Shown here: piece after piece, positions 1-64,000 of the stretch
Layout: each line of letters begins with the position of its first letter
Numbering within the stretch: the first letter of the stretch is position 1
Source: a virus
Virus record (IMG/VR): IMGVR_UViG_3300032397_000001
Strand: one strand, 5' to 3'
DNA length: 64,000 nucleotides
Position numbers and translations under genes: made by a program
The notes under the pieces: model-generated
Told to the model about the DNA's origin: nothing
The model's database searches: none
The model's input: the letters and a program-made list of their open reading frames with translations, nothing else

Positions 1-87
1 AAAGATTGTTGGCATCCAGAAGACGTTCCTCTGTGGAGAAAGGTATGGTTGTTAATCCGTTACGCAATCAAATACCATAGGAGGTAA
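1..87 (+). CDS. Partial small hypothetical protein (KDCWHPEDVPLWRKVWLLIRYAIKYHRR*), paralog of 53657..53758
   Basis: Open frame from base 1 to TAA at 85-87; nt 1-71 identical to 53663-53733. Confidence 0.5.
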   Translation, partial: KDCWHPEDVPLWRKVWLLIRYAIKYHRR

Positions 88-92
88 CAAGC

Positions 93-524
93 TTGCTCCA
101 GTTTAGTGTAGAGTCCATCGAAGACATTTCAAAGTGTTTAGATTGGATTCTTAGTGTTTCGTCTGTCGTTGAGTCTCAATCAATTTCTGATTATTCGGAT
201 AGAGCATTAGGCTGGATGGGCTCGTTAGGTAGATTGCAAGCAATTTCTGATGCTAAACTGCTGGAAGTTGAAGTGAATATGAATACGCAATCTGCGAGAC
301 TCATAGTGAAGAAGGCTGATGTTTTACCGGAACTGAAGTATCGACTTATTGATATGTTGTGTGCTACCGATGAAGAATATCTCAAACTTGTCAATTTGAA
401 GAAGAAGTTGAAGGAGCTCAACACGATTGCTTCGTCATTATGGAGAGTTTTAGAGTTGTCAGTTCGTACAACGCATAGGTTACTGGACATTCGTAAGCGG
501 GATGATATGGCACCGCCTACGTAG
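93..524 (+). CDS. Putative UvsY-like recombination mediator
   Basis: All-helical 143 aa; C-terminal pattern ATDEEYLKL...LLDIRK recalls T4 UvsY; directly upstream of SSB and RecA; AGGAGG RBS. Confidence 0.5.
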   Translation: MLQFSVESIEDISKCLDWILSVSSVVESQSISDYSDRALGWMGSLGRLQAISDAKLLEVEVNMNTQSARLIVKKADVLPELKYRLIDMLCATDEEYLKLVNLKKKLKELNTIASSLWRVLELSVRTTHRLLDIRKRDDMAPPT

Positions 525-542
525 TTCGAAAGGAGAATTGTC

Positions 543-1484
543 ATGGCAGAAAGTATGCAGGATTTCTCGTTTCAGGCTGCTCTGGATTACTTCAAAGATA
601 AAGGTGCCCCTGAAGCGGGTATAATGCAACGTCAGCCTCTTCAGTATCTCAAGGCGAAGGAAGCTCATAAGCTTCGTATTCTTCCAGGAGTTTTGGTTCC
701 TGTTGAGTGGTTTGTCGCTTGCAGGCGCCACTACTTAGGGAACCCTCCAGTTCAGGTTATTCGTAGAGCTGGTCTTCGATTCAACGCGTTCATCTGTCCT
801 CAGAGTGTTGGAAAAGGGCCTTGCTGGGGGTGTCACGCACGGAGTTACCTGGAGGCTCTATCTTCTCAGCTGTCTCAGGAATTCTTTGCCCGTGAAGCGG
901 CAATTGTGAATGCATATAGGCCCAATCTTGCTGAGCCCACTACTCAGTCTTATCTTTTGACTAAGACTGTTCTGGATCAGCTTATAACCAAGTGGCGTGA
1001 GGGGTATGTCTTTTTTCATCCCACGGAAGGATGTACCGTTGAATTAGCTCCTGTGGCAAATATGAACGTTTTTGCAGTTCAGTTAGACTTGATGAAGAAG
1101 GTGCCTGTTCCACCTCCAATCATGAGTCAGGCAAAACCTTTAAGTGAAGTTATTGACATTCTGATGATTGATTCGAAGATTATCAAGAATTGGTTTATTG
1201 AAGCCTTCGTGCAGAATGTTGATCATTTCATTCAGACAGGTGAAGCGAGACCTATCGATCTGACAAAGTTGTTAACTCCACTTTCTACAGCCCCTCCTCC
1301 TTCTACGGGAGAGGTTTCTGCAGCTCCGTCAGTCGCTGTGGGGGAACCAACAGATATGGGTATGCATACGCCCCTTCCAACCCCTGTTGATCAACCTCTT
1401 CCCACTCCTCCCCCTGCAGCAGCCGCTGGGCAACCTAGCTTTCTTTCTGATCTGAAAGATAGGGTTGCGAAGCTAGGTTCTTAA
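543..1484 (+). CDS. gp32-like single-stranded DNA-binding protein
   Basis: KLRILP, H...CP...CWGC Zn motif, F/Y-F-H-P-x-EG motif, Pro-rich flexible C-tail; next to RecA. Confidence 0.7.
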   Translation: MAESMQDFSFQAALDYFKDKGAPEAGIMQRQPLQYLKAKEAHKLRILPGVLVPVEWFVACRRHYLGNPPVQVIRRAGLRFNAFICPQSVGKGPCWGCHARSYLEALSSQLSQEFFAREAAIVNAYRPNLAEPTTQSYLLTKTVLDQLITKWREGYVFFHPTEGCTVELAPVANMNVFAVQLDLMKKVPVPPPIMSQAKPLSEVIDILMIDSKIIKNWFIEAFVQNVDHFIQTGEARPIDLTKLLTPLSTAPPPSTGEVSAAPSVAVGEPTDMGMHTPLPTPVDQPLPTPPPAAAAGQPSFLSDLKDRVAKLGS

Positions 1485-1489
1485 CTCCA

Positions 1490-1538
1490 AGAGAACCCGA
1501 GGATCCTTCATCGGTCTTTGGGTTCTCTCTCTTTTTTT
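1490..1538 (+). terminator. Intrinsic terminator after SSB
   Basis: agagaacccgagg...ctttgggttctct stem followed by T7. Confidence 0.7.
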
Positions 1539-2601
1539 GAGGTTCGTCATGGAATTGGATTCAATAGGTATAATTCGTAAGGCGTTATCAGTAAGTGATG
1601 CACAATTCAGGATCCCTACTATACCTACAGGCCTTTTAACTCTCGACTTAATGGTTGGGGGTGGCTTTCCGTTAGGACGCACTACTAGTATAGCGGGCTT
1701 GGGGGGGTGTGGAAAGACAACATTAGTATGGACTTTTTTAGATAACGTCGCAAAATTAGGTGGAGTACCTGTTCTGATTGATACAGAATATTATTATACA
1801 GAGCAGAGGGTACAAGAATTAGGTTTAACTCATCTCGCCGAGAGAATAATTTTAAAGCATGAATTAACCACTGGTACTCTATTCACACAATTTAAGGAAA
1901 TCCTTGAGACGATTGCAAGTGTTAAGGGATATCGTTTTGGATTTATCGTAATTGATTCGTGGTCTGATACTCCTTCAGTAGAAGAAATGACATCAGGTAA
2001 GCCTGGTGTAGGTATTCATGCAAAGAGTGCAAGACATTTCTTTCGAAGTGCGTTACATTGGATGGTTAGGTTCAATATAGGTGTAATCTTTGTTTGTCAA
2101 TCTACAAAAAGAATTTCAACGATGCCGGGTTTTAAGGGAGGTTCTACATATCTTTCTCATGATGCGATATTTGCCAACTCTTTTTTAGAGATTCAAATGG
2201 CGCGCATCAAGAATATGAAAAAAGGTGGGGCTACTGTTGGCTTTCAGACAAAAGTTGATATTAAGAAAAATAAGTTGGCTCCTCCTTTTCAAGAATTAAC
2301 GTTAGACTATTATTTTCATTTAGGATATGACAGGGCTCGTAGTGTTCTGAATGCGTTAGTCAATTTAGGGTTGTCTTCTCATAGTAAAGGTTGGTATGCA
2401 ATTCCAGGGACTGAGGAAAAGATTCAAGCAGCGCAGCTGAGAAATAATCTCAAATTGTTTGATGCCCTTGAAACCTTAGCATATGAAGAAGGAATGAAAG
2501 CTTCTACAGTCGAGATTAAGGATGTGATTGATGGTGAGGATTTGAGTGCTCCTGATGCAGATATTGAAGTAGAGGACTACACACCTGAAGAAGGTGTATA
2601 A
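1537..2601 (+). CDS. recA: RecA/UvsX family recombinase (ATG at 1549 is a likely start)
   Basis: IPTGLLTLDLMVGGGFPLGR, Walker A GLGGCGKTT, IDTE, Walker B IVIDS, KKNKLAPPF. Confidence 0.93.
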   Translation: MRFVMELDSIGIIRKALSVSDAQFRIPTIPTGLLTLDLMVGGGFPLGRTTSIAGLGGCGKTTLVWTFLDNVAKLGGVPVLIDTEYYYTEQRVQELGLTHLAERIILKHELTTGTLFTQFKEILETIASVKGYRFGFIVIDSWSDTPSVEEMTSGKPGVGIHAKSARHFFRSALHWMVRFNIGVIFVCQSTKRISTMPGFKGGSTYLSHDAIFANSFLEIQMARIKNMKKGGATVGFQTKVDIKKNKLAPPFQELTLDYYFHLGYDRARSVLNALVNLGLSSHSKGWYAIPGTEEKIQAAQLRNNLKLFDALETLAYEEGMKASTVEIKDVIDGEDLSAPDADIEVEDYTPEEGV

Positions 2602-3311
2602 TGGCTCTAGATGTTCAGTTACATAAAGAAGCGTATCTATGTCATAGACAAGGTATGCGATTAGCTGAAATGGCTGACAAGATAAAAGTTTCAATAGCTA
2701 CATTACATAGATGGTCTTCTGATGACCCGTCATGTGATTGTTCTTGGCATAAATGGAGTGCTCTCAAATTACTTGATTCAGATGAGAATCATAGTCGAGC
2801 TTTAGGATTACGAGGATCAGGGCATAATGTTGAACAAATCAGTATTGGATTAGGTGTGCCTCTTGATATAGTTCAGTCTTGGGGGGATAAAAATTATCCT
2901 TGTATGTGTGGAAGTCATGGATGGCTTACTGGACTTACTGAAATAGTAGTTGCAGAAAAGCTTTCTCTTCCATCATTAGTAGTCATTTCTGACAGTGGAA
3001 CTATTAACAGTTCTCATACAACAGCTCTAATAACTGTTTTGGACTCTCTTTCACAGGCAGTTCAAAAAGGAGAAGTTGCGCTACGATCATGGCGTGATGT
3101 TTTAGATACACTGAAAATCTGCTCTGAAGTCATTGAAAAGTTAGGGTCTTTACCAAACGATAAAAAGCCATCTGTTGCAAGAATAAAGGAGTCGAGGACT
3201 GTAGAGTTCCCAATGAAGGAAGGTACCTCTGCAGATCTCACACGCAAAGCTAGTAGTCTGTCAGAGGAGTTAATGGCAACTGCAAGGGACTTTCGAGAGT
3301 CTAAACGGTGA
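2601..3311 (+). CDS. Putative terminase small subunit with two HTH-CxCxxHxW repeats
   Basis: HTH motifs (MADKIKVSIATLHRW; ISIGLGVPLDIVQSW); immediately upstream of TerL. Confidence 0.6.
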   Translation: MALDVQLHKEAYLCHRQGMRLAEMADKIKVSIATLHRWSSDDPSCDCSWHKWSALKLLDSDENHSRALGLRGSGHNVEQISIGLGVPLDIVQSWGDKNYPCMCGSHGWLTGLTEIVVAEKLSLPSLVVISDSGTINSSHTTALITVLDSLSQAVQKGEVALRSWRDVLDTLKICSEVIEKLGSLPNDKKPSVARIKESRTVEFPMKEGTSADLTRKASSLSEELMATARDFRESKR

Positions 3312-3514
3312 CGCTTCCTCTAAGTAAGACCACTGAAATCTTGCCTTTGTACCACTCTGGTACTTCGATTATTCTTCTCACTAGACATTCCGAAGTATGA
3401 AAGGGGCACAACATTCGTTTCTCATTCCCAAGTCTTGAGTCTATATCACCTTATCTGTTCGGTAGAACGGAATACGATCTTCGAGATCCTGAGATTCGTG
3501 ATGAAGTTCGAAGG

Positions 3515-5668
3515 TTGACTCTCAATGATGAGGATTTTTATTTTCGTGTTGTCCTCAACTGTGATTTCTATCAGGAATTTCACCGTGATTGGTTTCGCTT
3601 TGGAGCTCAAAATTCAAGAACCCTCCTTTTAGGTCCTCGTGATTCTTTAAAGTGTGCTCACCCGTTAACTCTTATCCCTTCTGATGATTCTGTCTCCTAT
3701 CTTTTTTCTTTGAAACGTAATCAAGAGATTTCTTCAGTCTTTAAGAGCTTATCTTCACGTGTTCAGGTTAGAGGTGAACGAGATGTCAAAAGAGTTTTTC
3801 GTGTAAAGGTTGGGCCTCCTTTTGACTTTTGGGTCTATCTTTCCCCTGAACATAAAGTTTTTTGTTATGATGTGGTTCAGGATTCCTTTGACGTTGTTGA
3901 GACGCAAAAGTTAAGTAAAACATCTCATCTTGTATTCCTCGCTCGACCCCCTATATTCAATCCTTTATTATCTGTTAAATCAAAAGAAAAGTTGAAGCTT
4001 ATTCTTGCGAACACATTTTCGTCGAAGAAGATTCTAGATGAGAACGTTCTAAAGATGAATACCAAATCTTTTTCTAGGCTTCTTGCTGTTATCGACGATC
4101 ATTATAAGCATGATGAATTAAAAGAAGCTCATTCATTTCTTTATAATAAATTACAAGTAATGAAATTTTATCATGGTCTTATTAAACCAGATTCAACTTC
4201 CGCGTTAACCCTTATGAAGGGGTCTTGTCTAAGAAATCGATCAAAGCTTGATCGGGATAAGATTGCCTTCTTGGTGGATGAACAGACAGATTTTGCACCT
4301 TCACCTGTTCAAGTTAATTCGGATTTTTGCTGCTTTGCATGTATTGAGGAGATAAAGGAAGTTCTTCTAGATGGGCCTGTTACATTTTTTGATTGTAATG
4401 TCACCAATTCACATTATATTGCAAATGGATTTGTAACTCATAATTCGACCTTTCATACTGTAGGCCGAGTCCTTCATGATGCTTTAGAGAACCCTGAGAA
4501 ACGTTATGCTATTATTTCAGCAACGAGTAAGTTAGCTGCGGGTCAAGTTTCAAGAATTCAGCGTATATGTCAAAGTAGTCCTGTTGTTAGGTATTGTTTT
4601 AGTGATGTAATTAATCCTAGAGAGATTCGTCGTTGGTCGGGTGAATCATTAGAATTTATTCGTAAGTCGATATATCCCGAACCTACTATTTGGGCTTTAG
4701 GTGTTGGAACGGATTTTACGGGTTTTCACTTTGAGGAGGCTTACTTCGACGATTTAGTTACAATACGACATAGGAAATCTGCCACTTTACGGACACAGAC
4801 ATGGGATTGGTTTCGTTTAACGGCTATCCCTGCATTAGACAAGTTGAGAGGTCGTGGTCACGTTATTGGTACTCGATATCATTGGGATGATATGTATGGA
4901 AAATTGTATGAGATCGCTCAATCATCTGGTGGGTGGAAAATTTCAAGAACTCCTGCCCTAGATGAGGAATTACTTTCACAGGATATTGCAAGGTCTTTTT
5001 GGCCTGAGAGATTTCCGGAAGAGGATTTACTTCAAATAAGATCAGATTATGGTGAAGATGTTTTTCAGTTGCAGTATCAATGCGCAGCAGGCATTGTATT
5101 AGCCGAACAAAATAAACAGTATATAGCTAAACTCCGAGACTCAATAGTACCCATGTCAATAAAAGATAAGGTGGTTGATATTGTGTTAGGTGTCGACTTA
5201 GCCTCTAGAGGAAGCGGTACATTACCTGATGCGAAAAAAGCTTCCTTCAGTATAAGTGCTACTGGAAAGCATATGGAGACAGGTAAGTTTATTACTCTTG
5301 AGGTCATTAAGATCAAACACCCCACTCTCAATGACAAGAAAGAGTGGGTTAAAACTATGCATAATAGATATAATCCGTTGCTTGTTGCGGTTGAAGCTCA
5401 TTCACAGCAGTCGGATTTTTTAGAATATTTAGCCGAGGATGATTTTCCATATTCAGTTAAACCCGTTAAGAGTTTTGAGTCTAAAGAAGCCCGATTTGAT
5501 TATGTATTAAACCTCATTGGTTCTGGATCTTTGTTTTTTGTGGAGGGAATGTGTCAACCTCTATTAGAAGAAATGTATATATTTCCAGAGACTACAGGAG
5601 ACGCTATTGATTCTGAGTTTTACTCGTTAAGAGCTTCTTATCGTGAGCCTAATATAAGATTCATGTAA
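3515..5668 (+). CDS. terL: Terminase large subunit, intein-containing; true start probably upstream of 3515
   Basis: Walker A GPRDSLK|S split by intein, Walker B AYFDDL, IGTRYHWDD, FWPERF, FQLQYQ, nuclease GVDLA and DAID. Confidence 0.93.
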   Translation: MTLNDEDFYFRVVLNCDFYQEFHRDWFRFGAQNSRTLLLGPRDSLKCAHPLTLIPSDDSVSYLFSLKRNQEISSVFKSLSSRVQVRGERDVKRVFRVKVGPPFDFWVYLSPEHKVFCYDVVQDSFDVVETQKLSKTSHLVFLARPPIFNPLLSVKSKEKLKLILANTFSSKKILDENVLKMNTKSFSRLLAVIDDHYKHDELKEAHSFLYNKLQVMKFYHGLIKPDSTSALTLMKGSCLRNRSKLDRDKIAFLVDEQTDFAPSPVQVNSDFCCFACIEEIKEVLLDGPVTFFDCNVTNSHYIANGFVTHNSTFHTVGRVLHDALENPEKRYAIISATSKLAAGQVSRIQRICQSSPVVRYCFSDVINPREIRRWSGESLEFIRKSIYPEPTIWALGVGTDFTGFHFEEAYFDDLVTIRHRKSATLRTQTWDWFRLTAIPALDKLRGRGHVIGTRYHWDDMYGKLYEIAQSSGGWKISRTPALDEELLSQDIARSFWPERFPEEDLLQIRSDYGEDVFQLQYQCAAGIVLAEQNKQYIAKLRDSIVPMSIKDKVVDIVLGVDLASRGSGTLPDAKKASFSISATGKHMETGKFITLEVIKIKHPTLNDKKEWVKTMHNRYNPLLVAVEAHSQQSDFLEYLAEDDFPYSVKPVKSFESKEARFDYVLNLIGSGSLFFVEGMCQPLLEEMYIFPETTGDAIDSEFYSLRASYREPNIRFM
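3653..4444 (+). mobile_element. Intein (264 aa) in TerL Walker A; no recognisable intact homing endonuclease
   Basis: N-terminal C (CAHPLTLI), block B SPEH, block F/G FFDCNV...HYIANGFVTHN followed by Ser+1. Confidence 0.9.
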
Positions 5669-5678
5669 GGAGTCATTT

Positions 5679-5987
5679 ATGAAGTCTGTCACAATGTGTA
5701 TCTTTACTGATGAGAAACATCTTGGTGATGTGAAAAACTTAGTTTTGCCTGTAGATTCTACTCTTTACGTATTAGGTTTAAACAAGAAGGAACATAAGAC
5801 TTGTATACAGGTTGCGAAGAAGCATAGAGCGTTCAATTTATTAGAGGAGCATGGTATTGTGATGGTTATCATCGAAGCTGGTAACCGTCTTATAAAAGTC
5901 GCAGGGGCGGAAGCGATTGATCAATTTCTCTCCATGTATTTCGCTCAAACCCCTCAGAAGCCTGAAATAAATTTGGAGCGCTTGTAA
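5679..5987 (+). CDS. Hypothetical protein
   Basis: AAGGAG RBS; translationally coupled between TerL and portal. Confidence 0.7.
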   Translation: MKSVTMCIFTDEKHLGDVKNLVLPVDSTLYVLGLNKKEHKTCIQVAKKHRAFNLLEEHGIVMVIIEAGNRLIKVAGAEAIDQFLSMYFAQTPQKPEINLERL

Positions 5988-7315
5988 TGTCGAATACTGT
6001 TACGAAGGTTTGGCAGAGTACTCTTGGTAAGCTAGTTGAAGTAAAATTCTTTCCACGACGTACTCCTGAACAGATTCCACAAAGTAAAATCATCAAGGAA
6101 ACTTTGTCTGATTATCCTTCACCGGCTCAATTCCCCAATCTTTTTACTTTGTATAAGAGAAATTCCTGGATCTTTTCTTCTGTTAACATGATTGTGCAGT
6201 CTTGTGTTGCTGTGCCTTTACGTGTTCGTGATCGATCAACTAAACGTATTATTTCTCCTACTGAGACTACTGAAGTAGGAATAGTTTTAAAGTATCCTAA
6301 TCCATTTATGACTCAGATGGAATTGATGGAGCGTCTTTTTTTACATTTAGAGATTGTAGGGAATGCATTTTGGGAAATGGTAGTCCAGGGAAATAAACTT
6401 CTCGCGATTTATCCTCTTGATCCTACCTCGATGACGATTATACCTGATGCACGCAATCTTGTCAAGGAATATGTTTATTCGGTAAATGGGAAAGATACTC
6501 ACTTTGCGCCCAATGAGATTATACACTTTAAGTATGTTGATCCTCAGAGTGAATTTTGGGGCTGGGCTCCAGTAATGGTGATGATGCGTCAAGCCAGATT
6601 AGAAGACAAACTGAAAACATATGGTGAAAAATTCTTTGATAATGATGCTACCCCTAGTGTTGTTTTGAAGACAGACCGTATTCTTTCTGATCCTACTTAT
6701 GAACGTTTACGTAAACGGTGGCTGGAGCGGCATCAAGGCGCTGCGAATAAATTTTCTGTTGCAATTCTCGAAGATGGGATGTCTTTTGAAAAAGCTGGCA
6801 CAATAATGTCCGAGTTAGATTATTCTGCCATCGAGGATAAGGTTCGCGATGAAATTACAGTGTCGTCAGGAGTTCCTCCTACGTTGTTAGGGATTCCGGG
6901 AGTTGCAAATTATGCCTCCGCTCGAGTAGCTCAGTCGATGTTCTTTGATTCGATCATTGCACCTCGTTTACGTAAAATTGCAATGACTGTTGACAAAGAT
7001 ATAATGAATCGATTTGATCGTGATCGTGAAGCCGTCTTTGACACTTCGGTTGCACCCATAAATATTGTGAAGCTTAGTGCGAATTCTCGAGTGGTGGCTA
7101 GATTATATACGCTAGATCTTATGACTTTGGATGAAGCTCGAAATTTGTTAGGTTTAACTCCAGATGATAAAATAGGTGACAAATATAAGAGTGAAGTAGA
7201 TGCGGAGAGAAGAAAAAGGGCTGCTGCTAGTGAGGGAGGAGATTCTAGTACAGGAGCAGACGCAGGCAGCGCTGCTGAAGGGACTCAGCAGGACCCTGGT
7301 GATATAGGAGATTAA
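5987..7315 (+). CDS. Portal protein, HK97 family
   Basis: YPNPFMT, GNAFW, EIIHFK, FFDNDATP, AILEDGM, GVPPTLLG, MTLDEARNLLGL. Confidence 0.95.
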   Translation: MSNTVTKVWQSTLGKLVEVKFFPRRTPEQIPQSKIIKETLSDYPSPAQFPNLFTLYKRNSWIFSSVNMIVQSCVAVPLRVRDRSTKRIISPTETTEVGIVLKYPNPFMTQMELMERLFLHLEIVGNAFWEMVVQGNKLLAIYPLDPTSMTIIPDARNLVKEYVYSVNGKDTHFAPNEIIHFKYVDPQSEFWGWAPVMVMMRQARLEDKLKTYGEKFFDNDATPSVVLKTDRILSDPTYERLRKRWLERHQGAANKFSVAILEDGMSFEKAGTIMSELDYSAIEDKVRDEITVSSGVPPTLLGIPGVANYASARVAQSMFFDSIIAPRLRKIAMTVDKDIMNRFDRDREAVFDTSVAPINIVKLSANSRVVARLYTLDLMTLDEARNLLGLTPDDKIGDKYKSEVDAERRKRAAASEGGDSSTGADAGSAAEGTQQDPGDIGD

Positions 7316-7322
7316 TATAAAG

Positions 7323-8345
7323 ATGACTTTAGATGATCTTTTGAATGCAGCCTTAGGTAAGGTTAGTGATAAAGAACTTCTGGAAGGGCACCTCCGTTTA
7401 CATCAATGGTTTATGAATGCGCCAAAAGAGGATGTTAATGCTCGTCAGGATTTGTTAAGAGCCCATCAAAAAGTATACTTGGAATTCATTAGAAGGGGGC
7501 TGCATCATTCTCCTGGTGAGGGTATTGATAGAATTGATTTAGCATATCCTAAAATTGAAAGTTCAATGTATTCTGATTACTCTAATGCTGAAGCAATATT
7601 GGGCCAGAGTATTCCTAATACAAATGTGGGGTGGCATGCTTCATTGCATGACATTTGGATTGCGGTTAAAATGAGGATGGGTTTGACGAAACCTGAGGAA
7701 CAGTTGATTAATACTCATGACATTGTTACTAATAAAATGGGCCATCATCCTATTTGGGATGAATTGGATGCTGATTGGGTATCTCAGTTTAAAAGCTTTT
7801 CTATGATGGTAGATGAGGATCCTGAGTTTATTTCTCTAGAGAAGGTCCTTCAAGGTTTTCCTGATAAGATTACTCTTGTTTCAGGTGCGGTTACTTTTAA
7901 GAAAGGATCTATTTATATTGTAAAAGGAATTATGGGCTCTTTGCGTGTTGCGATTTTAGTCAAGTTGCTTCGGAGAACAACAGGTTCTGAGTTGCCCGAT
8001 CTGCCAGAAGATCCTGATAGTGTTTTTGATCTTGATTTGGTTAATCATAGAGTAGTTGATTCATTGATATTGTCTTATACTGATTCAGCTTTTCCTCCTT
8101 TATATTGGATTAGCCGACCATTTGTTTATCTGGTTGGAGGTGTTGTTGAAAGCAGGATTTCATTAGTAGATGCAGATATTTTGATTCGTAGTGGCCTTCC
8201 TGATTGGTTTTATCAACATGTAGTATCTACTCTGACTCTAGAACACCCAGAGGGGCATAATTTACATTTTTCGGCTGATATAGGTTTAGGGCCTTTATCA
8301 CATAATATTCCTCTGTATGATTTAGTGTTGGAGTTAGCCGTTTGA
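7323..8345 (+). CDS. Head-module protein with two His-rich repeats and a C-terminal Pol-beta-type nucleotidyltransferase-like domain
   Basis: Repeats HLRLHQW...AHQKV...HH and HASLHDIW...THDIV...HH; VYLVGG-x9-DADILI motif. Confidence 0.55.
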   Translation: MTLDDLLNAALGKVSDKELLEGHLRLHQWFMNAPKEDVNARQDLLRAHQKVYLEFIRRGLHHSPGEGIDRIDLAYPKIESSMYSDYSNAEAILGQSIPNTNVGWHASLHDIWIAVKMRMGLTKPEEQLINTHDIVTNKMGHHPIWDELDADWVSQFKSFSMMVDEDPEFISLEKVLQGFPDKITLVSGAVTFKKGSIYIVKGIMGSLRVAILVKLLRRTTGSELPDLPEDPDSVFDLDLVNHRVVDSLILSYTDSAFPPLYWISRPFVYLVGGVVESRISLVDADILIRSGLPDWFYQHVVSTLTLEHPEGHNLHFSADIGLGPLSHNIPLYDLVLELAV

Positions 8346-8896
8346 TACTTCAAATTGGGCCTGCTAAAGTAGAGATTTCGATTGATGATGGTGCCACCTT
8401 CTCTGAAGCTTTCGCGTCATCAGAAGCTAATATTACTCTCAATTTTCAGTATCGTGATCGTGTCAATGATGGTGTAGTAGTTGAATCTGCATATGAATCA
8501 GCTACTTTAACATTTGAATTGAACGCTACAGAATGGTCAATAGATGTTCTGAAGGCATTGTTCCCTTTTAGTTATTCTTATACTGATGCACCTACAGGAG
8601 TTCCCCGCACTACTAGAAGTCATCTTTTTGATTTGGGGGGTTTGACAGAAGAAGTTGAGACTAGTAATTATACACAATGTATTGTGTTTAAGAATGTACC
8701 TACCTGCTGGATAAAGTTTACACCTAATGTTACAGGCAAGGCAATAGGAGCTGAAATTCCAAAGGCAAGATTTGCTGAGGAGTTATCCATTCCGTTTGCA
8801 CCTTCACAGGAAGTAATACCTATTAAAGGAATAGGAATGAAATCACCTAATCAAAGTTTATTACTTATTTGGATGAATCAATGTATAATTCTATGA
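8342..8896 (+). CDS. Tail tube-like protein, paralog of major tail protein 20268..21416
   Basis: IGPAKV...ESATLTFELNATEWSIDVLKAL aligns by eye with IGPCVV...ETATLKFESIEWNLANLAKAL. Confidence 0.55.
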   Translation: MILQIGPAKVEISIDDGATFSEAFASSEANITLNFQYRDRVNDGVVVESAYESATLTFELNATEWSIDVLKALFPFSYSYTDAPTGVPRTTRSHLFDLGGLTEEVETSNYTQCIVFKNVPTCWIKFTPNVTGKAIGAEIPKARFAEELSIPFAPSQEVIPIKGIGMKSPNQSLLLIWMNQCIIL

Positions 8897-8909
8897 TAGG
8901 CAAAAAAAT

Positions 8910-8936
8910 TTGGCATCAGAGTCGCCAGGTTATAAT
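8910..8936 (+). promoter_or_regulatory. Candidate promoter for the methyl/glycosyltransferase insert
   Basis: TTGGCA-N15-TATAAT after an A-tract; also fits GG-N10-GC sigma54 spacing; spacing is suboptimal for sigma70. Confidence 0.35.
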
Positions 8937-9038
8937 ACGTAAGATTGTAAGATCGTGTTGTGGCAAGACAAGATTTCTTGTCGAAGACTCCAAGACAGGA
9001 AAACAAGAAATGATTATCGGCCGCCTTCCAGGTCAAAG

Positions 9039-9494
9039 ATGACTCCTCAAGTCTTAGAATTTGTACAAAAACTAAATTTACAAGGCCGAACACTTGATGT
9101 TGGAAGTATGGATGTCAATGGAAGTGTTCGTGATTTTTTTATAAACTATATTGGTCTTGACATGCGCCTTGGGAAAAATGTTGATATAGTTGCGAAGGCA
9201 AATCATCTTCCTTTCGTTAGTAATTTATTCGATAATGTGACATGCCTAGAAATGCTGGAGCACGATGATTGTTTCTGGGAAAGCATTCCTGAAATGATAA
9301 GAGTGTTAAAGATAGGTGGTTCTTTCGTTTTAACTGCTAGAGGAATTCATTTTGAGAAGCATGAATATCCTCATGATTATTGGCGCTTTACAAAAGAATC
9401 TTTTGAATTACTATGTAAAGGTTTAGCGAATATTGTTTGTATTGATGAAACCGGTGAAAGTGGTGTGTTCTTATGTGGAGTGAAGGGTGCCTAA
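9039..9494 (+). CDS. Class I SAM-dependent methyltransferase (ORF open from 8955)
   Basis: TLDVGS, IGLDM, CLEMLEH, RVLKIGG, HEYPHDYWRFT. Confidence 0.88.
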   Translation: MTPQVLEFVQKLNLQGRTLDVGSMDVNGSVRDFFINYIGLDMRLGKNVDIVAKANHLPFVSNLFDNVTCLEMLEHDDCFWESIPEMIRVLKIGGSFVLTARGIHFEKHEYPHDYWRFTKESFELLCKGLANIVCIDETGESGVFLCGVKGA

Positions 9495-11073
9495 ACTTTC
9501 TGTTTCTGTTGCAGTAATGAATCAGAAGGAGATCACTCAAACTTTTTTTGAGTCGTTGTATGCATTTACTATAGACTTTGAATTGATTATAACAGATAAT
9601 GGATCAGGCGATGAGACAGCTCAATTTCTAAGTGAGTTTGTTCAGGCTCACGAGAATGCGGTTCTCATTAGACACAAGTTGAATGTAGGATTTGGTAAAG
9701 CACACAATATAGCTTCACGTCGTGCTCAAGGCCAGTTTTTTGCTGTTTTAAATAACGACATTGAATTTTTTGAATTCTGGGCTGAAAAACTGTATCCTCT
9801 GTTCGATGAATCTAATGTTGCATTAGTAGGGCCATCAAATGGAGTTTGTAATTCGTTAACACCAGATGCACAAGGAGTATTCAACCCCGAGAAAGTAAAT
9901 GATCCTGATTACTGTGAAGGGTCATGTTTAATGATGCGAACTAAGCTAGCGCGTAAGTTTGGTCCATTCGACGAGGCTTATAGACTAGGATATTATGAAG
10001 ACTCAGACTTAGGAATTCGAATAAGGAAGGCAGGCTTCAAGTTAAAGACTGTACCTCTTGATTGGGTTCACTATCGTGCAAAGACTTCTTCTGCTGTAGC
10101 TGAAACACTTGATATACCAGGAATCCATTTTGTTAATGAGCAGATCTTTCGACGTCGATGGACAAGTTATCTTCTCCGTAAAAGGTTTGGTAAAACGTAT
10201 ATTATACAACGCAAAGGATCTCATGGAGATGTTCTCTTAACTACTCCAATTATTGAAGCAATTAAGAAAAGAGAGCCTGAATCAGTAATTTGTTTTTCTA
10301 CACAATGTCCTGAGACTATAGCAAGAAATTCTCAGATTGATTATCTAATCCCTCCTGATCTTCCATTTCAATGTGATGAGTTCATTAATCTGGACAGTTC
10401 TTATGAGAGGAGATTTAATGAGCATATTATTGATGTGTATGCTCGTGTAGCAAAAGTAAAAGTATTAAGGAAGAGAGCAAAGGTTACTTTGTTGAAAGAC
10501 GACTTCAAATTTATTGAGAGGTATCTTCCCCCCAAATTTAACTCTTATATAGTAGTTGATGTTAGTGATACATGGCAAGGAAAACAGTGGACTATTGAGA
10601 ATTGGGCTGGAGTTACTGAAGAATTAAGGAAACACAACATCACAGTTGTGTCTGTAGGCATTTCTAAAACACGCAATCTGAAAGGGATTGCACAAATAGA
10701 TCTTATCAATAAATTAAGCATATCGCAAACGTCTGCTGTGATTTGTCGTGCTGCAGGATTCATAGGAGCTGAAGGATTAACCGCTCATGTATCTCAGGCT
10801 GTTGACACCCCCTGTTTAGTTCTATATGGATGCACTTCTCCTCAATATGTTAGTTGTTCAGATGCAATGATTGAGCATGTAATTTCATCTGTTGCATGTC
10901 AAGGTTGTAGACATGTTTCATACCCTTCTGGAGTTACAGTTATTTGTAAACGTGATTATGAATGCATGAAGCGCATAACGGTTCAACACGTAATAGATCA
11001 GTTTGCTGTGTTAATGCAAAAATATGGCAAATTAGAAAAGGTAGTCCATTTGAAGGACGTTCCTAATGCGTAA
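9487..11073 (+). CDS. Glycosyltransferase fusion: GT2 (GT-A) plus GT9 heptosyltransferase-like (GT-B)
   Basis: IITDNGSGD, GFGKAHN, LNND, YYEDSDLG; then HGDVLLTTP, KQW, FIGAEG..AH, LYG. Confidence 0.9.
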   Translation: MPKLSVSVAVMNQKEITQTFFESLYAFTIDFELIITDNGSGDETAQFLSEFVQAHENAVLIRHKLNVGFGKAHNIASRRAQGQFFAVLNNDIEFFEFWAEKLYPLFDESNVALVGPSNGVCNSLTPDAQGVFNPEKVNDPDYCEGSCLMMRTKLARKFGPFDEAYRLGYYEDSDLGIRIRKAGFKLKTVPLDWVHYRAKTSSAVAETLDIPGIHFVNEQIFRRRWTSYLLRKRFGKTYIIQRKGSHGDVLLTTPIIEAIKKREPESVICFSTQCPETIARNSQIDYLIPPDLPFQCDEFINLDSSYERRFNEHIIDVYARVAKVKVLRKRAKVTLLKDDFKFIERYLPPKFNSYIVVDVSDTWQGKQWTIENWAGVTEELRKHNITVVSVGISKTRNLKGIAQIDLINKLSISQTSAVICRAAGFIGAEGLTAHVSQAVDTPCLVLYGCTSPQYVSCSDAMIEHVISSVACQGCRHVSYPSGVTVICKRDYECMKRITVQHVIDQFAVLMQKYGKLEKVVHLKDVPNA

Positions 11074-12070
11074 ATTGAAGGTATGTTTCTTATCCGCAGA
11101 TACTGGAGGATCTGGGTATTATCGTACAAAGTTGCCTGCGAAGTATTTACAACAGAGTCGATATGATGATCTTGAAGTTATGCACTATGATGATTTCAGG
11201 TTGATTAAAGATCCCTTCGATGTTTTAATAATACAACGTCAATGGAGAGATCATATTCTTGTTTGGTGTCTACAGTTAAAAAAGCAGGGTACGAGAATCA
11301 TTTTTGAATTAGATGACAATTTATGGTCTATTCCATCAACTATAGATTCTCATAAAATATATCAACTTGACACGCTACATAAAATAGAAAACTTTATTCG
11401 TATGAGTAATGCTGTAATTACCACTTCTGATCCTCTTAGAGTAATCTTATCGCAATTCAATTCAAATGTATGTGTTATTCCTAATTTTGTAGAGATTCCT
11501 GAAATCATTCCGCAGTTGCCGAAGCGTAGAATAAAAATCGGGTTTTGTGGAAGTGTATCTCATGTTGAGCATCTTAAGATTTTAACTCCTATTTTAATTC
11601 GATTGAATGCGATCTGCCCCAAGATTGAATTAATTGTTATGGGATTACCGTGCCCAGAATTGAGTTTGTACGCAACAACGATTTTACCGGCTTCTCCTGA
11701 GTCTTTTATCAATGCATTGGCTTCTCTTGAGCTTGATATCGGTCTCGCATATGTATTTGACAATATTTTCGATAAATGTAGAAGTTGGTTGAAGTTTTTA
11801 GAGTATTCTATCACGGGTGCTGTGACGGTGGCTCCGAATCTTGAACCATATTCAAATATTATTACAAATGGTGAAAATGGTATTTTAATAAATAAGGATT
11901 CAGATTGGCTCTCCACTTTAACTGAGCTTGTGAAAAGTGGAGATTACAAATCGATGGCAAGAGTCGCTTATCAAGAAACTTTGAATTCTTGGTTAATACA
12001 AAATAATGTTTATCGGTGGTATAATGTTATTCAGGAGACTGTAGATGGACAAAGAGAACAATGTGCGTGA
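11066..12070 (+). CDS. GT-B fold glycosyltransferase (GT4-like)
   Basis: GSGYYR...P, FELDDNLW, VIPN, IGFCGS..H, DIGLA, KFLEYS. Confidence 0.85.
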   Translation: MRKLKVCFLSADTGGSGYYRTKLPAKYLQQSRYDDLEVMHYDDFRLIKDPFDVLIIQRQWRDHILVWCLQLKKQGTRIIFELDDNLWSIPSTIDSHKIYQLDTLHKIENFIRMSNAVITTSDPLRVILSQFNSNVCVIPNFVEIPEIIPQLPKRRIKIGFCGSVSHVEHLKILTPILIRLNAICPKIELIVMGLPCPELSLYATTILPASPESFINALASLELDIGLAYVFDNIFDKCRSWLKFLEYSITGAVTVAPNLEPYSNIITNGENGILINKDSDWLSTLTELVKSGDYKSMARVAYQETLNSWLIQNNVYRWYNVIQETVDGQREQCA

Positions 12071-14603
12071 AGCTGACGCGCAAGCTAAAACCAATGAACT
12101 TTTAGGTCCTGGACACTTCTTCTGGGTTCCAAAGACATCAGTTTCTATAGTTAGTTATCGAGAGGCTGAAGTATATTCAGTCACACAACTTATGGAATAT
12201 GTTGATCTTCTTGAAAGAAAGTATCATACATTTCCTGAGATAGCTATTCAAAAGAAGTATGATGGTGATAATATCGAGTTTCACCGGGATACTCATGGGA
12301 AGTTTACAATTTTTACGGATAATGGATCTACGGTTACGAATCGTGTACCTGGCCTCATTAAGCTTTCAGAGAAACTTTTTTCTGATAAGTCATATATTCT
12401 AATTGGTGAATTGGAAGGATGGTCTCATGGTGTTCATTCTGGTCGTGAACAAGTCTCAGGATATTTGAATGCACAAACTCCTCCTAATGATTCTACGTTG
12501 TGTATAAGCTTTTTCGATTGTGTGTGGTTTGATGGAAAGGATTTGCATGGTGAGCCGTATAATGTGAGATATGGGCTTCTCGAGAAAGAGTTCAAGATTT
12601 CTCAATCACTCATAACCAATTTGCAACCCGGTTTCAATCTTGCGCCAACCTTCATAGTTAAAGCGAAAGCTGCTTTACAGAGTGCAGTGCAACAGGTAGT
12701 ACGACCAAGAGAAAGCGAGGGCGCCGTTCTTAAGATTTGGAATGGGTTTAAATTTTCCCTAAACAAGAGTGCCAATGAGATGATTAAGTTTAAGAAATGG
12801 GCAGAAGCTCATTTTGTTGTATTACAGAAACGTCAAATTGCAGGGTCAAAACAAACGTTTCAGTATTGGATAGGTATTAAGGTTTTGGTGTCTGAGCGTG
12901 ATACTGTTGTTCAGAATAAGGTTGAGGAATATGGTGGACAGAATTACTTGCGTTGTGCCAAGACATTTAACACGAATGTCCAAGCAAAGGTAGGTGATAT
13001 AATTACAGTTAGATTTAGCAATGTTTTTGTATATCATGAACAGGATAAAATCTATTTTGGTATTTATGCGCCCAATGTTTATGAGAATAGAACTGTGCAA
13101 CAGCATGATGAGGAACCTGATACTGTTTCTACATTGTTAAGGATAGGGGAAGAGTCTGGACTGATTGTGCAGAAAGGTATAGGAGTTTTCATTTCTAAGG
13201 CTACTGATGCTTTCATGCAATATCCTCCAGAAGCAAAACCTTGCAAGTATGTTATGCAAGAACATTTCAGAGGGAAGACTGCTCATATTGATTTCCGTAT
13301 CCAGTCTATTTCAGATACTTTGATTGGTTATACTATCATGAATCAGGTTGAGGGAAAGATTAAGACCCCAATTCTAAATGTAGCACAAGGGCGTAAAGTT
13401 TTAAAACAGTCTGATAATTGGAAGTTTGATGCTATCAAAGGTATTTTTCAACGACGTCGAATTGCAGGTGGAGAGATTCGATTTGCCAGTCTTCAGGTTG
13501 CACTCAAACAATCGGAGCCAGAAAATTGGCTTTCAGTAGAGGGCGTTTCCGAAGTTGGTGGGACGGGAGCCACTTCAAAATGGCCTGGAGTATTTGTCAT
13601 TGCATCGCAAGGACAGTTAGCATATGGCTATCGAGAAGTTTACTTTCACGAGTATTTTGTGTATAATGATAAATGGCCTGATGGGGGTCTCCGAATGTTG
13701 TTTAGACTTCTCTCAGGTCCTGAATTACAGCAAGCATCAATTCCGATATCGAATTTGTTAGAACCTTTCACTGATGAACCTGACAAGTTTACTGTTGAGA
13801 ATAACGAAATTATTTTTGATAATGGAACGATTTCTATGCATGACTTCGAAGTAGATCGTCTTGGCAAATCTCTGCATAAGATACTTCCTCCTTCGGAGGA
13901 GCCTGGGCGTGAAATGCCTTTTGTTTGGCTTCTAGTTAAACCAAAAACGAATGAACCATATATATTATCTGCGCGGGCAAGGCTGAAAAAGAAATATTCT
14001 CCTGTAGGAGTATCGACTTTACCTGCTTCGGTCAAGAAACAAATCCCTGCTTCCTTGAGATATTGGGAAGCATCCTCTTCACAGAAGATGCAAGCTATGC
14101 TTGATGAGCTGAGAGATAAAATTAAAGGACATGAAGTCGAGTTGGACTATAGTGATAAGGTTGTTTTCAAACGTGCAAGTAGCTTTGTTTTGGAAAAGGC
14201 AGCTGAGTCAAGTTATATCTTGAAGCGACGCTGGTGGCGGGGGCCCATAGTTATCAGATTGGGATCATCTGCGGAATTTTATGATTTGTATTTCCAAAAA
14301 GATCAGGAATGGGATCAGTTTATTTTAACGCAGAATCCTGTTAACTATGATTCATTCGCAGGATGGTTACGAATTAATATTACCCAAGATGAAGTTAATT
14401 TTGAGGGAACTTTGCCCCCTGGTCATGAGCTCAATCCAAATAAAAAGTTAGCAGCCGAGACGAAGATTGTTGGATCAGGTACTTTTAGTTTGAATGAGAT
14501 ATCCCGTGATGTTTGGCAATTAGAATTTAAAGATGGAACTTTGAAGGATAGATCTTTTACAGCGACGCGTGATGCTGGTATATGGAAGTTTAGTTTGGGT
14601 TGA
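12045..14603 (+). CDS. ATP-dependent DNA ligase fused to LigD 3'-phosphoesterase-like domain(s)
   Basis: Ligase motifs QKKYDG, ILIGEL, FFDCVWFDGKDL, SEGAVLK, MIKFKK plus OB fold; PE-like YVMQEH...AHIDFRI; degenerate second copy YILKRRWWRG...FYDL. Confidence 0.8.
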   Translation: MDKENNVREADAQAKTNELLGPGHFFWVPKTSVSIVSYREAEVYSVTQLMEYVDLLERKYHTFPEIAIQKKYDGDNIEFHRDTHGKFTIFTDNGSTVTNRVPGLIKLSEKLFSDKSYILIGELEGWSHGVHSGREQVSGYLNAQTPPNDSTLCISFFDCVWFDGKDLHGEPYNVRYGLLEKEFKISQSLITNLQPGFNLAPTFIVKAKAALQSAVQQVVRPRESEGAVLKIWNGFKFSLNKSANEMIKFKKWAEAHFVVLQKRQIAGSKQTFQYWIGIKVLVSERDTVVQNKVEEYGGQNYLRCAKTFNTNVQAKVGDIITVRFSNVFVYHEQDKIYFGIYAPNVYENRTVQQHDEEPDTVSTLLRIGEESGLIVQKGIGVFISKATDAFMQYPPEAKPCKYVMQEHFRGKTAHIDFRIQSISDTLIGYTIMNQVEGKIKTPILNVAQGRKVLKQSDNWKFDAIKGIFQRRRIAGGEIRFASLQVALKQSEPENWLSVEGVSEVGGTGATSKWPGVFVIASQGQLAYGYREVYFHEYFVYNDKWPDGGLRMLFRLLSGPELQQASIPISNLLEPFTDEPDKFTVENNEIIFDNGTISMHDFEVDRLGKSLHKILPPSEEPGREMPFVWLLVKPKTNEPYILSARARLKKKYSPVGVSTLPASVKKQIPASLRYWEASSSQKMQAMLDELRDKIKGHEVELDYSDKVVFKRASSFVLEKAAESSYILKRRWWRGPIVIRLGSSAEFYDLYFQKDQEWDQFILTQNPVNYDSFAGWLRINITQDEVNFEGTLPPGHELNPNKKLAAETKIVGSGTFSLNEISRDVWQLEFKDGTLKDRSFTATRDAGIWKFSLG

Positions 14604-14656
14604 TTTGAGTGCCTGTGCGTTTTATCTGATTTAGGATCAATATTTCTTAAAGAGAG

Positions 14657-14758
14657 GAGACCTGTAGAGGTTCTGCGTGCTTGTGACGTAGAACCTTTTA
14701 TGCATGATGTCTCATAGTTTTCATTTGGTTGGCATTTAAGGAGGACTTTCATTATGCC
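14657..14758 (+). promoter_or_regulatory. Structured 5' leader or terminator upstream of 14754 gene
   Basis: Stem aggttctgcgt/acgtagaacct inside gagac/gtctc; ggcat/atgcc pairing over the start codon. Confidence 0.4.
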
Positions 14759-15401
14759 TACTTACAAAAACAACAGGTCCGAACGTTTGGTTGTTATGGG
14801 GATTGCCTTTCTTCCGGGTCAACAGAAGACGACTGACAAGATCTTGATGGAAACCACTCTTGAGGTTTCTGCAATATCAACCGCTTTCCAGGTAGGTGAA
14901 ACTGTCAGTGCTGGATCTCCTACAGCGACTGGGAAGATTTTGAGAGTTAGGACAAATCCTGATCTCTTGGATCTTGTTGGTCGCAATAGCAACGATTTCG
15001 TGACAGGTACTACCCTTACGGGTGGAACTTCGAGCTGTTTTGCGAGCGTTGAACGAATCAGTGAGTTGGTAACAGCCATCTCGGCCGAGCCGTATTACAA
15101 TCCCAAGACAACTGCTCATACGGTGACTGCTAGTGGGGCTGAAGTTGAAGTGATGTATCTCTCCGACTTTTTCAATACCAGATATCTCAAGATTTCGGAT
15201 GTGTCGGGGGGTATCACCATTGATATTTATTTCCGTAGTGAGTCTAACACACCTGCGGTCGTTGACGGAATGGGAAACATCGATGATCCCATTATTCTCG
15301 CTGTTAATCAGAATGTGGAGTGCCTAGCAATTGATTTCTCCGGAGCGGGAACCTGTATCGTGGAGGAATTCACAACTCTTGAAGCCGCGGAGATTGGATA
15401 A
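14754..15401 (+). CDS. Putative virion structural/decoration protein
   Basis: FQVGETV...ATGKI...FVTGTTLTGGTS beta repeat seen in phage structural proteins; strong RBS; upstream of protease. Confidence 0.5.
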   Translation: MPTYKNNRSERLVVMGIAFLPGQQKTTDKILMETTLEVSAISTAFQVGETVSAGSPTATGKILRVRTNPDLLDLVGRNSNDFVTGTTLTGGTSSCFASVERISELVTAISAEPYYNPKTTAHTVTASGAEVEVMYLSDFFNTRYLKISDVSGGITIDIYFRSESNTPAVVDGMGNIDDPIILAVNQNVECLAIDFSGAGTCIVEEFTTLEAAEIG

Positions 15402-15420
15402 CTCCAACAGGGGGTAAATT

Positions 15421-16440
15421 ATGCCTAAAGTACAACTCAAGAAGCTCTTGAAGCCTGTCAAGTTTGAGGCAAGCCTTCATATCGAGAAGATTCAGGAAGT
15501 TCCTGAGTCTGATCAAAGCAATGCTGAAATCAAACGCATTGTTGAAGGTTATGCAATTGTTGCAGGTAACGTTGACGAGCAGAGAGATCGTATTGAACCC
15601 AGTGCTCTAGCGAAAGCAGTAGAGTACCTTAAGAGCTATACTACTGTTCTGTTTAATCATGATCCGAATCGACCCATTGGCAAGATTCTCGACATTGCAG
15701 TGCGCGAAGCCAAAATCTGGGTGAAGGTGCTCATCAGTAATTCCGAAGATGAAATCTGGGGTAAGGTTGTAGAGAAGATTATTAACAGTTTCTCTATCAG
15801 TGGAGAAATCGATGAATTCGCTTATGAATATGACAAGGCTCTACAATCTCAGGTTCGGGTCATAAAGAGTTTTAGGGTGTATGAAATTTCTTTGGTTTCA
15901 GTACCCGCAAATTCTGAGGCTAAGACTTTTAACGCGTATATTTCCAAATCGCTTCAGGACGCAGGGTACAGTTTTGAGTCTACGAATGAGGACCAATCGA
16001 ATGTATCGGAAATGCTTGAGTTCCTTAACATTGGCATGGAGGTCGTGAAAGCTATGGACTGGAAAGAAAAACTCACAAAGGCAATCAAGGCGTTGGGTGA
16101 TGTGGCCGCAAAGATCGAAGATGCGCAGGTTCGGGATACTCTCAAAGAGATCCAGAAACTGTTGACAGATGTGGCCGCAGAGGTTCCCCAGAATTATCCC
16201 GCTGCCAACAAGGATCTCCAGGACGCGCTCGACAAAATCAAGGGCTTGGAAGGCAAGATTGGTAGTGTCGAGAAGACTCTTGCAGATCGTCTTGAAAAGG
16301 TGGAAAAGGATCTGGGGAGTGTCGATGAGATCCTCGGTGGTATGACCGAAATGCTCAAGTCCTCGGGCGAGACTGACGCAGCAGCTGCGGCGAAAGCTGC
16401 TGCGGCGGCGGCGAAAGGCACTCATATCAGCGCTGACTAA
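15421..16440 (+). CDS. Prohead protease (HK97/S78-type) with C-terminal coiled-coil scaffold-like region
   Basis: VEGYA, VDEQRD, VLFNHD...PIGK, SFSISG, EISLVSVPAN. Confidence 0.92.
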   Translation: MPKVQLKKLLKPVKFEASLHIEKIQEVPESDQSNAEIKRIVEGYAIVAGNVDEQRDRIEPSALAKAVEYLKSYTTVLFNHDPNRPIGKILDIAVREAKIWVKVLISNSEDEIWGKVVEKIINSFSISGEIDEFAYEYDKALQSQVRVIKSFRVYEISLVSVPANSEAKTFNAYISKSLQDAGYSFESTNEDQSNVSEMLEFLNIGMEVVKAMDWKEKLTKAIKALGDVAAKIEDAQVRDTLKEIQKLLTDVAAEVPQNYPAANKDLQDALDKIKGLEGKIGSVEKTLADRLEKVEKDLGSVDEILGGMTEMLKSSGETDAAAAAKAAAAAAKGTHISAD

Positions 16441-16504
16441 CGACTTAAAGGGCCGAGAGCCATACTGGAACATGTAACGGTTTAACACAAAGGAGATAAG
16501 GCCC
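16441..16504 (+). promoter_or_regulatory. MCP leader with motif shared with the major tail gene leader
   Basis: CGAGAGC..CTGGAA..TAACACAAAGGAGA; gggcc/ggccc pairing next to the ATG. Confidence 0.45.
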
Positions 16505-17866
16505 ATGAAAAATTTGGAGATAGCCAAGAAATTGATCCATGACGCAGCTCTGCTTCGTAAGACGCAGGCTGACCAGTCACAGGTCAATGAATTGGTCAAA
16601 ACGGCTATTGAGCAACAGATGAAGGCTCTCGGCGGTCAGCCCTCTCTGCGTAAAGGACAATTCAATCTCAGTATGGCGAATGCAGTTGCCGTCGGTGGCG
16701 CCAAGGGACAGCCTCTGCAGAAGGCTCTTCTGAGTCCGGCGGGTAAGGCTGATGATGCGCGCGAGTTCCAGAAGATGAGTGATACCGTATATATCACTTC
16801 GGTACTCGTCGGGTGCCATCCGACCGATCTTGAGTGTTACAAGATGCTCAGGAGCAACAAGCTGTTCAAGGACGCGTACTCGTCAGGCGATTTCGACGCT
16901 ACGTGGTGGTGGCCGGACACTCTTTCTCGTGACATGATCGAAGAGGTCGAGAAGGAGTTGAAGGTTGCGGCTCTCCACAGAACGATTCAGATGCCTACCA
17001 ACCCGTACAAGATCCCTGCGAAATCGGGTAGGACGAAAACTTATCTGGTTGGGGAGTCAACTGACGACGCGGGGACCAAGCCGTCTTCCAGCAAGGGGCC
17101 AACTCCTGGTACCGGTATCACCTTCGATGCAAAGAAGCTGATGGCGTATTCCATTGTGTCGGAGGAAACCAGCGAGGATATGGTCCTCCCCATCATTGAT
17201 CTCATCAAGGAAGATGTCGGGAAGTCCATGGCCGAGGCTATCGAGACTGCTGTTCTCAACGGTCAGATCGTTGCAGAGACCATCGATACCGCGGCAGCTT
17301 ATGCTGCGAACGATTCTGTTCGCGCATGGAATGGATATCGAGTGCACGCTCTTGGTGGTGGATGGACAGTTGACTTCTCAGGGTGGACCAAGTCAACGGC
17401 AGTTGACTTGATGAGGAAACTCAGGGCGACCATGGGAAGGTATGCTGTCGGAATCGACAAGCTGGCGTGGTTGGTATCCATCAATGGGTACAATCATCTG
17501 CTCAACACTGAAGAGATGTTGACCCTTGACAAGTACGGCGCCAATGCGACTCTGCTCAAAGGTGAGCTCGGAAGGTTTGATAACATTCCGATCATCATCA
17601 CTGAGTTCCTTCCTGAGAATCTGAATGCATCAGGGGCTTACACTTCGGATGTCGACAACGACAATACTTGTGTTCTCTTGGTGTACAAGGATGGTTGGGT
17701 TCACGGTGAACGAGCAAGCTTTACTGTGAAACAGGGCGAGGAGATCAAGACGGACCAGAAGTATTTGATCTCTCGCGCTCGTAGGGATTTTCAGCCCCTT
17801 TATATGGGGACCTCGTATTCTCAGTCTATCGTTGCAGCTGGTTATGGCTTGCCCAATACCCTGTAG
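16505..17866 (+). CDS. Major capsid protein, HK97 fold, with N-terminal delta domain
   Basis: P..LSRDMIE, VGE, ITFDAKKL...VSEE..ED, E.AVLNG, GRFDNIPII; position after protease. Confidence 0.93.
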   Translation: MKNLEIAKKLIHDAALLRKTQADQSQVNELVKTAIEQQMKALGGQPSLRKGQFNLSMANAVAVGGAKGQPLQKALLSPAGKADDAREFQKMSDTVYITSVLVGCHPTDLECYKMLRSNKLFKDAYSSGDFDATWWWPDTLSRDMIEEVEKELKVAALHRTIQMPTNPYKIPAKSGRTKTYLVGESTDDAGTKPSSSKGPTPGTGITFDAKKLMAYSIVSEETSEDMVLPIIDLIKEDVGKSMAEAIETAVLNGQIVAETIDTAAAYAANDSVRAWNGYRVHALGGGWTVDFSGWTKSTAVDLMRKLRATMGRYAVGIDKLAWLVSINGYNHLLNTEEMLTLDKYGANATLLKGELGRFDNIPIIITEFLPENLNASGAYTSDVDNDNTCVLLVYKDGWVHGERASFTVKQGEEIKTDQKYLISRARRDFQPLYMGTSYSQSIVAAGYGLPNTL

Positions 17867-17902
17867 TTGATAGTCTGGGAAGTTCATAGATGTGTACAAT
17901 GA

Positions 17903-17934
17903 AGAGAAGCAGGTAGGGCCCTACCTGCTTCTCT
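17903..17934 (+). terminator. Perfect 32-bp palindrome, terminator after MCP
   Basis: agagaagcaggtaggg|ccctacctgcttctct. Confidence 0.7.
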
Positions 17935-17953
17935 GTTCTGAGCAGGTAGACTG

Positions 17954-18562
17954 ATGATCGGTGATGCAAATGAGTTTGCGACATATCTGGGAATTTCTCC
18001 TTTAGAGGATACTGTCACCGGTTCCGCCCGCGCAAATTTATCTCTTGAACTCGCCCAAGGTTTTATCGAATTCATTATCAGTTACCCTCTTGAGCTTGCA
18101 GATCGATCTGTGGTACTTGATGGCACAGGCACTTCTAATATCTTTCTTCCTAATTTTCCAGTTACTTCAATAACATCCGCACAGTATTTTGATGAGAGTG
18201 ACCAAGAATGGAAAGATTACACCGTTTCCAAGATTAGATGCAATGGTCAGACAGGAGAAGTCTATTGTGGCAATGATGATAATATAACTAAGTGGCCTAT
18301 TGGATTCCAGAATATAAGGATTAATTACAGGCAGGGATTCGATTTCTCTGCAAGTCCATTAGATTCAATGGCTGCAAGTTTGAAATTTGCTTTGTACGAG
18401 ATTGCGGGGTTGCTATTTAACAATTCAGGCATCCTCTCTTTCCTTTCTGTTGATGATGGAATGAATCGACAACGATTTTTCAATCAAAATGTGATGCATA
18501 TGATTAGTCCAGAAATTACCCTTATTTTAACTTCAGCTGGAAAACGGGGTGATGCACGATAA
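17954..18562 (+). CDS. Head-tail connector (gp6/gp15-like)
   Basis: FATYLGI, LDGTG..IFLPNFPVTSITS, WPIGFQNIRINYRQG; synteny. Confidence 0.8.
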   Translation: MIGDANEFATYLGISPLEDTVTGSARANLSLELAQGFIEFIISYPLELADRSVVLDGTGTSNIFLPNFPVTSITSAQYFDESDQEWKDYTVSKIRCNGQTGEVYCGNDDNITKWPIGFQNIRINYRQGFDFSASPLDSMAASLKFALYEIAGLLFNNSGILSFLSVDDGMNRQRFFNQNVMHMISPEITLILTSAGKRGDAR

Positions 18563-19111
18563 ATGGGACTTAGTGATGCATACTTTTATAAGCGTACTGA
18601 GTTTCTATTCGATGGAGTTTTAGTGGGTGTTCGATTCATCGATATAGATGTTTCTCCTTGGGGTTTCATTCGAGTTTCAGGTGATAGCGTAGTTCAAGTT
18701 GAAGGGCAAATGGAAGGTGAATCAGTTTCAGAAGATGTAGGGAAAATTTCTTCATACCGTTTTGATCGTGTGTTAACTATCACTCCAAAAGAATTAAGTT
18801 TTACTGGCAGAGTATTTGTAGTAGACTCGAATGGTGTTAAGGTACCTACAAATAGATTCCTATTCAAAATACCAGTATATGTAAATTACCCTTTTCTTCG
18901 ACAAAGTGCAGCAGTAAGAACTCAACAAGAACCCGGTATAATTTCTGTTGATGACGTAATACAATTATCAGTGATTCATTTGGGACTTGAGAATGTAGAA
19001 GTTGGAGATTTGGTCAAGATAGATAATAAGATATTTACAGTACGTAACATCAAGCGCGTGCTCAACAGATGGATGATTCAAGCAGTAATACAAGATGCCC
19101 CTCCAATTTAG
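18563..19111 (+). CDS. Putative head closure/head-tail adaptor
   Basis: C-terminal VEVGDLVKIDNKIFTVRNI motif; synteny. Confidence 0.55.
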   Translation: MGLSDAYFYKRTEFLFDGVLVGVRFIDIDVSPWGFIRVSGDSVVQVEGQMEGESVSEDVGKISSYRFDRVLTITPKELSFTGRVFVVDSNGVKVPTNRFLFKIPVYVNYPFLRQSAAVRTQQEPGIISVDDVIQLSVIHLGLENVEVGDLVKIDNKIFTVRNIKRVLNRWMIQAVIQDAPPI

Positions 19112-19475
19112 GACTATAAAGAGACCCGAACTTTCTTTCGACAAAATTGAAAAGGCAAAACAGCTTGCATTAGAACAAATTGGTAATCTTATTTTTCAGG
19201 AGCTGTTCGTTTTAACATCAGGGCGTGTAGGTGGTGACAAAGATGCGGTAGGAGCCAAAACAGGAACTCTCAGACGAAGTTTGAGAATGGATTTTATCGG
19301 TGACGAAGTTCACGTTTACTTTAATCCTTCTGAAGCAGTACACGCTGGCTTTGTAATTGAAGGAACGCGATTCATTACAGGAAGGAACATAATAAATACA
19401 GCGTTGAATCGTGTTTCTGATAGTCAGGAGTTTCAACAGGTCAAGAAAGATTTTTTCAAAAATGCGTTTGGGTGA
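19095..19475 (+). CDS. HK97 gp10-like tail completion/neck protein
   Basis: KTGTLRRSL, HAGFVIEGTR motifs. Confidence 0.7.
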   Translation: MPLQFRTIKRPELSFDKIEKAKQLALEQIGNLIFQELFVLTSGRVGGDKDAVGAKTGTLRRSLRMDFIGDEVHVYFNPSEAVHAGFVIEGTRFITGRNIINTALNRVSDSQEFQQVKKDFFKNAFG

Positions 19476-19478
19476 CAA

Positions 19479-19883
19479 GTGAATTTAGACGTTGTTGCGA
19501 AATCTGTTATTGGCTTAATATTGTCTTTTGATAATGAGTCTGTTTTAAGTGGTGTTTATCATGCAGAAGATCCTGACCAAGTTCCATCGCAAGTTCCAGT
19601 ATGCACCTTCGCCTTTGTACCTGCGCCCTACAGCAAAATTTTCGATGAATTTTACATGGAATGGACATTCTGGTTTAATAACCCCTTCTTCAGTAATGTT
19701 TCTGATATAGTGAATCGTATTGAGGAAAATTCAGACGAGTGGGTAGATTGTGTACAAGATGGAAAAGTTTTAGGTAGGGTATGGTTTCTTTTGAATCGGT
19801 CTCCTCAAACAGGTGGGCGTAACAATTTAAAGTATATTACCTTATTCATTAAGGTGCGTGCAACGTTTAATGAAATATGCTGA
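19479..19883 (+). CDS. Putative tail terminator
   Basis: Size, VYH...P..VPVCTF motif, position before tail tube. Confidence 0.5.
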   Translation: MNLDVVAKSVIGLILSFDNESVLSGVYHAEDPDQVPSQVPVCTFAFVPAPYSKIFDEFYMEWTFWFNNPFFSNVSDIVNRIEENSDEWVDCVQDGKVLGRVWFLLNRSPQTGGRNNLKYITLFIKVRATFNEIC

Positions 19884-19901
19884 AGAGCCCTTAGAGCTTT
19901 T

Positions 19902-20186
19902 ATGGAGAGCATTATGAATGAGGGTAGCAAGTGGAAAGATGAAAAATGGAAGGACAAACCTTGGAAGTGTACAAACTGCTCTTTCTTGTTAGGGGTGCTA
20001 TCACAGGACTTAACTACATTAAGGATTAAGTGGCGTGATTTGTTTGTGACTGTGATCGAGGCTCAACAGGTGAAAGTGATTTGTCGGCGGTGTGGCCGCG
20101 AGAATGTCTTAATGGGTGGAACTCCAAAGGAAGTTGGCTCTAAACCTGGTGAAAATGGTCAATCATCTGTTAAGGCCAGTATATAA
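19902..20186 (+). CDS. Mu Com-like zinc-finger regulator
   Basis: WKCTNCSFLLG...VKVICRRCGRENV. Confidence 0.65.
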   Translation: MESIMNEGSKWKDEKWKDKPWKCTNCSFLLGVLSQDLTTLRIKWRDLFVTVIEAQQVKVICRRCGRENVLMGGTPKEVGSKPGENGQSSVKASI

Positions 20187-20267
20187 TTTCAAAGCGAGAG
20201 CGTCTGGAATGCCCTGCTGGTGTAACACAAGGAGAATTGATAACAAATCAGTAGGGAGGAACTAGCA
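20187..20267 (+). promoter_or_regulatory. Major tail gene leader with shared motif and RBS-sequestering hairpin
   Basis: CGAGAGC..CTGGAA..TAACACAAGGAGA; ccctgctggt (20212-20221) pairs with atcagtaggg (20247-20256), overlapping the RBS. Confidence 0.5.
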
Positions 20268-21416
20268 ATGCCATTCAATTTGCCAAAGTACAACACTTCC
20301 AGGTTCAGTATTGGTCCTTGCGTTGTCTATATGGCGCCCTTCTGTACTACCGGTACGGCGTGTATTCCCAGTACAGATGTGGGGGCTGTAAATGCAGGAG
20401 CAACTCTGACGACAACTCGTGAGAAGACGGAAATCTTTCAGGGATTTCCCAAAACGTTGGTTGATCAGCTCGCGACCCAGGAAACTGCAACTCTCAAGTT
20501 TGAATCGATTGAATGGAATCTTGCCAACTTGGCTAAGGCGCTCGGTACGGGAATTCTGGATGTTGGGTCGGACGCCGTTGGATCGACGCCCTCGCCCATA
20601 AGCCTTACCGGTATTGGGACAGGTCCTTACGTTGGGACGATCACCATCGCGGCTGGTTTGGCAATTGTTCCTGGTTCCGTTCAGATCTTGGATGGTACCT
20701 TAGTTGAAGAGAGCGACGATGGCAACGAAAGCTTCGCGGTTGGTACGGGAACCGTTGATTATGGGACAGGAGCTGTCGAGTATACCTTCGATGTCTCACC
20801 AACGGGGACAGTCATGGCTAGCTGTCAACTCGGCGAGCTCGTTTGTGCTGCTGGAGCGATCGATCTGATGACTCTGTTTCTCAAGTGGCCTTATGTCACC
20901 CCAGATTCTGTAACCATTACCGCTCAGCATGCTGCTGGTGCGCTGGTGGTCACAGATGATGGATCTGGCGGTTTGTCTGGTGACACCGCGGTACCTGGAT
21001 CCGGAGAAGCTGCGAACTCAATCGAGTATGAAACGGGGAAGATTTCGGTCAAGTTCAGTTCAGCGCTAGTAGCTGGCGCTGTGGTTGTGGCAACCTACAA
21101 TGGTACCATGACTGAAACCCTGAGTTTCGGTGGTGAGATCTCCTTCCAGGAGGTGGCAATCAAGCTCGTTCACCAAACGCCGAAGGGGATGACCATCACA
21201 GTCAAGATCTGGAAGGCACAAGGGTCCGGTGCGGTTGAGATGAACTTTGGAAATGATCCTCACGCTTTCCCGATGGAGTTCAGTGGAATGGTGCCCTTCG
21301 ATCCTTGCCTCAAGCAGATTGTGGACTGGGAGGGTAACCTTCTCGTACCTGGTAAACAGCTGTTTGAGGTCACGATCACCAAGGCGGCTAACACCTGCGC
21401 AAGTCAGTGTAGCTAA
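20268..21416 (+). CDS. Major tail (tube) protein with two inserted beta-rich domains
   Basis: IGP.VVY...DVGA, ATLKFESIEWNLANL, IWKAQ; two PGSV/PDSV...DDG...Y.TG inserts; followed by terminator. Confidence 0.8.
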   Translation: MPFNLPKYNTSRFSIGPCVVYMAPFCTTGTACIPSTDVGAVNAGATLTTTREKTEIFQGFPKTLVDQLATQETATLKFESIEWNLANLAKALGTGILDVGSDAVGSTPSPISLTGIGTGPYVGTITIAAGLAIVPGSVQILDGTLVEESDDGNESFAVGTGTVDYGTGAVEYTFDVSPTGTVMASCQLGELVCAAGAIDLMTLFLKWPYVTPDSVTITAQHAAGALVVTDDGSGGLSGDTAVPGSGEAANSIEYETGKISVKFSSALVAGAVVVATYNGTMTETLSFGGEISFQEVAIKLVHQTPKGMTITVKIWKAQGSGAVEMNFGNDPHAFPMEFSGMVPFDPCLKQIVDWEGNLLVPGKQLFEVTITKAANTCASQCS

Positions 21417-21431
21417 AGGGCCTCACTTTCA

Positions 21432-21474
21432 GGAGGTGGAAAGAGTTTAGGTTCTTTCCACCTCCGCTCTTTCT
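21432..21474 (+). terminator. Intrinsic terminator after tail tube gene
   Basis: ggaggtggaaaga/tctttccacctcc stem. Confidence 0.7.
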
Positions 21475-21495
21475 CGATGAAGGGAGGTGCGAACA

Positions 21496-21693
21496 ATGGC
21501 AATCGACTATGGAAACACGGATGTGAAAACCCAACCTCGAGTTTCGGGACCCAAGGTTACTTCTGGGTCAAAGGAAGTCAGAGTTGCCCTACCTGGAATT
21601 TCCCCTCAGCCCAATGTGGGGAATCAGAGGGCGAAGGGTACCCTCGGCGTGGTGAAGCCGCCTAGCCCCAAGGCCGGTGCGGGTGGTGGTTAA
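21496..21693 (+). CDS. Small basic Pro/Gly-rich protein (65 aa)
   Basis: AAGGGAGG RBS before ATG 21496; lies between two terminators; GC-rich codon usage. Confidence 0.6.
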   Translation: MAIDYGNTDVKTQPRVSGPKVTSGSKEVRVALPGISPQPNVGNQRAKGTLGVVKPPSPKAGAGGG

Positions 21694-21732
21694 CCCGAGT
21701 CTCAGGACGGTGTATCGGAAACCCTCCTTGAT

Positions 21733-21761
21733 GGGGCGGCATTAAGACCGCCCCCGTTTTT
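21733..21761 (+). terminator. Intrinsic terminator
   Basis: ggggcgg/ccgcccc stem plus T-tract. Confidence 0.7.
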
Positions 21762-21801
21762 CTACTTTCTAATTTCCTTAGAGGAATAGAGGAGAAAGAA
21801 A

Positions 21802-22344
21802 ATGACAGAGTCTACGTCGGTTGATTCCAAGGTGATTATCCCTGAACTTATTATTCCCCTCAAGTTCACACTCTCCAAGGTTAATGGTGATCCCGTTGAC
21901 ATTCCTTCAGTTCTATCTTGGGGAAAAGAGAAAAAGGTTTTGGCTATTGTTGGCCAGGCTTTCAAAAAGCTTATGCCTGACAGTAAGGATAAGAAATCTT
22001 CCTTTGACGCAAATGATTTTCTTGACTTCCTGAATACTCTTCCTGAATTCTCTCAGAATGAGGAACTCAAAAGAACTGTCTCTTCCGCGGTCACCAAGTA
22101 TAATCTCACCCAAACGGCTTTTGGTCGAATTGATGCGGCTGCTCTATTGCAGTTTTTCTCTTCTGAAGCTCCCACCTTGATTACCGATCTAGTTTCAATT
22201 GTTACGGCTACTCCGGCGAGCGATGTAGACGAAAACTTTGATGGCACCTCAGTTCTAGGATTCGCAATCCCTTACATTCTTCATGCAATGAGAAAGTACG
22301 CCGGATCTTTTGCAGCTGCGACGCCAATATCTCCTCTCGAGTGA
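21802..22344 (+). CDS. Putative tail assembly chaperone
   Basis: Position between tail tube and TMP; helical. Confidence 0.6.
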   Translation: MTESTSVDSKVIIPELIIPLKFTLSKVNGDPVDIPSVLSWGKEKKVLAIVGQAFKKLMPDSKDKKSSFDANDFLDFLNTLPEFSQNEELKRTVSSAVTKYNLTQTAFGRIDAAALLQFFSSEAPTLITDLVSIVTATPASDVDENFDGTSVLGFAIPYILHAMRKYAGSFAAATPISPLE

Positions 22345-22357
22345 GATTGTCTAGTGA

Positions 22358-22975
22358 ATGTACAAAACTCGATGGGTGAAGAGCCTTTCAGGGAAGTGGT
22401 ATAAGTTTAGGACTCCTGTCTCATTGGAGTTGGAATTAAATCTGGTCTCCCTGCTGCAGTCTTCATTAGATCCCTTGTCTGTGATTTCAGATGCTGTTTC
22501 TGAAATTCTTGATCTTTCCCCTGTTGTAGTTGACGCAGAATTTACTGGTGATCAAATACTTAATGTTTTTAACTTAGCCTTTCCCAAGGTAAATCCTGAA
22601 GAGTCCTCTCAAAAGCTTGAAGAGGTTCAAATTAATTTAGAGAAGGAGGGTGGATCGCTTATTGATTCGTTATCGAAGATGTTAACTTTTTTGACGTTCT
22701 ATGGGCGATTTCAACCTTCTGAAATTCTGAGATTGCCTAGAGCAACCGTTGAAGAAATTCTTAGAGAAACTACCGGGCTACTTGAGGCCGATAAGAAGTT
22801 TCAGTTTGAACTCTCTGTAGTTCATGCTTTAGGTATGATCTTCGGAGAGGGCAAATCGTCAGGCTCAAGTAGCTCTTCGTTTAATAAGGATACTGTAGAT
22901 CTTTCGAATATAGGTGAAGAGGATCTCGGTAAAATTCCTCCTGATATGAGGAGTTTTATAAAGGTAGTCAAGTAA
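22358..22975 (+). CDS. Putative second tail assembly chaperone
   Basis: Directly upstream of TMP; QPSEILRLP motif resembling chaperone C-termini. Confidence 0.5.
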   Translation: MYKTRWVKSLSGKWYKFRTPVSLELELNLVSLLQSSLDPLSVISDAVSEILDLSPVVVDAEFTGDQILNVFNLAFPKVNPEESSQKLEEVQINLEKEGGSLIDSLSKMLTFLTFYGRFQPSEILRLPRATVEEILRETTGLLEADKKFQFELSVVHALGMIFGEGKSSGSSSSSFNKDTVDLSNIGEEDLGKIPPDMRSFIKVVK

Positions 22976-25900
22976 TGGAACAGCTTGGCATTGTTGGTTC
23001 TCTTGACATAAGTCAAATAAAAAGCCAAGTTGATGAACTTAACCGCGTGTTAGGAACCCTCGAAAACTCCTTCCGAAAAGTTGAAAACGTTTTCTCGTCT
23101 GTAGAATCCTCATTAGGAAAAGTTCAGGGTGCATCTAAAGGTCTGTCTGATACGTTAGCTGGTGTTCGTACAAGTTTATCTGGAATGGGAAATATTACAC
23201 AAGTTGCAACTCAAGTACAAAAGAGTGTTCAGGAAATTCAAAAAACTGCAACTGGTATAAAATTAGACTTTAAGATTAGTGATCCTGGTAAGTCAATTAA
23301 ACCTTGGATTGATGAATTGCAATTGGTTGAAAAACAGGTTAGGTCTGTTACTGAAAAGATTAATAAAGAAACACAACAGACTCGATCTCGGTTCTCGGAT
23401 AGTGCGGATGAGATTTCTAACTTTAGAGGTGCAATGGTTGCGACCGGAAAGGGTCAAATACCTATATGGAATGAAGCTCGTACTAATCTTCAATCAATGG
23501 TTGACGTCCTGGGAAGTTATGTTGTAAACTTGGAAAAGGCAAATCAGAGGGGAAAATTATTAGGGAAGAAATCTCTACGCACCGAAATGATAACTGGGCC
23601 ATTTCAGCAAGCTCAGGATATGCTGTTCTCCTTTACTGATATGGTAAAGGGCACCCCCGTATCTGAATTATTTGCTGACTGGGAAGATCCGCTGCGTTCG
23701 TTTTCTACATCGATGGAGAAAACGTTTGGTTCTACAAAGTGGCTTACTTTATTTCAGAAGAACTTTGAACCTTTCCGGGGAACTCTTGCAGAATTAGCTG
23801 CTGTACCAGCACAGCAGATGTCAACAGCTTTTACGTCTTTAATTCCTGAGAGCAAGGCAATGGGTGCGCTCTTTATGGATATTTTTACTGCGAAAGGTCC
23901 TCAGGAACTTGAAGCAAGTTTACGTAGTCTAAGAGCCAATTTAGCAATGTTGATGCCTGAGTCAGCAGGTGCAAAAGCTCTCTTTATGAATTTTCAAGAG
24001 TTAGCTACACTGTTGAGAACTCGATTCCTTGCCACTTCATTTATAGATTTCGAACCTGTTATCACTCAAGCTCTCTTTCGTGTCGGTCAGTTAACCGAAG
24101 AATTTATACAAGCTAAGGCTGCTGGAAGAGATACTTCACAGATTGTAATCGGTCTTGCTGCCGCGGCAAGAGAGTTGGCTTCTGAAGCACAAAGAGTAGG
24201 AGTTGGGATTCAAGGATTTATGGCGCGGGCACCTGGGGCGGGGATGGAAACTTCTATTACTCGACTTGAATCAGCTTTTCAAGAGGAAGGATTGGTTGCT
24301 CAGGAGACTGGTAACCGTGCACAAGAATTCTTTAATATAATTCGAGCAGGCCAAACTAGTCTTAAACAAACTGCAAATGAGATAGAAAAGACTGCTGCCG
24401 CTACTGGAAAATGGGGTGAGTTAGCCCGAAGCACTTATGTAGATCTTAGACGAATTGTGTCTACCTATCAATCTTTTGGCCGCCCCACAGTTATTTCAGG
24501 CATTCCAGAGTCGGCGTCAACAAGTGCAGAGAAACTCTCTTCGACTGCTGCAATTCCTCGAGATTTGAAACGCCAAGTTGATTCATTAGCTGGGGCTTAT
24601 GGACTTTGGGCCACAGCTGATATTACTGCTCGACAAAGTTTTCAGAGAACTGGCTATATCACTTTGGATATTCTTAGACAATTATATAAAGGGTTTGGAG
24701 AGGTTGCGGCTCGACCAATGATGCCTGCTGCGCGTGTTCAGGAGTTGCAACGTGTACGTGGAGCGCTTGAAAAGTTGCTGCCGCCAATGGAATTGTCTAA
24801 AACTGTTTCTACGACTGCGTACAATTCGTTTCAATTTTTAGCTCGAGGCGCAACTCAGTTCTCAAATCTCATCCCTAAGATAGTTGAACGTCTTAACGCT
24901 TCGATTCTTAAAACTCGGGTTGATATTGTAGATCCCACTGCCGCTACTAAGGCAATTCAACCCTTCGAAGCACTTAAAAAGGTTTTAGTGGGTTTACAAG
25001 GAGATCTTCAAGTAATCGCTCAAGAAATTACTTTGCTATATGCTAAGGGAGCGCCTAGCATTGAGGCTATTGCTCAGGCCTTTATGAAAATACGCCCAGA
25101 GACCTTGGAACGTGCTTTTCAAGCAGTAACAGAATTGCAGGGTGCTGGTCGAATGTTGGGAGCTCGTGCTGTTACTGGACCTTTGGATGTTGCTCTTGCA
25201 CAAGTGAAAGCTATCGGTCAAATTCCTCCAGCATTTGAACAGGCCTTCGCTAAAATTCAACCTATGACCACTGGCTTTCTGGACCCTGAAGTAGCTAAGC
25301 GGTCAATGAAAGTTTTCGCGGCTGATCTTGCAGGAATGTTTGGGGGTATAGATGTTGTTCGGTCCGCTCGTAAGAACGGTGAGCAATGGGCTGTCAATTT
25401 CACTCAGGCAGTGAATCAAGGTGTAAAGCCTATCTCTCAATTTATTAAAGAGCAACCAGGTGCACCTATACCTCCTGAGATGGTTCAAAAGTTACAGTCT
25501 CAGATGGCTCAGGCATTCTTTAGTGCTAAGTTACCTCAACTGTTTAGTGGTATTGAGGAAAGTCTTTTTACTTCTGTAGGTATTCTCAATAGAATGGGCC
25601 CGGCAGCTGAGAAGTTCAGAGCGCCATTACAGCAGGCGCAGTTAGATACACAACGTTTAGTTGAGCTTTTCTTGAAGATCAAGTTTCCTGATCTTCGTGC
25701 TGGTGAAGATGTTGGGGTTCTGGAAAGAGATTTTAGTAAACTCTCGAGCAAGATTTCTACTGACTTAAAAGCTTCTTTTGGTGGTGTAGGTGAAACTATA
25801 ATGGGTCAGTTAGCCCAAGCTTACAAGAGCTTGGGAAAACTACCAATGGGGGCTCAATTATTTGGACTTGCTGGTAATACAGATCAAATGTTGCGTCAAG

Positions 25901-28900
25901 TATTTGGTGTATTCTCTCGATTGTTACCTACACTGAAGACTGAAATGCTTCAGACGTTTGATATGCCTTTGGAAATGGCTACAGAATTCTTCGGTAAACT
26001 CCAACAGGATGCTATTCAATTCAGGGCTCTTGTTTCTCAGTCAGCACAACCTTTGATTAGTATGAAGGACGCCTTAGCTGGTACTGCAAACGTGTTCGAG
26101 CGTTTAAATATGGCTCGACGTTTGGGGGCGCCCGCAGAGGTTGTTGAAAGCATCAGAGCTGAGGCAGATGCCTTCATGAAAGATAAGGAACAAGCTCGTC
26201 AGTTAAGTAAACAGAAGGAAGAACTTGGTGCTGCTGAATCAAACGTTGGGCGATTAACAGAACTTGCAATTACATTCTTAGAACGAGAAACTAAATCATT
26301 TAGCAATTTGGGCCAGGCTGCAAATATCTCTTTAGGTGCTCTGACAAGTGTAATTTCAAAACAGGCGGGGCTCTTCAAAGGTTTGACTCGTGATATGGGA
26401 ATCAAAGACTTGTTAACCTTTGAAGGTGTTGTTCCTACAGGTATTACCCCAGAAGTATCGAAATATCTCCAAGCATTTTATAATAATGTTGGTACCAATT
26501 TAGATAAGTTACGCCAGGTTACGGATCAAAAGATCGGGGTATGGTCTGTTGGTTTCGGAAAAGGAATGAACAACTTTGCTTCAGTCGTCAAACAGAATGC
26601 CTTCCGACTTCGTGGAGTAATGGAAACAGTTCAAAGTTCTGCTGCAACTGGTGCACAATTTCGCTGGGAAGGCCTTTTTGATGAACCTACTGTTTTAGCT
26701 CTTCAGAAATCTTCAGGACGTATCTCTTCTGTACTAAAAAGATTCCAAGAAGATCTTATGAAGTTTGGGCAGGGTACAGCTCGTCGAGTGGAATTTGGCC
26801 CTGTTACACAAAGTTTACAACAAGAACTTGCTTTCGTTTTAAACCTTGCTGAGTCTGTACGGCAAAAAATTGCTGTAGGCGAAGTAGGTACTGAACAGTT
26901 ACCGGCGGTTAATCGTTTGTTTCAATATGCAATTCAACTTGATGGTGCGATTACTGCTCTCGAACGTCCTTACCAAAGAATGAGTGAAGTTGCCTCCAAG
27001 GGGAAAGCTTCATTCACCCAGTTAGGCAGAACTTTTGGTTCTGAGCTTTATAAAGCAACCCAGGAGATGGGAAGGTCTGTTACAGGACTTAAACAGCCTA
27101 TTGGTTTAATCGTTCAGAAGATGTTCGGAGAAATCTTCGTTCCTGAGAATCTGGAGAGGATTACAGAGTTTCGTGGGATTACAGAGTTCCTTGGAGAACG
27201 GTTTCCCTCACAAGTTCAGTTTGCTTTGAATGTAGCTGCGAAGAGAGGAATTCCTGTACAAAAACTTCTTCAGCAAATGATTCCAGTTAATGCAGCTACT
27301 CTTGAGGAAGCTTTTCGTAATGCACCTGATGTACCTCGCGTACTTTTGGAAAAAATGTTTAGACCAGAATCTTCACTCAAGTTTCAGCAAACAGCAAAAG
27401 GTGTGGTTGAACAAATCATTCGAGCACCTATGAAAGAAGGATTGCAGCGTGCATCTGAATTAATGAGTGTTGATGCTTTGAAGAGTTTTTCTCAATTCAG
27501 TCTCGCGGATTCTATTCTTCAACCAGCACGTCGTGATTTATCCAAGTTACGTCAAGTAGGTCCTGAGTATGCTAGTCAGTTGAATCAAGTAATAAATTAT
27601 ATTAGTGCAGTTCTTAAAACAGTACCTACAGGAAGACGGATGGGTGGTATCCTGGAACAAGCAGGATTTGACTACTCTCAAATACAAGCGTTACAAGCTT
27701 TTGTACGTGGCGCACAAGGGCCTTTATATCAGTTAAGAAATATTCTTACACAAGCCGCTGATCCTCTAAAGGGGATCTCACCTGAGAAGATGAAGCTTGA
27801 TTTGGGCCTTGATCGTACTGTTATGGGTAACCTGCAGAGAGCGGCAGGTGATGAAGAAAAACTTGGTAAAATGACTCAGTTCTTGAGTACTATGTATGAT
27901 CAAGCTGGGGCCTCTTTAATTGAGTTTGTAGCTCGTCAAGAGACGTGGTCTAGTAAATCAATTCAAGATCTTACCGAGTTGATGTCCTTCTGGAAAGGCC
28001 TGGGTGAGATAATACGCCTGATCACCCAGGAATTACCCAAGATGGGAACAGCTCAGGGCTTAATGGGGTTTGAATTCAAAGCTAGTGATTTACTCACACG
28101 AGGAGCTGAAGCTGGGTCAAGCTTTCGTCAAGGCTTAATGCAATCTATGGATCTTGCTGCCATTGGAGGTGGCATCGGCAAGATGCTCGCGGCTATTATT
28201 GCTAAAGATCCTGAAATGATCTTTGAGATTATGAGAACGGGGTCTATCAGACTGAGAGAAGAATTGCGTCGATTAGGTTATGAAGGAAAAGGTAGTATTG
28301 GTGCGCTTGCAAGTTCTATTGAAAAACTTCTTCCAGGAACTACTTTAGGGCCTCAGTTCTTTGGTGCTTACTTTGAAGCTAATGAACGTTTCTTCTTGGA
28401 GAGTGATAAGACTACTCTTGCTATAATGAATATAGTGCAAGGCTTTGAACAGATAAGGCCAACTGCTGCTGCTAACCTAGTAGCTACCCTTGAGAGAGCC
28501 TCTGCTGCATTGCATGAGGCAGATATTTCTTTTAGAGGTTTTGGTGAGGGTTTAGGAGCTCATACAGTAGAGTTTAAAGCCTTCTCTGATAAGCAGCGTA
28601 CTTTGATTCAACAGTATGCGTCTGGAATGGCTGGTGCAATTAAAAGTCAAGCTGCCTTGTATCAGGCAGATCCTTTTGAGCGTAGCTTTGTAAGATTGAT
28701 ACGTAGTGAAGATACACTCTTTGATCAGTTACGTAATGTTATTCAAACACGCGGTAATGAAATTAAGCAAGTTAATGAGCAAGCTTATAAGGGCTTAACC
28801 GAATTTATTTCGAAACCTATCTCTACTCGTACGGTTGCTGACATTGCAAAAGTTTCTCAGATGCCTGGCTTGGAACAGTTTACAGATATAGGTGGTCTGC

Positions 28901-31900
28901 TAACTAAGCTAGCAGGTGTGAGGAGACTGTTTGAGAATGTAGGACAATCTGTTAAGTCATTACAAGGAATGAAACCCTTTGAAGGTTATGTACGAGATGC
29001 TGCTAGCCTTGAAGTGAACATGTTAAAGGTAATGAGAACGATTACTTCAAGCCTTGATCGTATTAGTCAAGGCAAAGGTATGCAATTAAATGTAAAGGAG
29101 TCCCTTGTCGAGTTAGGTTCCTTGCGAGAACGTTTGAGCGTCATCACTTCGGAGATGCAGGGCTGGGCTCAAGCATCTGCTGCTGGTGGGGCACAATTGC
29201 CTTATTCCTTCGAGTTGACTGCAAACTCCGTTGCAAAGATGGGCCGAGTATTAGAGAATGTAATTTCTGTGCTGCGTGCACTCCCTGCGTCTGGAAGAGT
29301 AACTGAACAAAGTCTTCAAAGATTGAATGACTTGTCAAAGGATTTATGGGGAAGTTTGAAAGCTGTTGACCAAATCACTTTAAAAGATTTAGGGGCACAG
29401 ATTGAAGCTATCTTTTCGAAAGCCTTTGGTGAGAAGATGGGTCCTTGGCTTTATCAAGGATTTGCTAAAGTTCCTGCAGGAGCGCGAACCTTCTTTGGAA
29501 ACTTTCAGAAACAGTTGCAAACGGAAGGATCAAATGTTAATGTTTTACTACAAACTATGTCTACCGAATTTCAAAGTATCTTCGCAAAGTTTGGTGGCAG
29601 ACCTCAGTTGATGTTACAGTACTTTGAAAAAGCAACTCCGCAAATGCGATTGCTTCTGTCTCAGTTTTTCGAGCAAGCAGGTCTTTTGACTGGAGCGGGT
29701 TTCCAAAGTTGGATTACTCAATGGTCGCAATATATGGGTGAAATGAACATTGAGGAAAAGAAAGGTCTTGAGAAACTTCAGAAGCAAATGCTAGAAGGCC
29801 TTTCTACTTTCCGTGAAACAAAATTCTTTCCAGAGCCGAAGGTTCCTACCACATTGTTTGATGTAGCTAAAGCTTTACGTCAAGTGGGGATGAGCTTACA
29901 AGAGATTCGTCAGATTAGTGATTTGGGGTTCATCAAGTTATGGGGTGAAGCTCTTACTCAGCCTTTCAAAATGATTATTGGTCAAGCTGGTGAGGTTAGT
30001 GTTGGCTTGGGTGGAGTCTTTTCAATTATTGGCAATAAGATGGCTGTCTTTGCTAATTCTCTTGACGCTGTGCGTCAAGCTTTCCTTGGGTTAAGACAAG
30101 ATAGTGTACAAGTGCAAGAAGGATTTGTGGCTTTTATTACCTTAATAGAGAAATTGTCTGCAGCCTTCAGAGAATCAAAAGTTGTAGGGTCTCAATGGGG
30201 TGTAGAAATTGTTTCTCAGTTGAGTGTCTTAGGAACTGTTGGCAAGAGTCTTAGTGATTTCACTAAAGGTGCAGCAGGTATAGCCGACTTTCCAAGAATC
30301 TTGCGTGAGATTGATTTTGGTGGTCTTGGTCAACAGTTAACTACATTTATGACAGGTATGGGAGGTGCAGCTGCACAAACGCAAGTTCCTGAACAGTTTA
30401 TGGCACCTTTGAAATCATTCCTTGGAATGGCGAAGCAGTTGAATCAGTTTGCGTTTGCTGCAGAAAATATTCTTAAGTTAACTCAAGCCTTTTCAACGTT
30501 ACAAGCACAACTTGGTTCTAGTCAAGCAGTGTTTCAAAGCTTTGAAGGTACATTTCAGATTTTCAGAAAAATGTTTGAACTACTTCCTACTCTCTCGATA
30601 CCTATGGGTCCTGCAGTCCCTGCTGGAGCTATAGAGAGTGCACGAAACTTTGCACAAGTAATTGCACCTTTAGCTAGTGCAATTCGTAGTGTACAAGACA
30701 TTAACTTTGATGCTGCTATCAATAATATTAATCGTGCAGCCACTGAATTCAAAGCTGCTCTTGAGAAATTGTTTCTAGCTTTAGAACAAGTACCTATCTC
30801 TTCGCAAACTCAGAAGGTGATTTCATTTTTATCAAGACTTGCTACAGCTTTCTCTAAGATTGATTGGACAGTTAATCCTCAAGTGATTACTCAGCAGTTT
30901 GTAAGTACTGCAAGAGCAATTGAAAAAGGCCAGCAAATTGTAGAAGGTCAAGTTCAGGAAGGTGCTGCACAAATTGCATCAGCTGCAGAGAAGGCTGGAG
31001 ATCAAATAAAACGTTCTGGGCTAGGTAGCCTAGGTGATTTAGTTGAGCCTAGTTTAATTTCTCTCTTTGGTGCTGGTGAAGAACCAGTTCCTGAGTACTT
31101 GCGAACCACTTCTCAAGCATACACCCAAACATTGCAGGGAATTGGTGAACGTACTCGAATGTTGGTTACTGAATTCGCTCAGGCTTCCGGTCAAGCTAAT
31201 ATTTTTGGTGAAACATTAATGCAAATGGCACGAGGAGGGCCGTCTGCAGCATTCCGTCAAATGGTTGATGACCTTATTATGTTAGGCCCTGCTATTACTC
31301 AGGACACTACAAAGTTTAATGAGATGCGCCAGTCGTTAGAACGTTTCCTTACTGATGTATCTCAAATGAAGGGTGTAGGAGCTCAGTTTACCGAATTGTC
31401 TGCTCGTATTGGAACGCCAGCTATGATGGGGCCTTCTGGCTTGGTACAAACATTGTCTGATACGGCGCGGGCTATAGATAAGGTTCAAAAGGCAGGGGCA
31501 GAAACTACATTCTTGGATATGATGATCAAGAGTCGGTCGAAAGCTCAAGAACTGCATATTCAGGTTGGAGGCCTTTTGAATTATATGCAGTCTATGGGCC
31601 CACGCTTAAGAGAATCTCTTACTACGGGATTTGCCAGACGAGAATTTTATTCGCAGATTTCTGATATTCGTCGTGCGCTTGAACAAGCAATGACTCCTTT
31701 GCGAGGCTTTGTCGGCTTCCCTCAGATTCGTGTAGACATGGAAAAGATGTCATCGGACCTCTCAAGAATGTCGTCAATGTCTACGGGGATACTTACAGTA
31801 TGGGATAGATTCTCAGGTGTAATTCGAAGTGCTCGTGATAGTTTCCTGAACTTGATTGCTTATCAAACACGATGGTATTTATCTATGCAGATTTTCTGGG

Positions 31901-34900
31901 CAGTGTTTGGTCAGATGGATCAAGTTATAATGAATTTTGGAAAACTAGATACTGAGGTGAGACGCGCAACTCGTACAATTCGTGATTTGAACTTTGCAGT
32001 ATTAGGTGTAGATCCTGCATTGCGTGCAATGGCTCAGGTTGGGGTTGAGTCTGCAAGACACATTGAGAAAATTTTCCGTACCTTGTTTATGGCTCAAATA
32101 CGTACCACTTTTTATAATATGATGCGATCTCTAGGGGCTTCTACTCAAGAAGTTGGAGAAGTGTTGTATCAATTAGGATCTGCAGGATTAAACGTAAACA
32201 CGTCGTTAGCGGCTGTGGTTCCAACTTTACGTATGATCATTGGGTCAGAGGCTGATACAACAGAGTCTACCAAATTGGTTGCTGGGGCTTACTATTTATA
32301 TGGTGATTCACTTCAGGGTGCAATGACTGATACAGAGAAGTTTGCACGTATTACAGATATTTTGTCAGCATCGTTTCGTGATCACTTGGTGGAATTGAAT
32401 GAAATGGTTACTGGTATGGGATATGTGATCACGACTGGAAAATTATCAGGGTTATCTTTTGAAGAACTGGCTGCTGCTTTGGGTGTTCTCAATGATAATA
32501 TGTTGCGGGGATCGAAAGCAGGGCGTTCATTAAATCAGATGCTAGTTCATTTAGCTCAGCGCACTCAAGATGTTAAAATATCTTTAATGCAAGTTGCTCA
32601 GCAGCACGGTGCTGGTGATGTTGTAGCTGAAGCTTTTAAAAAAATAGAACAAGAAGCTGCTACACAAGGGCGTCAAGTTCGGCCGTTTGATTATCTTATT
32701 GAAGCTGGAAAAATTCTAGAACCTGTACTTGCAAAGGCAGGGCTCTCAACAGAAAATTTAGCTAATCAAGCTCAGATTATGGGAATTATTGGATCAAGAG
32801 CGTATGCAGTTCTCTTATTAAAAGCTAGAGAATATGGGCAAGCTCTCTTCCAGTTGCAATATACATCTTTCGGTGCAGGCGAGCAAATGTCTGATGTAAT
32901 GGTTACCGGCTTCGCTCGTGCTGTAAATAGGATTGAAGGCTTTGCTCGCTCAGGTATGGGACGTGTGTTTGGAATCTTTAAAGGTACTGTAGAAGGAATT
33001 GGAGGAAGTCTTGTTCGTCTGGAAGATACCACACGTGGTGTATTTGGTACATTTGGACTTGAGGTTAACAATGCGAAGAGTTTAATATCTAGCTTTTTGT
33101 TAATCTTGTCTGCACAAGCAGTTCTGAAGATTTGGGGAAAGAGTTTGCCTTTCTTTCCTAACATTAAGAAGACAATTGAAGACTTCAAAAATTGGAGAGC
33201 AACTACCCAGGAAACTTCAGCTGCTTTTATGAACTTTTCTAGAGCAGCTTTTACTTCAACTACTCCAATTGAAAAACTGGGTTTATTGACTAGACAATAC
33301 TTTGAGAAAGTTCCTGAGACTGGTCGACTGTCTTCTGCTCTACGGGGGGCTAACTTACAATTTGTTGCGCTTACAGGAAATGTTGGTGCATTGACAGAAC
33401 AGCAGCGTGTTGCTGTTCAAAGTGTAACTCAGTTTGGAAAAGTCTTAACTCAAGTGATGGCTGGTGCTCCAATTGGGCAAATGCGTTTATACTTGGATCA
33501 AGTCTCTCAAGTAAGTGCTGTACAACAAATCCTTACAACTAGGCCTTTCAAAATACAAATAGATACAGCTGAGGCAGTTGCGCGGTTGAGATCAGGCGAG
33601 CTTAGTATAGGATCTTTCAGGCAGAAGTTTTTTGAGTTACAGAAAGAGGCAGCAAAGGGGGGTATTAAGTTTCCTCAGTTTATGGGTGCAACTTTTCTTA
33701 CTTCAGGGGTAGAGGCTATACGTTCACTTAGTGGTACATATGCTCAGTTTGAAGATGTTATTCGTGGAGTGAGTAAGGGATCAATTGGAGATTTCACTAA
33801 GTTTCAACAGGTAGTGTCTGATCCTGCTGCTTGGAATCAATTTGTAACTACTGTAAAGACAGCAGCTCAAACTGGTGAAGAAAGTATGGTTCGACTGTCT
33901 GAGTCAATTGTTGGGATAAACGAAAAAGGAACTATTCCGGCAGCACGAGCGTTTGAAGCTCAAATGGCAAGATTTGGGGTTGCTGTACAAACAGAGGCAA
34001 TGAAATCAATGACATGGGGTCGATATCTTGGGGAAGTATTCAAAGTTGCATTTCCGGGGCTAGTGAATTTATGGAGTGGTATTAAAAACTTTGGTGCAAC
34101 CTCCCAAAGAGTTTTTTCGGCTTTTGTAGTACTTATAAGAAGCGCAACTAGTAGCATGAGAGGTTTGGAGACAGCATCTGCTCTTGCTACTATTCGAATA
34201 GCTGGTCTAGGAGCTGCTGCAAAGGCTTTCGCAGCTTTGAGGGCTGTCCTTGCAGCTGTGACTGGTAATCTTTTACAACTTGCTTTACAAATTGCGACAA
34301 CTCTTCTTTATGCATATGGATTTGATAAAGCATTAAATTGGTGGGAAAGACTCACCAGAGGAGTAGATAAATATGCTGAGGAGGTAGGTCAGGCGGGTGC
34401 AGAGTTTCAAAAGAGTGTTGCTTTTATGACTGCACCATTACCTCAAATGATTTCGTACTTTGAGAGAGTCGGTGAAACACTTGATGAGATGATGGCATCA
34501 GATCGAACCTTCTTTGTAAAAACTGATAGTATTGACAATGCGGTTGCTAAATTTAGTGAATTAAGTATGTTGGTTCAAAGCAGTACCATGTCAGAGATTA
34601 AGATTCTTGTAGATACTGGGAGACTTACGGAGGCAAATGTATTATTGCGGCAGTCAATACCTGAAATAGTAAAAGCGCGTGAGGAAGCTGCTAAAAGAGT
34701 TTTCATGAACTTTGGCAATTTTGGTAGAGACTTTAGTATTATGGTGATGTCAAGCAAACCTGCTATTAATAAAGCAATGAAAGAAATTAGTGAGTTAGTA
34801 TACAAAAGTTTATCAGATGCTGAACGTATGAAAATCGATCCGAACATGTTAAAAGTCAAAACTCTTAACATTTCGAAAATTCCTTTGGATAAACTAACAC

Positions 34901-37900
34901 CCGAAGTTATTCAGTGGCAAAAGGTGGGTATTAAGGCTGCTGAACAAATTGCAGAAGGCGCTGCTTCCGTATTTCAGACAGGTGCTCGAGTTTTGAGTTT
35001 GATGATGAGGATCGACCCTTCAAAGGTGGGCAAGGAGTTTGCATTAAAGTTTACTAGGGAAATACAAAAGACTGTACCTTTAATTGAGGGTTCCTTTCAA
35101 GAAATTTCCAGAGAAATGCAGCAAGGTGTTTTTGGAGATCCTCGGGTTATCGAAGAAAGCCTTGACAGAATAACAAAAGCTTTTGTACGTACTGCTTCAG
35201 GGAAAAAGTATATTGGTGACCTTACTAGAGCAATGAAGGATTTTAGAGAAGAAGTGTTTGAGACCAAAGGGATGACTCCTGAAAGGTTTGTTTTTACATA
35301 TCTTCCACTCTTAGCTAAAGAAAGTTCACAAGAGGTTCAACAACTTGCAAAAGATTTGGATGATCCTCTTGTAACTGATTTGCGAAAAGCTCTCTTGTTA
35401 GTCAATGCTTTTAATAAAGAGTTGGCTGTTTTTGTTGCAGAACAAACAAAAATTCAAGAAGGGGCCAGTATTGCATGGAATTTACAATCGGTTGCTGACC
35501 TAGTTGATGCTTTGCGTGATAAATTTGAGACACTACGTCAAAAGATTGAGCTTGTAGGTGCTGAACCTGTCGCTGATATGAAACAAAATATAGAATCTAG
35601 TTTCAAGGAAATTGAAGGAAAGATTAGAGGACATAAGAACCTCTCACTCAAGTTGGATGTGGGATTAGTAATGACTGATTGGGCTGTTGATTTTAATAAA
35701 GCATTTGAAGGGGCATTTACATATGCACCAGAATCTGTTTTGGGTAAATGGGAACGTGAGTTTTATAAAACGGCCGATCCTTTAAGAGAAGCATTCTCAA
35801 GTGCCTTTACTGAAATATCTTTTTGGGCTGAAGATGCCGGAAGAAGTATCGAACAAGGATTATCTATCCCGGGTTTTGATGCAATTGTAAAAGCATCTCA
35901 ATCGGGCTTAACTGTATTGGAAAGAGGCCAACGAGATTGGGTATTAGATCTTCGTCATAATTTTCATTCTGCAGAGTTATATCAGGAAGAATACATAAAA
36001 ACATTAAATTCACTTGCTAAATCGGGCCAGTTGACACTGTCTCAGGTTTCTACCGAAAGAATTCCTACTGTGGACTTAGGAGGTAAAGGAGGTGAAGGCG
36101 GTGGAGAGACTTCACGACTCGAAGAAACCAAGAAAGAGTTGCAAGCTAGTTTGAAGGAAGGACTTGACGAAGCTCAAAAGTTAGCAGAAGCTATTCAGAA
36201 GAATGTTCGTGGTGCCATTGATAGTACTATTAAACGTGTTGAAGCATTGCTTTCAGCTCTTTCTAAGGTAGTTGAAGTAAATATCAAAGTAGCTGAATCA
36301 GCTAGAAAAATGTCTTCAGGCTATAATCTCGCTAATAAGTTGTTGGAAACCACAATAGGGTATGCAGAGAAGTTATCTGAACAAACGAATTTGTGGGCGG
36401 TTCAACTTCAAAGATTACAAGTTGGTTTTGATGTAAGTCGAATCGCAAAACAGTTTGAAAGAGTTACTCAGGCATATCAGGGTAGTGGTCCTGAGTTGCA
36501 AATAGGTCCTGAAAAAGCAGCTGAGCGAATGGGTCAGATCATTGACGAATTGAATAAGTCTGTTGATCAATCAATGGGTAATCTTATCAATGCGGTTACT
36601 CGTGCATTTGATATAGCTGCAAAGGAAGATGAGAAATATATTGACAAACGATTGAAAAACAACCTAAAATGGTCTGATGAAATTTCAGCTTCTGATGACA
36701 CATATTATCAAAACCAGATTCAGGAGATTGATAAGTTAACTAGTGTTAGTGAAACGGAAAAGGAAAGACGCAAAGCTCAAATTCAGAGTGAGATTGAATG
36801 GTCAAAGAAAGTAGCAGATGTGAGGAAGGCTAAACTTGAAGCTGAAGCTGAACGATCTAAAGAATTAGATCAAGAGATACGGACAGGTGAACTTGTTCGG
36901 TTTATGAAAGAGATATTTGGAAAGAAGGGTGAACTTACACTTGATGAGCAAGGAATGGAAACAGCTCTTCAAAAGTTATCTATCAAAAGTCCTGAGTTGA
37001 TGTTTGCTCTAAAGAGTTATCAAGGAACACAGGAAGCAGCTAAAAATCAGTTAGAAGCAATAGCTACTTTTAATGAGTCAATCGAAAAAAATATTAGAAA
37101 TAATCTCAAACAAGCTGAGGATCAATTAAAGGAATTGAGTATTATAGATAAATCAGTGGAAAAATTCGCGATCGATGTAGGTAAACAGTTGCGTGAGATT
37201 GCATTTGCTCTTAAGAAAGGCAAGATAGGGAATGGTCCAGGTGAAGTCTTTGACTTAATGGACAAGTTGAAGGGTACTGTTTCTATACCTAATATTGCAG
37301 AGACATCTAGTGGTACATATAAGCTAGCGTCAGAAGAAACCTCAGCACGTGCCCTTGATATAAATATGGTTAAGGAGTCTGTGCTAGCCTTTGATCAATC
37401 ACTTGATCAAGTATCAAAATCCCTTTCAGAGGGAGGGTTTGAACAGCTCCAACAAAATCTTCAAGCGCTTTCCGGAGGAATGAATAACTTTCTCCAGCGA
37501 ATGATAGAGGGACAAAGTCCTGAACAATTGAGGCAAGCAGCCGTATCTGTGAGGCAAGCAGCCGTATCTGTTTCAGAAACTCTTGAATCAGCTCAAACAA
37601 AATTATCCGGAGCAGCCGCAAATAATGTTAATATGCTTGAAGAGGTGGTACGTGCAACCAGAAGTCTAGGTACTTTACCCTATATTGCAGAGACATCTAA
37701 GCCAGCGCCAAAAGAGACTACATTGCGTGCCTTTGGTATGACTTATGGGAAAGTTACGTTTGATTTGAATTCAGTGGGTGAAAAGATTCAAAATGGAGCA
37801 GCCACAATACAGCAGGGTGCACAGGTAACAGGTCAAGCTTTAGTAGACGCAGGCCAAGAAATTGAACGAAGTGGGGTGGCCGCAGCACAAAGAATAGCTG

Positions 37901-38907
37901 GTGTTGAGATTTCAACTCCAATAAACCAAATGAAAACTTCTCTGACATCTTATAGTAGGGGCTTCACAAATGTTATGTCATCAATGAAAGACAAGCTTCA
38001 GGTGTTCACAGAGTTTAGAATGCCTGATCAAGATCCTGCAGCTCTTACACGTATATTCGGGGATTTAGTTTCTAGTTTTGGCGGATACTCTGAAAGTCTA
38101 AGGAGAATTACACTTCCTGAAGGAATTCCTGAATTTGGTATGGTTAAGGAGTCTGTGCTAGCCTTTGATCAATCACTTGATCAAGTATCAAAATCCTTGG
38201 GAGAGTCACAAATCAGTTCTAAAGGGTTTGAACAGCTCCAACAAAATCTTCAAGCGCTTTCCGGAGGAATGAATAACTTTCTCCAGCGAATGATAGAGGG
38301 ACAAAGTCCTGAACAATTGAGGCAAGCAGCCGTATCTGTTTCAAAAACTCTTGAATCAGCTCAAACAAAATTATCCGGATTATCCGGAGCAGCCGCAATA
38401 CAGCAGGGTGCTCCTGCAATTGCTGCTGCAACGGATTTGGTGAATATAAGTTTTAATACAGTTGCTGATAATGCTAAAAATCTTGCTAATATACTTGAAG
38501 AGGTGGTACGTGAGATTGGAAGTCGAGGTTCTATACCTATACCTACAAGTGGAGTAGTCACTAAGCAGTTTGGTGGTCCCATTCCGGGTTTTGGTGGGGG
38601 TGATAAACATCATGTATTAGCTGAGGGTGGAGAATTTGTTATTCGTAAGGAGATGGTCAGACGATACGGCCAGGATTTGTTCAACGCATATAATGAAGGA
38701 AAGATTAAAGCAGATGAACTTGCAGCATGGATGGGGATATCTGCAATTAAGTCTGCAGTACAAAAACAAAAGATTCTTGAATCGCCTGTGAAAAGATTCT
38801 CACTTGATATTGTAGGTACTCCATTCAAGGGTTTGGCAACAGAAGATATGTTAACTCAACTTGAGAAGGGTCTCAAGAGAAAACGTATGGTGGGCCAAAA
38901 TAAATAA
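22975..38907 (+). CDS. Tape measure protein, 5310 aa
   Basis: TP901/PhageMin_Tail-like core (EVGEVLYQLGSAG...GLSFEELAAALGVL...GSKAGRSL) near nt 32000-32950; C-terminal GGPIPG...EGGEFVIRKEMVRRYG; helical Ala/Gln-rich. Confidence 0.93.
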   Translation: MEQLGIVGSLDISQIKSQVDELNRVLGTLENSFRKVENVFSSVESSLGKVQGASKGLSDTLAGVRTSLSGMGNITQVATQVQKSVQEIQKTATGIKLDFKISDPGKSIKPWIDELQLVEKQVRSVTEKINKETQQTRSRFSDSADEISNFRGAMVATGKGQIPIWNEARTNLQSMVDVLGSYVVNLEKANQRGKLLGKKSLRTEMITGPFQQAQDMLFSFTDMVKGTPVSELFADWEDPLRSFSTSMEKTFGSTKWLTLFQKNFEPFRGTLAELAAVPAQQMSTAFTSLIPESKAMGALFMDIFTAKGPQELEASLRSLRANLAMLMPESAGAKALFMNFQELATLLRTRFLATSFIDFEPVITQALFRVGQLTEEFIQAKAAGRDTSQIVIGLAAAARELASEAQRVGVGIQGFMARAPGAGMETSITRLESAFQEEGLVAQETGNRAQEFFNIIRAGQTSLKQTANEIEKTAAATGKWGELARSTYVDLRRIVSTYQSFGRPTVISGIPESASTSAEKLSSTAAIPRDLKRQVDSLAGAYGLWATADITARQSFQRTGYITLDILRQLYKGFGEVAARPMMPAARVQELQRVRGALEKLLPPMELSKTVSTTAYNSFQFLARGATQFSNLIPKIVERLNASILKTRVDIVDPTAATKAIQPFEALKKVLVGLQGDLQVIAQEITLLYAKGAPSIEAIAQAFMKIRPETLERAFQAVTELQGAGRMLGARAVTGPLDVALAQVKAIGQIPPAFEQAFAKIQPMTTGFLDPEVAKRSMKVFAADLAGMFGGIDVVRSARKNGEQWAVNFTQAVNQGVKPISQFIKEQPGAPIPPEMVQKLQSQMAQAFFSAKLPQLFSGIEESLFTSVGILNRMGPAAEKFRAPLQQAQLDTQRLVELFLKIKFPDLRAGEDVGVLERDFSKLSSKISTDLKASFGGVGETIMGQLAQAYKSLGKLPMGAQLFGLAGNTDQMLRQVFGVFSRLLPTLKTEMLQTFDMPLEMATEFFGKLQQDAIQFRALVSQSAQPLISMKDALAGTANVFERLNMARRLGAPAEVVESIRAEADAFMKDKEQARQLSKQKEELGAAESNVGRLTELAITFLERETKSFSNLGQAANISLGALTSVISKQAGLFKGLTRDMGIKDLLTFEGVVPTGITPEVSKYLQAFYNNVGTNLDKLRQVTDQKIGVWSVGFGKGMNNFASVVKQNAFRLRGVMETVQSSAATGAQFRWEGLFDEPTVLALQKSSGRISSVLKRFQEDLMKFGQGTARRVEFGPVTQSLQQELAFVLNLAESVRQKIAVGEVGTEQLPAVNRLFQYAIQLDGAITALERPYQRMSEVASKGKASFTQLGRTFGSELYKATQEMGRSVTGLKQPIGLIVQKMFGEIFVPENLERITEFRGITEFLGERFPSQVQFALNVAAKRGIPVQKLLQQMIPVNAATLEEAFRNAPDVPRVLLEKMFRPESSLKFQQTAKGVVEQIIRAPMKEGLQRASELMSVDALKSFSQFSLADSILQPARRDLSKLRQVGPEYASQLNQVINYISAVLKTVPTGRRMGGILEQAGFDYSQIQALQAFVRGAQGPLYQLRNILTQAADPLKGISPEKMKLDLGLDRTVMGNLQRAAGDEEKLGKMTQFLSTMYDQAGASLIEFVARQETWSSKSIQDLTELMSFWKGLGEIIRLITQELPKMGTAQGLMGFEFKASDLLTRGAEAGSSFRQGLMQSMDLAAIGGGIGKMLAAIIAKDPEMIFEIMRTGSIRLREELRRLGYEGKGSIGALASSIEKLLPGTTLGPQFFGAYFEANERFFLESDKTTLAIMNIVQGFEQIRPTAAANLVATLERASAALHEADISFRGFGEGLGAHTVEFKAFSDKQRTLIQQYASGMAGAIKSQAALYQADPFERSFVRLIRSEDTLFDQLRNVIQTRGNEIKQVNEQAYKGLTEFISKPISTRTVADIAKVSQMPGLEQFTDIGGLLTKLAGVRRLFENVGQSVKSLQGMKPFEGYVRDAASLEVNMLKVMRTITSSLDRISQGKGMQLNVKESLVELGSLRERLSVITSEMQGWAQASAAGGAQLPYSFELTANSVAKMGRVLENVISVLRALPASGRVTEQSLQRLNDLSKDLWGSLKAVDQITLKDLGAQIEAIFSKAFGEKMGPWLYQGFAKVPAGARTFFGNFQKQLQTEGSNVNVLLQTMSTEFQSIFAKFGGRPQLMLQYFEKATPQMRLLLSQFFEQAGLLTGAGFQSWITQWSQYMGEMNIEEKKGLEKLQKQMLEGLSTFRETKFFPEPKVPTTLFDVAKALRQVGMSLQEIRQISDLGFIKLWGEALTQPFKMIIGQAGEVSVGLGGVFSIIGNKMAVFANSLDAVRQAFLGLRQDSVQVQEGFVAFITLIEKLSAAFRESKVVGSQWGVEIVSQLSVLGTVGKSLSDFTKGAAGIADFPRILREIDFGGLGQQLTTFMTGMGGAAAQTQVPEQFMAPLKSFLGMAKQLNQFAFAAENILKLTQAFSTLQAQLGSSQAVFQSFEGTFQIFRKMFELLPTLSIPMGPAVPAGAIESARNFAQVIAPLASAIRSVQDINFDAAINNINRAATEFKAALEKLFLALEQVPISSQTQKVISFLSRLATAFSKIDWTVNPQVITQQFVSTARAIEKGQQIVEGQVQEGAAQIASAAEKAGDQIKRSGLGSLGDLVEPSLISLFGAGEEPVPEYLRTTSQAYTQTLQGIGERTRMLVTEFAQASGQANIFGETLMQMARGGPSAAFRQMVDDLIMLGPAITQDTTKFNEMRQSLERFLTDVSQMKGVGAQFTELSARIGTPAMMGPSGLVQTLSDTARAIDKVQKAGAETTFLDMMIKSRSKAQELHIQVGGLLNYMQSMGPRLRESLTTGFARREFYSQISDIRRALEQAMTPLRGFVGFPQIRVDMEKMSSDLSRMSSMSTGILTVWDRFSGVIRSARDSFLNLIAYQTRWYLSMQIFWAVFGQMDQVIMNFGKLDTEVRRATRTIRDLNFAVLGVDPALRAMAQVGVESARHIEKIFRTLFMAQIRTTFYNMMRSLGASTQEVGEVLYQLGSAGLNVNTSLAAVVPTLRMIIGSEADTTESTKLVAGAYYLYGDSLQGAMTDTEKFARITDILSASFRDHLVELNEMVTGMGYVITTGKLSGLSFEELAAALGVLNDNMLRGSKAGRSLNQMLVHLAQRTQDVKISLMQVAQQHGAGDVVAEAFKKIEQEAATQGRQVRPFDYLIEAGKILEPVLAKAGLSTENLANQAQIMGIIGSRAYAVLLLKAREYGQALFQLQYTSFGAGEQMSDVMVTGFARAVNRIEGFARSGMGRVFGIFKGTVEGIGGSLVRLEDTTRGVFGTFGLEVNNAKSLISSFLLILSAQAVLKIWGKSLPFFPNIKKTIEDFKNWRATTQETSAAFMNFSRAAFTSTTPIEKLGLLTRQYFEKVPETGRLSSALRGANLQFVALTGNVGALTEQQRVAVQSVTQFGKVLTQVMAGAPIGQMRLYLDQVSQVSAVQQILTTRPFKIQIDTAEAVARLRSGELSIGSFRQKFFELQKEAAKGGIKFPQFMGATFLTSGVEAIRSLSGTYAQFEDVIRGVSKGSIGDFTKFQQVVSDPAAWNQFVTTVKTAAQTGEESMVRLSESIVGINEKGTIPAARAFEAQMARFGVAVQTEAMKSMTWGRYLGEVFKVAFPGLVNLWSGIKNFGATSQRVFSAFVVLIRSATSSMRGLETASALATIRIAGLGAAAKAFAALRAVLAAVTGNLLQLALQIATTLLYAYGFDKALNWWERLTRGVDKYAEEVGQAGAEFQKSVAFMTAPLPQMISYFERVGETLDEMMASDRTFFVKTDSIDNAVAKFSELSMLVQSSTMSEIKILVDTGRLTEANVLLRQSIPEIVKAREEAAKRVFMNFGNFGRDFSIMVMSSKPAINKAMKEISELVYKSLSDAERMKIDPNMLKVKTLNISKIPLDKLTPEVIQWQKVGIKAAEQIAEGAASVFQTGARVLSLMMRIDPSKVGKEFALKFTREIQKTVPLIEGSFQEISREMQQGVFGDPRVIEESLDRITKAFVRTASGKKYIGDLTRAMKDFREEVFETKGMTPERFVFTYLPLLAKESSQEVQQLAKDLDDPLVTDLRKALLLVNAFNKELAVFVAEQTKIQEGASIAWNLQSVADLVDALRDKFETLRQKIELVGAEPVADMKQNIESSFKEIEGKIRGHKNLSLKLDVGLVMTDWAVDFNKAFEGAFTYAPESVLGKWEREFYKTADPLREAFSSAFTEISFWAEDAGRSIEQGLSIPGFDAIVKASQSGLTVLERGQRDWVLDLRHNFHSAELYQEEYIKTLNSLAKSGQLTLSQVSTERIPTVDLGGKGGEGGGETSRLEETKKELQASLKEGLDEAQKLAEAIQKNVRGAIDSTIKRVEALLSALSKVVEVNIKVAESARKMSSGYNLANKLLETTIGYAEKLSEQTNLWAVQLQRLQVGFDVSRIAKQFERVTQAYQGSGPELQIGPEKAAERMGQIIDELNKSVDQSMGNLINAVTRAFDIAAKEDEKYIDKRLKNNLKWSDEISASDDTYYQNQIQEIDKLTSVSETEKERRKAQIQSEIEWSKKVADVRKAKLEAEAERSKELDQEIRTGELVRFMKEIFGKKGELTLDEQGMETALQKLSIKSPELMFALKSYQGTQEAAKNQLEAIATFNESIEKNIRNNLKQAEDQLKELSIIDKSVEKFAIDVGKQLREIAFALKKGKIGNGPGEVFDLMDKLKGTVSIPNIAETSSGTYKLASEETSARALDINMVKESVLAFDQSLDQVSKSLSEGGFEQLQQNLQALSGGMNNFLQRMIEGQSPEQLRQAAVSVRQAAVSVSETLESAQTKLSGAAANNVNMLEEVVRATRSLGTLPYIAETSKPAPKETTLRAFGMTYGKVTFDLNSVGEKIQNGAATIQQGAQVTGQALVDAGQEIERSGVAAAQRIAGVEISTPINQMKTSLTSYSRGFTNVMSSMKDKLQVFTEFRMPDQDPAALTRIFGDLVSSFGGYSESLRRITLPEGIPEFGMVKESVLAFDQSLDQVSKSLGESQISSKGFEQLQQNLQALSGGMNNFLQRMIEGQSPEQLRQAAVSVSKTLESAQTKLSGLSGAAAIQQGAPAIAAATDLVNISFNTVADNAKNLANILEEVVREIGSRGSIPIPTSGVVTKQFGGPIPGFGGGDKHHVLAEGGEFVIRKEMVRRYGQDLFNAYNEGKIKADELAAWMGISAIKSAVQKQKILESPVKRFSLDIVGTPFKGLATEDMLTQLEKGLKRKRMVGQNK
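37365..38398 (+). repeat. Near-identical ~255-bp in-frame duplication in TMP (37365-37621 vs 38139-38398)
   Basis: Direct nucleotide identity (atggttaaggagtctgtgctagcc...ggagcagccgcaa) with small in-frame indels. Confidence 0.9.
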
Positions 38908-39344
38908 TGGAATATCAATTGACTGTAATGGATCCTAGTTTAATCATCGATCTCCCAGGAGATATGGTTTTTGAGAATGAGTTTGACTGGTCTGATATAA
39001 AAGGGTCTAATGATCGAACTCTTGGTGGTACTCTTATCATTTGGACCAATACAGTATTTAAGGGAAGACCGATTGATTTAGTAGCAACAGATAATCGAGG
39101 ATGGATTTCACGTAGTACTATAGAGAAGCTTTATACTGCTGTTCAAGCAATGTCAACTATGGAGTTAAAACTTACTTTCACAAGAAGGTTGAAAAGTACA
39201 GGAGAACCAGAAACAGTAACTTATAATGTAATGTGGCGGTATAATGAACCACCTGTTATGGAAGTAAGGCCTTTGATTGCTTCCAGAGTTGAATTAGTAG
39301 ATGGTGATTATTATACTGGAACACTAAAGTTTGTGGAGGTCTAA
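38907..39344 (+). CDS. Distal tail-like protein
   Basis: NEFDW...RTLGGTLI...GRPIDL...GWISR; directly after TMP. Confidence 0.6.
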   Translation: MEYQLTVMDPSLIIDLPGDMVFENEFDWSDIKGSNDRTLGGTLIIWTNTVFKGRPIDLVATDNRGWISRSTIEKLYTAVQAMSTMELKLTFTRRLKSTGEPETVTYNVMWRYNEPPVMEVRPLIASRVELVDGDYYTGTLKFVEV

Positions 39345-39347
39345 GAG

Positions 39348-39518
39348 ATGCCAGAGCAAACATTAGTCATTTATGATAACATATTGAAGGCTGAAATCAC
39401 TTTGTTCTTTGAGGGAGAGAAGAAGGAGAAGGTAACCACTATTGAAATAATGTATGGGGAGCCTCAGGATCTCTCAGGATTTTTTAACTTCACCGGTTTA
39501 ATGAGAGAGGTGAAGTGA
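39348..39518 (+). CDS. Small hypothetical protein (56 aa), paralog of 39515..39817
   Basis: GGAGG RBS; MPEQTLVIYD...EKVTTIEIMYGEPQDLSGFFN; stop overlaps next start. Confidence 0.65.
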   Translation: MPEQTLVIYDNILKAEITLFFEGEKKEKVTTIEIMYGEPQDLSGFFNFTGLMREVK

Positions 39519-39817
39519 TGGAAAATATAAGAATGATAGAATTGAGAGATGACAAATCAAAGAGTACTATCAGTTTGATGGTCAATCTTAATGATAAGGT
39601 GATTGGTGTAAGAATTCAATTTGATGAGCCACGGAGTATTACTGACTTCCTCAATAAGCGGAGATTGGCTCAGGGAGTTCTGGGTTCAGGAGTTATATCA
39701 GGATCTAGCGCACAACCTCGTGTAGCTATAAAGACACCGCTGGGAATGAGACCTATTGGAGGACGTAGAGTGTTAGCGAGTCCTCCTCAATCAAGGCCTT
39801 GCAAAAATTGTCCATAA
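39515..39817 (+). CDS. Hypothetical protein with C-terminal CxxC
   Basis: GAGG RBS; coupled ORF. Confidence 0.65.
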   Translation: MMENIRMIELRDDKSKSTISLMVNLNDKVIGVRIQFDEPRSITDFLNKRRLAQGVLGSGVISGSSAQPRVAIKTPLGMRPIGGRRVLASPPQSRPCKNCP

Positions 39818-39832
39818 AGGGAGGGCTGTATT

Positions 39833-41254
39833 ATGGCAGTTGAAAGATCAGACATACGATTCGTAAAGAGTGCAACCGTGACAGATACCACCAGCAATGG
39901 TGGGAAGATGAGTTATAATTATATTCAGAATCGAGTAAAGTATAATTTATTCCCACGTGTCACAAGGCCTGAACGTGTAGCAGGAATTATCAGATATCGC
40001 AAGGAGTATATCTGGAACCGAGAGGCGTCAGGTGAAACAGCCTTCGGTTTACTTACGTATATCATTTTGCCTAGCTTGGCTGATGATCTCTTCCGTATTG
40101 CGGAAGCAACTCAAGATGATACACAAGGTGATATCGATGACGATTATGATTGGTATGGAGCTGGTAATTTGAATGCTGGCGCTTCAGCAGGAGCAAGTTC
40201 CATAAATGTCAACTTTGAGGATGACGACATCGCTCTCAAGAATGGTGTTTTGCTTGCGATCAATAGTCATTTCTTGATGAGTGAAAATATTGATTCTGCT
40301 GTCAAACCTTTCAGTCAGGTGTATTGGAATGGCTCGAAATGGATTGCGCAGAATGCGCCTACAGAAGATGCTGAAGATGTTTATCCTTATGGGACTTGTA
40401 TTCAGGTTCTCGGTGGTGGAAAGGGCAACATCTTCTCATATAACTCTGCTGGAAACCTTGAGTATCATCGTATAGATGATCCTACATACACTGAAAATAT
40501 GACTCCTGCTCCTACAGGAGGAGTAGTTGCATACACATTGGTTGCAGCGAACACTCCAGTTTTGGAAGAATCCGTTTCAGTAGAATATTGCTTCTCGAGT
40601 GTTATGCATACAGCTACTGATGATGGAGAAGGGCATATCACAGGAAGTCATATTGTTTCGGGTGCTGTAGTGTATTCTACAGGAAACATGAATATCACTT
40701 TTTCTACGAATCCTGATCCTAGTACACAGATCGCGGTGACCTATCATGAGAATATCGTTTCATGGGCAGGTACAGTTGCGACTGTGCAACTCGAAGATAC
40801 CCTACTTAACAACTTTCTTTCTGCGAACACTAAAGTAGGCATGTGCCTCGAATTGGGAGACTTGGCTCCAATTGTCGAACTTATTTCAGAGGCTTTTGGT
40901 GATCCTTCAGGAGACTTTGATGAGTCTTTGGTTACTGGAACTAACAAAGGTTCCATTGAAGAGACCTGGACCCTTCAGTTCACTTCTGTGAATGCGTTCA
41001 CTGTAACCGGGGCTGGAGTAGGTGTCATTGGATCTGGGTCTAAGACGGTTACATATTCTCCTCTTAACTCGGGTCAGGGAGCTGCTTACTTCTCGATTCC
41101 TGCGACAGCATGGAGTGGAACCACACAGGCAGGTGATACTGTAATATTCAAGACATATCCTGCAGCTGCTCCCATTTGGTGGAAGGAAATAGTTCCATCA
41201 AGTACAAATGCGTTTAGCAACAATGTTGTTATGCTTGAAATTTACGTTGAGTAA
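39833..41254 (+). CDS. Tail/virion structural protein
   Basis: SNGGKM...NLFPRVT..ER.AG..RYRK motif; TDDG...Y.TG beta domain; tail-tip synteny. Confidence 0.7.
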   Translation: MAVERSDIRFVKSATVTDTTSNGGKMSYNYIQNRVKYNLFPRVTRPERVAGIIRYRKEYIWNREASGETAFGLLTYIILPSLADDLFRIAEATQDDTQGDIDDDYDWYGAGNLNAGASAGASSINVNFEDDDIALKNGVLLAINSHFLMSENIDSAVKPFSQVYWNGSKWIAQNAPTEDAEDVYPYGTCIQVLGGGKGNIFSYNSAGNLEYHRIDDPTYTENMTPAPTGGVVAYTLVAANTPVLEESVSVEYCFSSVMHTATDDGEGHITGSHIVSGAVVYSTGNMNITFSTNPDPSTQIAVTYHENIVSWAGTVATVQLEDTLLNNFLSANTKVGMCLELGDLAPIVELISEAFGDPSGDFDESLVTGTNKGSIEETWTLQFTSVNAFTVTGAGVGVIGSGSKTVTYSPLNSGQGAAYFSIPATAWSGTTQAGDTVIFKTYPAAAPIWWKEIVPSSTNAFSNNVVMLEIYVE

Positions 41255-41269
41255 CTATGAGTAATTATC

Positions 41270-41770
41270 ATGTCATTATGTCTATTATTCACGAGGGGTA
41301 ATCCAGGTTGGGTTACCCCTGCTATACCGGAGGGTCTTATGGAAGTTAATATTCGTGACGCACAAACTAGGCTGCCTGTTCCTGTTGCGGGCATTGAGTC
41401 TGAGAATGGTAAATTTCTCCAATCAGCTGTGATGACTTACAGTCCACTTGAGTATACTGTAGTAGCAGACGCTGTATCATCTGAAGAATGGTATTCGCTC
41501 GCAGTTAATGTAGAACGCAAGTCAATAGTTATAATGAGGTGTTCATTTTCAGATAGTGGAGCGAATGCTGTAATCCGATTTGTCCTTTATGATCAGCCTG
41601 GGTTAGCTTTGCCATCTGCTACGTTTACAGTGACTGCCTCAGACTTGCAACAGGATGGAAGATATCTAGCGCCTATGCAAACGTTCAATGCATATGGTGC
41701 GGTTCAGGTTAAGATTTACATTGACTCAATTTCGGCGGGTGATGTGACCATTCACTTAGCTGCGGTGTAA
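41270..41770 (+). CDS. Putative virion beta-sandwich protein
   Basis: Beta-rich ORF in the tail operon. Confidence 0.55.
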   Translation: MSLCLLFTRGNPGWVTPAIPEGLMEVNIRDAQTRLPVPVAGIESENGKFLQSAVMTYSPLEYTVVADAVSSEEWYSLAVNVERKSIVIMRCSFSDSGANAVIRFVLYDQPGLALPSATFTVTASDLQQDGRYLAPMQTFNAYGAVQVKIYIDSISAGDVTIHLAAV

Positions 41771-41773
41771 GGA

Positions 41774-44200
41774 ATGGGAATTGTATTACTTGGGTATGTT
41801 GAGGGTCGAACCTTTGGTGCATGGCGTGGAAATGACATCAAGGAGGGATATTTCTGGAGTTGCTATCAATGCATAGGTTTTAATGAATATATTGTTCAAT
41901 ACCTTCCTAATATTATTGAGGGATATTTCTGGAGTTGCTATCAATGCATAGGTTTTAATGAATATATTGTTCAATACCTTCCTAATATTATTGAGATGAT
42001 ACCAAACCAGGAAGGTATTCAAGTATCATGTAGGCCCACCTCTTTAGCATCATTGGCAAACTCAATTTTATATACTCCACTTGGAAGTGAATGCATTCAC
42101 GGATCTTGGAATGTTCTTCATAGTCAAATAAATAAGACTGTAATCATCCCTGTTCCATTAGCTCTTAATGGATTTGAATTTCCAAGATTCATAGGTTCAG
42201 GAATTAGTAAACAGCCCTCTCAAGTTTTTAATGTTCCATTAATTGAAGGTGTACTTGTTGAGCAGTTTAATCCTGTTATAATACGAGACTCTGATTTATC
42301 ATTTACTAATGTAATTCCAACGGGATTTGCAGATCGTCCTATAATAGAGTCAAGAGTAAATGATCTTATACTTTCTGTTTCTTTACCTCTCTTTATAACA
42401 AGTTCTTTAGCACATTCTGATATCTCAATGATTCAATATATGTCAGGATCTGTAGGAGAATATATTGTAAAGGTTCGAGTAAATGATCTTATTGAAGGGC
42501 TGCAGATTTCTCAATGGGTTAGTTTTGAAGTATTAGATCATCCTGCAACCTTTATTCACGAGTTGGGTTTAGACATAACCAATTTCACTCTACTATTTTC
42601 TTTTACTATCCCTTCTGAAATTGAGCCTAGAGTTCCCTTCGGTAAGGAAGATTCTGATCCTGCAATATTATGGTATGACCCTCCGCCAGCACCTATTCCA
42701 TCTATTTTACCGATTCTCAAAGTTATTCAATTTGATATTCTGATTGATGGCATATCATGTAGGAATAGACTTTCCGGTGCAAGTATCACTCAACAAGAGT
42801 CTGACATTTTAACACATGTTGAATTAGTTTTCAAGGATACTACTTTCTTCAGTCAGTGTAGCATTACTGCAGGATCGGGGCCAGGAACCGAACGAATTAC
42901 TGTTCGAGTAGGTGAAGATATTACTGATCCTAATAGACATACATTATATAAATTTTTACTTGAGGAAAGATCTGCTTCTGAAGCGGGTTTACAGTTTACT
43001 GTTTGGGGGAGATCGAAGGCAGCTATTCTCACAGAACCATTTAGCCCTACAATTACTAAGACTTATGAGAATATGAATGCGAGTACAATTGTGAGTGATC
43101 TTGCAGGAAGCATTCCAATAGTTTGGGGTATTGATGATCATGTGCATTATGAGTTTAACGTTGATGGTTATCCCTTAGATGCGATCCAACAATTGGCTGA
43201 AGTGATAGGAGGTGTTGTTAGAGCAACGCCTGAAGGAAGTCTTGTAGTTCGTCGAAAGTTTCCAGCACGTCCTAGAGATTTGATAAGAGGTGATATTGTT
43301 ACTGGAAATGTTTTGGATAGGTACTCAGCTATTGTAGAAGCTGATTATTCCGAGGAGCAACCTCAGTATAATGCAGTTGATGTCTTAGGAGGTGGAAAGT
43401 ATTCATCTTGGGATTTTTCCATAGAAGCTGAGAATGATTGTATCGAACCAGGAACACCTGCTTTCTTTAAGGTGTATCACTCTCCAGGGATTACTATATA
43501 TAATCCTAACGAATCTGGTGTTGTAGGGTATCAAGTTTGTACTACAATTTCATTGGCTGAAGTTAACAATCTCAATGTAGTGGAAACTATTACAGATGAA
43601 TATATCGATATTATAAATGAAGCTGGAAGTTTGAATCGTGAGTGTTTTAGATTAATTTCTACTGAATGGCATGGGACTCCTAAAGGGTCGCAGTGTATTG
43701 AACCTGATGATATAGAAATTACGATTACCGGAAAGGATATTTCAGTTCCCAATGTTTTGACAGGCCGTTTAAAGGTAAGCTATGAAACACAATATGACCG
43801 ATTCAAAATTCAGTATGATCAGGAAGCTGATATCCTTATAGGTATATTGGCACCTGAACATGAGGGTATTTATATTCGTGTTATCATGCAAGGGACGCCT
43901 GGAGATAAGTTAGGACCTGAAATTCAAGATGATCTTATAACTAACGAGAATATGGCGGTTCTAAGGGGTCAATCTTTTCTTGATGATATGTACTACCGCA
44001 AACATAAGTGGACGCTTAAGATTCCTTTCTATCTACCTCAAGGTTTATTTGATGGCAGTATTGTTAGAATGGAAGATGACTTTTGGGGGTTAGTAGGTAA
44101 TGCTATAATTAGGCAGGCAGATATTTCCTTTGACCTAGAAGAGGAAGATGTTCATAAGATCTGGCAGAATTTAGAGGTTCATATGTTTTCTTATCCATGA
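41774..44200 (+). CDS. Baseplate hub/tail tip protein
   Basis: VWGRSKAAIL, PLDAIQQLAEVIGGVV...G.LVVR, I.DDLIT...RG..FL hub-like pattern. Confidence 0.65.
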   Translation: MGIVLLGYVEGRTFGAWRGNDIKEGYFWSCYQCIGFNEYIVQYLPNIIEGYFWSCYQCIGFNEYIVQYLPNIIEMIPNQEGIQVSCRPTSLASLANSILYTPLGSECIHGSWNVLHSQINKTVIIPVPLALNGFEFPRFIGSGISKQPSQVFNVPLIEGVLVEQFNPVIIRDSDLSFTNVIPTGFADRPIIESRVNDLILSVSLPLFITSSLAHSDISMIQYMSGSVGEYIVKVRVNDLIEGLQISQWVSFEVLDHPATFIHELGLDITNFTLLFSFTIPSEIEPRVPFGKEDSDPAILWYDPPPAPIPSILPILKVIQFDILIDGISCRNRLSGASITQQESDILTHVELVFKDTTFFSQCSITAGSGPGTERITVRVGEDITDPNRHTLYKFLLEERSASEAGLQFTVWGRSKAAILTEPFSPTITKTYENMNASTIVSDLAGSIPIVWGIDDHVHYEFNVDGYPLDAIQQLAEVIGGVVRATPEGSLVVRRKFPARPRDLIRGDIVTGNVLDRYSAIVEADYSEEQPQYNAVDVLGGGKYSSWDFSIEAENDCIEPGTPAFFKVYHSPGITIYNPNESGVVGYQVCTTISLAEVNNLNVVETITDEYIDIINEAGSLNRECFRLISTEWHGTPKGSQCIEPDDIEITITGKDISVPNVLTGRLKVSYETQYDRFKIQYDQEADILIGILAPEHEGIYIRVIMQGTPGDKLGPEIQDDLITNENMAVLRGQSFLDDMYYRKHKWTLKIPFYLPQGLFDGSIVRMEDDFWGLVGNAIIRQADISFDLEEEDVHKIWQNLEVHMFSYP
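41843..41995 (+). repeat. Perfect 75-bp tandem duplication (25 aa)
   Basis: EGYFWSCYQCIGFNEYIVQYLPNII twice, nucleotide-identical. Confidence 0.95.
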
Positions 44201-44207
44201 GGTTGTT

Positions 44208-44438
44208 ATGATACAACTCAGTCCGTTAAAGAAGCAACTCAGTAAAGGAAAAGTAATTGGGATGACTGCAGGGCGGTATCTTGTTCAGGTAGGGCAGGGA
44301 ACCGTTATGGCTTACAGTAAATCCAAATATATTGTAGGTGATTCAGTTGTACTAGCACTCATGGATAAAACGTTTCAAATCATATCTGACCACCGAATGG
44401 TGTCTAGACAAATAAAGGAGGTTTACATCGATGGCTGA
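44208..44438 (+). CDS. Small OB-fold-like tail protein
   Basis: GKVIG...YLVQ...YIVGDSV pattern after hub gene. Confidence 0.5.
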   Translation: MIQLSPLKKQLSKGKVIGMTAGRYLVQVGQGTVMAYSKSKYIVGDSVVLALMDKTFQIISDHRMVSRQIKEVYIDG

Positions 44439-45021
44439 TCAAAAAGAAGTTGTCAAAGGCAATATAACTGTAACATTTTCATACAAATGTTTATCGACGT
44501 CGAGCATCTCTATTGAGCTTGATGACAAAAAGAATAATGACAAGACTTGTTTCTTATTTGGTGAAACAGTCTACTTTAAGGTATATACAATACCCTCGGA
44601 TATGAATCTGGCAATTTTTTCCAGTGCAGGCAGCGTTGACTTGTCTGGCAGTCAGACAACCGAAACCGTTCGAGGTACTGTTCAGGAGTTTATTGATGAA
44701 ATCACTGCAACAGTAAACAAACCTATCATTGACGGTCCGAACAATGTACTTTGGTTTGGAAATGATTGGGGTCCTCTGGTCAAGGTTGATGAAGGCTCAT
44801 TCAAAGCATCGGGTGCAGAAAACCTTGATGATCCAGATAATGCACGAGTAAATCTCGAACATATAGCTTGCTGCATCTTCAATTATGGAACTTCATATAG
44901 ATCTGGTTCCCTGTCCAATGTTGGTGAAAACCTTAATGATAATATTTCAGATCTTGAAGTATCTGTGATTGTGTATGTGGTGGAAACGACTGAGGGTGGT
45001 ATAGTAAATCCTTACGTGTAG
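44431..45021 (+). CDS. Tail-tip protein, paralog of 45031..45891
   Basis: IELDDKKNNDKTCFLFGETVYFKVY. Confidence 0.6.
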   Translation: MADQKEVVKGNITVTFSYKCLSTSSISIELDDKKNNDKTCFLFGETVYFKVYTIPSDMNLAIFSSAGSVDLSGSQTTETVRGTVQEFIDEITATVNKPIIDGPNNVLWFGNDWGPLVKVDEGSFKASGAENLDDPDNARVNLEHIACCIFNYGTSYRSGSLSNVGENLNDNISDLEVSVIVYVVETTEGGIVNPYV

Positions 45022-45030
45022 GATAAGTTT

Positions 45031-45891
45031 ATGGCTCAAAGTGAACTTGCAAAAGCAACGTTAACAGTAACGTATAAAGAGGTCTGTGAAGCCACTAATA
45101 AAGGTTTCACACTTCAACTGGATGACGTTAAGAATGTTGGTAAAACGTCATTCGCTCCAGGTGATATTGCTTACATTCGAGTTTATCCGGGAGGGTTCAG
45201 ACCGGATCGATACATCACAATGGGTAATTCGACGTCTGTAGGTTCCGGAGTAGATGAGATTGATGATGAGTGTGTAACGTTTGTGCGGTCTGATAGTGGA
45301 TCAAAGCAGTACTATAGTGAAAGATGTTCCTTCGAATGGTTGGGTAGATATCGAATTGTTGATAATCGTGATAGTAAAAATATTTATAAAGATTCTGATT
45401 CTGATTCTAAGGGAGGATCATCAAGTTCTGGGTTCTCTACGGAGTTCGTTAAGGTAAGGTTTGACGGGTGGGATATTTATGTGTCTGAAGTAGTTTCGGG
45501 AATAATGAAATTGACTTATGATGCTCTATATGATCTTTGGTCTTTAACATGTAGTGAAGAAGCTACAGTTCTGGTAGAAGCTGAGTTGCTCGGGCACCCC
45601 AAATTTGGTGATATGTATGGAAGTATTATTGTTGACTTTACTGCAGAAACAACAATTCGAGATTGCTTCATTACGGTAAAGGATGCTTGTACTGGATCTA
45701 TTGTTGCGGGGGCATCTATAGGATTAGGTACACCTGGAGGAGTAAAAAGCTTTGTTACTGATGCTGCAGGGCGTGCTCATGTAGGCCAATTGATGACAGG
45801 TGCCTCCTATCCTATTGATGTGTCTGCATATGGATATCAAAGCTCGAATGCTGATCGCTTAGCTAATGACTCTATCACAATTCAAGGTTAA
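45031..45891 (+). CDS. Tail-tip protein with C-terminal carboxypeptidase-regulatory-like beta sandwich
   Basis: LQLDDVKNVGKTSFAPGDIAYIRVY; VKDACTGSIVAGASI...TDAAG...VSAYGY. Confidence 0.6.
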   Translation: MAQSELAKATLTVTYKEVCEATNKGFTLQLDDVKNVGKTSFAPGDIAYIRVYPGGFRPDRYITMGNSTSVGSGVDEIDDECVTFVRSDSGSKQYYSERCSFEWLGRYRIVDNRDSKNIYKDSDSDSKGGSSSSGFSTEFVKVRFDGWDIYVSEVVSGIMKLTYDALYDLWSLTCSEEATVLVEAELLGHPKFGDMYGSIIVDFTAETTIRDCFITVKDACTGSIVAGASIGLGTPGGVKSFVTDAAGRAHVGQLMTGASYPIDVSAYGYQSSNADRLANDSITIQG

Positions 45892-45896
45892 AATAT

Positions 45897-48023
45897 ATGT
45901 CTGATGCTTGTGTTCAGCAAAGTCTTAGTTCTGTAGACTTAACTGTTTATCTCGAGAGGGACAGCTTTTGGTCAAATGGTGTTATGGACGGTCGCTTCAA
46001 ATGCAAGACGTCCATTGAGGAAACCTATCCAGAGAAGGAGAAAGAACAGGAGCGGGTTCCTTTCTCTATGGCAATAATGAGTGAAACTATAAGTTTCAAC
46101 AATAGTGATACTGCGCACTTAAGTGCAATCTATTTAGGTCCTGCAAATAAAAGAGGAGCTCCATATCGGTGGTTATTTAATATACAAGAGTATGAAACGA
46201 AGACAGAGTGGTATAAAGATAAAGAGGCTTCAACATTTCCTCCTGTTTGGAAACATCGATTTACGAAAACTTTAAAGCTCGCGCCTAGTGTAACTCTTTC
46301 TGAAGGTAGCAATGAAGTAAAATTAGATTCGCCTTCGACTGGACGTTTGCAGGTAATGTACAAGTATGATACTTCTCCTGCATACGTTGCAAAGAGAGCC
46401 AAACGTGCAACAGCAGATCCTGTAGAAATTAGCGTCCCCCTAAACGCTAAAGGATACGATGCGACAGCCAATGAGTTTGAAGTATTTTTGGTTCCTAATG
46501 ATAAGGACGAGATTGGATGTTTGCTGTGTAATCCGCTTACTAGTGGTCCAAAGAAACCTTGGAAGGATAAAAGCTCTTCTTATGAATTGGCAGATGAACT
46601 TGCAGCTCATCTGAATTGGGCCAGAGCTACTCATCCTGAATTATGTCCTGGCGGTTCTGCTCTTGAAGTTGAATACTACTTAATGCAGAGTGCTCAACAC
46701 TATGCTGGTGTAATCAATATGCAGAATCCGATTAGTGGATGGACACAAGAAGGAACGATCACAGGATATCATTCCGAGGATGGAGGAAATTTTGAAGCCC
46801 GAATCGGTATATGGTATTATCAAGAAGAATATTACTGTGTCAAAGGAGAATCCGTCGCAATCATAACTGAGATCATTCCTGTAAATCAAAGTTTTACACA
46901 ATTGGCTGGAGAAGCATTAGCTAACAAATTAACTGAATTTTGGGGCGGGGCTGATCATACAATATATAATCCGATGTTTGATAGGCTTGGTTGTGGTATC
47001 GTTGAATCAACAGTTGCACCATTTAATTTTGTTATTATTGGCCCATATCAAATAAAGCGTACAATCGTAGTTGCTCACTTTGTAGGATTCCCAGGCGTTG
47101 ACGTTCCAACTACTTATGAACTCATTCCTGAAATAAGAGATCCATGTTCTCTAGACTGTACAAAGAAGATTGAATGGTATCAAGACTTCTACGAAACAGA
47201 AGAATACGTTTTTGACGAAGGAATGAAGACTGTTAAGCATCCTTTGGAGAATCTTGTGATCCCTTTAAAGCAAATTCCTTTCATCTGTGGAATGAGAAAG
47301 ATTGTTTTGATTGCTGAAGAGAGTGGAGTAAAGGGTGAATATATTCCTCCCTTCGGTAGTTTACAGCCAGTCCCATTAGATGGTTCGATGCAGGTTCTTG
47401 GAGTTGAAGAATTGGAATTTCGTTTAAATCTATCTAATATCGCACCGCCTCTTATTCCTGGGGAGTGGATTGCTTTTGTAGCAGAAGTGGGTATACTTAA
47501 TCCGCCTTGGAGTGAGTGTAATTATATCGTGATTGCTGAGGGATGGTTTGAAACTAAATGCCTCACTTCAGGATTCGTTATTGGAAGTGGGCTAATTGAA
47601 CAACAGCAAGACACTGATGATGAAGGCAATCCAAAATTAGATTCTCATCGTAAACCCATTATGAAACTCGTTGTTATTGAAGGTGGTGAAGATTACGCTC
47701 TGGATACAAGGTGGATTGGTGATGAGCGTATGAGTTGGTATTTACAATTTAAGATGGAGAAGTTTTGGATACGCCCCAGTGATTACGCCCGATATAGTTT
47801 AGGACAAAGGGTTTTCATTTACAAAAATGGATTTACTCCTGTGAATGAAGGGTCAGGAGTAGCTTTAAAATTAGAAGCTGGATGTCGTTCTCATTCCATT
47901 CAGCAGACTATGGAAACGGAAAATCGACTGGAACCGTTGTCTTTCAGTGATGTATCATATGAACTCGATATAGAGAAGGACATAGTTGTTCCTGAGAAAC
48001 TTGCAACGGTTATAGGATGGTAA
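45897..48023 (+). CDS. Tail-associated protein with divergent CAP/SCP-like domain
   Basis: LNWAR...LMQSAQHYA...YHSEDGGNFEARI...KGESVA...NPMFDRLGCG. Confidence 0.55.
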   Translation: MSDACVQQSLSSVDLTVYLERDSFWSNGVMDGRFKCKTSIEETYPEKEKEQERVPFSMAIMSETISFNNSDTAHLSAIYLGPANKRGAPYRWLFNIQEYETKTEWYKDKEASTFPPVWKHRFTKTLKLAPSVTLSEGSNEVKLDSPSTGRLQVMYKYDTSPAYVAKRAKRATADPVEISVPLNAKGYDATANEFEVFLVPNDKDEIGCLLCNPLTSGPKKPWKDKSSSYELADELAAHLNWARATHPELCPGGSALEVEYYLMQSAQHYAGVINMQNPISGWTQEGTITGYHSEDGGNFEARIGIWYYQEEYYCVKGESVAIITEIIPVNQSFTQLAGEALANKLTEFWGGADHTIYNPMFDRLGCGIVESTVAPFNFVIIGPYQIKRTIVVAHFVGFPGVDVPTTYELIPEIRDPCSLDCTKKIEWYQDFYETEEYVFDEGMKTVKHPLENLVIPLKQIPFICGMRKIVLIAEESGVKGEYIPPFGSLQPVPLDGSMQVLGVEELEFRLNLSNIAPPLIPGEWIAFVAEVGILNPPWSECNYIVIAEGWFETKCLTSGFVIGSGLIEQQQDTDDEGNPKLDSHRKPIMKLVVIEGGEDYALDTRWIGDERMSWYLQFKMEKFWIRPSDYARYSLGQRVFIYKNGFTPVNEGSGVALKLEAGCRSHSIQQTMETENRLEPLSFSDVSYELDIEKDIVVPEKLATVIGW

Positions 48024-48024
48024 G

Positions 48025-51003
48025 ATGCCTCGAATAGAGCACAGAGACGTTTTGTTTTCTGTATCGTCGAGATATTTTTGGGCTCGGATAGATGAAATCA
48101 ATTCTGATGATGACACAGCTGATATTGTTCTAGTTGATTCGAATTCTGAAGACATGTTAGATCCTGAGACAGGAGATCCAATTCTGATTGAAGATGTTCC
48201 TATATTTTTCCATTGTGATCCTGATCCTATTCAACGACCTAATCTCGCGTTAGAAGGAGGTTCAGCAGCGTTTGATATTGACGATATTGTTTACTGTAGG
48301 AAGTCTCAAGGCTCATTTATCAAACCTTTTGTCATTGCTAATTCAGTCTTAAAGAGTTGTGAACCTCCAGGGTTAATCATTGCAACTCCTTCTGGCTTGA
48401 TTCACATGGATCCTATTTCAGCTAATCCTCCTGCTGATTATTTCAGGCAAGACTTCTATATGCGTTGGATAGGCAACAACCGAAAGCATCCTTTAGTTCA
48501 GAGAACAGTGGGAGAATTCTTCTTAGATACACCATGTATTACAATGGATGGTAATGTTGATAAGTGGGCCTATGAAAACAATAAAAGACGTGTAGCAATA
48601 GGTGAAGAAGCTAAGCATGAAGGATTTGCTAAAGCATTCGCCCAAATCAATATGACTACATATAACATGCAGCATCCCATTTTAACTTGTGATCCGAAAA
48701 CATGGTCAAGTACCGCTGGAATTTTCGAGCAACACCAAGCTATCTATTATATGAAAGACTATGCAATCCTGTTTGACAAAATGTTTGATCTTGCAGGAGC
48801 AAGTGACGGCTGGGGGAGACTTGGCATCACTTACGGTAAAACGCAACCTATAGATCGCTCTGATGATGACCCTGAAACCGCTGCATTAAGCTTCCCCATT
48901 GTTTTCCCAGGCACTAATTATGGAGAGAGAGCACAGACACCTAACCCAATTATTAGTGGTAGTGCTAGATTTTTCAAGTGGGTAAACGACGAGAGAAAGA
49001 ACTTTCATTTAATTCACGAGCTTAATATAAATTCTGATTTGAACGCCTGTGCACAATCGTATGCTTCTTATTGTGCAACGAATATGTGTCTCGCACATGA
49101 TTGTGATGGACGAACTCCTGGTGAGAGAGTAAGTGATTATATTGATCCTTGGCATCTCGTAGGAGAAGTTGTTGTTGCAATTCCTGGTCAAGATCCTCCT
49201 TTATCTCTCAACGATGTAATCGATGCTATGTGGATTGGATGGACAGAAAGTGAACTTCATTATGCTGGGCTAATGAACCCTCAAATGAATCACATTGGAT
49301 TTGGGTATGCGTTCAATGCTGGTTGGGGTGCTAATGGTATGTATATAGGTGTTGCCTTAATGCTTAAGAAGATAAGCAAAGGCACATGTGAAAGAGCATA
49401 CGCGGCACCTTCATATGAAGGTGACAGATCACCTAATCCGTATCCAATTAATCTAACAGCTTTTTCCCCGCTAGTTACTGAAGCGCATCCACCTAGGTTA
49501 AGCCTCCTGTATGGTGGTGACTCAATCATTAATAGTTACAAAGCCTTCAGTGCATTTAGTAGGAGACCTAGTTCAACTTACTTATATGGAATCAATATTG
49601 AAGCAGACAGAGTATTATATGACCCAGATGATCCAGCTCAGACGTACATCTTAAGGATGTATGGATCATGTTGTGAAATTAGTCCATCGAGCTTTGCCCT
49701 AACTCCAGGCAATTCCAATCAACAGTTCAGTGATACTGAGTACTATTACAATGATTTGATACTTTGGGCATTAGGAACATATATGTGGTTTCCTGGATAT
49801 ATACCAATTCCAACCTATCCACCTCCATGGTGGCAAACCCCTCCCATTCCCAGAACATTAATTCCTGAAGGAAGGGAATACTTTGAATATCATCCCAGCG
49901 GAAGTTCATTCGTTAAGTTTGATATACGAGGGCATACTCCACAAGAGCTTTACGTTGATGATAACCTTGTTGATTCTGGATTCGATCCTCTTGATCCTCC
50001 AATCATAGAAGGAGATGGTTCTCTCATCACGAGAACTCTATTTAGAAACTCAGCCAGAGTTGCCATTAAATCTCTTACTAGTATTCAACCTTTATCTGTA
50101 TTCCGAACTTGCACAACAAATTATACAGCTGTACTTTACTCCAAAAGTGAAACAAATCTTATCTCCTCAATCAATCAAGTGTGCCATAGCAATCGACTCT
50201 TAGCCTATTATTTTGAAACTGTTATAACTACTTATCTCGCTCTCATTTGCAACGATTCAGTTGTTGATAGAGTTCAATTGCAATCATTCCCTTCACATAA
50301 TTTAAACGATGACACAGCACCTTCATGCGGAGGAGGCATCCCCAAAACCATTTCATGGCGAGCAGATAGTATTCAAGAGAATTTCATTTTTCTTTTTGAT
50401 GGTTGCATTTCTGATATAACAATATCATATGTCAATCCTGATGATAATGTATTATACTCTTATGCATATGAAGACATCGAACTTGGTCCTTGTCCTGTAG
50501 CATTCAAGAATATAGAGCGTTATCAGGGCTTAGTAGAGATTGCTTTTGGTCAGCCAGCTCCCATTCGCAACGTCAATTGTACTTCCAGAGTATCTTCCAA
50601 ATCTGAACCCGCTGAGCCTTGGAGCTATACTTTTTATTGGTCCTTCATTCATTACAATGAGTACGAAGAATTTATTATCCCTCATTCCTTAAATGGTTTT
50701 GTATCCTTATCTCATTCAATTTCTATGTCTGAAGATGGAACCTATATTTTAGTATCAAACACTCCTATGGATGTAACTTTAATTCCATATATAAATTCAA
50801 TCCCAGGCGACCCTAATTTTTGTGATGACGTTTACTCTTATATCATCTCGACAGATCCATCTGAATGGACAATTGACTTTCCTGACAAAGAACGTCCTAA
50901 ATCAGTGGTTCAATTATTTAATAACAATCTAGAACCTTTAACTGATCCTATCTTAACAGGTCAAACATCCAAAGGGATGGGAGAGTATTGTATAGTAAAT
51001 TAA
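48025..51003 (+). CDS. Tail-associated/receptor-binding protein with CAP (SCP) domain
   Basis: VNDER...LNACAQSYA...AH...GRTPGERV...VGEVV...WTESELHYAGLMNPQMNHIGFG; N-terminal VPIFFHC...EGGSAAF. Confidence 0.65.
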   Translation: MPRIEHRDVLFSVSSRYFWARIDEINSDDDTADIVLVDSNSEDMLDPETGDPILIEDVPIFFHCDPDPIQRPNLALEGGSAAFDIDDIVYCRKSQGSFIKPFVIANSVLKSCEPPGLIIATPSGLIHMDPISANPPADYFRQDFYMRWIGNNRKHPLVQRTVGEFFLDTPCITMDGNVDKWAYENNKRRVAIGEEAKHEGFAKAFAQINMTTYNMQHPILTCDPKTWSSTAGIFEQHQAIYYMKDYAILFDKMFDLAGASDGWGRLGITYGKTQPIDRSDDDPETAALSFPIVFPGTNYGERAQTPNPIISGSARFFKWVNDERKNFHLIHELNINSDLNACAQSYASYCATNMCLAHDCDGRTPGERVSDYIDPWHLVGEVVVAIPGQDPPLSLNDVIDAMWIGWTESELHYAGLMNPQMNHIGFGYAFNAGWGANGMYIGVALMLKKISKGTCERAYAAPSYEGDRSPNPYPINLTAFSPLVTEAHPPRLSLLYGGDSIINSYKAFSAFSRRPSSTYLYGINIEADRVLYDPDDPAQTYILRMYGSCCEISPSSFALTPGNSNQQFSDTEYYYNDLILWALGTYMWFPGYIPIPTYPPPWWQTPPIPRTLIPEGREYFEYHPSGSSFVKFDIRGHTPQELYVDDNLVDSGFDPLDPPIIEGDGSLITRTLFRNSARVAIKSLTSIQPLSVFRTCTTNYTAVLYSKSETNLISSINQVCHSNRLLAYYFETVITTYLALICNDSVVDRVQLQSFPSHNLNDDTAPSCGGGIPKTISWRADSIQENFIFLFDGCISDITISYVNPDDNVLYSYAYEDIELGPCPVAFKNIERYQGLVEIAFGQPAPIRNVNCTSRVSSKSEPAEPWSYTFYWSFIHYNEYEEFIIPHSLNGFVSLSHSISMSEDGTYILVSNTPMDVTLIPYINSIPGDPNFCDDVYSYIISTDPSEWTIDFPDKERPKSVVQLFNNNLEPLTDPILTGQTSKGMGEYCIVN

Positions 51004-51049
51004 ATTAAATATAGCTTGTTGATTAAGGAGTTGTCTAGCTAACAACCTT

Positions 51050-51432
51050 ATAAATACCTCATATTTCCTTCCTATACACACACAGCATAAATACCTCATA
51101 AATACCTCATAAATACCTTAACTTTCTCCACTTATTTAGGCTAACGCTAACGCTAACGCTATAAATACCTCTTATTTAGTTAAGCTAACGCTAACGCTAT
51201 AAATACCTCTTATTTAGTTAAGCTAAGGCTAAAGCTAAAGCTAACGTTAAAGCTAAGCTAACGCTATAAATACCTCTTATTTAGTTAAGCTAACGTTAAA
51301 GCTAAAGCTAAAGCTAACGTTAAAGCTAAAGCTAAAGCTAACGCTAAATAAATACCTCTTATTTAGTTAAGCTAACGCTAACGTTAACGCTAAAGCTAAA
51401 GCTAAATAAATACCTCATAAATACCTCTTATT
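51050..51432. repeat. Array A: ~10 copies of ATAAATACCTC separated by GCTAAC/GCTAAA/GTTAAA hexamer runs
   Basis: Read directly from the sequence. Confidence 0.95.
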
Positions 51433-51704
51433 ATGGCTAAAAAGCTGTTTGGGAATGTAAATATTGGGCGCCAAATGATGGCCTCCCGCTGGGGGGGAGC
51501 GGGGCCGTAAAGTCTATGTTTTATATAGAAATTTCTAGAATCTTTTAGTCTAGAGTTTGAGGTAAATAGGCGCTATTTGAGGTATGTATATTATATGTGA
51601 TTATGCGAATATCGATATATAGGAGGTATTTATCATTGAAAATATCATCATTATGAGTAATAGAGAAGGGTACTTTGTTTATTAACTACGAAAGGAGAAG
51701 TGCT

Positions 51705-51965
51705 ATGGAGAAAGAAGAGTTAGATCCTAATCTCAGTTTAACGAAAGGAGAATCTATGAAAGAAGACATTCAGATTCAAGAACAGTTCGTTAACCAGTAC
51801 AAGGTAACACTCGATGAGTACAAGCAGCGGGATGGCTTTTCAGAAATCTGGATCTGTGTTCGAGAGTTATCATCATTCGGAAGATGGATTCCTTCAAGAG
51901 ATTACGTCGCTGTCAAGTTCAGGAGATGGCTTGCTGATGGGTTAAGGTTGAGAAACATCTATTAA
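51705..51965 (+). CDS. Hypothetical protein
   Basis: AAAGGAG RBS before ATG 51705. Confidence 0.6.
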   Translation: MEKEELDPNLSLTKGESMKEDIQIQEQFVNQYKVTLDEYKQRDGFSEIWICVRELSSFGRWIPSRDYVAVKFRRWLADGLRLRNIY

Positions 51966-52000
51966 CAATGACCACAACCAGAGAAGAATGGAGGTACAAG

Positions 52001-52294
52001 ATGAACAAATTAAAACTTATCGATTCAATGAGGCAATCAATCGAGGGAATGGTTAACAAACTTATCGAGGAGTATGGTGACAATTCAGGGCTCTTCGACG
52101 TGATTATTCGTCGTCAACATGTCAAAGGTTGTAAAGATGTCGAAGAAGGAATTGATGTCTTTGTATCTGTTGAGGTTGGTCGTGAATTCGTTGAGCTAGT
52201 TGATGACTCATGGGCCGTTGAAGAGGAATGGTACAATCAAATACCATACAAACATAAAAGTGCTTACAATCTGTGGAGAAAGTTACTGTGGTAG
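52001..52294 (+). CDS. Hypothetical protein
   Basis: GGAGGT RBS before ATG 52001. Confidence 0.65.
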   Translation: MNKLKLIDSMRQSIEGMVNKLIEEYGDNSGLFDVIIRRQHVKGCKDVEEGIDVFVSVEVGREFVELVDDSWAVEEEWYNQIPYKHKSAYNLWRKLLW

Positions 52295-52335
52295 AAATGA
52301 CTAAACTTTTTAACATTCAATGGAGGTGATTAAAA

Positions 52336-52521
52336 ATGGCAATCAAAGATGAGCTTCTCGAAATCAATGAGATTCTGCAGCAGTGGTTAGAAGGAGGCAT
52401 GACAGAAGAGGAAGCAATGAGGCATATTATCGTTGTTGTGGCTAAGCAATTGACTTCAATGAAGGAAGATGTCTCTCCTGTGATAGGGCAATACGTGATC
52501 TGGAGCAAGAAATTTGAGTGA
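52336..52521 (+). CDS. Small hypothetical protein (MAIKDELL...), source of partial copies at 53755-54025
   Basis: GGAGGTGA RBS; followed by a hairpin. Confidence 0.7.
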   Translation: MAIKDELLEINEILQQWLEGGMTEEEAMRHIIVVVAKQLTSMKEDVSPVIGQYVIWSKKFE

Positions 52522-52578
52522 TTAATGTCAATACGAGATCTAAGCTTTACTGTTTAGGTCTCGTGTTTACTCTTAATC
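52520..52578 (+). terminator. Long hairpin, putative terminator or processing site
   Basis: atacgagatctaa/ttaggtctcgtgt stem with gattaa/ttaatc outer arms. Confidence 0.5.
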
Positions 52579-52673
52579 AGTGGTAACCGTTGTCTTTATA
52601 GGAGGGAATAGTTATGAAAGAATATTACTGGTCAGCAGATACTTGATCTATTTCAGTAAGGGAGGGTATAATC

Positions 52674-53054
52674 ATGAGAAAGATTGTATTTGCAGTATCG
52701 TGTACATTCCTAATCGGTATCAACTTAACTCATTGTCATCAGTGTACGGTTTCTCGCGTGATAGATGGTGATACTATTGAATGTGCTGAATTCATTCGGC
52801 ATATTAGACTTGAAGGAATTGATACTCCTGAAGTAGGTGATCAACATGGCCTTATAGTTAAGGAGGTACTTGAAACATTCATTCTCGGAAAGGAGGTGAC
52901 ATTTAGGTATAATCATTGTGATCACTATGGTCGTATTGTAGGTACTGTTTATGAAGGAGGTGATAACATTAACAAAGCAATGCTTAGATGTATCTATGTG
53001 AAACCATTTAGGTGGAAAGATCAATCACGTAATCAACAATGTGAGATTGAATGA
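52674..53054 (+). CDS. Thermonuclease (SNase) family protein with signal-like N-terminus
   Basis: VIDGDTI, IRLEGIDTPE, DHYGRIVG, INKAML. Confidence 0.85.
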   Translation: MRKIVFAVSCTFLIGINLTHCHQCTVSRVIDGDTIECAEFIRHIRLEGIDTPEVGDQHGLIVKEVLETFILGKEVTFRYNHCDHYGRIVGTVYEGGDNINKAMLRCIYVKPFRWKDQSRNQQCEIE

Positions 53055-53368
53055 AAGGAGGTTATTATAAAATGTCAGAAGAAGCATTGAAAGAGTTTGA
53101 GAGAGTACGACAAGAAATGCGCAATCCAGAACAACAGTCGATTGAACTTGACTGTGCTCCTGGGTATCCTCGCCCAGGAGATCTCATCGATGGAGTAATT
53201 GAAGGGTTAGGTCTCGAAAAGAAGGAGACATGCTCTAAAGTATTTGGTAATTGGAAATGGGTTTATCCAGAGGTTCCTGCAGAGAAGTGGAAAGAGATTC
53301 GAGAAGTACTCAAGGAAAGAATTTCAAAGCTCTATAATAGTGGGGTAATTCGCTATGGTAGTTGGTAG
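53051..53368 (+). CDS. Hypothetical protein (likely start 53072)
   Basis: AAAGGAGG RBS; IELDCAPGYPRPGDL...IRYGSW. Confidence 0.7.
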   Translation: MKGGYYKMSEEALKEFERVRQEMRNPEQQSIELDCAPGYPRPGDLIDGVIEGLGLEKKETCSKVFGNWKWVYPEVPAEKWKEIREVLKERISKLYNSGVIRYGSW

Positions 53369-53404
53369 TAACGATTCATCCAGAGAAGAATGGAGGTGAT
53401 TAAG

Positions 53405-53623
53405 ATGCTATTTGGTCCATGCGTTGGTGGTAAGTGTCCATATTACAGTAGAGCATTGAAGAAATGTAAACTCGGAAAGGCTAACCCTACAACAGAAAAG
53501 AGAACTCTCGAAGTTGTTGAGTTAATGGGCTGGTCTTACATCTGTATGCGGAACCCTTGGAAGAAAGAGGCCTTGTTTCAAATCTCACAGAAGAAAGGAG
53601 AGAGTGAGGTTGCAAGTTCTTGA
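53405..53623 (+). CDS. Small Cys-containing hypothetical protein
   Basis: GGAGGTGA RBS; C-x4-CPY...C...C. Confidence 0.6.
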   Translation: MLFGPCVGGKCPYYSRALKKCKLGKANPTTEKRTLEVVELMGWSYICMRNPWKKEALFQISQKKGESEVASS

Positions 53624-53656
53624 TAATGAGTTATTTCCCGGAAGGAGAAAGCCAAG

Positions 53657-53758
53657 ATGAAAAAAGATTGTTGGCATCCAGAAGACGTTCCTCTGTGGAG
53701 AAAGGTATGGTTGTTAATCCGTTACGCAATCAAGAATCGTTGTAGAAAGGAGGTATGA
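53657..53758 (+). CDS. 33-aa hypothetical protein, paralog of 1..87
   Basis: GAAGGAG RBS; MKKDCWHPEDVPLWRKVWLLIRYAIKNRCRKEV*. Confidence 0.5.
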   Translation: MKKDCWHPEDVPLWRKVWLLIRYAIKNRCRKEV

Positions 53759-54025
53759 CAGAAGAGGAAGCAATGAGGCATATTAGCGTTGTTGTGACTA
53801 AGCAATTGACAACATTCAATGGAGGTGATTAAAAATGGCAATCAAAGATGAGCTTCTCGAAATCAATGAGATTCTGCAGCAGTGGTTAGAAGGAGGCATG
53901 ACAGAAGAGGAAGCAATGAGGCATATTATCGTTGTTGTGGCTAAGCAATTGACTTCAATGTTGGTGGTGATTAAAAATGGCAATCAAAATCAATGAGAAT
54001 CTGCAGCAGTGGTTAGAAGGAGGTG
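53755..54025 (+). repeat. Rearranged partial copies of 52312-52461
   Basis: 53811-53960 identical to 52312-52461; flanked by diverged or deleted partial copies. Confidence 0.9.
53835..53996 (+). CDS. Chimeric copy of 52336 gene with new C-terminus (53 aa)
   Basis: Same RBS and first 42 codons as 52336..52521. Confidence 0.45.
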   Translation: MAIKDELLEINEILQQWLEGGMTEEEAMRHIIVVVAKQLTSMLVVIKNGNQNQ

Positions 54026-54114
54026 AAATGAGAATCGTTGTAGTTGTCTTCGGTTCATTAGTGTCTATGGCTATCTTTGCGTTAATGGTTTACATCGCTC
54101 ATCAGATTCATTAG
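53977..54114 (+). CDS. Small membrane protein with N-terminus derived from the 52336 gene (alternative start 54028)
   Basis: MAIKINENLQQWLEGGE-MRIVVVVFGSLVSMAIFALMVYIAHQIH*. Confidence 0.45.
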   Translation: MAIKINENLQQWLEGGEMRIVVVVFGSLVSMAIFALMVYIAHQIH

Positions 54115-54125
54115 GAGGATTCACA

Positions 54126-54326
54126 ATGGAGATTAACAGAGAACTCGACAACTTCAAACAGCTGCTTGAGACTCGTAATCAGATCCTTCAAGACAAAATT
54201 CATCTTCTTGAGAAGGAGAGACTCTTCCTTCAAGCTGCGAAGGAGTCGGTCTTGAATTTCGGTCTTGTGGATCTCCTCGATATCAACTGGTCTAAAATGA
54301 GATATTTCGTTCGACGTGGTGGCTAG
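54126..54326 (+). CDS. Small coiled-coil hypothetical protein
   Basis: AGGAGG RBS. Confidence 0.65.
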   Translation: MEINRELDNFKQLLETRNQILQDKIHLLEKERLFLQAAKESVLNFGLVDLLDINWSKMRYFVRRGG

Positions 54327-54343
54327 AACACCTAGGACCAGTC

Positions 54344-54388
54344 GAGTCACCTCTGATCCTTGAGTCACCTCTGATCCTTGAGTCACCT
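54344..54388. repeat. 18-bp tandem repeat, 2.5 copies (GAGTCACCTCTGATCCTT)
   Basis: Read directly. Confidence 0.9.
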
Positions 54389-54544
54389 TACATCTAATAC
54401 TAAAGTTAGTAGTTTATGCTTTGTGTGATTCTTGTGAAAGGAGGTGATATGGTTATCTATATTATACTCATACTCTTTGTGTGGGTATACTGGGGCAGGT
54501 GGTGAGGGGGCTTAACGCCACTATAGAGAGGAGGTGAAAACAGA

Positions 54545-54889
54545 ATGGCAGAAGACCTCAACGCAATGTTCGCAGCTGCCGAGAAGGCGGTGGCCAACGG
54601 CCTTGACAAGTACGCAGGTACAGGTCAGGGTTTGAGAGGCATCATCTTCACGGCGATGGATGAGTTCAGGAAAGCGAACAAGAGCAAGACGTACAGACGC
54701 GCTGCTCTTGTACGATACCTCCTGACTCTGAAACCTGTTCAGGCCGGGCTGATTGCGACTGCAGAGCGTGTCATTGGCTTCGGTAAGCAAGACGCGATGC
54801 AGAGACTAAATAACCATCTCGGCCAGTGGTCCAAAAAGCGAGGCTGCAAGGAAGGCGGCGCTCGCGGAACGACCACAGTAACCCTGTAA
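54545..54889 (+). CDS. Basic hypothetical protein with GC-rich codons
   Basis: GGAGGTG RBS; own terminator. Confidence 0.75.
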   Translation: MAEDLNAMFAAAEKAVANGLDKYAGTGQGLRGIIFTAMDEFRKANKSKTYRRAALVRYLLTLKPVQAGLIATAERVIGFGKQDAMQRLNNHLGQWSKKRGCKEGGARGTTTVTL

Positions 54890-54894
54890 CAGCT

Positions 54895-54929
54895 AGAGGA
54901 GGTAGGGCTTGTCCTTGCCTCCTCTTTTT
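54895..54929 (+). terminator. Intrinsic terminator
   Basis: agaggaggtaggg/ccttgcctcctct stem plus T-tract. Confidence 0.75.
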
Positions 54930-55544
54930 CTGCTTAACCAAAACATTTTTTTGTTTACCTCAAACCTATACACACACAGCTTACATGTCTCCTCGGTCCA
55001 CTCCGCTCGGCGTCGTTACCTTTCCTGTTTGACTCAGCCTACGCGCCCCGCGGAACTTACTGGGGATTGTACGTTAAAAAGTTTAGTCATTGTATTTCCC
55101 ATATTGTGAGATTAGTTTTCAGGTAGGGGCCGGCCCTAAAAACTTAGCTAACTATTTGATTTTATTATGTTTTTTGAAGAATGTGACTTGAGCAACTAAT
55201 AGGGAATAATTGTTCTAAAATAATCGTTAAGCACTATAAAAGTAGACAAGTTATATTCATGTCATTCCTAATGCTGTTCGCTAATTCATGTCATAGGCCA
55301 ATAAAGATTTTCTTTGAGCCCGTGACTATTATATTATGAACAAATACAAACTGATACAAAACTCTAAAACAAACTGATACAAAACTCTAAAACAAGCTAA
55401 TACGTTCAATGTGTTATAATGAGATAAAGTAAGCCCAAAGTTATTCTGTAACAAGTTTAGTCTTAATTCGTTTTAGTGATAAGTTTATTTGTTCCTTGAT
55501 CCAAAGTTATTCTGATGCGCTAAGTGCTACCAGATATATAGTAT

Positions 55545-55786
55545 GCTGAGTGTCAATCGTTAGCTGAGAGTCAATCGTAAGTGTCAATCGTTAGCTGAGT
55601 GTCAATCGTAAGTGTCAATCGTTAGCTGAGAGTCAATCGTAAGTGTCAATCGTAAGTGTCAATCGTAAGTGTCAATCGTAAGTGTCAATCGTAAGTGTCA
55701 ATCGTAAGTGTCAATCGTTAGCTGAGTGTCAATCGTAAGTGCCAATCGTTAGCTGAGTGTCAATCGTAAGTGTCAATCGTTAGCTG
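55545..55786. repeat. Array B: 16 copies of a G(T/A)GTCAATCGT core in 13-bp and 18-bp units
   Basis: Read directly; most cores read TTGACA on the minus strand. Confidence 0.95.
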
Positions 55787-55898
55787 GGGGCCCCCCCGGG
55801 AAGAGATAATGAACGCGTAGCCGGGCTGGACCGGGCCGGGTAGGGTGCATTGAAATTAACTATTTCCAAAAGTAACTATTTCCGGAAATCGTGATAGG

Positions 55899-56460
55899 GA
55901 TAGGGCTAATAGTTATAGTTATAGTTATAGTTTAAAGCTAAGGATAGGGCTAATAGTTATAGTTATAGTTATAGTTTAAAGCTAAGGCTAGGGCTAATAG
56001 TTATAGTTATAGTTATAGTTATAGTTTAAAGCTAAGGCTAGGGCTAATAGTTATAGTTATAGTTTAAAGCTAAGGCTAGGGCTAATAGTTATAGTTATAG
56101 TTATAGTTTAAAGCTAAGGCTAGGGCTAATAGTTATAGTTATAGTTTAAAGCTAAGGCTAGGGCTAATAGTTATAGTTATAGTTATAGTTTAAGGCTAAG
56201 GCTAGGGCTAATAGTTATAGTTATAGTTTAAAGCTAAGGCTAGGGCTAATAGTTATAGTTATAGTTATAGTTTAAGGCTAAGGCTAGGGCTAAGTTAAGC
56301 TAAAGCTAAGGCTAGGGCTAATAGTTATAGTTATAGTTTAAAGCTAAGGCTAGGGCTAATAGTTATAGTTAAGTTAAGTTAAGCTAAGCTAAGTTAAGTT
56401 AAGTTAAAGCTAATTTAGGCTAAGTTAAGTTAGGCTAAGTTAAGCTAATTTAGGCTAAAG
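55899..56460. repeat. Array C: ~12 units of TAGGGCTAATAG(TTATAG)2-4TTTAA(A/G)GCTAAGGC, ending in TAAGT/TAAGC pentamers
   Basis: Read directly. Confidence 0.95.
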
Positions 56461-56482
56461 CCAAACCAATATCGAGGTCAGA

Positions 56483-56830
56483 ATGAAAAATCTCATATGC
56501 TTTAGTCTTGTCATTATAAGCTTACTGCTATCGAGTACAGCTTACTCCACCCAGGCGACATTTACTTGGAACGCCAATTCAGAAAGTGATCTATCAGGTT
56601 ACAAACTATATCAGAGTGATGTTAGTGGAAAATATATTAAAGGTAACTATCTTACAACTATCTACGCTCCCAGCACAACGTGTACTATCAATGTCCCTGA
56701 ACTATCTCTGCACAAGATGATCTATTGGGTATTAACTGCTTTTGATGTTGCTGGAAACGAGAGCAGTTTTTCGAGTGAAGTAAATAGAGTGATTCCAACA
56801 GATCCTGGAGAACCCATTGTGTTTCATTAA
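56483..56830 (+). CDS. Secreted fibronectin type III domain protein
   Basis: Signal peptide; WNANSESDLSGYKLY...LTAFDVAGNESSFSSEV. Confidence 0.8.
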   Translation: MKNLICFSLVIISLLLSSTAYSTQATFTWNANSESDLSGYKLYQSDVSGKYIKGNYLTTIYAPSTTCTINVPELSLHKMIYWVLTAFDVAGNESSFSSEVNRVIPTDPGEPIVFH

Positions 56831-56897
56831 ACGTTTGAGAAGAATCTATTTTGGCTGGAGAATTGGTATTCCACGATTGAATGAAAGGAGTGTCACT

Positions 56898-57218
56898 ATG
56901 CCCCTAGAAGTCACATGCACCAACGAACAGAAGGTTCCCATAGGTATCAGCCCTGTCACAGAAGCTGGAAAACCCGTTCTATTGGATGGGCCAGTTGTAG
57001 TCACCGTAATAAGTGGAGATGGATCTGTCGAGATGATCGATGAAAGCAATTTCTACGTTGCTTCTGGAGATGCTCTAGCTGACTCAACATTCCTTGTTGA
57101 GGGGGATGCTGATCTCGGCGCTGGAGTGATCTCGATTGCAGACACAATCATCTTACACGTGGAACATGCGAACGCAAAGAGTCTCGGCATGGTTGTTGGT
57201 GTGGCTGTGTTGAAGTAA
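56898..57218 (+). CDS. Ig-like beta-sandwich hypothetical protein
   Basis: AAAGGAG RBS before ATG 56898; beta-rich; DADLGAG motif. Confidence 0.6.
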   Translation: MPLEVTCTNEQKVPIGISPVTEAGKPVLLDGPVVVTVISGDGSVEMIDESNFYVASGDALADSTFLVEGDADLGAGVISIADTIILHVEHANAKSLGMVVGVAVLK

Positions 57219-57241
57219 ACGAATGAAAGGAGGAGATCATT

Positions 57242-57328
57242 ATGGCGAAGAAGAAACCAGTTCCACCTCCGAAGGGTAAGGGTGGCAAACCACTACCGAA
57301 GGGTGGCAAACCAGTTCCCAAGAAGTGA
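57242..57328 (+). CDS. 28-aa Lys/Pro/Gly-rich basic peptide MAKKKPVPPPKGKGGKPLPKGGKPVPKK
   Basis: Strong GAAAGGAGGAG RBS and downstream hairpin; not in the ORF track. Confidence 0.65.
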   Translation: MAKKKPVPPPKGKGGKPLPKGGKPVPKK

Positions 57329-57339
57329 ACCTCTTGATT

Positions 57340-57374
57340 GAAGTGAGCTAAGCTGTAATGGTTTAGCTCACTTC
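57340..57374 (+). terminator. Hairpin terminator
   Basis: gaagtgagctaagc/gtttagctcacttc. Confidence 0.65.
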
Positions 57375-57387
57375 CTCATCCTTCCTT

Positions 57388-57573
57388 ATGGTTAAGTTTA
57401 AAGACAAAGAATTCGACGCGATACTAGAACGCTTCAATGAAGTCTTGAGAAGCAAGGCTGCGATTAACCATCCCGCTGTAAGAGAGGTTTTTATTCTTCT
57501 GAGGCATGTTCGAAATAATGACCTCATGGTTGAGATATCAAGTGTTTGTGAAGAGCAAATAATCCCTGTTTAA
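57388..57573 (+). CDS. Hypothetical protein
   Basis: ORF only; weak RBS. Confidence 0.4.
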   Translation: MVKFKDKEFDAILERFNEVLRSKAAINHPAVREVFILLRHVRNNDLMVEISSVCEEQIIPV

Positions 57574-57611
57574 TTAGTGCCCCTTGAAATTTTCATGGAG
57601 GAAAAGATATA

Positions 57612-57863
57612 ATGAATTTCGTCGTTAAAGCATTCACGGAACAAAATGGTGATCCTTCTTCGATGCGACTTATTGCTGCATTCATTATCTTTGTGATAAT
57701 GTTCAACTGGACGTTCTATAATGTTTCACAACAACAATTGGCCCCTCTGAATTGGGAAAGCGTAATGGCTGTCCTAGGCACACTTTTCGTTAAGGCATAC
57801 CAAAAGGGTAAAGAGAATGGTAAAGACACCGAAATACCAAAGGTAATTGGAAGTGACAGATAA
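57612..57863 (+). CDS. Holin-like two-TM membrane protein
   Basis: GDPSSMRL motif, two hydrophobic segments, charged C-tail; near NlpC/P60 gene. Confidence 0.6.
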   Translation: MNFVVKAFTEQNGDPSSMRLIAAFIIFVIMFNWTFYNVSQQQLAPLNWESVMAVLGTLFVKAYQKGKENGKDTEIPKVIGSDR

Positions 57864-58225
57864 CTTTCAAGATGAAAAGATCTCCTTCAAGCTAGAACTT
57901 TGCTACTCGAATTGAGGTTAGTGCCAGAATTAAGTATGTCAAGCTTGCTAGCAGAGATTCGCAAATATCAAGAGACTGCGTAAAATAGTGAGTATAAGGG
58001 TCTTGTATTATCAAACCAATTAACTGTCGCACGTTTACAAGTAGCGTTTTTACTTTACATGTTCTAATTCTCAAAAAAGAGAAAGAGTTATATGGTGTTA
58101 TAGGAGTATCCCCAATACGATATTAATTGGCTTCAACGTCAAGAGGTTGAATATAGTAATGATCATCAAGGTTGAATATCCGTTGGTAGAGAACATTCAT
58201 GAGTGTTGTGTTGGGAGATATATAG

Positions 58226-58585
58226 ATGAAGATCGCAATGTTGTTTGTTCTAGCGTTTGTCTGTGAATCGATAGTTCAGATTATTGGCTCTTCGGAATTG
58301 TTCGTAGGCTTCAGAACATTCTTCAAAGAGCCAAGCAAGCTTTATGATCTCGTAAACTGTAAGTATTGCCACAGTGTATGGGTTGCTTTTATCATTATTC
58401 TGGCTTATGGTCTTGTTTTGGAAATGTTGATTAGTTGGTGGTCATTGTTCTGGCTTATTATCGGAACATTCTTTGTTCATAGATTGTCTAACTGGTATCA
58501 TTTGCTATATGATATTGTTGAGAGTTATAAGGTTAGCAGAGACTTCGAACTCTACCCTCCTTCTAGAGAGGTGATAGATGACTAA
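58226..58585 (+). CDS. Membrane protein, DUF1360-like
   Basis: LF..FR...LVNCKYCHSVWVA motif with TM segments. Confidence 0.6.
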   Translation: MKIAMLFVLAFVCESIVQIIGSSELFVGFRTFFKEPSKLYDLVNCKYCHSVWVAFIIILAYGLVLEMLISWWSLFWLIIGTFFVHRLSNWYHLLYDIVESYKVSRDFELYPPSREVIDD

Positions 58586-58691
58586 ACCAAACGTGTGTGT
58601 TGACTTCTAAAGATTGGCAACGTTAGCATCATATACTGGGGAAAAGGCTTGGTAAACAATGGTAGCTACGAAGTCGGGAGGGTAGAGTGAG

Positions 58692-59132
58692 ATGAATGAC
58701 ACGACGATCAGTTTGTTGAGGGAAAACTTTCTTCATTATGCATGGTCCTTTATTGGAACGTTTTACAGTTGGGGTGGTGATGATCCAGCAGCATTCGATT
58801 GTTCTGGCTTTGCAGGTGAGTGCACACAATCTATTGGATTGACTCCTAGGGGAATGCGTCTTCGTGCACGAGACTTGTATGATCTTTTCAAAGAGTATGA
58901 AGTTCTTACACTATATGGTGGTTGTCTTATGTTTAGATTTGATAATGGTGTAGCTGCTCATGTTGAGATTTGTATCAATAGGTTTCAAACAATAGCTGCT
59001 AGTGGAGGTGGGAGCAAGACTCTTACCAAAGAAGATGCAGTTAGAGACAATGCGTTCATTAAGGTAAGGCCGATTCAGAAAGGCTCCAATTACAAGTATG
59101 TTGATCCCTTCAAATCATTGTCGGAGATATGA
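58692..59132 (+). CDS. NlpC/P60 cell-wall peptidase (putative endolysin)
   Basis: YSWGGDDPAAFDCSGF catalytic Cys, HVEI His. Confidence 0.85.
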   Translation: MNDTTISLLRENFLHYAWSFIGTFYSWGGDDPAAFDCSGFAGECTQSIGLTPRGMRLRARDLYDLFKEYEVLTLYGGCLMFRFDNGVAAHVEICINRFQTIAASGGGSKTLTKEDAVRDNAFIKVRPIQKGSNYKYVDPFKSLSEI

Positions 59133-59359
59133 AGATGGAAGAGATTGAGTTTATTGAGAGTCTTGGTAAGCTCAAGATTAAAGACGGTGACATTATTGTT
59201 GTCAAGCTTGGTAAGTTTCTTTCAAGTGAACAGCTTCGTCGTATACAGAAGAATGTTAAAGGTCTTTTACCTAAAGGACTCGAGAATGTAAAGGTCATGG
59301 TTTTAGATCGAGGTACTGATATTGGAATTATACGAAAGAAACAATGCGAGGTAATTTAA
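59129..59359 (+). CDS. Hypothetical protein
   Basis: Coupled ORF; LKIKDGDIIVVK. Confidence 0.6.
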   Translation: MKMEEIEFIESLGKLKIKDGDIIVVKLGKFLSSEQLRRIQKNVKGLLPKGLENVKVMVLDRGTDIGIIRKKQCEVI

Positions 59360-59447
59360 GATGTTAGAAGTCTCCAAATAATGTGATGTTGAAGGTACCT
59401 GACTTTATTCCCTTGCCTAAAGGGAAATAGAAGGAACTTTCACTTAG

Positions 59448-59606
59448 ATGAAGAAACAGGACTTGCAGCAGATTGGGAAAATTTGGTCAAATATACTTAT
59501 AGCAAGCTGTAAGAAGTTTAGTGTTGAAGAACAAGTCAAGATGCTAAAGCTGCTTAGAGAGAAAATTGATTCTCGTTTGAAGGAATTAGAAGATGATGAA
59601 TCCTGA
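59448..59606 (+). CDS. Hypothetical protein (52 aa)
   Basis: ORF read by eye; overlaps next ORF. Confidence 0.4.
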   Translation: MKKQDLQQIGKIWSNILIASCKKFSVEEQVKMLKLLREKIDSRLKELEDDES

Positions 59607-59700
59607 TTTGGATGCAGCTCGAGGAATTGTGTATGGAACGATTGCTGGTTTTGTTTGTTGGGGAATTATACTTCTACTTTATTACGTGTTAACACTATGA
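59593..59700 (+). CDS. Small single-TM protein (35 aa)
   Basis: MMNPDLDAARGIVYGTIAGFVCWGIILLLYYVLTL*; ATGA overlap with next gene. Confidence 0.5.
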   Translation: MMNPDLDAARGIVYGTIAGFVCWGIILLLYYVLTL

Positions 59701-60509
59701 GTATATTGAATTATGGGATCTGTACGGTTTGTGGGCATAGAACACTTTTCAAGGAGTGTGATGAATCCTATTCTCGAGAAGCTTGTTTCTGTCATTACTG
59801 TAATAGTACTTCTCGTAATAGACATGTAGCTTTCATTTTGAGTCGACTTTTTAATGTTGATTGCATAGCAAATCTTCCTCGAGGGATACCCATTTTCGAA
59901 GCTCAGGCTTGGGGATCAATTCACGACAATTTGAAACATCGTTCAGATTATATTTGTAGTGAATACTTTCCTCATCTCAAATCAGGTCAGTTCAATGAGA
60001 AAGGTATTAGGTGTGAGAATCTTCAAGATCTTTCCTTTGCGAATGAAACGTTCCAAGTTGTTATTACGCAAGACGTCCTAGAATATGTGCAGGATCTTAT
60101 CCAAGCGTTCATAGAAATCTATAGGGTATTGCAGAATGGTGGGGTTCATGTTTTCACTGTTCCTTGTGTAGGGGAAACGAAGACTAGAGAAGGTCAGCCT
60201 GATGTTTATCGTGATGATCCTGTAGGTGGTGCGGGGTTGGTTTATACAGACTTTGGATTGGATCTTGTGAACCTCCTGAATAAAGCAGTCTATAGGGAAA
60301 CGGAAGTTCGACCTGCCATGTCACTCGAATCTAGCACTCGAAGTATCGACCCACTCAGAGAGGGAAGATTCGAAACCGTTATTCATTTTGGAGATAATGT
60401 TAATCTAATTCATCAGGTTAAAGATTCATGGCTTTACAAGAATACTGCTTTCTTAAGTATTAAGAGAGGAAGTAATGCCAATAGTTCACGAAGAATTACA
60501 GTTCGATAA
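59697..60509 (+). CDS. Zn-ribbon plus class I SAM-dependent methyltransferase
   Basis: CTVCG...CHYCNS.SRNR; CENLQDLSF, TQDVLE, RVLQNGG..VFTVP. Confidence 0.8.
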   Translation: MSILNYGICTVCGHRTLFKECDESYSREACFCHYCNSTSRNRHVAFILSRLFNVDCIANLPRGIPIFEAQAWGSIHDNLKHRSDYICSEYFPHLKSGQFNEKGIRCENLQDLSFANETFQVVITQDVLEYVQDLIQAFIEIYRVLQNGGVHVFTVPCVGETKTREGQPDVYRDDPVGGAGLVYTDFGLDLVNLLNKAVYRETEVRPAMSLESSTRSIDPLREGRFETVIHFGDNVNLIHQVKDSWLYKNTAFLSIKRGSNANSSRRITVR

Positions 60510-60669
60510 AATCAAACATGAAACAGACAAAGCGTATATCATTGTATGTGACACCAATGAATTCGTAGTTCCTAAGAGTCTTGTTCAAGATTTAGATGTT
60601 GAGGAAGGACTAATTACTTTACCTGAATGGTTCATTGAACAGGAAGGTATGGATGAATACGTTTTGTAA
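60475..60669 (+). CDS. Small acidic hypothetical protein
   Basis: HETDKAY...VPKS...ITLPEWF motif common in phages. Confidence 0.65.
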   Translation: MPIVHEELQFDKIKHETDKAYIIVCDTNEFVVPKSLVQDLDVEEGLITLPEWFIEQEGMDEYVL

Positions 60670-60686
60670 CTTTGTAACCTCGACTT

Positions 60687-60760
60687 GGAGTGAGGCAGAA
60701 GTCGGGCACCTTCCCGGCCTTCCCCAGGGCCGTCCCGTCCTCCACATTCTGCCTCACTCC
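60687..60760. ncRNA. Candidate structured RNA/element: 14-bp perfect inverted repeat enclosing a GC-rich core
   Basis: ggagtgaggcagaa ... ttctgcctcactcc, followed by tttcttt. Confidence 0.35.
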
Positions 60761-60779
60761 TTTCTTTAGTTAGATAAAA

Positions 60780-61319
60780 ATGAAAAGTGATGATTCTAGT
60801 AATGATGTTAAGATAATTCAGGATATCAAAATCGTTCAACAAATCGTTAAAGACGTCTTACATTCACGTTCTGGCGAAGGTGTAACACTCAACGTTGTAA
60901 ACATTGGGCAAATTTTACATTCCTACTCTCAGCGTAATCTCGCCTTACCAGATCTTCAATATCTTCCTCCTAAGGAACTCGATTTAAGAAAATTTGTCGA
61001 CGCTCTCCCTGAACCTCGACTTGACAGTTTAATTAGAATAGCTTATGAGATTGCACTCAAGTCTTTCGAATATCAGAAAGATGCAGCATGTTGGTTAGGA
61101 ATCTCTGAACGTACAATGTCTTATCAAAGAATGAGATTAGGACTTGACAAAGAACCTCTCAAGCTTGAAGAGAAGATTATTGACGCTGAGATTATTGAAA
61201 GTGCTCCTTTAGATAAAGATCAATCAGGTAAAGAAAAACCTGTTAATCCAGAGAAGAAAAAGGTTGGCTGGCCTAAGGGTAGGCCTCGTGGCCCCCGTAA
61301 GACAAACAACGGTCAATAA
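60780..61319 (+). CDS. Fis/NtrC-type HTH protein with AT-hook-like C-terminus
   Basis: QKDAACWLGISERTMSY; KKKVGWPKGRPRGPRK. Confidence 0.65.
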   Translation: MKSDDSSNDVKIIQDIKIVQQIVKDVLHSRSGEGVTLNVVNIGQILHSYSQRNLALPDLQYLPPKELDLRKFVDALPEPRLDSLIRIAYEIALKSFEYQKDAACWLGISERTMSYQRMRLGLDKEPLKLEEKIIDAEIIESAPLDKDQSGKEKPVNPEKKKVGWPKGRPRGPRKTNNGQ

Positions 61320-61369
61320 TATATCATAGGAGGTGATTCTGTTATGGGCTAGTTTAAGGGAGGCCTTAT

Positions 61370-61729
61370 ATGATGCAAGCGCTCGGAGTCCACTGGATTG
61401 TGGATTTTTGGGGTTGTGATTTTGCTTCATTGAATAATGTACCCCTTGTTGAGAAAGCGCTAGTAAGTGCAGCAACGCAGTCGGGCGCTACAATCTTAGC
61501 ATATAAGTTTTGTCAATTTGAGCCACAGGGTGTTTCAGGTGCAGTTATTATTTCGGAGAGTCATTTTTCGATTCATACTTGGCCTGAGTATGGATACGCT
61601 GCAGTAGATTTATTTACTTGCGGAACCAAAGTCAAAATGTCTGTTGCGTTGGATGTCATAAAGAAATCTTTGAATCCCAGTGTTCCCGTGCAGGTGTTTG
61701 AGGTCCACAGGGGTGTCAAAGTTGAATAG
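61370..61729 (+). CDS. speD: S-adenosylmethionine decarboxylase proenzyme
   Basis: GVH.IVDFWGC, FEPQGVSG..IISE|SHFSIHTWPEYGYAAVDLFTCG. Confidence 0.95.
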   Translation: MMQALGVHWIVDFWGCDFASLNNVPLVEKALVSAATQSGATILAYKFCQFEPQGVSGAVIISESHFSIHTWPEYGYAAVDLFTCGTKVKMSVALDVIKKSLNPSVPVQVFEVHRGVKVE

Positions 61730-61747
61730 TATTTGGGGGCCTCTTGA

Positions 61748-62056
61748 GAAAAGAGAACATCAGGTAAATACTTTAAGGGTACTGTGTATGAGAAGAAAAT
61801 TATCCAGCTATATGGAGATTCGGCTAGGTTTGATTTTCGAGACTTTTATGATTTACTAGATTTCGTTTTCGTGGATGGGGCACACTCATACGAATATGCG
61901 AAGTTTGATTCTGAGACAGCGTTTAAGCTTATTGATTCCAGGGGGTTTATTTTATGGCATGACTATGGAAGTTGGCCTAGAGTAATAACTGCTTTAGAGG
62001 AATTATATAATAAAGGATTGGACCTTAGACATAGTTAGTCTTTTTTGATTGTATGA
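61748..62056 (+). pseudogene. Truncated class I (Methyltransf_24-like) methyltransferase
   Basis: KIIQLYGDS, VFVDGAHSYE..DS, ILWHDY present; SAM-binding N-terminus absent (in-frame TGA at 61745). Confidence 0.6.
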
Positions 62057-62074
62057 AACGCTTGTGAGGATAAA

Positions 62075-62713
62075 ATGGAGTTTAAGGAGATCTTTTCAAA
62101 TTGGAATGATGTGATTCGAGATCACTATCCTATAGATCGTAGAATGTCGATTATGCGTGGCGTTGATGGAATGAGTTCGGAGAACGTTAGATTCCTTATA
62201 AATGAGATTGTTCGTAGATACGCAAAGGTATATGTTGAAGCGGGTATCTATAGAGGTGGAAGTCTTTTAAGTGCAGCTTTATATAATGAAGTGATGTGCA
62301 TTGGATTTGATAACTTTTCAGGATTCAATGATGATGGGGCTAATCATCAGAAGCTCAACAAGAATCTGTCCTCTCTTAAAGATCATTATAAGAACTCACA
62401 GATAATCATTCATGAAGTTGACTATCGGAGGATTCCAGAATTTGTTCGGGACCTAAAGGTAGATGTTTACTATTATGATGCTGCTCATGAATATGAACAT
62501 CAGTTACGTGGTTTGGAATTAATGCTTCCTTTCCTATCTGAAAGGTGCTTCCTTCTTGTGGATGATATAAACTGGTCTCGGGTTAATGAGGCTACTGAGG
62601 AGTTTCTCGAGAGGCACGTTGGCTTTGAAACATTATTCAAAGTGTTTACTGAAGATAATGCCCAACCAACTTGGTGGAATGGCTTTCAGGTAATCGGAAG
62701 AAATATAGAATGA
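62075..62713 (+). CDS. Class I SAM-dependent methyltransferase (Methyltransf_24-like)
   Basis: YVEAGIYRGGS, GFDNF, YYDAAH, LVDD.NW, WWNG. Confidence 0.85.
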   Translation: MEFKEIFSNWNDVIRDHYPIDRRMSIMRGVDGMSSENVRFLINEIVRRYAKVYVEAGIYRGGSLLSAALYNEVMCIGFDNFSGFNDDGANHQKLNKNLSSLKDHYKNSQIIIHEVDYRRIPEFVRDLKVDVYYYDAAHEYEHQLRGLELMLPFLSERCFLLVDDINWSRVNEATEEFLERHVGFETLFKVFTEDNAQPTWWNGFQVIGRNIE

Positions 62714-63447
62714 TAATGTCAGTTATTAATACTGTAATCTCTATATTGACTCACACCAATAATGGCATTCGGAGGCCGCTTATAAGAGAGTCTTTGTTGT
62801 CTTTCTTCAAGTATACAAATCTTGATGGATCAGCAGTTTTCATTGATGATCATGGGTCTAATGATGAATGGCAAAAGGAGTTAATGAATTCATTTCACAA
62901 GATTCCAAATGTTACGATTCGTCTTCACAGAGAGAACGTTAATGCGGGAACAAATCGTTTCTTTGATATCCCACTCGCGTGTGAAGAGAATCCTGAGGCG
63001 CACTACTTAGTATTACTTGACGATGATCTTCTTTATCAGCATGGATGGTTACAGTTTGCACAACATTTATTAGATACCTTGCCTAATGCAGGTGTTGTTG
63101 GTCTGTGCCGTCATAGAGCTCACGCTGTACAGTGGGCATACTCATATCCAGAAGACCCAAGATATACAATCTTTGATACATTTGACACTCCAGGCGGCAT
63201 GATAATAATGTCTGTAGATACATACCGTAAAACTAAGGGGTGGCCCCCTTTAGGGAGTGGTAGTGACTCAATATTTATGGGAACAATCCGCATGAATCTG
63301 GAGAAGAAGCTTTATGCAATATCACCCCCGATTCTGCGTCATGTTGGGTACGTAAGTGATGATGGGAAACCTGTACGGTTTGATAATCTGTTGAGGGAGG
63401 AGAATAAAACGTTTATTCCTTTACTGGGAAAAAAGCAGAATGAATAG
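62710..63447 (+). CDS. GT2-family glycosyltransferase
   Basis: FIDDHGS, LVLLDDDL DxD, GW..LGSGSD, HVG. Confidence 0.75.
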   Translation: MIMSVINTVISILTHTNNGIRRPLIRESLLSFFKYTNLDGSAVFIDDHGSNDEWQKELMNSFHKIPNVTIRLHRENVNAGTNRFFDIPLACEENPEAHYLVLLDDDLLYQHGWLQFAQHLLDTLPNAGVVGLCRHRAHAVQWAYSYPEDPRYTIFDTFDTPGGMIIMSVDTYRKTKGWPPLGSGSDSIFMGTIRMNLEKKLYAISPPILRHVGYVSDDGKPVRFDNLLREENKTFIPLLGKKQNE

Positions 63448-64000
63448 TTATAAGTTATTATTGTCAATGGTTAACTTCCGTGTAAAGAGACATCTCGATA
63501 TTGGTACTTGTACCAAAGATAATTGGGCATCTGTAATTCCATCTGAAACAAGGTTATCCTGTGAAGCAGCTCCGAAGTTTATAGCCAATTGTCCAACTCC
63601 ATGCTTCTATGGGGAAGCTTTACAGTTAAATGATTTTTTGAGTTCGAAGTCATTTGACTTGATTACTGCTTTGGATTTCATAGAGCATAATTTAAAGGAG
63701 AATGGTTATAAGATAATTACTATGTTGGAGAACTTGTGTAGAGGAAGACTTATATTCTTTACTCCTCTCGGAGATTGGTGTGTTTATTCAACCGACGATA
63801 AATATCAATGTCACCTTTCTGGTTGGCATCCTTCTGAGTTTATATCATTAGGATATTCATGTTGGGTTTTTCCCAATTTTCATAAAGAGTCTGTAGGGCT
63901 TGAATCAGCCTTCTTTGCGATCAAGGATTTCGATAGTCAGATTCCAAGTGTAGTGGATAGTATATTTACTTCAGATGATTCTATGTTTAAGGAAAATCAT
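63440..64000 (+). CDS. Class I SAM-dependent methyltransferase; runs off window end
   Basis: Translated by eye: HLDIGT, SFDLITALDFIEH, FFTPLG, HLSGW; ATG overlaps previous stop. Confidence 0.75.
   Translation, partial: MNSYKLLLSMVNFRVKRHLDIGTCTKDNWASVIPSETRLSCEAAPKFIANCPTPCFYGEALQLNDFLSSKSFDLITALDFIEHNLKENGYKIITMLENLCRGRLIFFTPLGDWCVYSTDDKYQCHLSGWHPSEFISLGYSCWVFPNFHKESVGLESAFFAIKDFDSQIPSVVDSIFTSDDSMFKENH

Follow-up and report, generated by a model that had tools for sequence, protein, structure and literature searches.

Results

The tail module

The stretch of viral DNA analysed in this work (the window, 64,000 nucleotides of the IMG/VR record IMGVR_UViG_3300032397_000001) has a G+C content of about 40% and carries every one of its sizeable open reading frames (ORFs) on the + strand. 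Its structural genes follow one another in the order MCP, adaptor, Neck1-like, tube, two chaperone-like ORFs, tape measure protein (TMP), phrog_4408, and tail/tail-tip proteins. The features discussed below, in window coordinates, are:

16505-17866 (+), MCP gene (phrog_10)
17954-18562 (+), head-tail adaptor gene, between the MCP gene and the Neck1-like ORF
20268..21416 (+), tail tube protein gene, 382 aa (homology to 190-aa tube proteins)
21432..21754 (+), two terminator-like hairpins, after the tube gene and before the chaperone-like genes
21802..22344 (+), first tail-assembly-chaperone-like ORF, 180 aa (by position)
22358..22975 (+), second chaperone-like ORF, 205 aa, its stop overlapping the TMP start
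22975..38907 (+), TMP gene, 5,310 aa (ORF, core domain, identical ENA record)
22981..23589 (+), N-terminal coiled-coil segment, aa 3-205 (weak phrog_4704 and phrog_1533 matches)
23590..31470 (+), long pre-core region, aa ~206-2832, non-repetitive, predicted helical and free of known domains
31471..33276 (+), extended conserved core, aa 2833-3434, with the TP901-type domain at aa 3039-3284 (nt 32089-32826)
33082..34299 (+), two hydrophobic, membrane-segment-like stretches, aa 3370-3388 and 3737-3775 (Kyte-Doolittle scan)
37357..38538 (+), recent duplication, in frame, towards the C-terminus, aa 4795-4902 and 5053-5188 (blastp, DNA repeats)
38584..38904 (+), conserved C-terminal module, with PGFGGGD (aa 5204) and GGEFVIRK (aa 5218), running to the end (alignment of giants)

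The 382-aa protein is the tail tube protein, made of a 190-aa core (aa 1-100 and 262-382) plus an insert of about 160 aa. The two halves of this core are 50-65% identical to 190-aa proteins encoded directly upstream of giant TMPs at five other loci (L001, L003, L004, L006 and L007), and in the ESM Atlas the 190-aa form falls into clusters named ‘phage tail tube protein’, with a score of 0.96 and 213 of 256 features shared. Its first 97 residues also match phrog_2175, ‘protein with Ig domain’. The insert (aa ~100-262) is absent from the 190-aa homologues of the other giant-TMP phages, and its region has weak PHROG matches in common with a 473-aa protein encoded at 39833-41254.

In the closest relative of the window phage the tube gene is split (L010:14240-17344, on the contig of L002, IMGVR_UViG_3300033146_005951), with 14260-14424 coding for aa 7-60 and 16364-17338 for aa 62-382. 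The two parts are separated by a group I intron (RF00028, 77 bits, 14402-14734) and the ORF of a 470-aa LAGLIDADG endonuclease (14892-16304), and a second, partial group I match is found at 14000-14208. Base composition also marks this gene in the window itself, as the 2-kb intervals 16001-18000 (MCP) and 20001-22000 (tube) have G+C fractions of 0.51 and 0.50, versus about 0.36-0.44 elsewhere, possibly because codon usage is distinct in the two proteins that are needed in the largest amounts.

Downstream of the tube gene, a spacer of 385 nt (21417-21801) holds both hairpins, one at 21432-21465 with a 15-bp stem and the other at 21733-21754 with seven G-C pairs followed by a T run, as well as a short open frame starting near 21496. 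The hairpins would be expected to lower expression of the genes that follow, and together with the spacer they could set the large tube-to-TMP expression ratio needed by a very long tail. Of the two ORFs beyond the spacer, the 180-aa one gives no family hit and has homologues in the same place in L010, L006, L003, L004, L001 and L007, whilst the 205-aa one has a homologue directly before the TMP gene in L002/L010 (42% identity) and in L006. We call both chaperone-like, on position and synteny. A programmed frameshift between them was considered and rejected, as the downstream frame is closed by a stop just before its ATG, the only slippery heptamer lies far upstream, and the two ORFs are separate, with no overlapping frame at their junction.

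Judging from its gene content, the tail module is of siphovirus type and has no sheath gene. One candidate for such a gene, an extra 374-aa ORF upstream of the tube gene of L004, turned out to be TnpB/IS605 OrfB (PF01385, PF07282, PF12323; L004:1224-2348), lying between a small Zn-finger-like gene and the tube gene of a phage whose TMP has 4,678 aa.

The TMP gene and its integrity

The TMP gene lies downstream of the tube gene, between the chaperone-like and the tip genes. Its ATG shares one base with the stop of the 205-aa ORF (TAATG, 22973-22977), and its own stop overlaps the start of the next ORF by one base in an identical TAATG junction, so the gene is translationally coupled to both of its neighbours. 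An earlier note, made from the letters of the window, had pointed to an uninterrupted 15.9-kb ORF here, and this is borne out: 22975..38907 is one unbroken frame with an ATG start and 5,310 codons translated without a stop, an opening with a chance probability of about 1e-111 at a stop frequency of 3/64.

A reading frame of such length could in principle be an artefact of assembly, either a chimera or a gene inflated by collapsed or expanded repeats, and there is a place where this might happen. DNA repeats within the gene are restricted to 37365-37680 and 38139-38540 (80-100% identical), and the near-identical pair of segments of about 255 nt that they contain near the 3′ end could give an error of one unit, with a change in length of at most ~258 aa, or ~5%. 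The first 14 kb of the gene, however, are repeat-free, and an ENA contig of 117.8 kb encodes an identical protein. The misassembly that the earlier note had allowed for is contradicted by a 6,418-aa homologue in IMG/VR (P0004), which comes from a different data set and is collinear with the window protein over almost its whole length. We consider an artefact scarcely credible.

The TP901-type core and the regions downstream

Both profiles of the TP901-type core are matched well above their cut-offs, PF10145 (PhageMin_Tail) at aa 3050-3227 with 65.5 bits (cut-off 33.2) and TIGR01760 (tape_meas_TP901) at aa 3039-3284 with 49.8 bits (cut-off 28.8), and these positions agree with the earlier claim that the core begins only near residue 3000. 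Eleven PHROG families match the same stretch, nine of them TMP families. Judged by its position, its core domain and its architecture, the predicted protein is a genuine phage tail TMP.

The extended core of about 600 aa is 30-45% identical in all the giant TMPs identified in this work. The hydrophobic stretches just after it are likewise common to all giants, with equivalents in P0004, L015 and L006. Further on, the two copies of the recent C-terminal duplication are 59% identical as proteins (blastp, E 1e-39). The C-terminal module aligns in all six giants compared, the 4,678-aa type included, with the pattern PG[YF]GGGD, then PGE.V[IV], then a basic tail; a 36-aa stretch of it gives weak matches, every one of which falls within annotated mycobacteriophage TMP genes.

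The long region before the core

At the very start of the protein, aa 3-205 weakly match the N-termini of the TMP families phrog_4704 (E 1e-5) and phrog_1533 (E 3e-4), and generic coiled-coil families too. The resemblance to TMPs is only suggestive, since it may reflect coiled-coil composition. In the TMP families concerned the core comes about 80 positions later, and this hints that the extra material of the window protein was inserted internally and not at the tip.

The earlier note had proposed to look for repeats in residues 1-2900; searched by segment blastp and by block HMMs against the protein, the pre-core region shows none, and block-against-block hhalign of the first nine blocks gave no hit of 60% probability or more. 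The same searches, extended along the protein as sliding segments and block HMMs, recover a single repeat, the C-terminal duplication. In composition the pre-core region equals the rest of the protein, being rich in A, L, G, S, E and Q, with 5.5% Phe and no Cys; the whole protein has no Cys and 12 His, none of the latter within its first 1,846 residues. Conserved aromatic, Gly and Pro positions are present along the region. Hydrophobic residues recur with a period of 3.4-3.7 over the full length (autocorrelation peaks at lags 7, 11, 4 and 14), and aromatics show no pronounced spacing of 11 residues as in mycobacteriophages (best z 2.5-3.5).

The description of this region as a helical extension fits that periodicity and AlphaFold2 models of low confidence. 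From shallow alignments, aa 250-1449 are modelled as 83% helix (mean pLDDT 48) and aa 1500-2699 as 75% helix (mean pLDDT 44), with no beta domain. In place of a single continuous rod, the models show numerous helices, each about 20 residues long, with loops between them. A Foldseek search with the aa 250-1449 model returned only generic helical-repeat proteins (TM <0.12, E >0.009), and searches of PDB sequences with segments or profiles of aa 250-1449, 1500-2699 and 2800-3900 returned no match. Among 1.84 billion representative proteins, aa 1500-2699 find only themselves and a 6,416-aa protein (P0005). In the ESM Atlas feature search, aa 600-2600 have a low recognition score, with TMPs as the nearest named clusters (0.89), which we take as a lead only.

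Neither an enzyme nor a globular fold emerges from any of this. Pfam, PHROG and NCBIfam give no match in the pre-core region beyond the weak coiled-coil-type hits at aa 3-205, and no enzyme domain anywhere in the protein, RNA polymerase and the muralytic and peptidase types (M23, lysozyme, VanY) included. The motif DxDxD is absent from all 5,310 residues, the nearest relaxed pattern being DINFD at 2575, and HExxH is absent from the whole protein. The comparison to be made is with gp96 of the Thermus phage P23-45, a TMP of 5,002 aa in a phage with a tail of 800 nm, which begins with a virion RNA polymerase of ~1,100 residues (DFDGD at 779) and also bears a metallopeptidase domain (PMC10770324). 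The window protein is 6% longer than gp96 and lacks both DxDxD and HExxH, whereas gp96 has both enzyme parts. Given the lack of motifs and of family or PDB matches, and the helical prediction, the window TMP gives no sign of a fused enzyme, unlike gp96.

Relatives of the window protein

Scanning IMG/VR with a single core sequence yielded no relatives, and a profile of two sequences did; the hits of the core profile came from IMG/VR (6 loci), JGI metagenomes (51 loci) and GTDB genomes (3 loci). The TMP ORFs found fall into these lengths:

Giant, complete: 6,418 aa (L002), 5,310 aa (window), 4,831 aa (L065), 4,678 aa (L015, L003, L004) and 4,603 aa (L006)
Giant, incomplete: at least 4,977 aa (L017, cut by the contig end), plus fragments
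Remaining relatives, complete: 1,026-2,513 aa

In the comparison of TMP lengths among relatives suggested in the earlier note, the giants, of 4,603-6,418 aa, group together, apart from the relatives of 1,026-2,513 aa. In the maximum-likelihood tree of the core, eight giant loci stand on one side of a branch with support 100/99; the tree leaves out L064 and L065, found later, as well as a 5,156-aa protein, P0007. It is compatible with a single origin of the giants, which is not proven by a tree rooted at its midpoint only. The core sequences appear to define a clade whose TMPs normally have 4,600-6,400 residues. Two members of the wider set, L041 and L043 (Ga0180431 and Ga0180432), have identical cores at zero branch length and TMP ORFs of 1,026 and 2,382 aa, which points either to a stop or frameshift by which they differ or to a sequencing error in one contig.

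The closest of the other giants is that of L002 (IMG/VR UViG_3300033146_005951), a phage with an MCP 63% identical to that of the window phage (43% in the case of L006) and with P0004 encoded in the same position as the window TMP. Residues 592-4748 of the window protein (P0001) are collinear with residues 841-5025 of P0004 at 26.7% identity, 4,157 versus 4,185 residues, so that length is kept within 1% over this span; further matches cover aa 269-549 and aa 5059-5309. Total length nonetheless differs by 21% between these two closest lineages. Within the sister lineage (L002 versus L013 and L014), all the 600-codon windows tested have a dN/dS of 0.08-0.53, with the minimum in the core and the maximum close to the C-terminus.

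These alignments bear on the idea that the ORF encodes a polyprotein, cut into a TMP of normal size and other virion or ejection proteins, in which case the length of the gene would say little about the tail. Processing of TMPs does occur, lambda gpH and T5 pb2 being both processed near the C-terminus, but what is removed in the known cases is only a short end piece. In the window protein, moreover, no domain boundaries, linkers or repeated cleavage-type motifs are seen, and the homology to P0004 runs unbroken, with no shuffling of modules, from aa 592 to 4748. We regard cleavage into several products as improbable.

Similarity over the long pre-core region reaches less far than the core. It is recognisable only in P0004, P0005 and P0007, the last of which shares aa 882-1782 and 1966-3430 of the window protein, and the pre-core part of the 4,600-4,800-aa types has no detectable similarity to it. 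The length that precedes the core is 2,833-3,138 aa in the window, L002 and L017, 1,877-2,064 aa in L015, L006 and L065, and only 35-1,171 aa in the other relatives, which makes the long front part an addition specific to the clade.

Such an addition need not measure anything, and the earlier note had raised a separate function after ejection as an alternative. It is conceivable that only the part from the core onwards, some 2,300-2,500 residues, is the ruler, with a tail of ~0.35-0.4 µm, and that the pre-core ~2,800 residues are a conserved helical cargo, expelled before the DNA, which builds or lengthens a conduit through a thick envelope or acts in the cell. Distant relatives make do with the same core and far less in front of it; the models show short helices, which might assemble into bundles, and a folded protein would be in keeping with the conserved aromatic, Gly and Pro positions. 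The TMP of P23-45 carries an N-terminal module that is not a ruler (PMC10770324), and P0004 shows that modules do get inserted, as a block of ~870 aa towards its C-terminus, which includes a weak SNase-like match, has no equivalent in the window protein. Yet the pre-core region has neither a catalytic motif nor a domain and matches no PDB sequence or fold, its composition is indistinguishable from that of the remaining TMP, and in the systems known so far the tube encloses, and is lengthened by, all that lies N-terminal of the end bound to the tip, by the numbers even the polymerase part of P23-45. We therefore hold a front part made of cargo to be possible and rather doubtful, and prefer the reading in which the whole chain measures.

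Some sub-threshold matches in the relatives may be recorded here. The SNase-like match of P0004 (PF00565, aa ~5326-5435, L002: ~16650-16980; 17.4 bits versus a cut-off of 21, E 0.006) spans nearly the whole Staphylococcal nuclease profile and lies within the ~870-aa block. The 4,678-aa P0003 (L001) resembles VanY D-Ala-D-Ala carboxypeptidase at aa ~3270-3340 (22.8 bits versus 25), and the 4,678-aa branch may thus carry a cell-wall enzyme that the window protein lacks. As to hosts, L064 (JAERRX010000147.1), 8.7 kb wholly inside a TMP ORF, is binned with a Sulfurimonas sp. MAG, and L065 (DYKD01000004.1), a 90-kb contig with the 4,831-aa TMP, with a Brevinema andersonii MAG whose isolate name suggests a sulfidic cave; both binnings are a weak lead to host or habitat.

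Comparison with cultured phages

Megablast of the TMP gene against cultured phages found no match, and neither did tblastn of aa 1-2900 against 50,697 phage records; tblastn of aa 2800-5310 gave only core hits, of 24-28% identity, in TMPs of Vibrio, Yersinia and Staphylococcus phages. No Thermus phage record was retrieved with either half, and the MCP shares 22-27% identity with its counterparts in T5-like phages (e.g., Proteus phage Stubb and Vibrio phage X1), so the earlier supposition of a lineage different from that of the Thermus phages holds.

With TMPs of the TP901-1 type the window protein shares a core above both cut-offs, the predicted helical character, the hydrophobic stretches after the core and a gene placed between chaperone and tail-tip genes. 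Ordinary members of this type are, however, several-fold shorter, and the core of the window protein starts ~2,830-3,040 aa in, as opposed to 35-1,171 aa in its distant relatives. T5, too, has a non-contractile tail module, and the MCP of T5-like phages is distantly related to that of the window. Its pb2, the TMP of the nearest cultured capsid relatives, has ~1,200 aa and a C-terminal peptidase motif. The TMP searches against cultured phages gave no T5-like record, and the window protein has no such motif. The uncultured giants (P0004/L002, P0005, P0007, L065, P0003/L015, L006 and L017) have the same core, hydrophobic stretches and C-terminal module.

Discussion

The length of the TMP gene and that of the tail are known to go together in lambda and in the mycobacteriophages. 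The same link is stated in PMC1796659. Taking 0.15-0.16 nm of tail per TMP residue, the window protein would correspond to a tail of ~0.80-0.85 µm if its whole chain measures, the 6,418-aa relative to one of ~0.96-1.03 µm, and the clade altogether to predicted tails of ~0.7-1 µm. The rule holds for the one giant that has been measured, P23-45, with 5,002 aa and 800 nm (PMC10770324). This phage, whose TMP agrees with the ~5000 aa that the earlier note gave for Thermus phages, and P74-26 (TMP of 5,002 aa, tail of ~0.8-0.9 µm) have the only giant TMP tied to a measured, extremely long tail (PMC10770324, PMC10034513). Like the window phage they combine a TMP of ~5,000 residues with a siphovirus-type module.

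That the window TMP is a genuine ruler over its full length is the reading to which we incline, with moderate confidence. In favour of some caution, part of a giant TMP can evidently be something other than a ruler, going by P23-45; the chain could double back in places and so measure a shorter length, since the models consist of short helices and loops; and selection on exact length is not evident, given the 21% difference in total length between the two closest lineages.

If the entire chain does measure, tail assembly could proceed as follows. A few copies of the extended, helical TMP would be anchored to the tail-tip complex by the C-terminal module, as in lambda and TP901-1, and kept soluble by the two chaperone-like proteins encoded upstream. 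The tube protein, with its 190-aa core, would then polymerise around them until the N-terminus is reached, and some 200 tube rings would be required for a tail of ~0.8-0.85 µm. During infection the TMP would be ejected, with its hydrophobic stretches after the core helping to form the passage through the membrane. This course of assembly, the length and the ejection role are what we infer from the genes and from better-known phages.

It is hard to refrain from a bolder speculation, which we rate as unlikely. The conserved pre-core ~2,800 aa, free of enzymes and repeats, would not be a ruler but a new kind of ejected helical device, for example material extending the DNA conduit across an unusually thick envelope or sheath, and specific to this clade of uncultured phages, the Sulfurimonas- and Brevinema-binned contigs included. 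If, on the other hand, the whole chain does measure, the sister phage with the 6,418-aa TMP would have, with ~1 µm, the longest tail of any virus.

Giant tape measures as such were already known, and what is new is a coherent clade of giant TMPs, together with a window protein with no recognisable enzyme. In the literature covered, which was incomplete and makes for weak evidence, we found no description of this clade or of a TMP longer than 5,002 aa.

To our knowledge, the phages with tails approaching a micrometre belong to a single small group that infects Thermus. The giant TMP of these is partly an RNA polymerase, whereas that of the window phage has no recognisable enzyme, and the clade would give a cleaner test of the length rule at this scale. 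A clade with TMPs of 4,600-6,400 residues would also show that extreme tail length originated independently. To build a tube of 0.8 µm, some 1,200 subunits have to come together around a few copies of a protein of 580 kDa, and this raises the questions of how such an assembly attains its fidelity and of which host surface makes such a tail worthwhile.

Follow-up and report, generated by a model that had tools for sequence, protein, structure and literature searches.

Genes at the locus

The locus lies in the 169-kb genome of an uncultured sediment phage, at the point where late (tail) genes give way to early genes, and was analyzed within a 64,000-nt stretch of that genome (hereafter, the window). 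Every real-looking ORF of 100 aa or more in the window is encoded by the + strand, as are essentially all genes called over the 47 kb downstream from it. The late module is closed by the last tail gene (48025–51003, + strand), which encodes a 992-aa protein with a CAP domain and an N-terminal anchor domain of ~115 aa common to other phage tail proteins. On the far side of the locus, a gene for a secreted, Fn3-like protein of 115 aa (56483–56830, + strand) begins a long early-type gene run. From the locus onward, the order is small genes, an anti-defence gene (Gad2-like) and FEN/RNR genes at about 96–100 kb. Given this gene order and the one-strand genome, the locus is therefore the single late-to-early border, which is the site of the ends in T7-type genomes.

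Between these two genes lies an island of about 12 small genes (51675–54889, + strand) preceded by strong, AGGAGG-type ribosome-binding sites. The earlier note had described small genes of this kind including a nuclease, and the nuclease is confirmed by a match to the SNase family (Pfam PF00565; E-value 8.5e-9; score of 36 bits, the cutoff being 21) in the gene at 52674–53054 (+ strand), whose product has a hydrophobic N-terminus. Scanning the island proteins against Pfam and PHROG returned no other match. The 114-aa product of another island gene (54545–54889, + strand; 55% GC) bears a weak resemblance to winged-helix proteins (TM score of about 0.5), and its AF2 model is poor (pLDDT 54). A 150-nt segment (52312–52461, + strand) is repeated exactly at 53811–53960 and in part at 53668–53817 and 53984–54023. 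These repeats, at which contigs break, represent gene-fragment shuffling inside the island; in addition, a 71-nt copy of an island gene is found at window positions 1–71. The island operon ends in an intrinsic terminator whose 13-bp stem precedes a T run (54895–54925, + strand), beyond which extends a repeat-filled, gene-free stretch of 1.55 kb. Non-coding DNA, already remarked upon in the earlier note, is confirmed: no ORF-free gaps in the window are larger than those at 51004–51674 (671 nt) and 55110–56482.

Three repeat arrays and two GC-rich patches

Three arrays, A, B and C, occupy this gene-free DNA as previously described, at copy numbers far beyond chance. Array A (51050–51432, + strand) contains ten copies, all on the + strand, of the 11-nt core ATAAATACCTC, separated by runs of GCTAAC, GCTAAA and GTTAAA hexamers. 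At no more than one mismatch, this core has 13 matches in the 64 kb, as compared to 1.3 expected. Five of the cores are extended to an 18-nt palindrome-like site (TAAATA-N5-TATTTA), and tandem 11-mers are present at each end of the array. Three further core copies, partial or exact, lie in inverted orientation at 51557–51633 (listed on the + strand); the segment 51579–51633 includes one exact inverted ATAAATACCTC and one with a single mismatch. The inverted copies overlap a candidate sigma-70-like promoter, read by eye from the sequence, that consists of TTGAGG, a 16-nt spacer and TGtGATTAT and lies upstream of the first island gene. This candidate is absent from the list produced by an automatic promoter scan, in which sigma-70-like sites showed no excess (17 found, 17.6 expected). 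The 16-mer CCTATACACACACAGC occurs in two exact copies, one within array A (51071–51086, + strand) and one beyond the island terminator (54965–54980, + strand); the 64 kb contain no other match, even when three mismatches are allowed.

Past the terminator, an AT-rich gene-free spacer (55140–55545; 27–34% GC) carrying 23-nt, 14-nt and 11-nt direct repeats leads to array B (55549–55786, + strand), which is built of 13- and 18-nt units with 16 copies of the core GTGTCAATCGT (0.9 expected). Array C (55895–56460, + strand; TRF score 608) consists of about 11 units of 38, 44 or 50 nt in which TAGTTA is combined with GCTAAG or GCTAGG hexamers, followed by AGTTA/AGCTA runs. The ~110 nt separating arrays B and C (55783–55895) are unique and partly GC-rich, and hold a G5C7G3 palindrome, a 70%-GC patch and two 16-nt repeats. 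Only five 30-nt windows in the 64 kb reach a GC content of 77% or more, and two of these correspond to the GC-rich patches, one at 51476–51510, where a 6-bp hairpin encloses a run of seven G, and the other at 55811–55849; both patches open with GCTGGGGG. The GC-rich patches proposed in the earlier note are genuine, but as hairpins they are weak (6-bp stem; z-scores of −1.9 and −1.1).

The GCTAA/TTAGC core had been attributed to all three arrays. Arrays A and C do contain 26 and 31 copies of GCTAA, respectively, on the + strand (43 are found in the other 51 kb) and none on the − strand, and they share GCTAA(A/C/G)G hexamers in the same orientation. In contrast, array B has only six copies of TTAGC, in the opposite orientation and confined to its 18-nt units. 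Hence, one short motif is arrayed in one orientation on both sides of a central segment, as in T7. No other occurrence of the array motifs was detected between window coordinates 1 and about 97,000, and such confinement to the locus over about 97 kb fits a cis site present once per genome.

Variation between samples

The arrays do not result from misassembly, since independent contigs from other samples have them, with differing numbers of units. Over the 13.8 kb compared, they are the sole polymorphic sites. The number of array B units depends on the sample (in one instance, three 31-nt units are added), while variation is greatest in array C, the principal point at which contigs break. The arrays are thus useful strain markers, and they explain why assemblies of this phage fragment at the locus. 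Some of these data count against placing genome ends here: every contig break in the region is inside a repeat, and long contigs from several samples pass uninterrupted through arrays A, B and C. Also on the negative side, the last tail gene of the only syntenic relative is followed by a gap of ~810 nt, but no 1.5-kb gap occurs over the next 9.7 kb. The assembly itself is closed on itself, which is compatible with terminal repeats and equally with circular permutation.

Terminase and packaging type

The large terminase (TerL; 717 aa; 3515–5668, + strand) is of the T7 family: it matches phrog_38 best among the PHROGs (4e-41), and T7 gp19 is assigned to phrog_38 as well (6e-135); the T5 enzyme falls in phrog_2, for which the phage protein gave no match at E ≤ 0.001. 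A tblastn search with TerL retrieved mostly T7-like ("maturase B") and N4-like terminases. The T7-like and N4-like groups have exact direct terminal repeats, and membership in the T7 family makes fixed ends with direct terminal repeats plausible for this phage. Identity to any typed terminase is only about 21–26%, so that deducing the packaging type from the TerL family is a soft inference. Furthermore, the known terminal repeats in the T7 family are short, which would make a 4.3-kb repeat unusual for a T7-type terminase. A further argument against ends at the locus comes from phage phiCbK, which shows that the start of a long terminal repeat can lie within terL and a long way from module borders (PMC3556154).

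Comparison with known systems

The parallel drawn in the earlier note with T7 is factually right. Inspection of the T7 sequence showed CCTAAAG heptamer arrays (SRL and SRR), all on the + strand, flanking the 160-bp terminal repeat on both sides. The locus shares with T7 a large terminase of the same family, a short A-rich motif (xCTAAAG) in many copies on one strand only and to either side of a central segment, G/C-run hairpins inside or next to that segment, and a site at which, in a one-strand genome, late genes end and early genes begin. It differs in that the hexamers form near-perfect tandem runs with higher-order units of 38–82 nt, whereas the T7 heptamers are dispersed, and in that the bracketed segment is 4.4 kb long rather than 160 bp and includes about 12 genes as well as a third array (B) that is unrelated to the others. 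The genome is also far from T7 in having 169 kb and a tape measure protein of 5310 aa, and its terminal repeat is putative. The window revealed no phage RNA polymerase.

The parallel with T5 and SPO1 is an analogy only. [quoted passage not shown] The resemblance is architectural: T5 TerL is of the phrog_2 type, unlike the phrog_38 enzyme found here; Pfam and PHROG scans revealed no A1, A2 or dmp homologues in the island; the T5 repeats are dispersed 15–25-mers rather than tandem arrays; and the T5 pre-early genes are on both strands. Another precedent is phiAGATE, a SPO1-like Bacillus phage whose 2.7-kb terminal repeat, deduced from a 1.9-fold coverage, is bordered by tandem repeats of 7 nt and 8 nt (PMC3900605). 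In both phages, short-unit tandem arrays bracket a kilobase-scale repeat (putative in our case) and the assembly appears circular; however, phiAGATE is a myovirus of another lineage, with much smaller arrays (about 50–80 nt).

Alternative explanations

We considered whether the locus could be a replication origin, with a phage initiator binding arrays B, A and/or C as its iterons and with the AT-rich DNA at 55.14–55.54 kb as the unwinding element. As in iteron origins of the lambda ori, P1 oriR and P4 ori/crr type, many identical short sites lie beside an AT-rich stretch: the 16 identical, close-set sites of array B adjoin the gene-free DNA of 27–34% GC, and several repeat families are stacked within 1.5 kb. 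Unlike in these origins, the three repeat families are unrelated, the arrays are several times longer, and no recognizable initiator, helicase or primase gene beside the arrays emerged when the island proteins were scanned against Pfam and PHROG, the winged-helix resemblance of the 114-aa protein being a weak lead. The nearest replication-type genes, those for FEN/RNR, are about 40 kb away. DnaA boxes number 16 (19 expected), with none in the gene-free DNA. Cumulative GC skew, suggested in the earlier note as a check, does not point to an origin: it rises steadily across the window, without a turning point at the 64-kb scale, and shows only a small local dip (49–51.4 kb) at array A, driven by the repeat's own composition. 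An origin appears rather unlikely, although this reading and that of genome ends are not exclusive, since T7 has secondary origins beside its ends. Unlikely as well is a role limited to early control, with a phage or host regulator binding to the arrays and timing both the island operon and the one after it, while the ends lie elsewhere or are permuted. The palindrome-like 18-nt sites of array A are typical of dimeric regulators, the inverted cores overlap the promoter-like site that immediately precedes the island, array C directly adjoins the start of the gene that follows it, and the free variation in unit number between samples indicates that exact geometry is not critical. Yet about 60 binding-site-like units in three families go far beyond the need of any operator, the motifs are missing from all other intergenic regions over about 97 kb, and sigma-70-like sites are no more frequent than expected.

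The unit variation and the internal duplications would also suit an island whose borders are prone to recombination, the arrays being fast-evolving satellites devoid of sequence-specific function and kept because they promote the exchange of small genes. The exact duplications within the island, the gene copy at window positions 1–71 and the restriction of polymorphism to the arrays all speak for such a swappable accessory island. Nonetheless, the arrays are ordered at two levels, with conserved cores and a strict strand bias, a combination that argues for selection on the motif, and database searches failed to identify a second phage with a different island between the same arrays; we regard this explanation as improbable. 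Very improbable is a centromere-like site, that is, a parC-like binding field for a putative actin-like ATPase (ParM/AlpC type) and a small partner. Although the tandem 11-nt cores at the ends of array A and the 13-nt units of array B resemble parC-type iteron runs, the putative ATPase is encoded about 90 kb from the arrays, while in known parMRC and alp loci the centromere is next to the genes, and no ParR- or AlpA-like protein was found in the island by Pfam and PHROG scans.

A model for the locus

Altogether, these data tentatively suggest that a large, siphovirus-like phage with a packaging terminase of T7 type has its concatemer junction (genome ends) at this locus, combined with a region of early control. 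A replication origin, a partition site or a field of early-promoter operators would account for the observations almost as well. The terminal-repeat interpretation put forward previously is partly supported, the position of the ends, the 4.3-kb length and the cutting at the GC patches being conjectural. Array A would follow the last late gene (ending at 51003) in the replicating concatemer, and after it would come the segment to be repeated at the ends, array C and the early genes. Like the heptamer arrays of T7, arrays A and C would form the outer flanks of the terminal repeat and could provide landing or spacing sites for the machinery responsible for packaging and end duplication. The repeated segment might be the entire 4.3–4.4-kb island between the GC patches, whose small genes would then enter the cell first; alternatively, it might be a unique GC-rich piece of ~100–150 bp beside one array (51.43–51.55 or 55.78–55.90 kb). 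A dimeric protein bound to the palindromic sites of array A and to the inverted copies (about 51.58–51.60 kb) may shut off or time the island operon. A more specific version of the model appears rather doubtful: a T7-family terminase would generate a direct terminal repeat of about 4.4 kb, bordered by two matching hypervariable hexamer arrays, with first-entering genes that include an exported nuclease and with the 16 iterons of array B as an internal "stop/hold" array.

Implications

Should the locus instead be an origin or an operator field, it would be an ordinary, though unusually large, example of its kind. If the 4.4-kb repeat is real, T7-type end formation would be joined here to T5-type staged entry. 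If the ends are at this locus, matching one-strand arrays of short units, together with a T7-family terminase, would constitute a marker, readable from sequence only, of the physical ends and of the first-entering genes in an uncultured lineage of giant phages, and T7-type end formation would reach a genome four times larger.

Three tandem-repeat arrays at the late-to-early border

The window is an internal 64-kb part of a ~169-kb contig from an uncultured sediment phage, and every credible gene in it lies on the + strand. First come genes for a RecA-like protein (1537-2601), a small-terminase-like protein (TerS, 2601-3311) and the large terminase (TerL, 3515-5668); these are followed by portal, protease and capsid genes, then by a tape measure gene (5310 aa) and by tail genes ending at 51003. 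A further 47 kb downstream was followed through contigs of other samples; called genes there are again essentially all on the + strand, and run from modification enzymes through dozens of small genes to a Gad2-like anti-defence gene, a 5'-3' exonuclease and ribonucleotide reductase, and a 1006-aa fibre. From this gene order along the map, the locus at 51004-56482 is the single late-to-early border of the genome.

The earlier note had described three arrays here, and these exist far beyond chance. The core of array A (51050-51432), ATAAATACCTC, has 13 matches in the window (1.3 expected), that of array B (55549-55786), GTGTCAATCGT, has 16 (0.9 expected), and array C (55895-56460) reaches a TRF score of 608. 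Array A is organized at two levels: five extended cores form an 18-nt palindrome-like site (TAAATA-N5-TATTTA), the spacers are runs of GCTAAC, GCTAAA and GTTAAA hexamers of variable length, and both ends hold tandem 11-mers. On the right-hand side of the GC hairpin, three further array A cores, inverted and partly degenerate, occupy 51557-51633 and overlap a candidate promoter-like site that was read by eye and is absent from the list of the automatic scan. In array B, units of 13 and 18 nt alternate up to a sharp end at a G5C7G3 palindrome. Array C consists of 38-, 44- and 50-nt units built of TAGTTA and GCTAAG/GCTAGG hexamers, and stops 20 nt from the next gene. The GCTAA core said to be common to all three is strong in A (26 copies) and C (31 copies), on the + strand only, compared with 43 copies in the remaining 51 kb; in B it is weak, with six TTAGC in the orientation opposite to A and C. 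The array motifs are absent from all other intergenic regions over ~97 kb.

Two GC-rich patches (51476-51510 and 55811-55849), each opening with GCTGGGGG, are among just five 30-mers of at least 77% GC in the window. They are present as claimed; their hairpin-forming character is weak. The sole non-coding patch of at least 77% GC outside the locus is intergenic, at 60703-60743, upstream of the gene at 60780.

Searches for relatives gave little to compare. No DNA match or close relative was found among GenBank phages, nor any relative in IMG/VR, where array B has no exact match. A 708-aa tail-gene protein matched only itself, and similarity of a 992-aa tail protein to other proteins is confined to a ~115-aa N-terminal anchor; the 50 metagenome loci retrieved through this anchor domain belong to unrelated phages and lack comparable arrays. 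In the one syntenic relative (a 27.4-kb contig, JGI 3300075153), a gap of ~810 nt follows the last tail gene. RcXuper (147 kb), a distant TerL match, was set aside since its record ends have neither repeat nor arrays. Rfam searches and tRNA gene searches both returned zero matches. On L076, a contig from another sample, a Gad2-like gene (PF26128, anti-Gabija family) is followed by an HTH_17 gene amid small early-type genes (15346-16353, about 91.8-92.8 kb in window coordinates).

The small-gene island

Between the arrays, about 12 small + strand genes with strong ribosome-binding sites occupy 51675-54889. They include the expected nuclease, a SNase-family protein (52674-53054, + strand; Pfam, 8.5e-9); profile searches assigned no family to the remaining island proteins. 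The nuclease has a hydrophobic, signal-like N-terminus with a Cys at its end, and may therefore be exported or membrane-anchored, which would be unusual for an early phage nuclease; superinfection exclusion is one possible role. A strong intrinsic terminator (54895-54925) closes the island.

Several sequences recur. The 16-mer CCTATACACACACAGC occurs exactly, and only, at 51071 and 54965. Exact fragment copies link 52312-52461 to 53811-53960 within the island, and 1-71 to 53663-53733, ~53 kb apart; the copy at the first bases of the window probably extends leftward beyond it. This recurrence of small-gene fragments looks like shuffling of gene pieces. The segment 54545-55075, comprising the final gene of the island (114 aa) with the DNA immediately past its terminator, has a GC content of 50-56% in a genome of ~40%, which suggests a recently acquired cassette. 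Structure neighbours of the 114-aa protein in the Atlas are winged-helix-like at a TM of only ~0.5, and its AF2 model (pLDDT 54) is unusable.

Population variation and contig ends

The same phage, at 99.8-100% identity, is present in many samples from one sediment study. Among those containing it are JGI 3300032516, 3300032053, 3300031834, 3300031997, 3300032164 and 3300037011, and runs including SRR9616645, SRR9617119, SRR9617927, SRR9651337/8 and SRR11714509. Across 13.8 kb compared among samples, differences are confined to array C (an ATAGTT unit gained or lost, 28 nt deleted, 120 nt inserted), array B (three additional 31-nt units) and one SNP. The arrays thus behave as variable-number tandem repeats. 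Elsewhere, the 808-aa tail gene carries an exact 75-nt tandem duplication (41843-41992); a 154-kb contig assembled from a different sample has a single copy of the unit, so the population is polymorphic for this in-frame duplication.

Contigs break at the locus within array C, array B and a 150-nt internal duplication, some at the same nucleotide in different samples. Because the breaks fall inside repeats, we regard these contig ends as repeat artefacts rather than physical ends; identical starts were rejected as proof of a genome end, since they occur inside array C too (56175). The duplication joining 1-71 to 53663-53733 was likewise dismissed as a physical end, the window being internal to the ~169-kb contig. 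Contig ends also cluster near 103.6-105.3 kb, where the ~169-kb contig has both its ends; three long contigs begin within ~1.1 kb of one another, and many ~47.4-kb contigs end near 103.6 kb. This site was also rejected as a genome end, as it holds a polymorphic fibre gene and two contigs, 131 kb and 40.7 kb long, span it. The fibre gene (about 101.2-104.2 kb, from gene calls only) encodes 1006-aa or 784-aa forms in different samples, probably varying in the receptor-binding part; Logan contigs halt 2148 nt into it and many contigs share a stop point inside it. Its polymorphism explains where contigs of this phage start and stop. The assembly map therefore closes on itself, and contig ends are uninformative on physical ends.

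Terminase family and comparison with known genome ends

The single strong PHROG match of TerL (717 aa) is phrog_38 (4e-41), the family to which T7 gp19 belongs (6e-135); T5 TerL is assigned to phrog_2. With TerL as the tblastn query, mostly T7-like and N4-like terminases were retrieved (21-26% identity), two groups with exact direct terminal repeats. TerL family membership is the main positive evidence that the ends may be fixed and repeated, and so remote a similarity makes it soft. Among the terminal-repeat analogies proposed earlier, T7 is thereby favoured, T5 and SPO1 less so. TerL also carries a ~200-aa insertion in its N-terminal part (residues ~108-310), which matches the intein splicing domain PF14890 only weakly and below the cutoff (4.8e-4); it may be an intein or intein remnant.

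In T7, CCTAAAG occurs three times inside the 160-bp repeat, in eight exact and five one-mismatch copies to its right, with about seven more, exact or near-exact, left of the right-hand repeat copy, on the + strand throughout. Similarly, arrays A and C share one motif on one strand and lie on either side of a central segment. The T5 repeat (1-10219) has a terminator at 9275 and an injection stop signal annotated at 9140-10149, then a gene-free stretch of ~1.8 kb in which several families of dispersed repeats extend across the border of the terminal repeat. The 54.9-56.5 kb region resembles T5 in this layout, but not in its proteins or terminase. In phiAGATE, 7-nt and 8-nt tandem repeats flank a 2.7-kb repeat (PMC3900605). 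The 10-kb repeats of phiCbK begin inside terL (PMC3556154); module borders are therefore no proof of genome ends.

Alternative readings of the locus

A replication origin would account for the 16 iterons of array B adjoining an AT-rich stretch. However, no recognizable adjacent initiator was found among the proteins near the arrays, DnaA boxes are lacking at the locus, and cumulative GC skew, a check proposed in the earlier note, has no turning point in the window. An operator field fits the palindromic array A sites over the candidate promoter-like site, but leaves unexplained why there are ~60 units in three families and why none of the other intergenic regions in those ~97 kb has any.

Gene-fragment shuffling inside the island fits arrays acting as recombination borders, whereas their order and strand bias do not. 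A centromere serving a putative actin-like ATPase is possible, although the gene for the latter lies ~90 kb from the arrays.

We tentatively read the locus as a T7-type genome-end and early-control region. Within this reading, a terminal repeat of 4.3-4.4 kb is by itself unlikely, taking roughly half of the credence given to the whole; a short repeat located at one of the two GC patches takes a similar share. The observation reported earlier is confirmed, and its interpretation, a ~4.3-kb repeat cut near the GC patches with the arrays as signals, is partly supported. The type of feature is already known; the genome hosting it is unusual for it.
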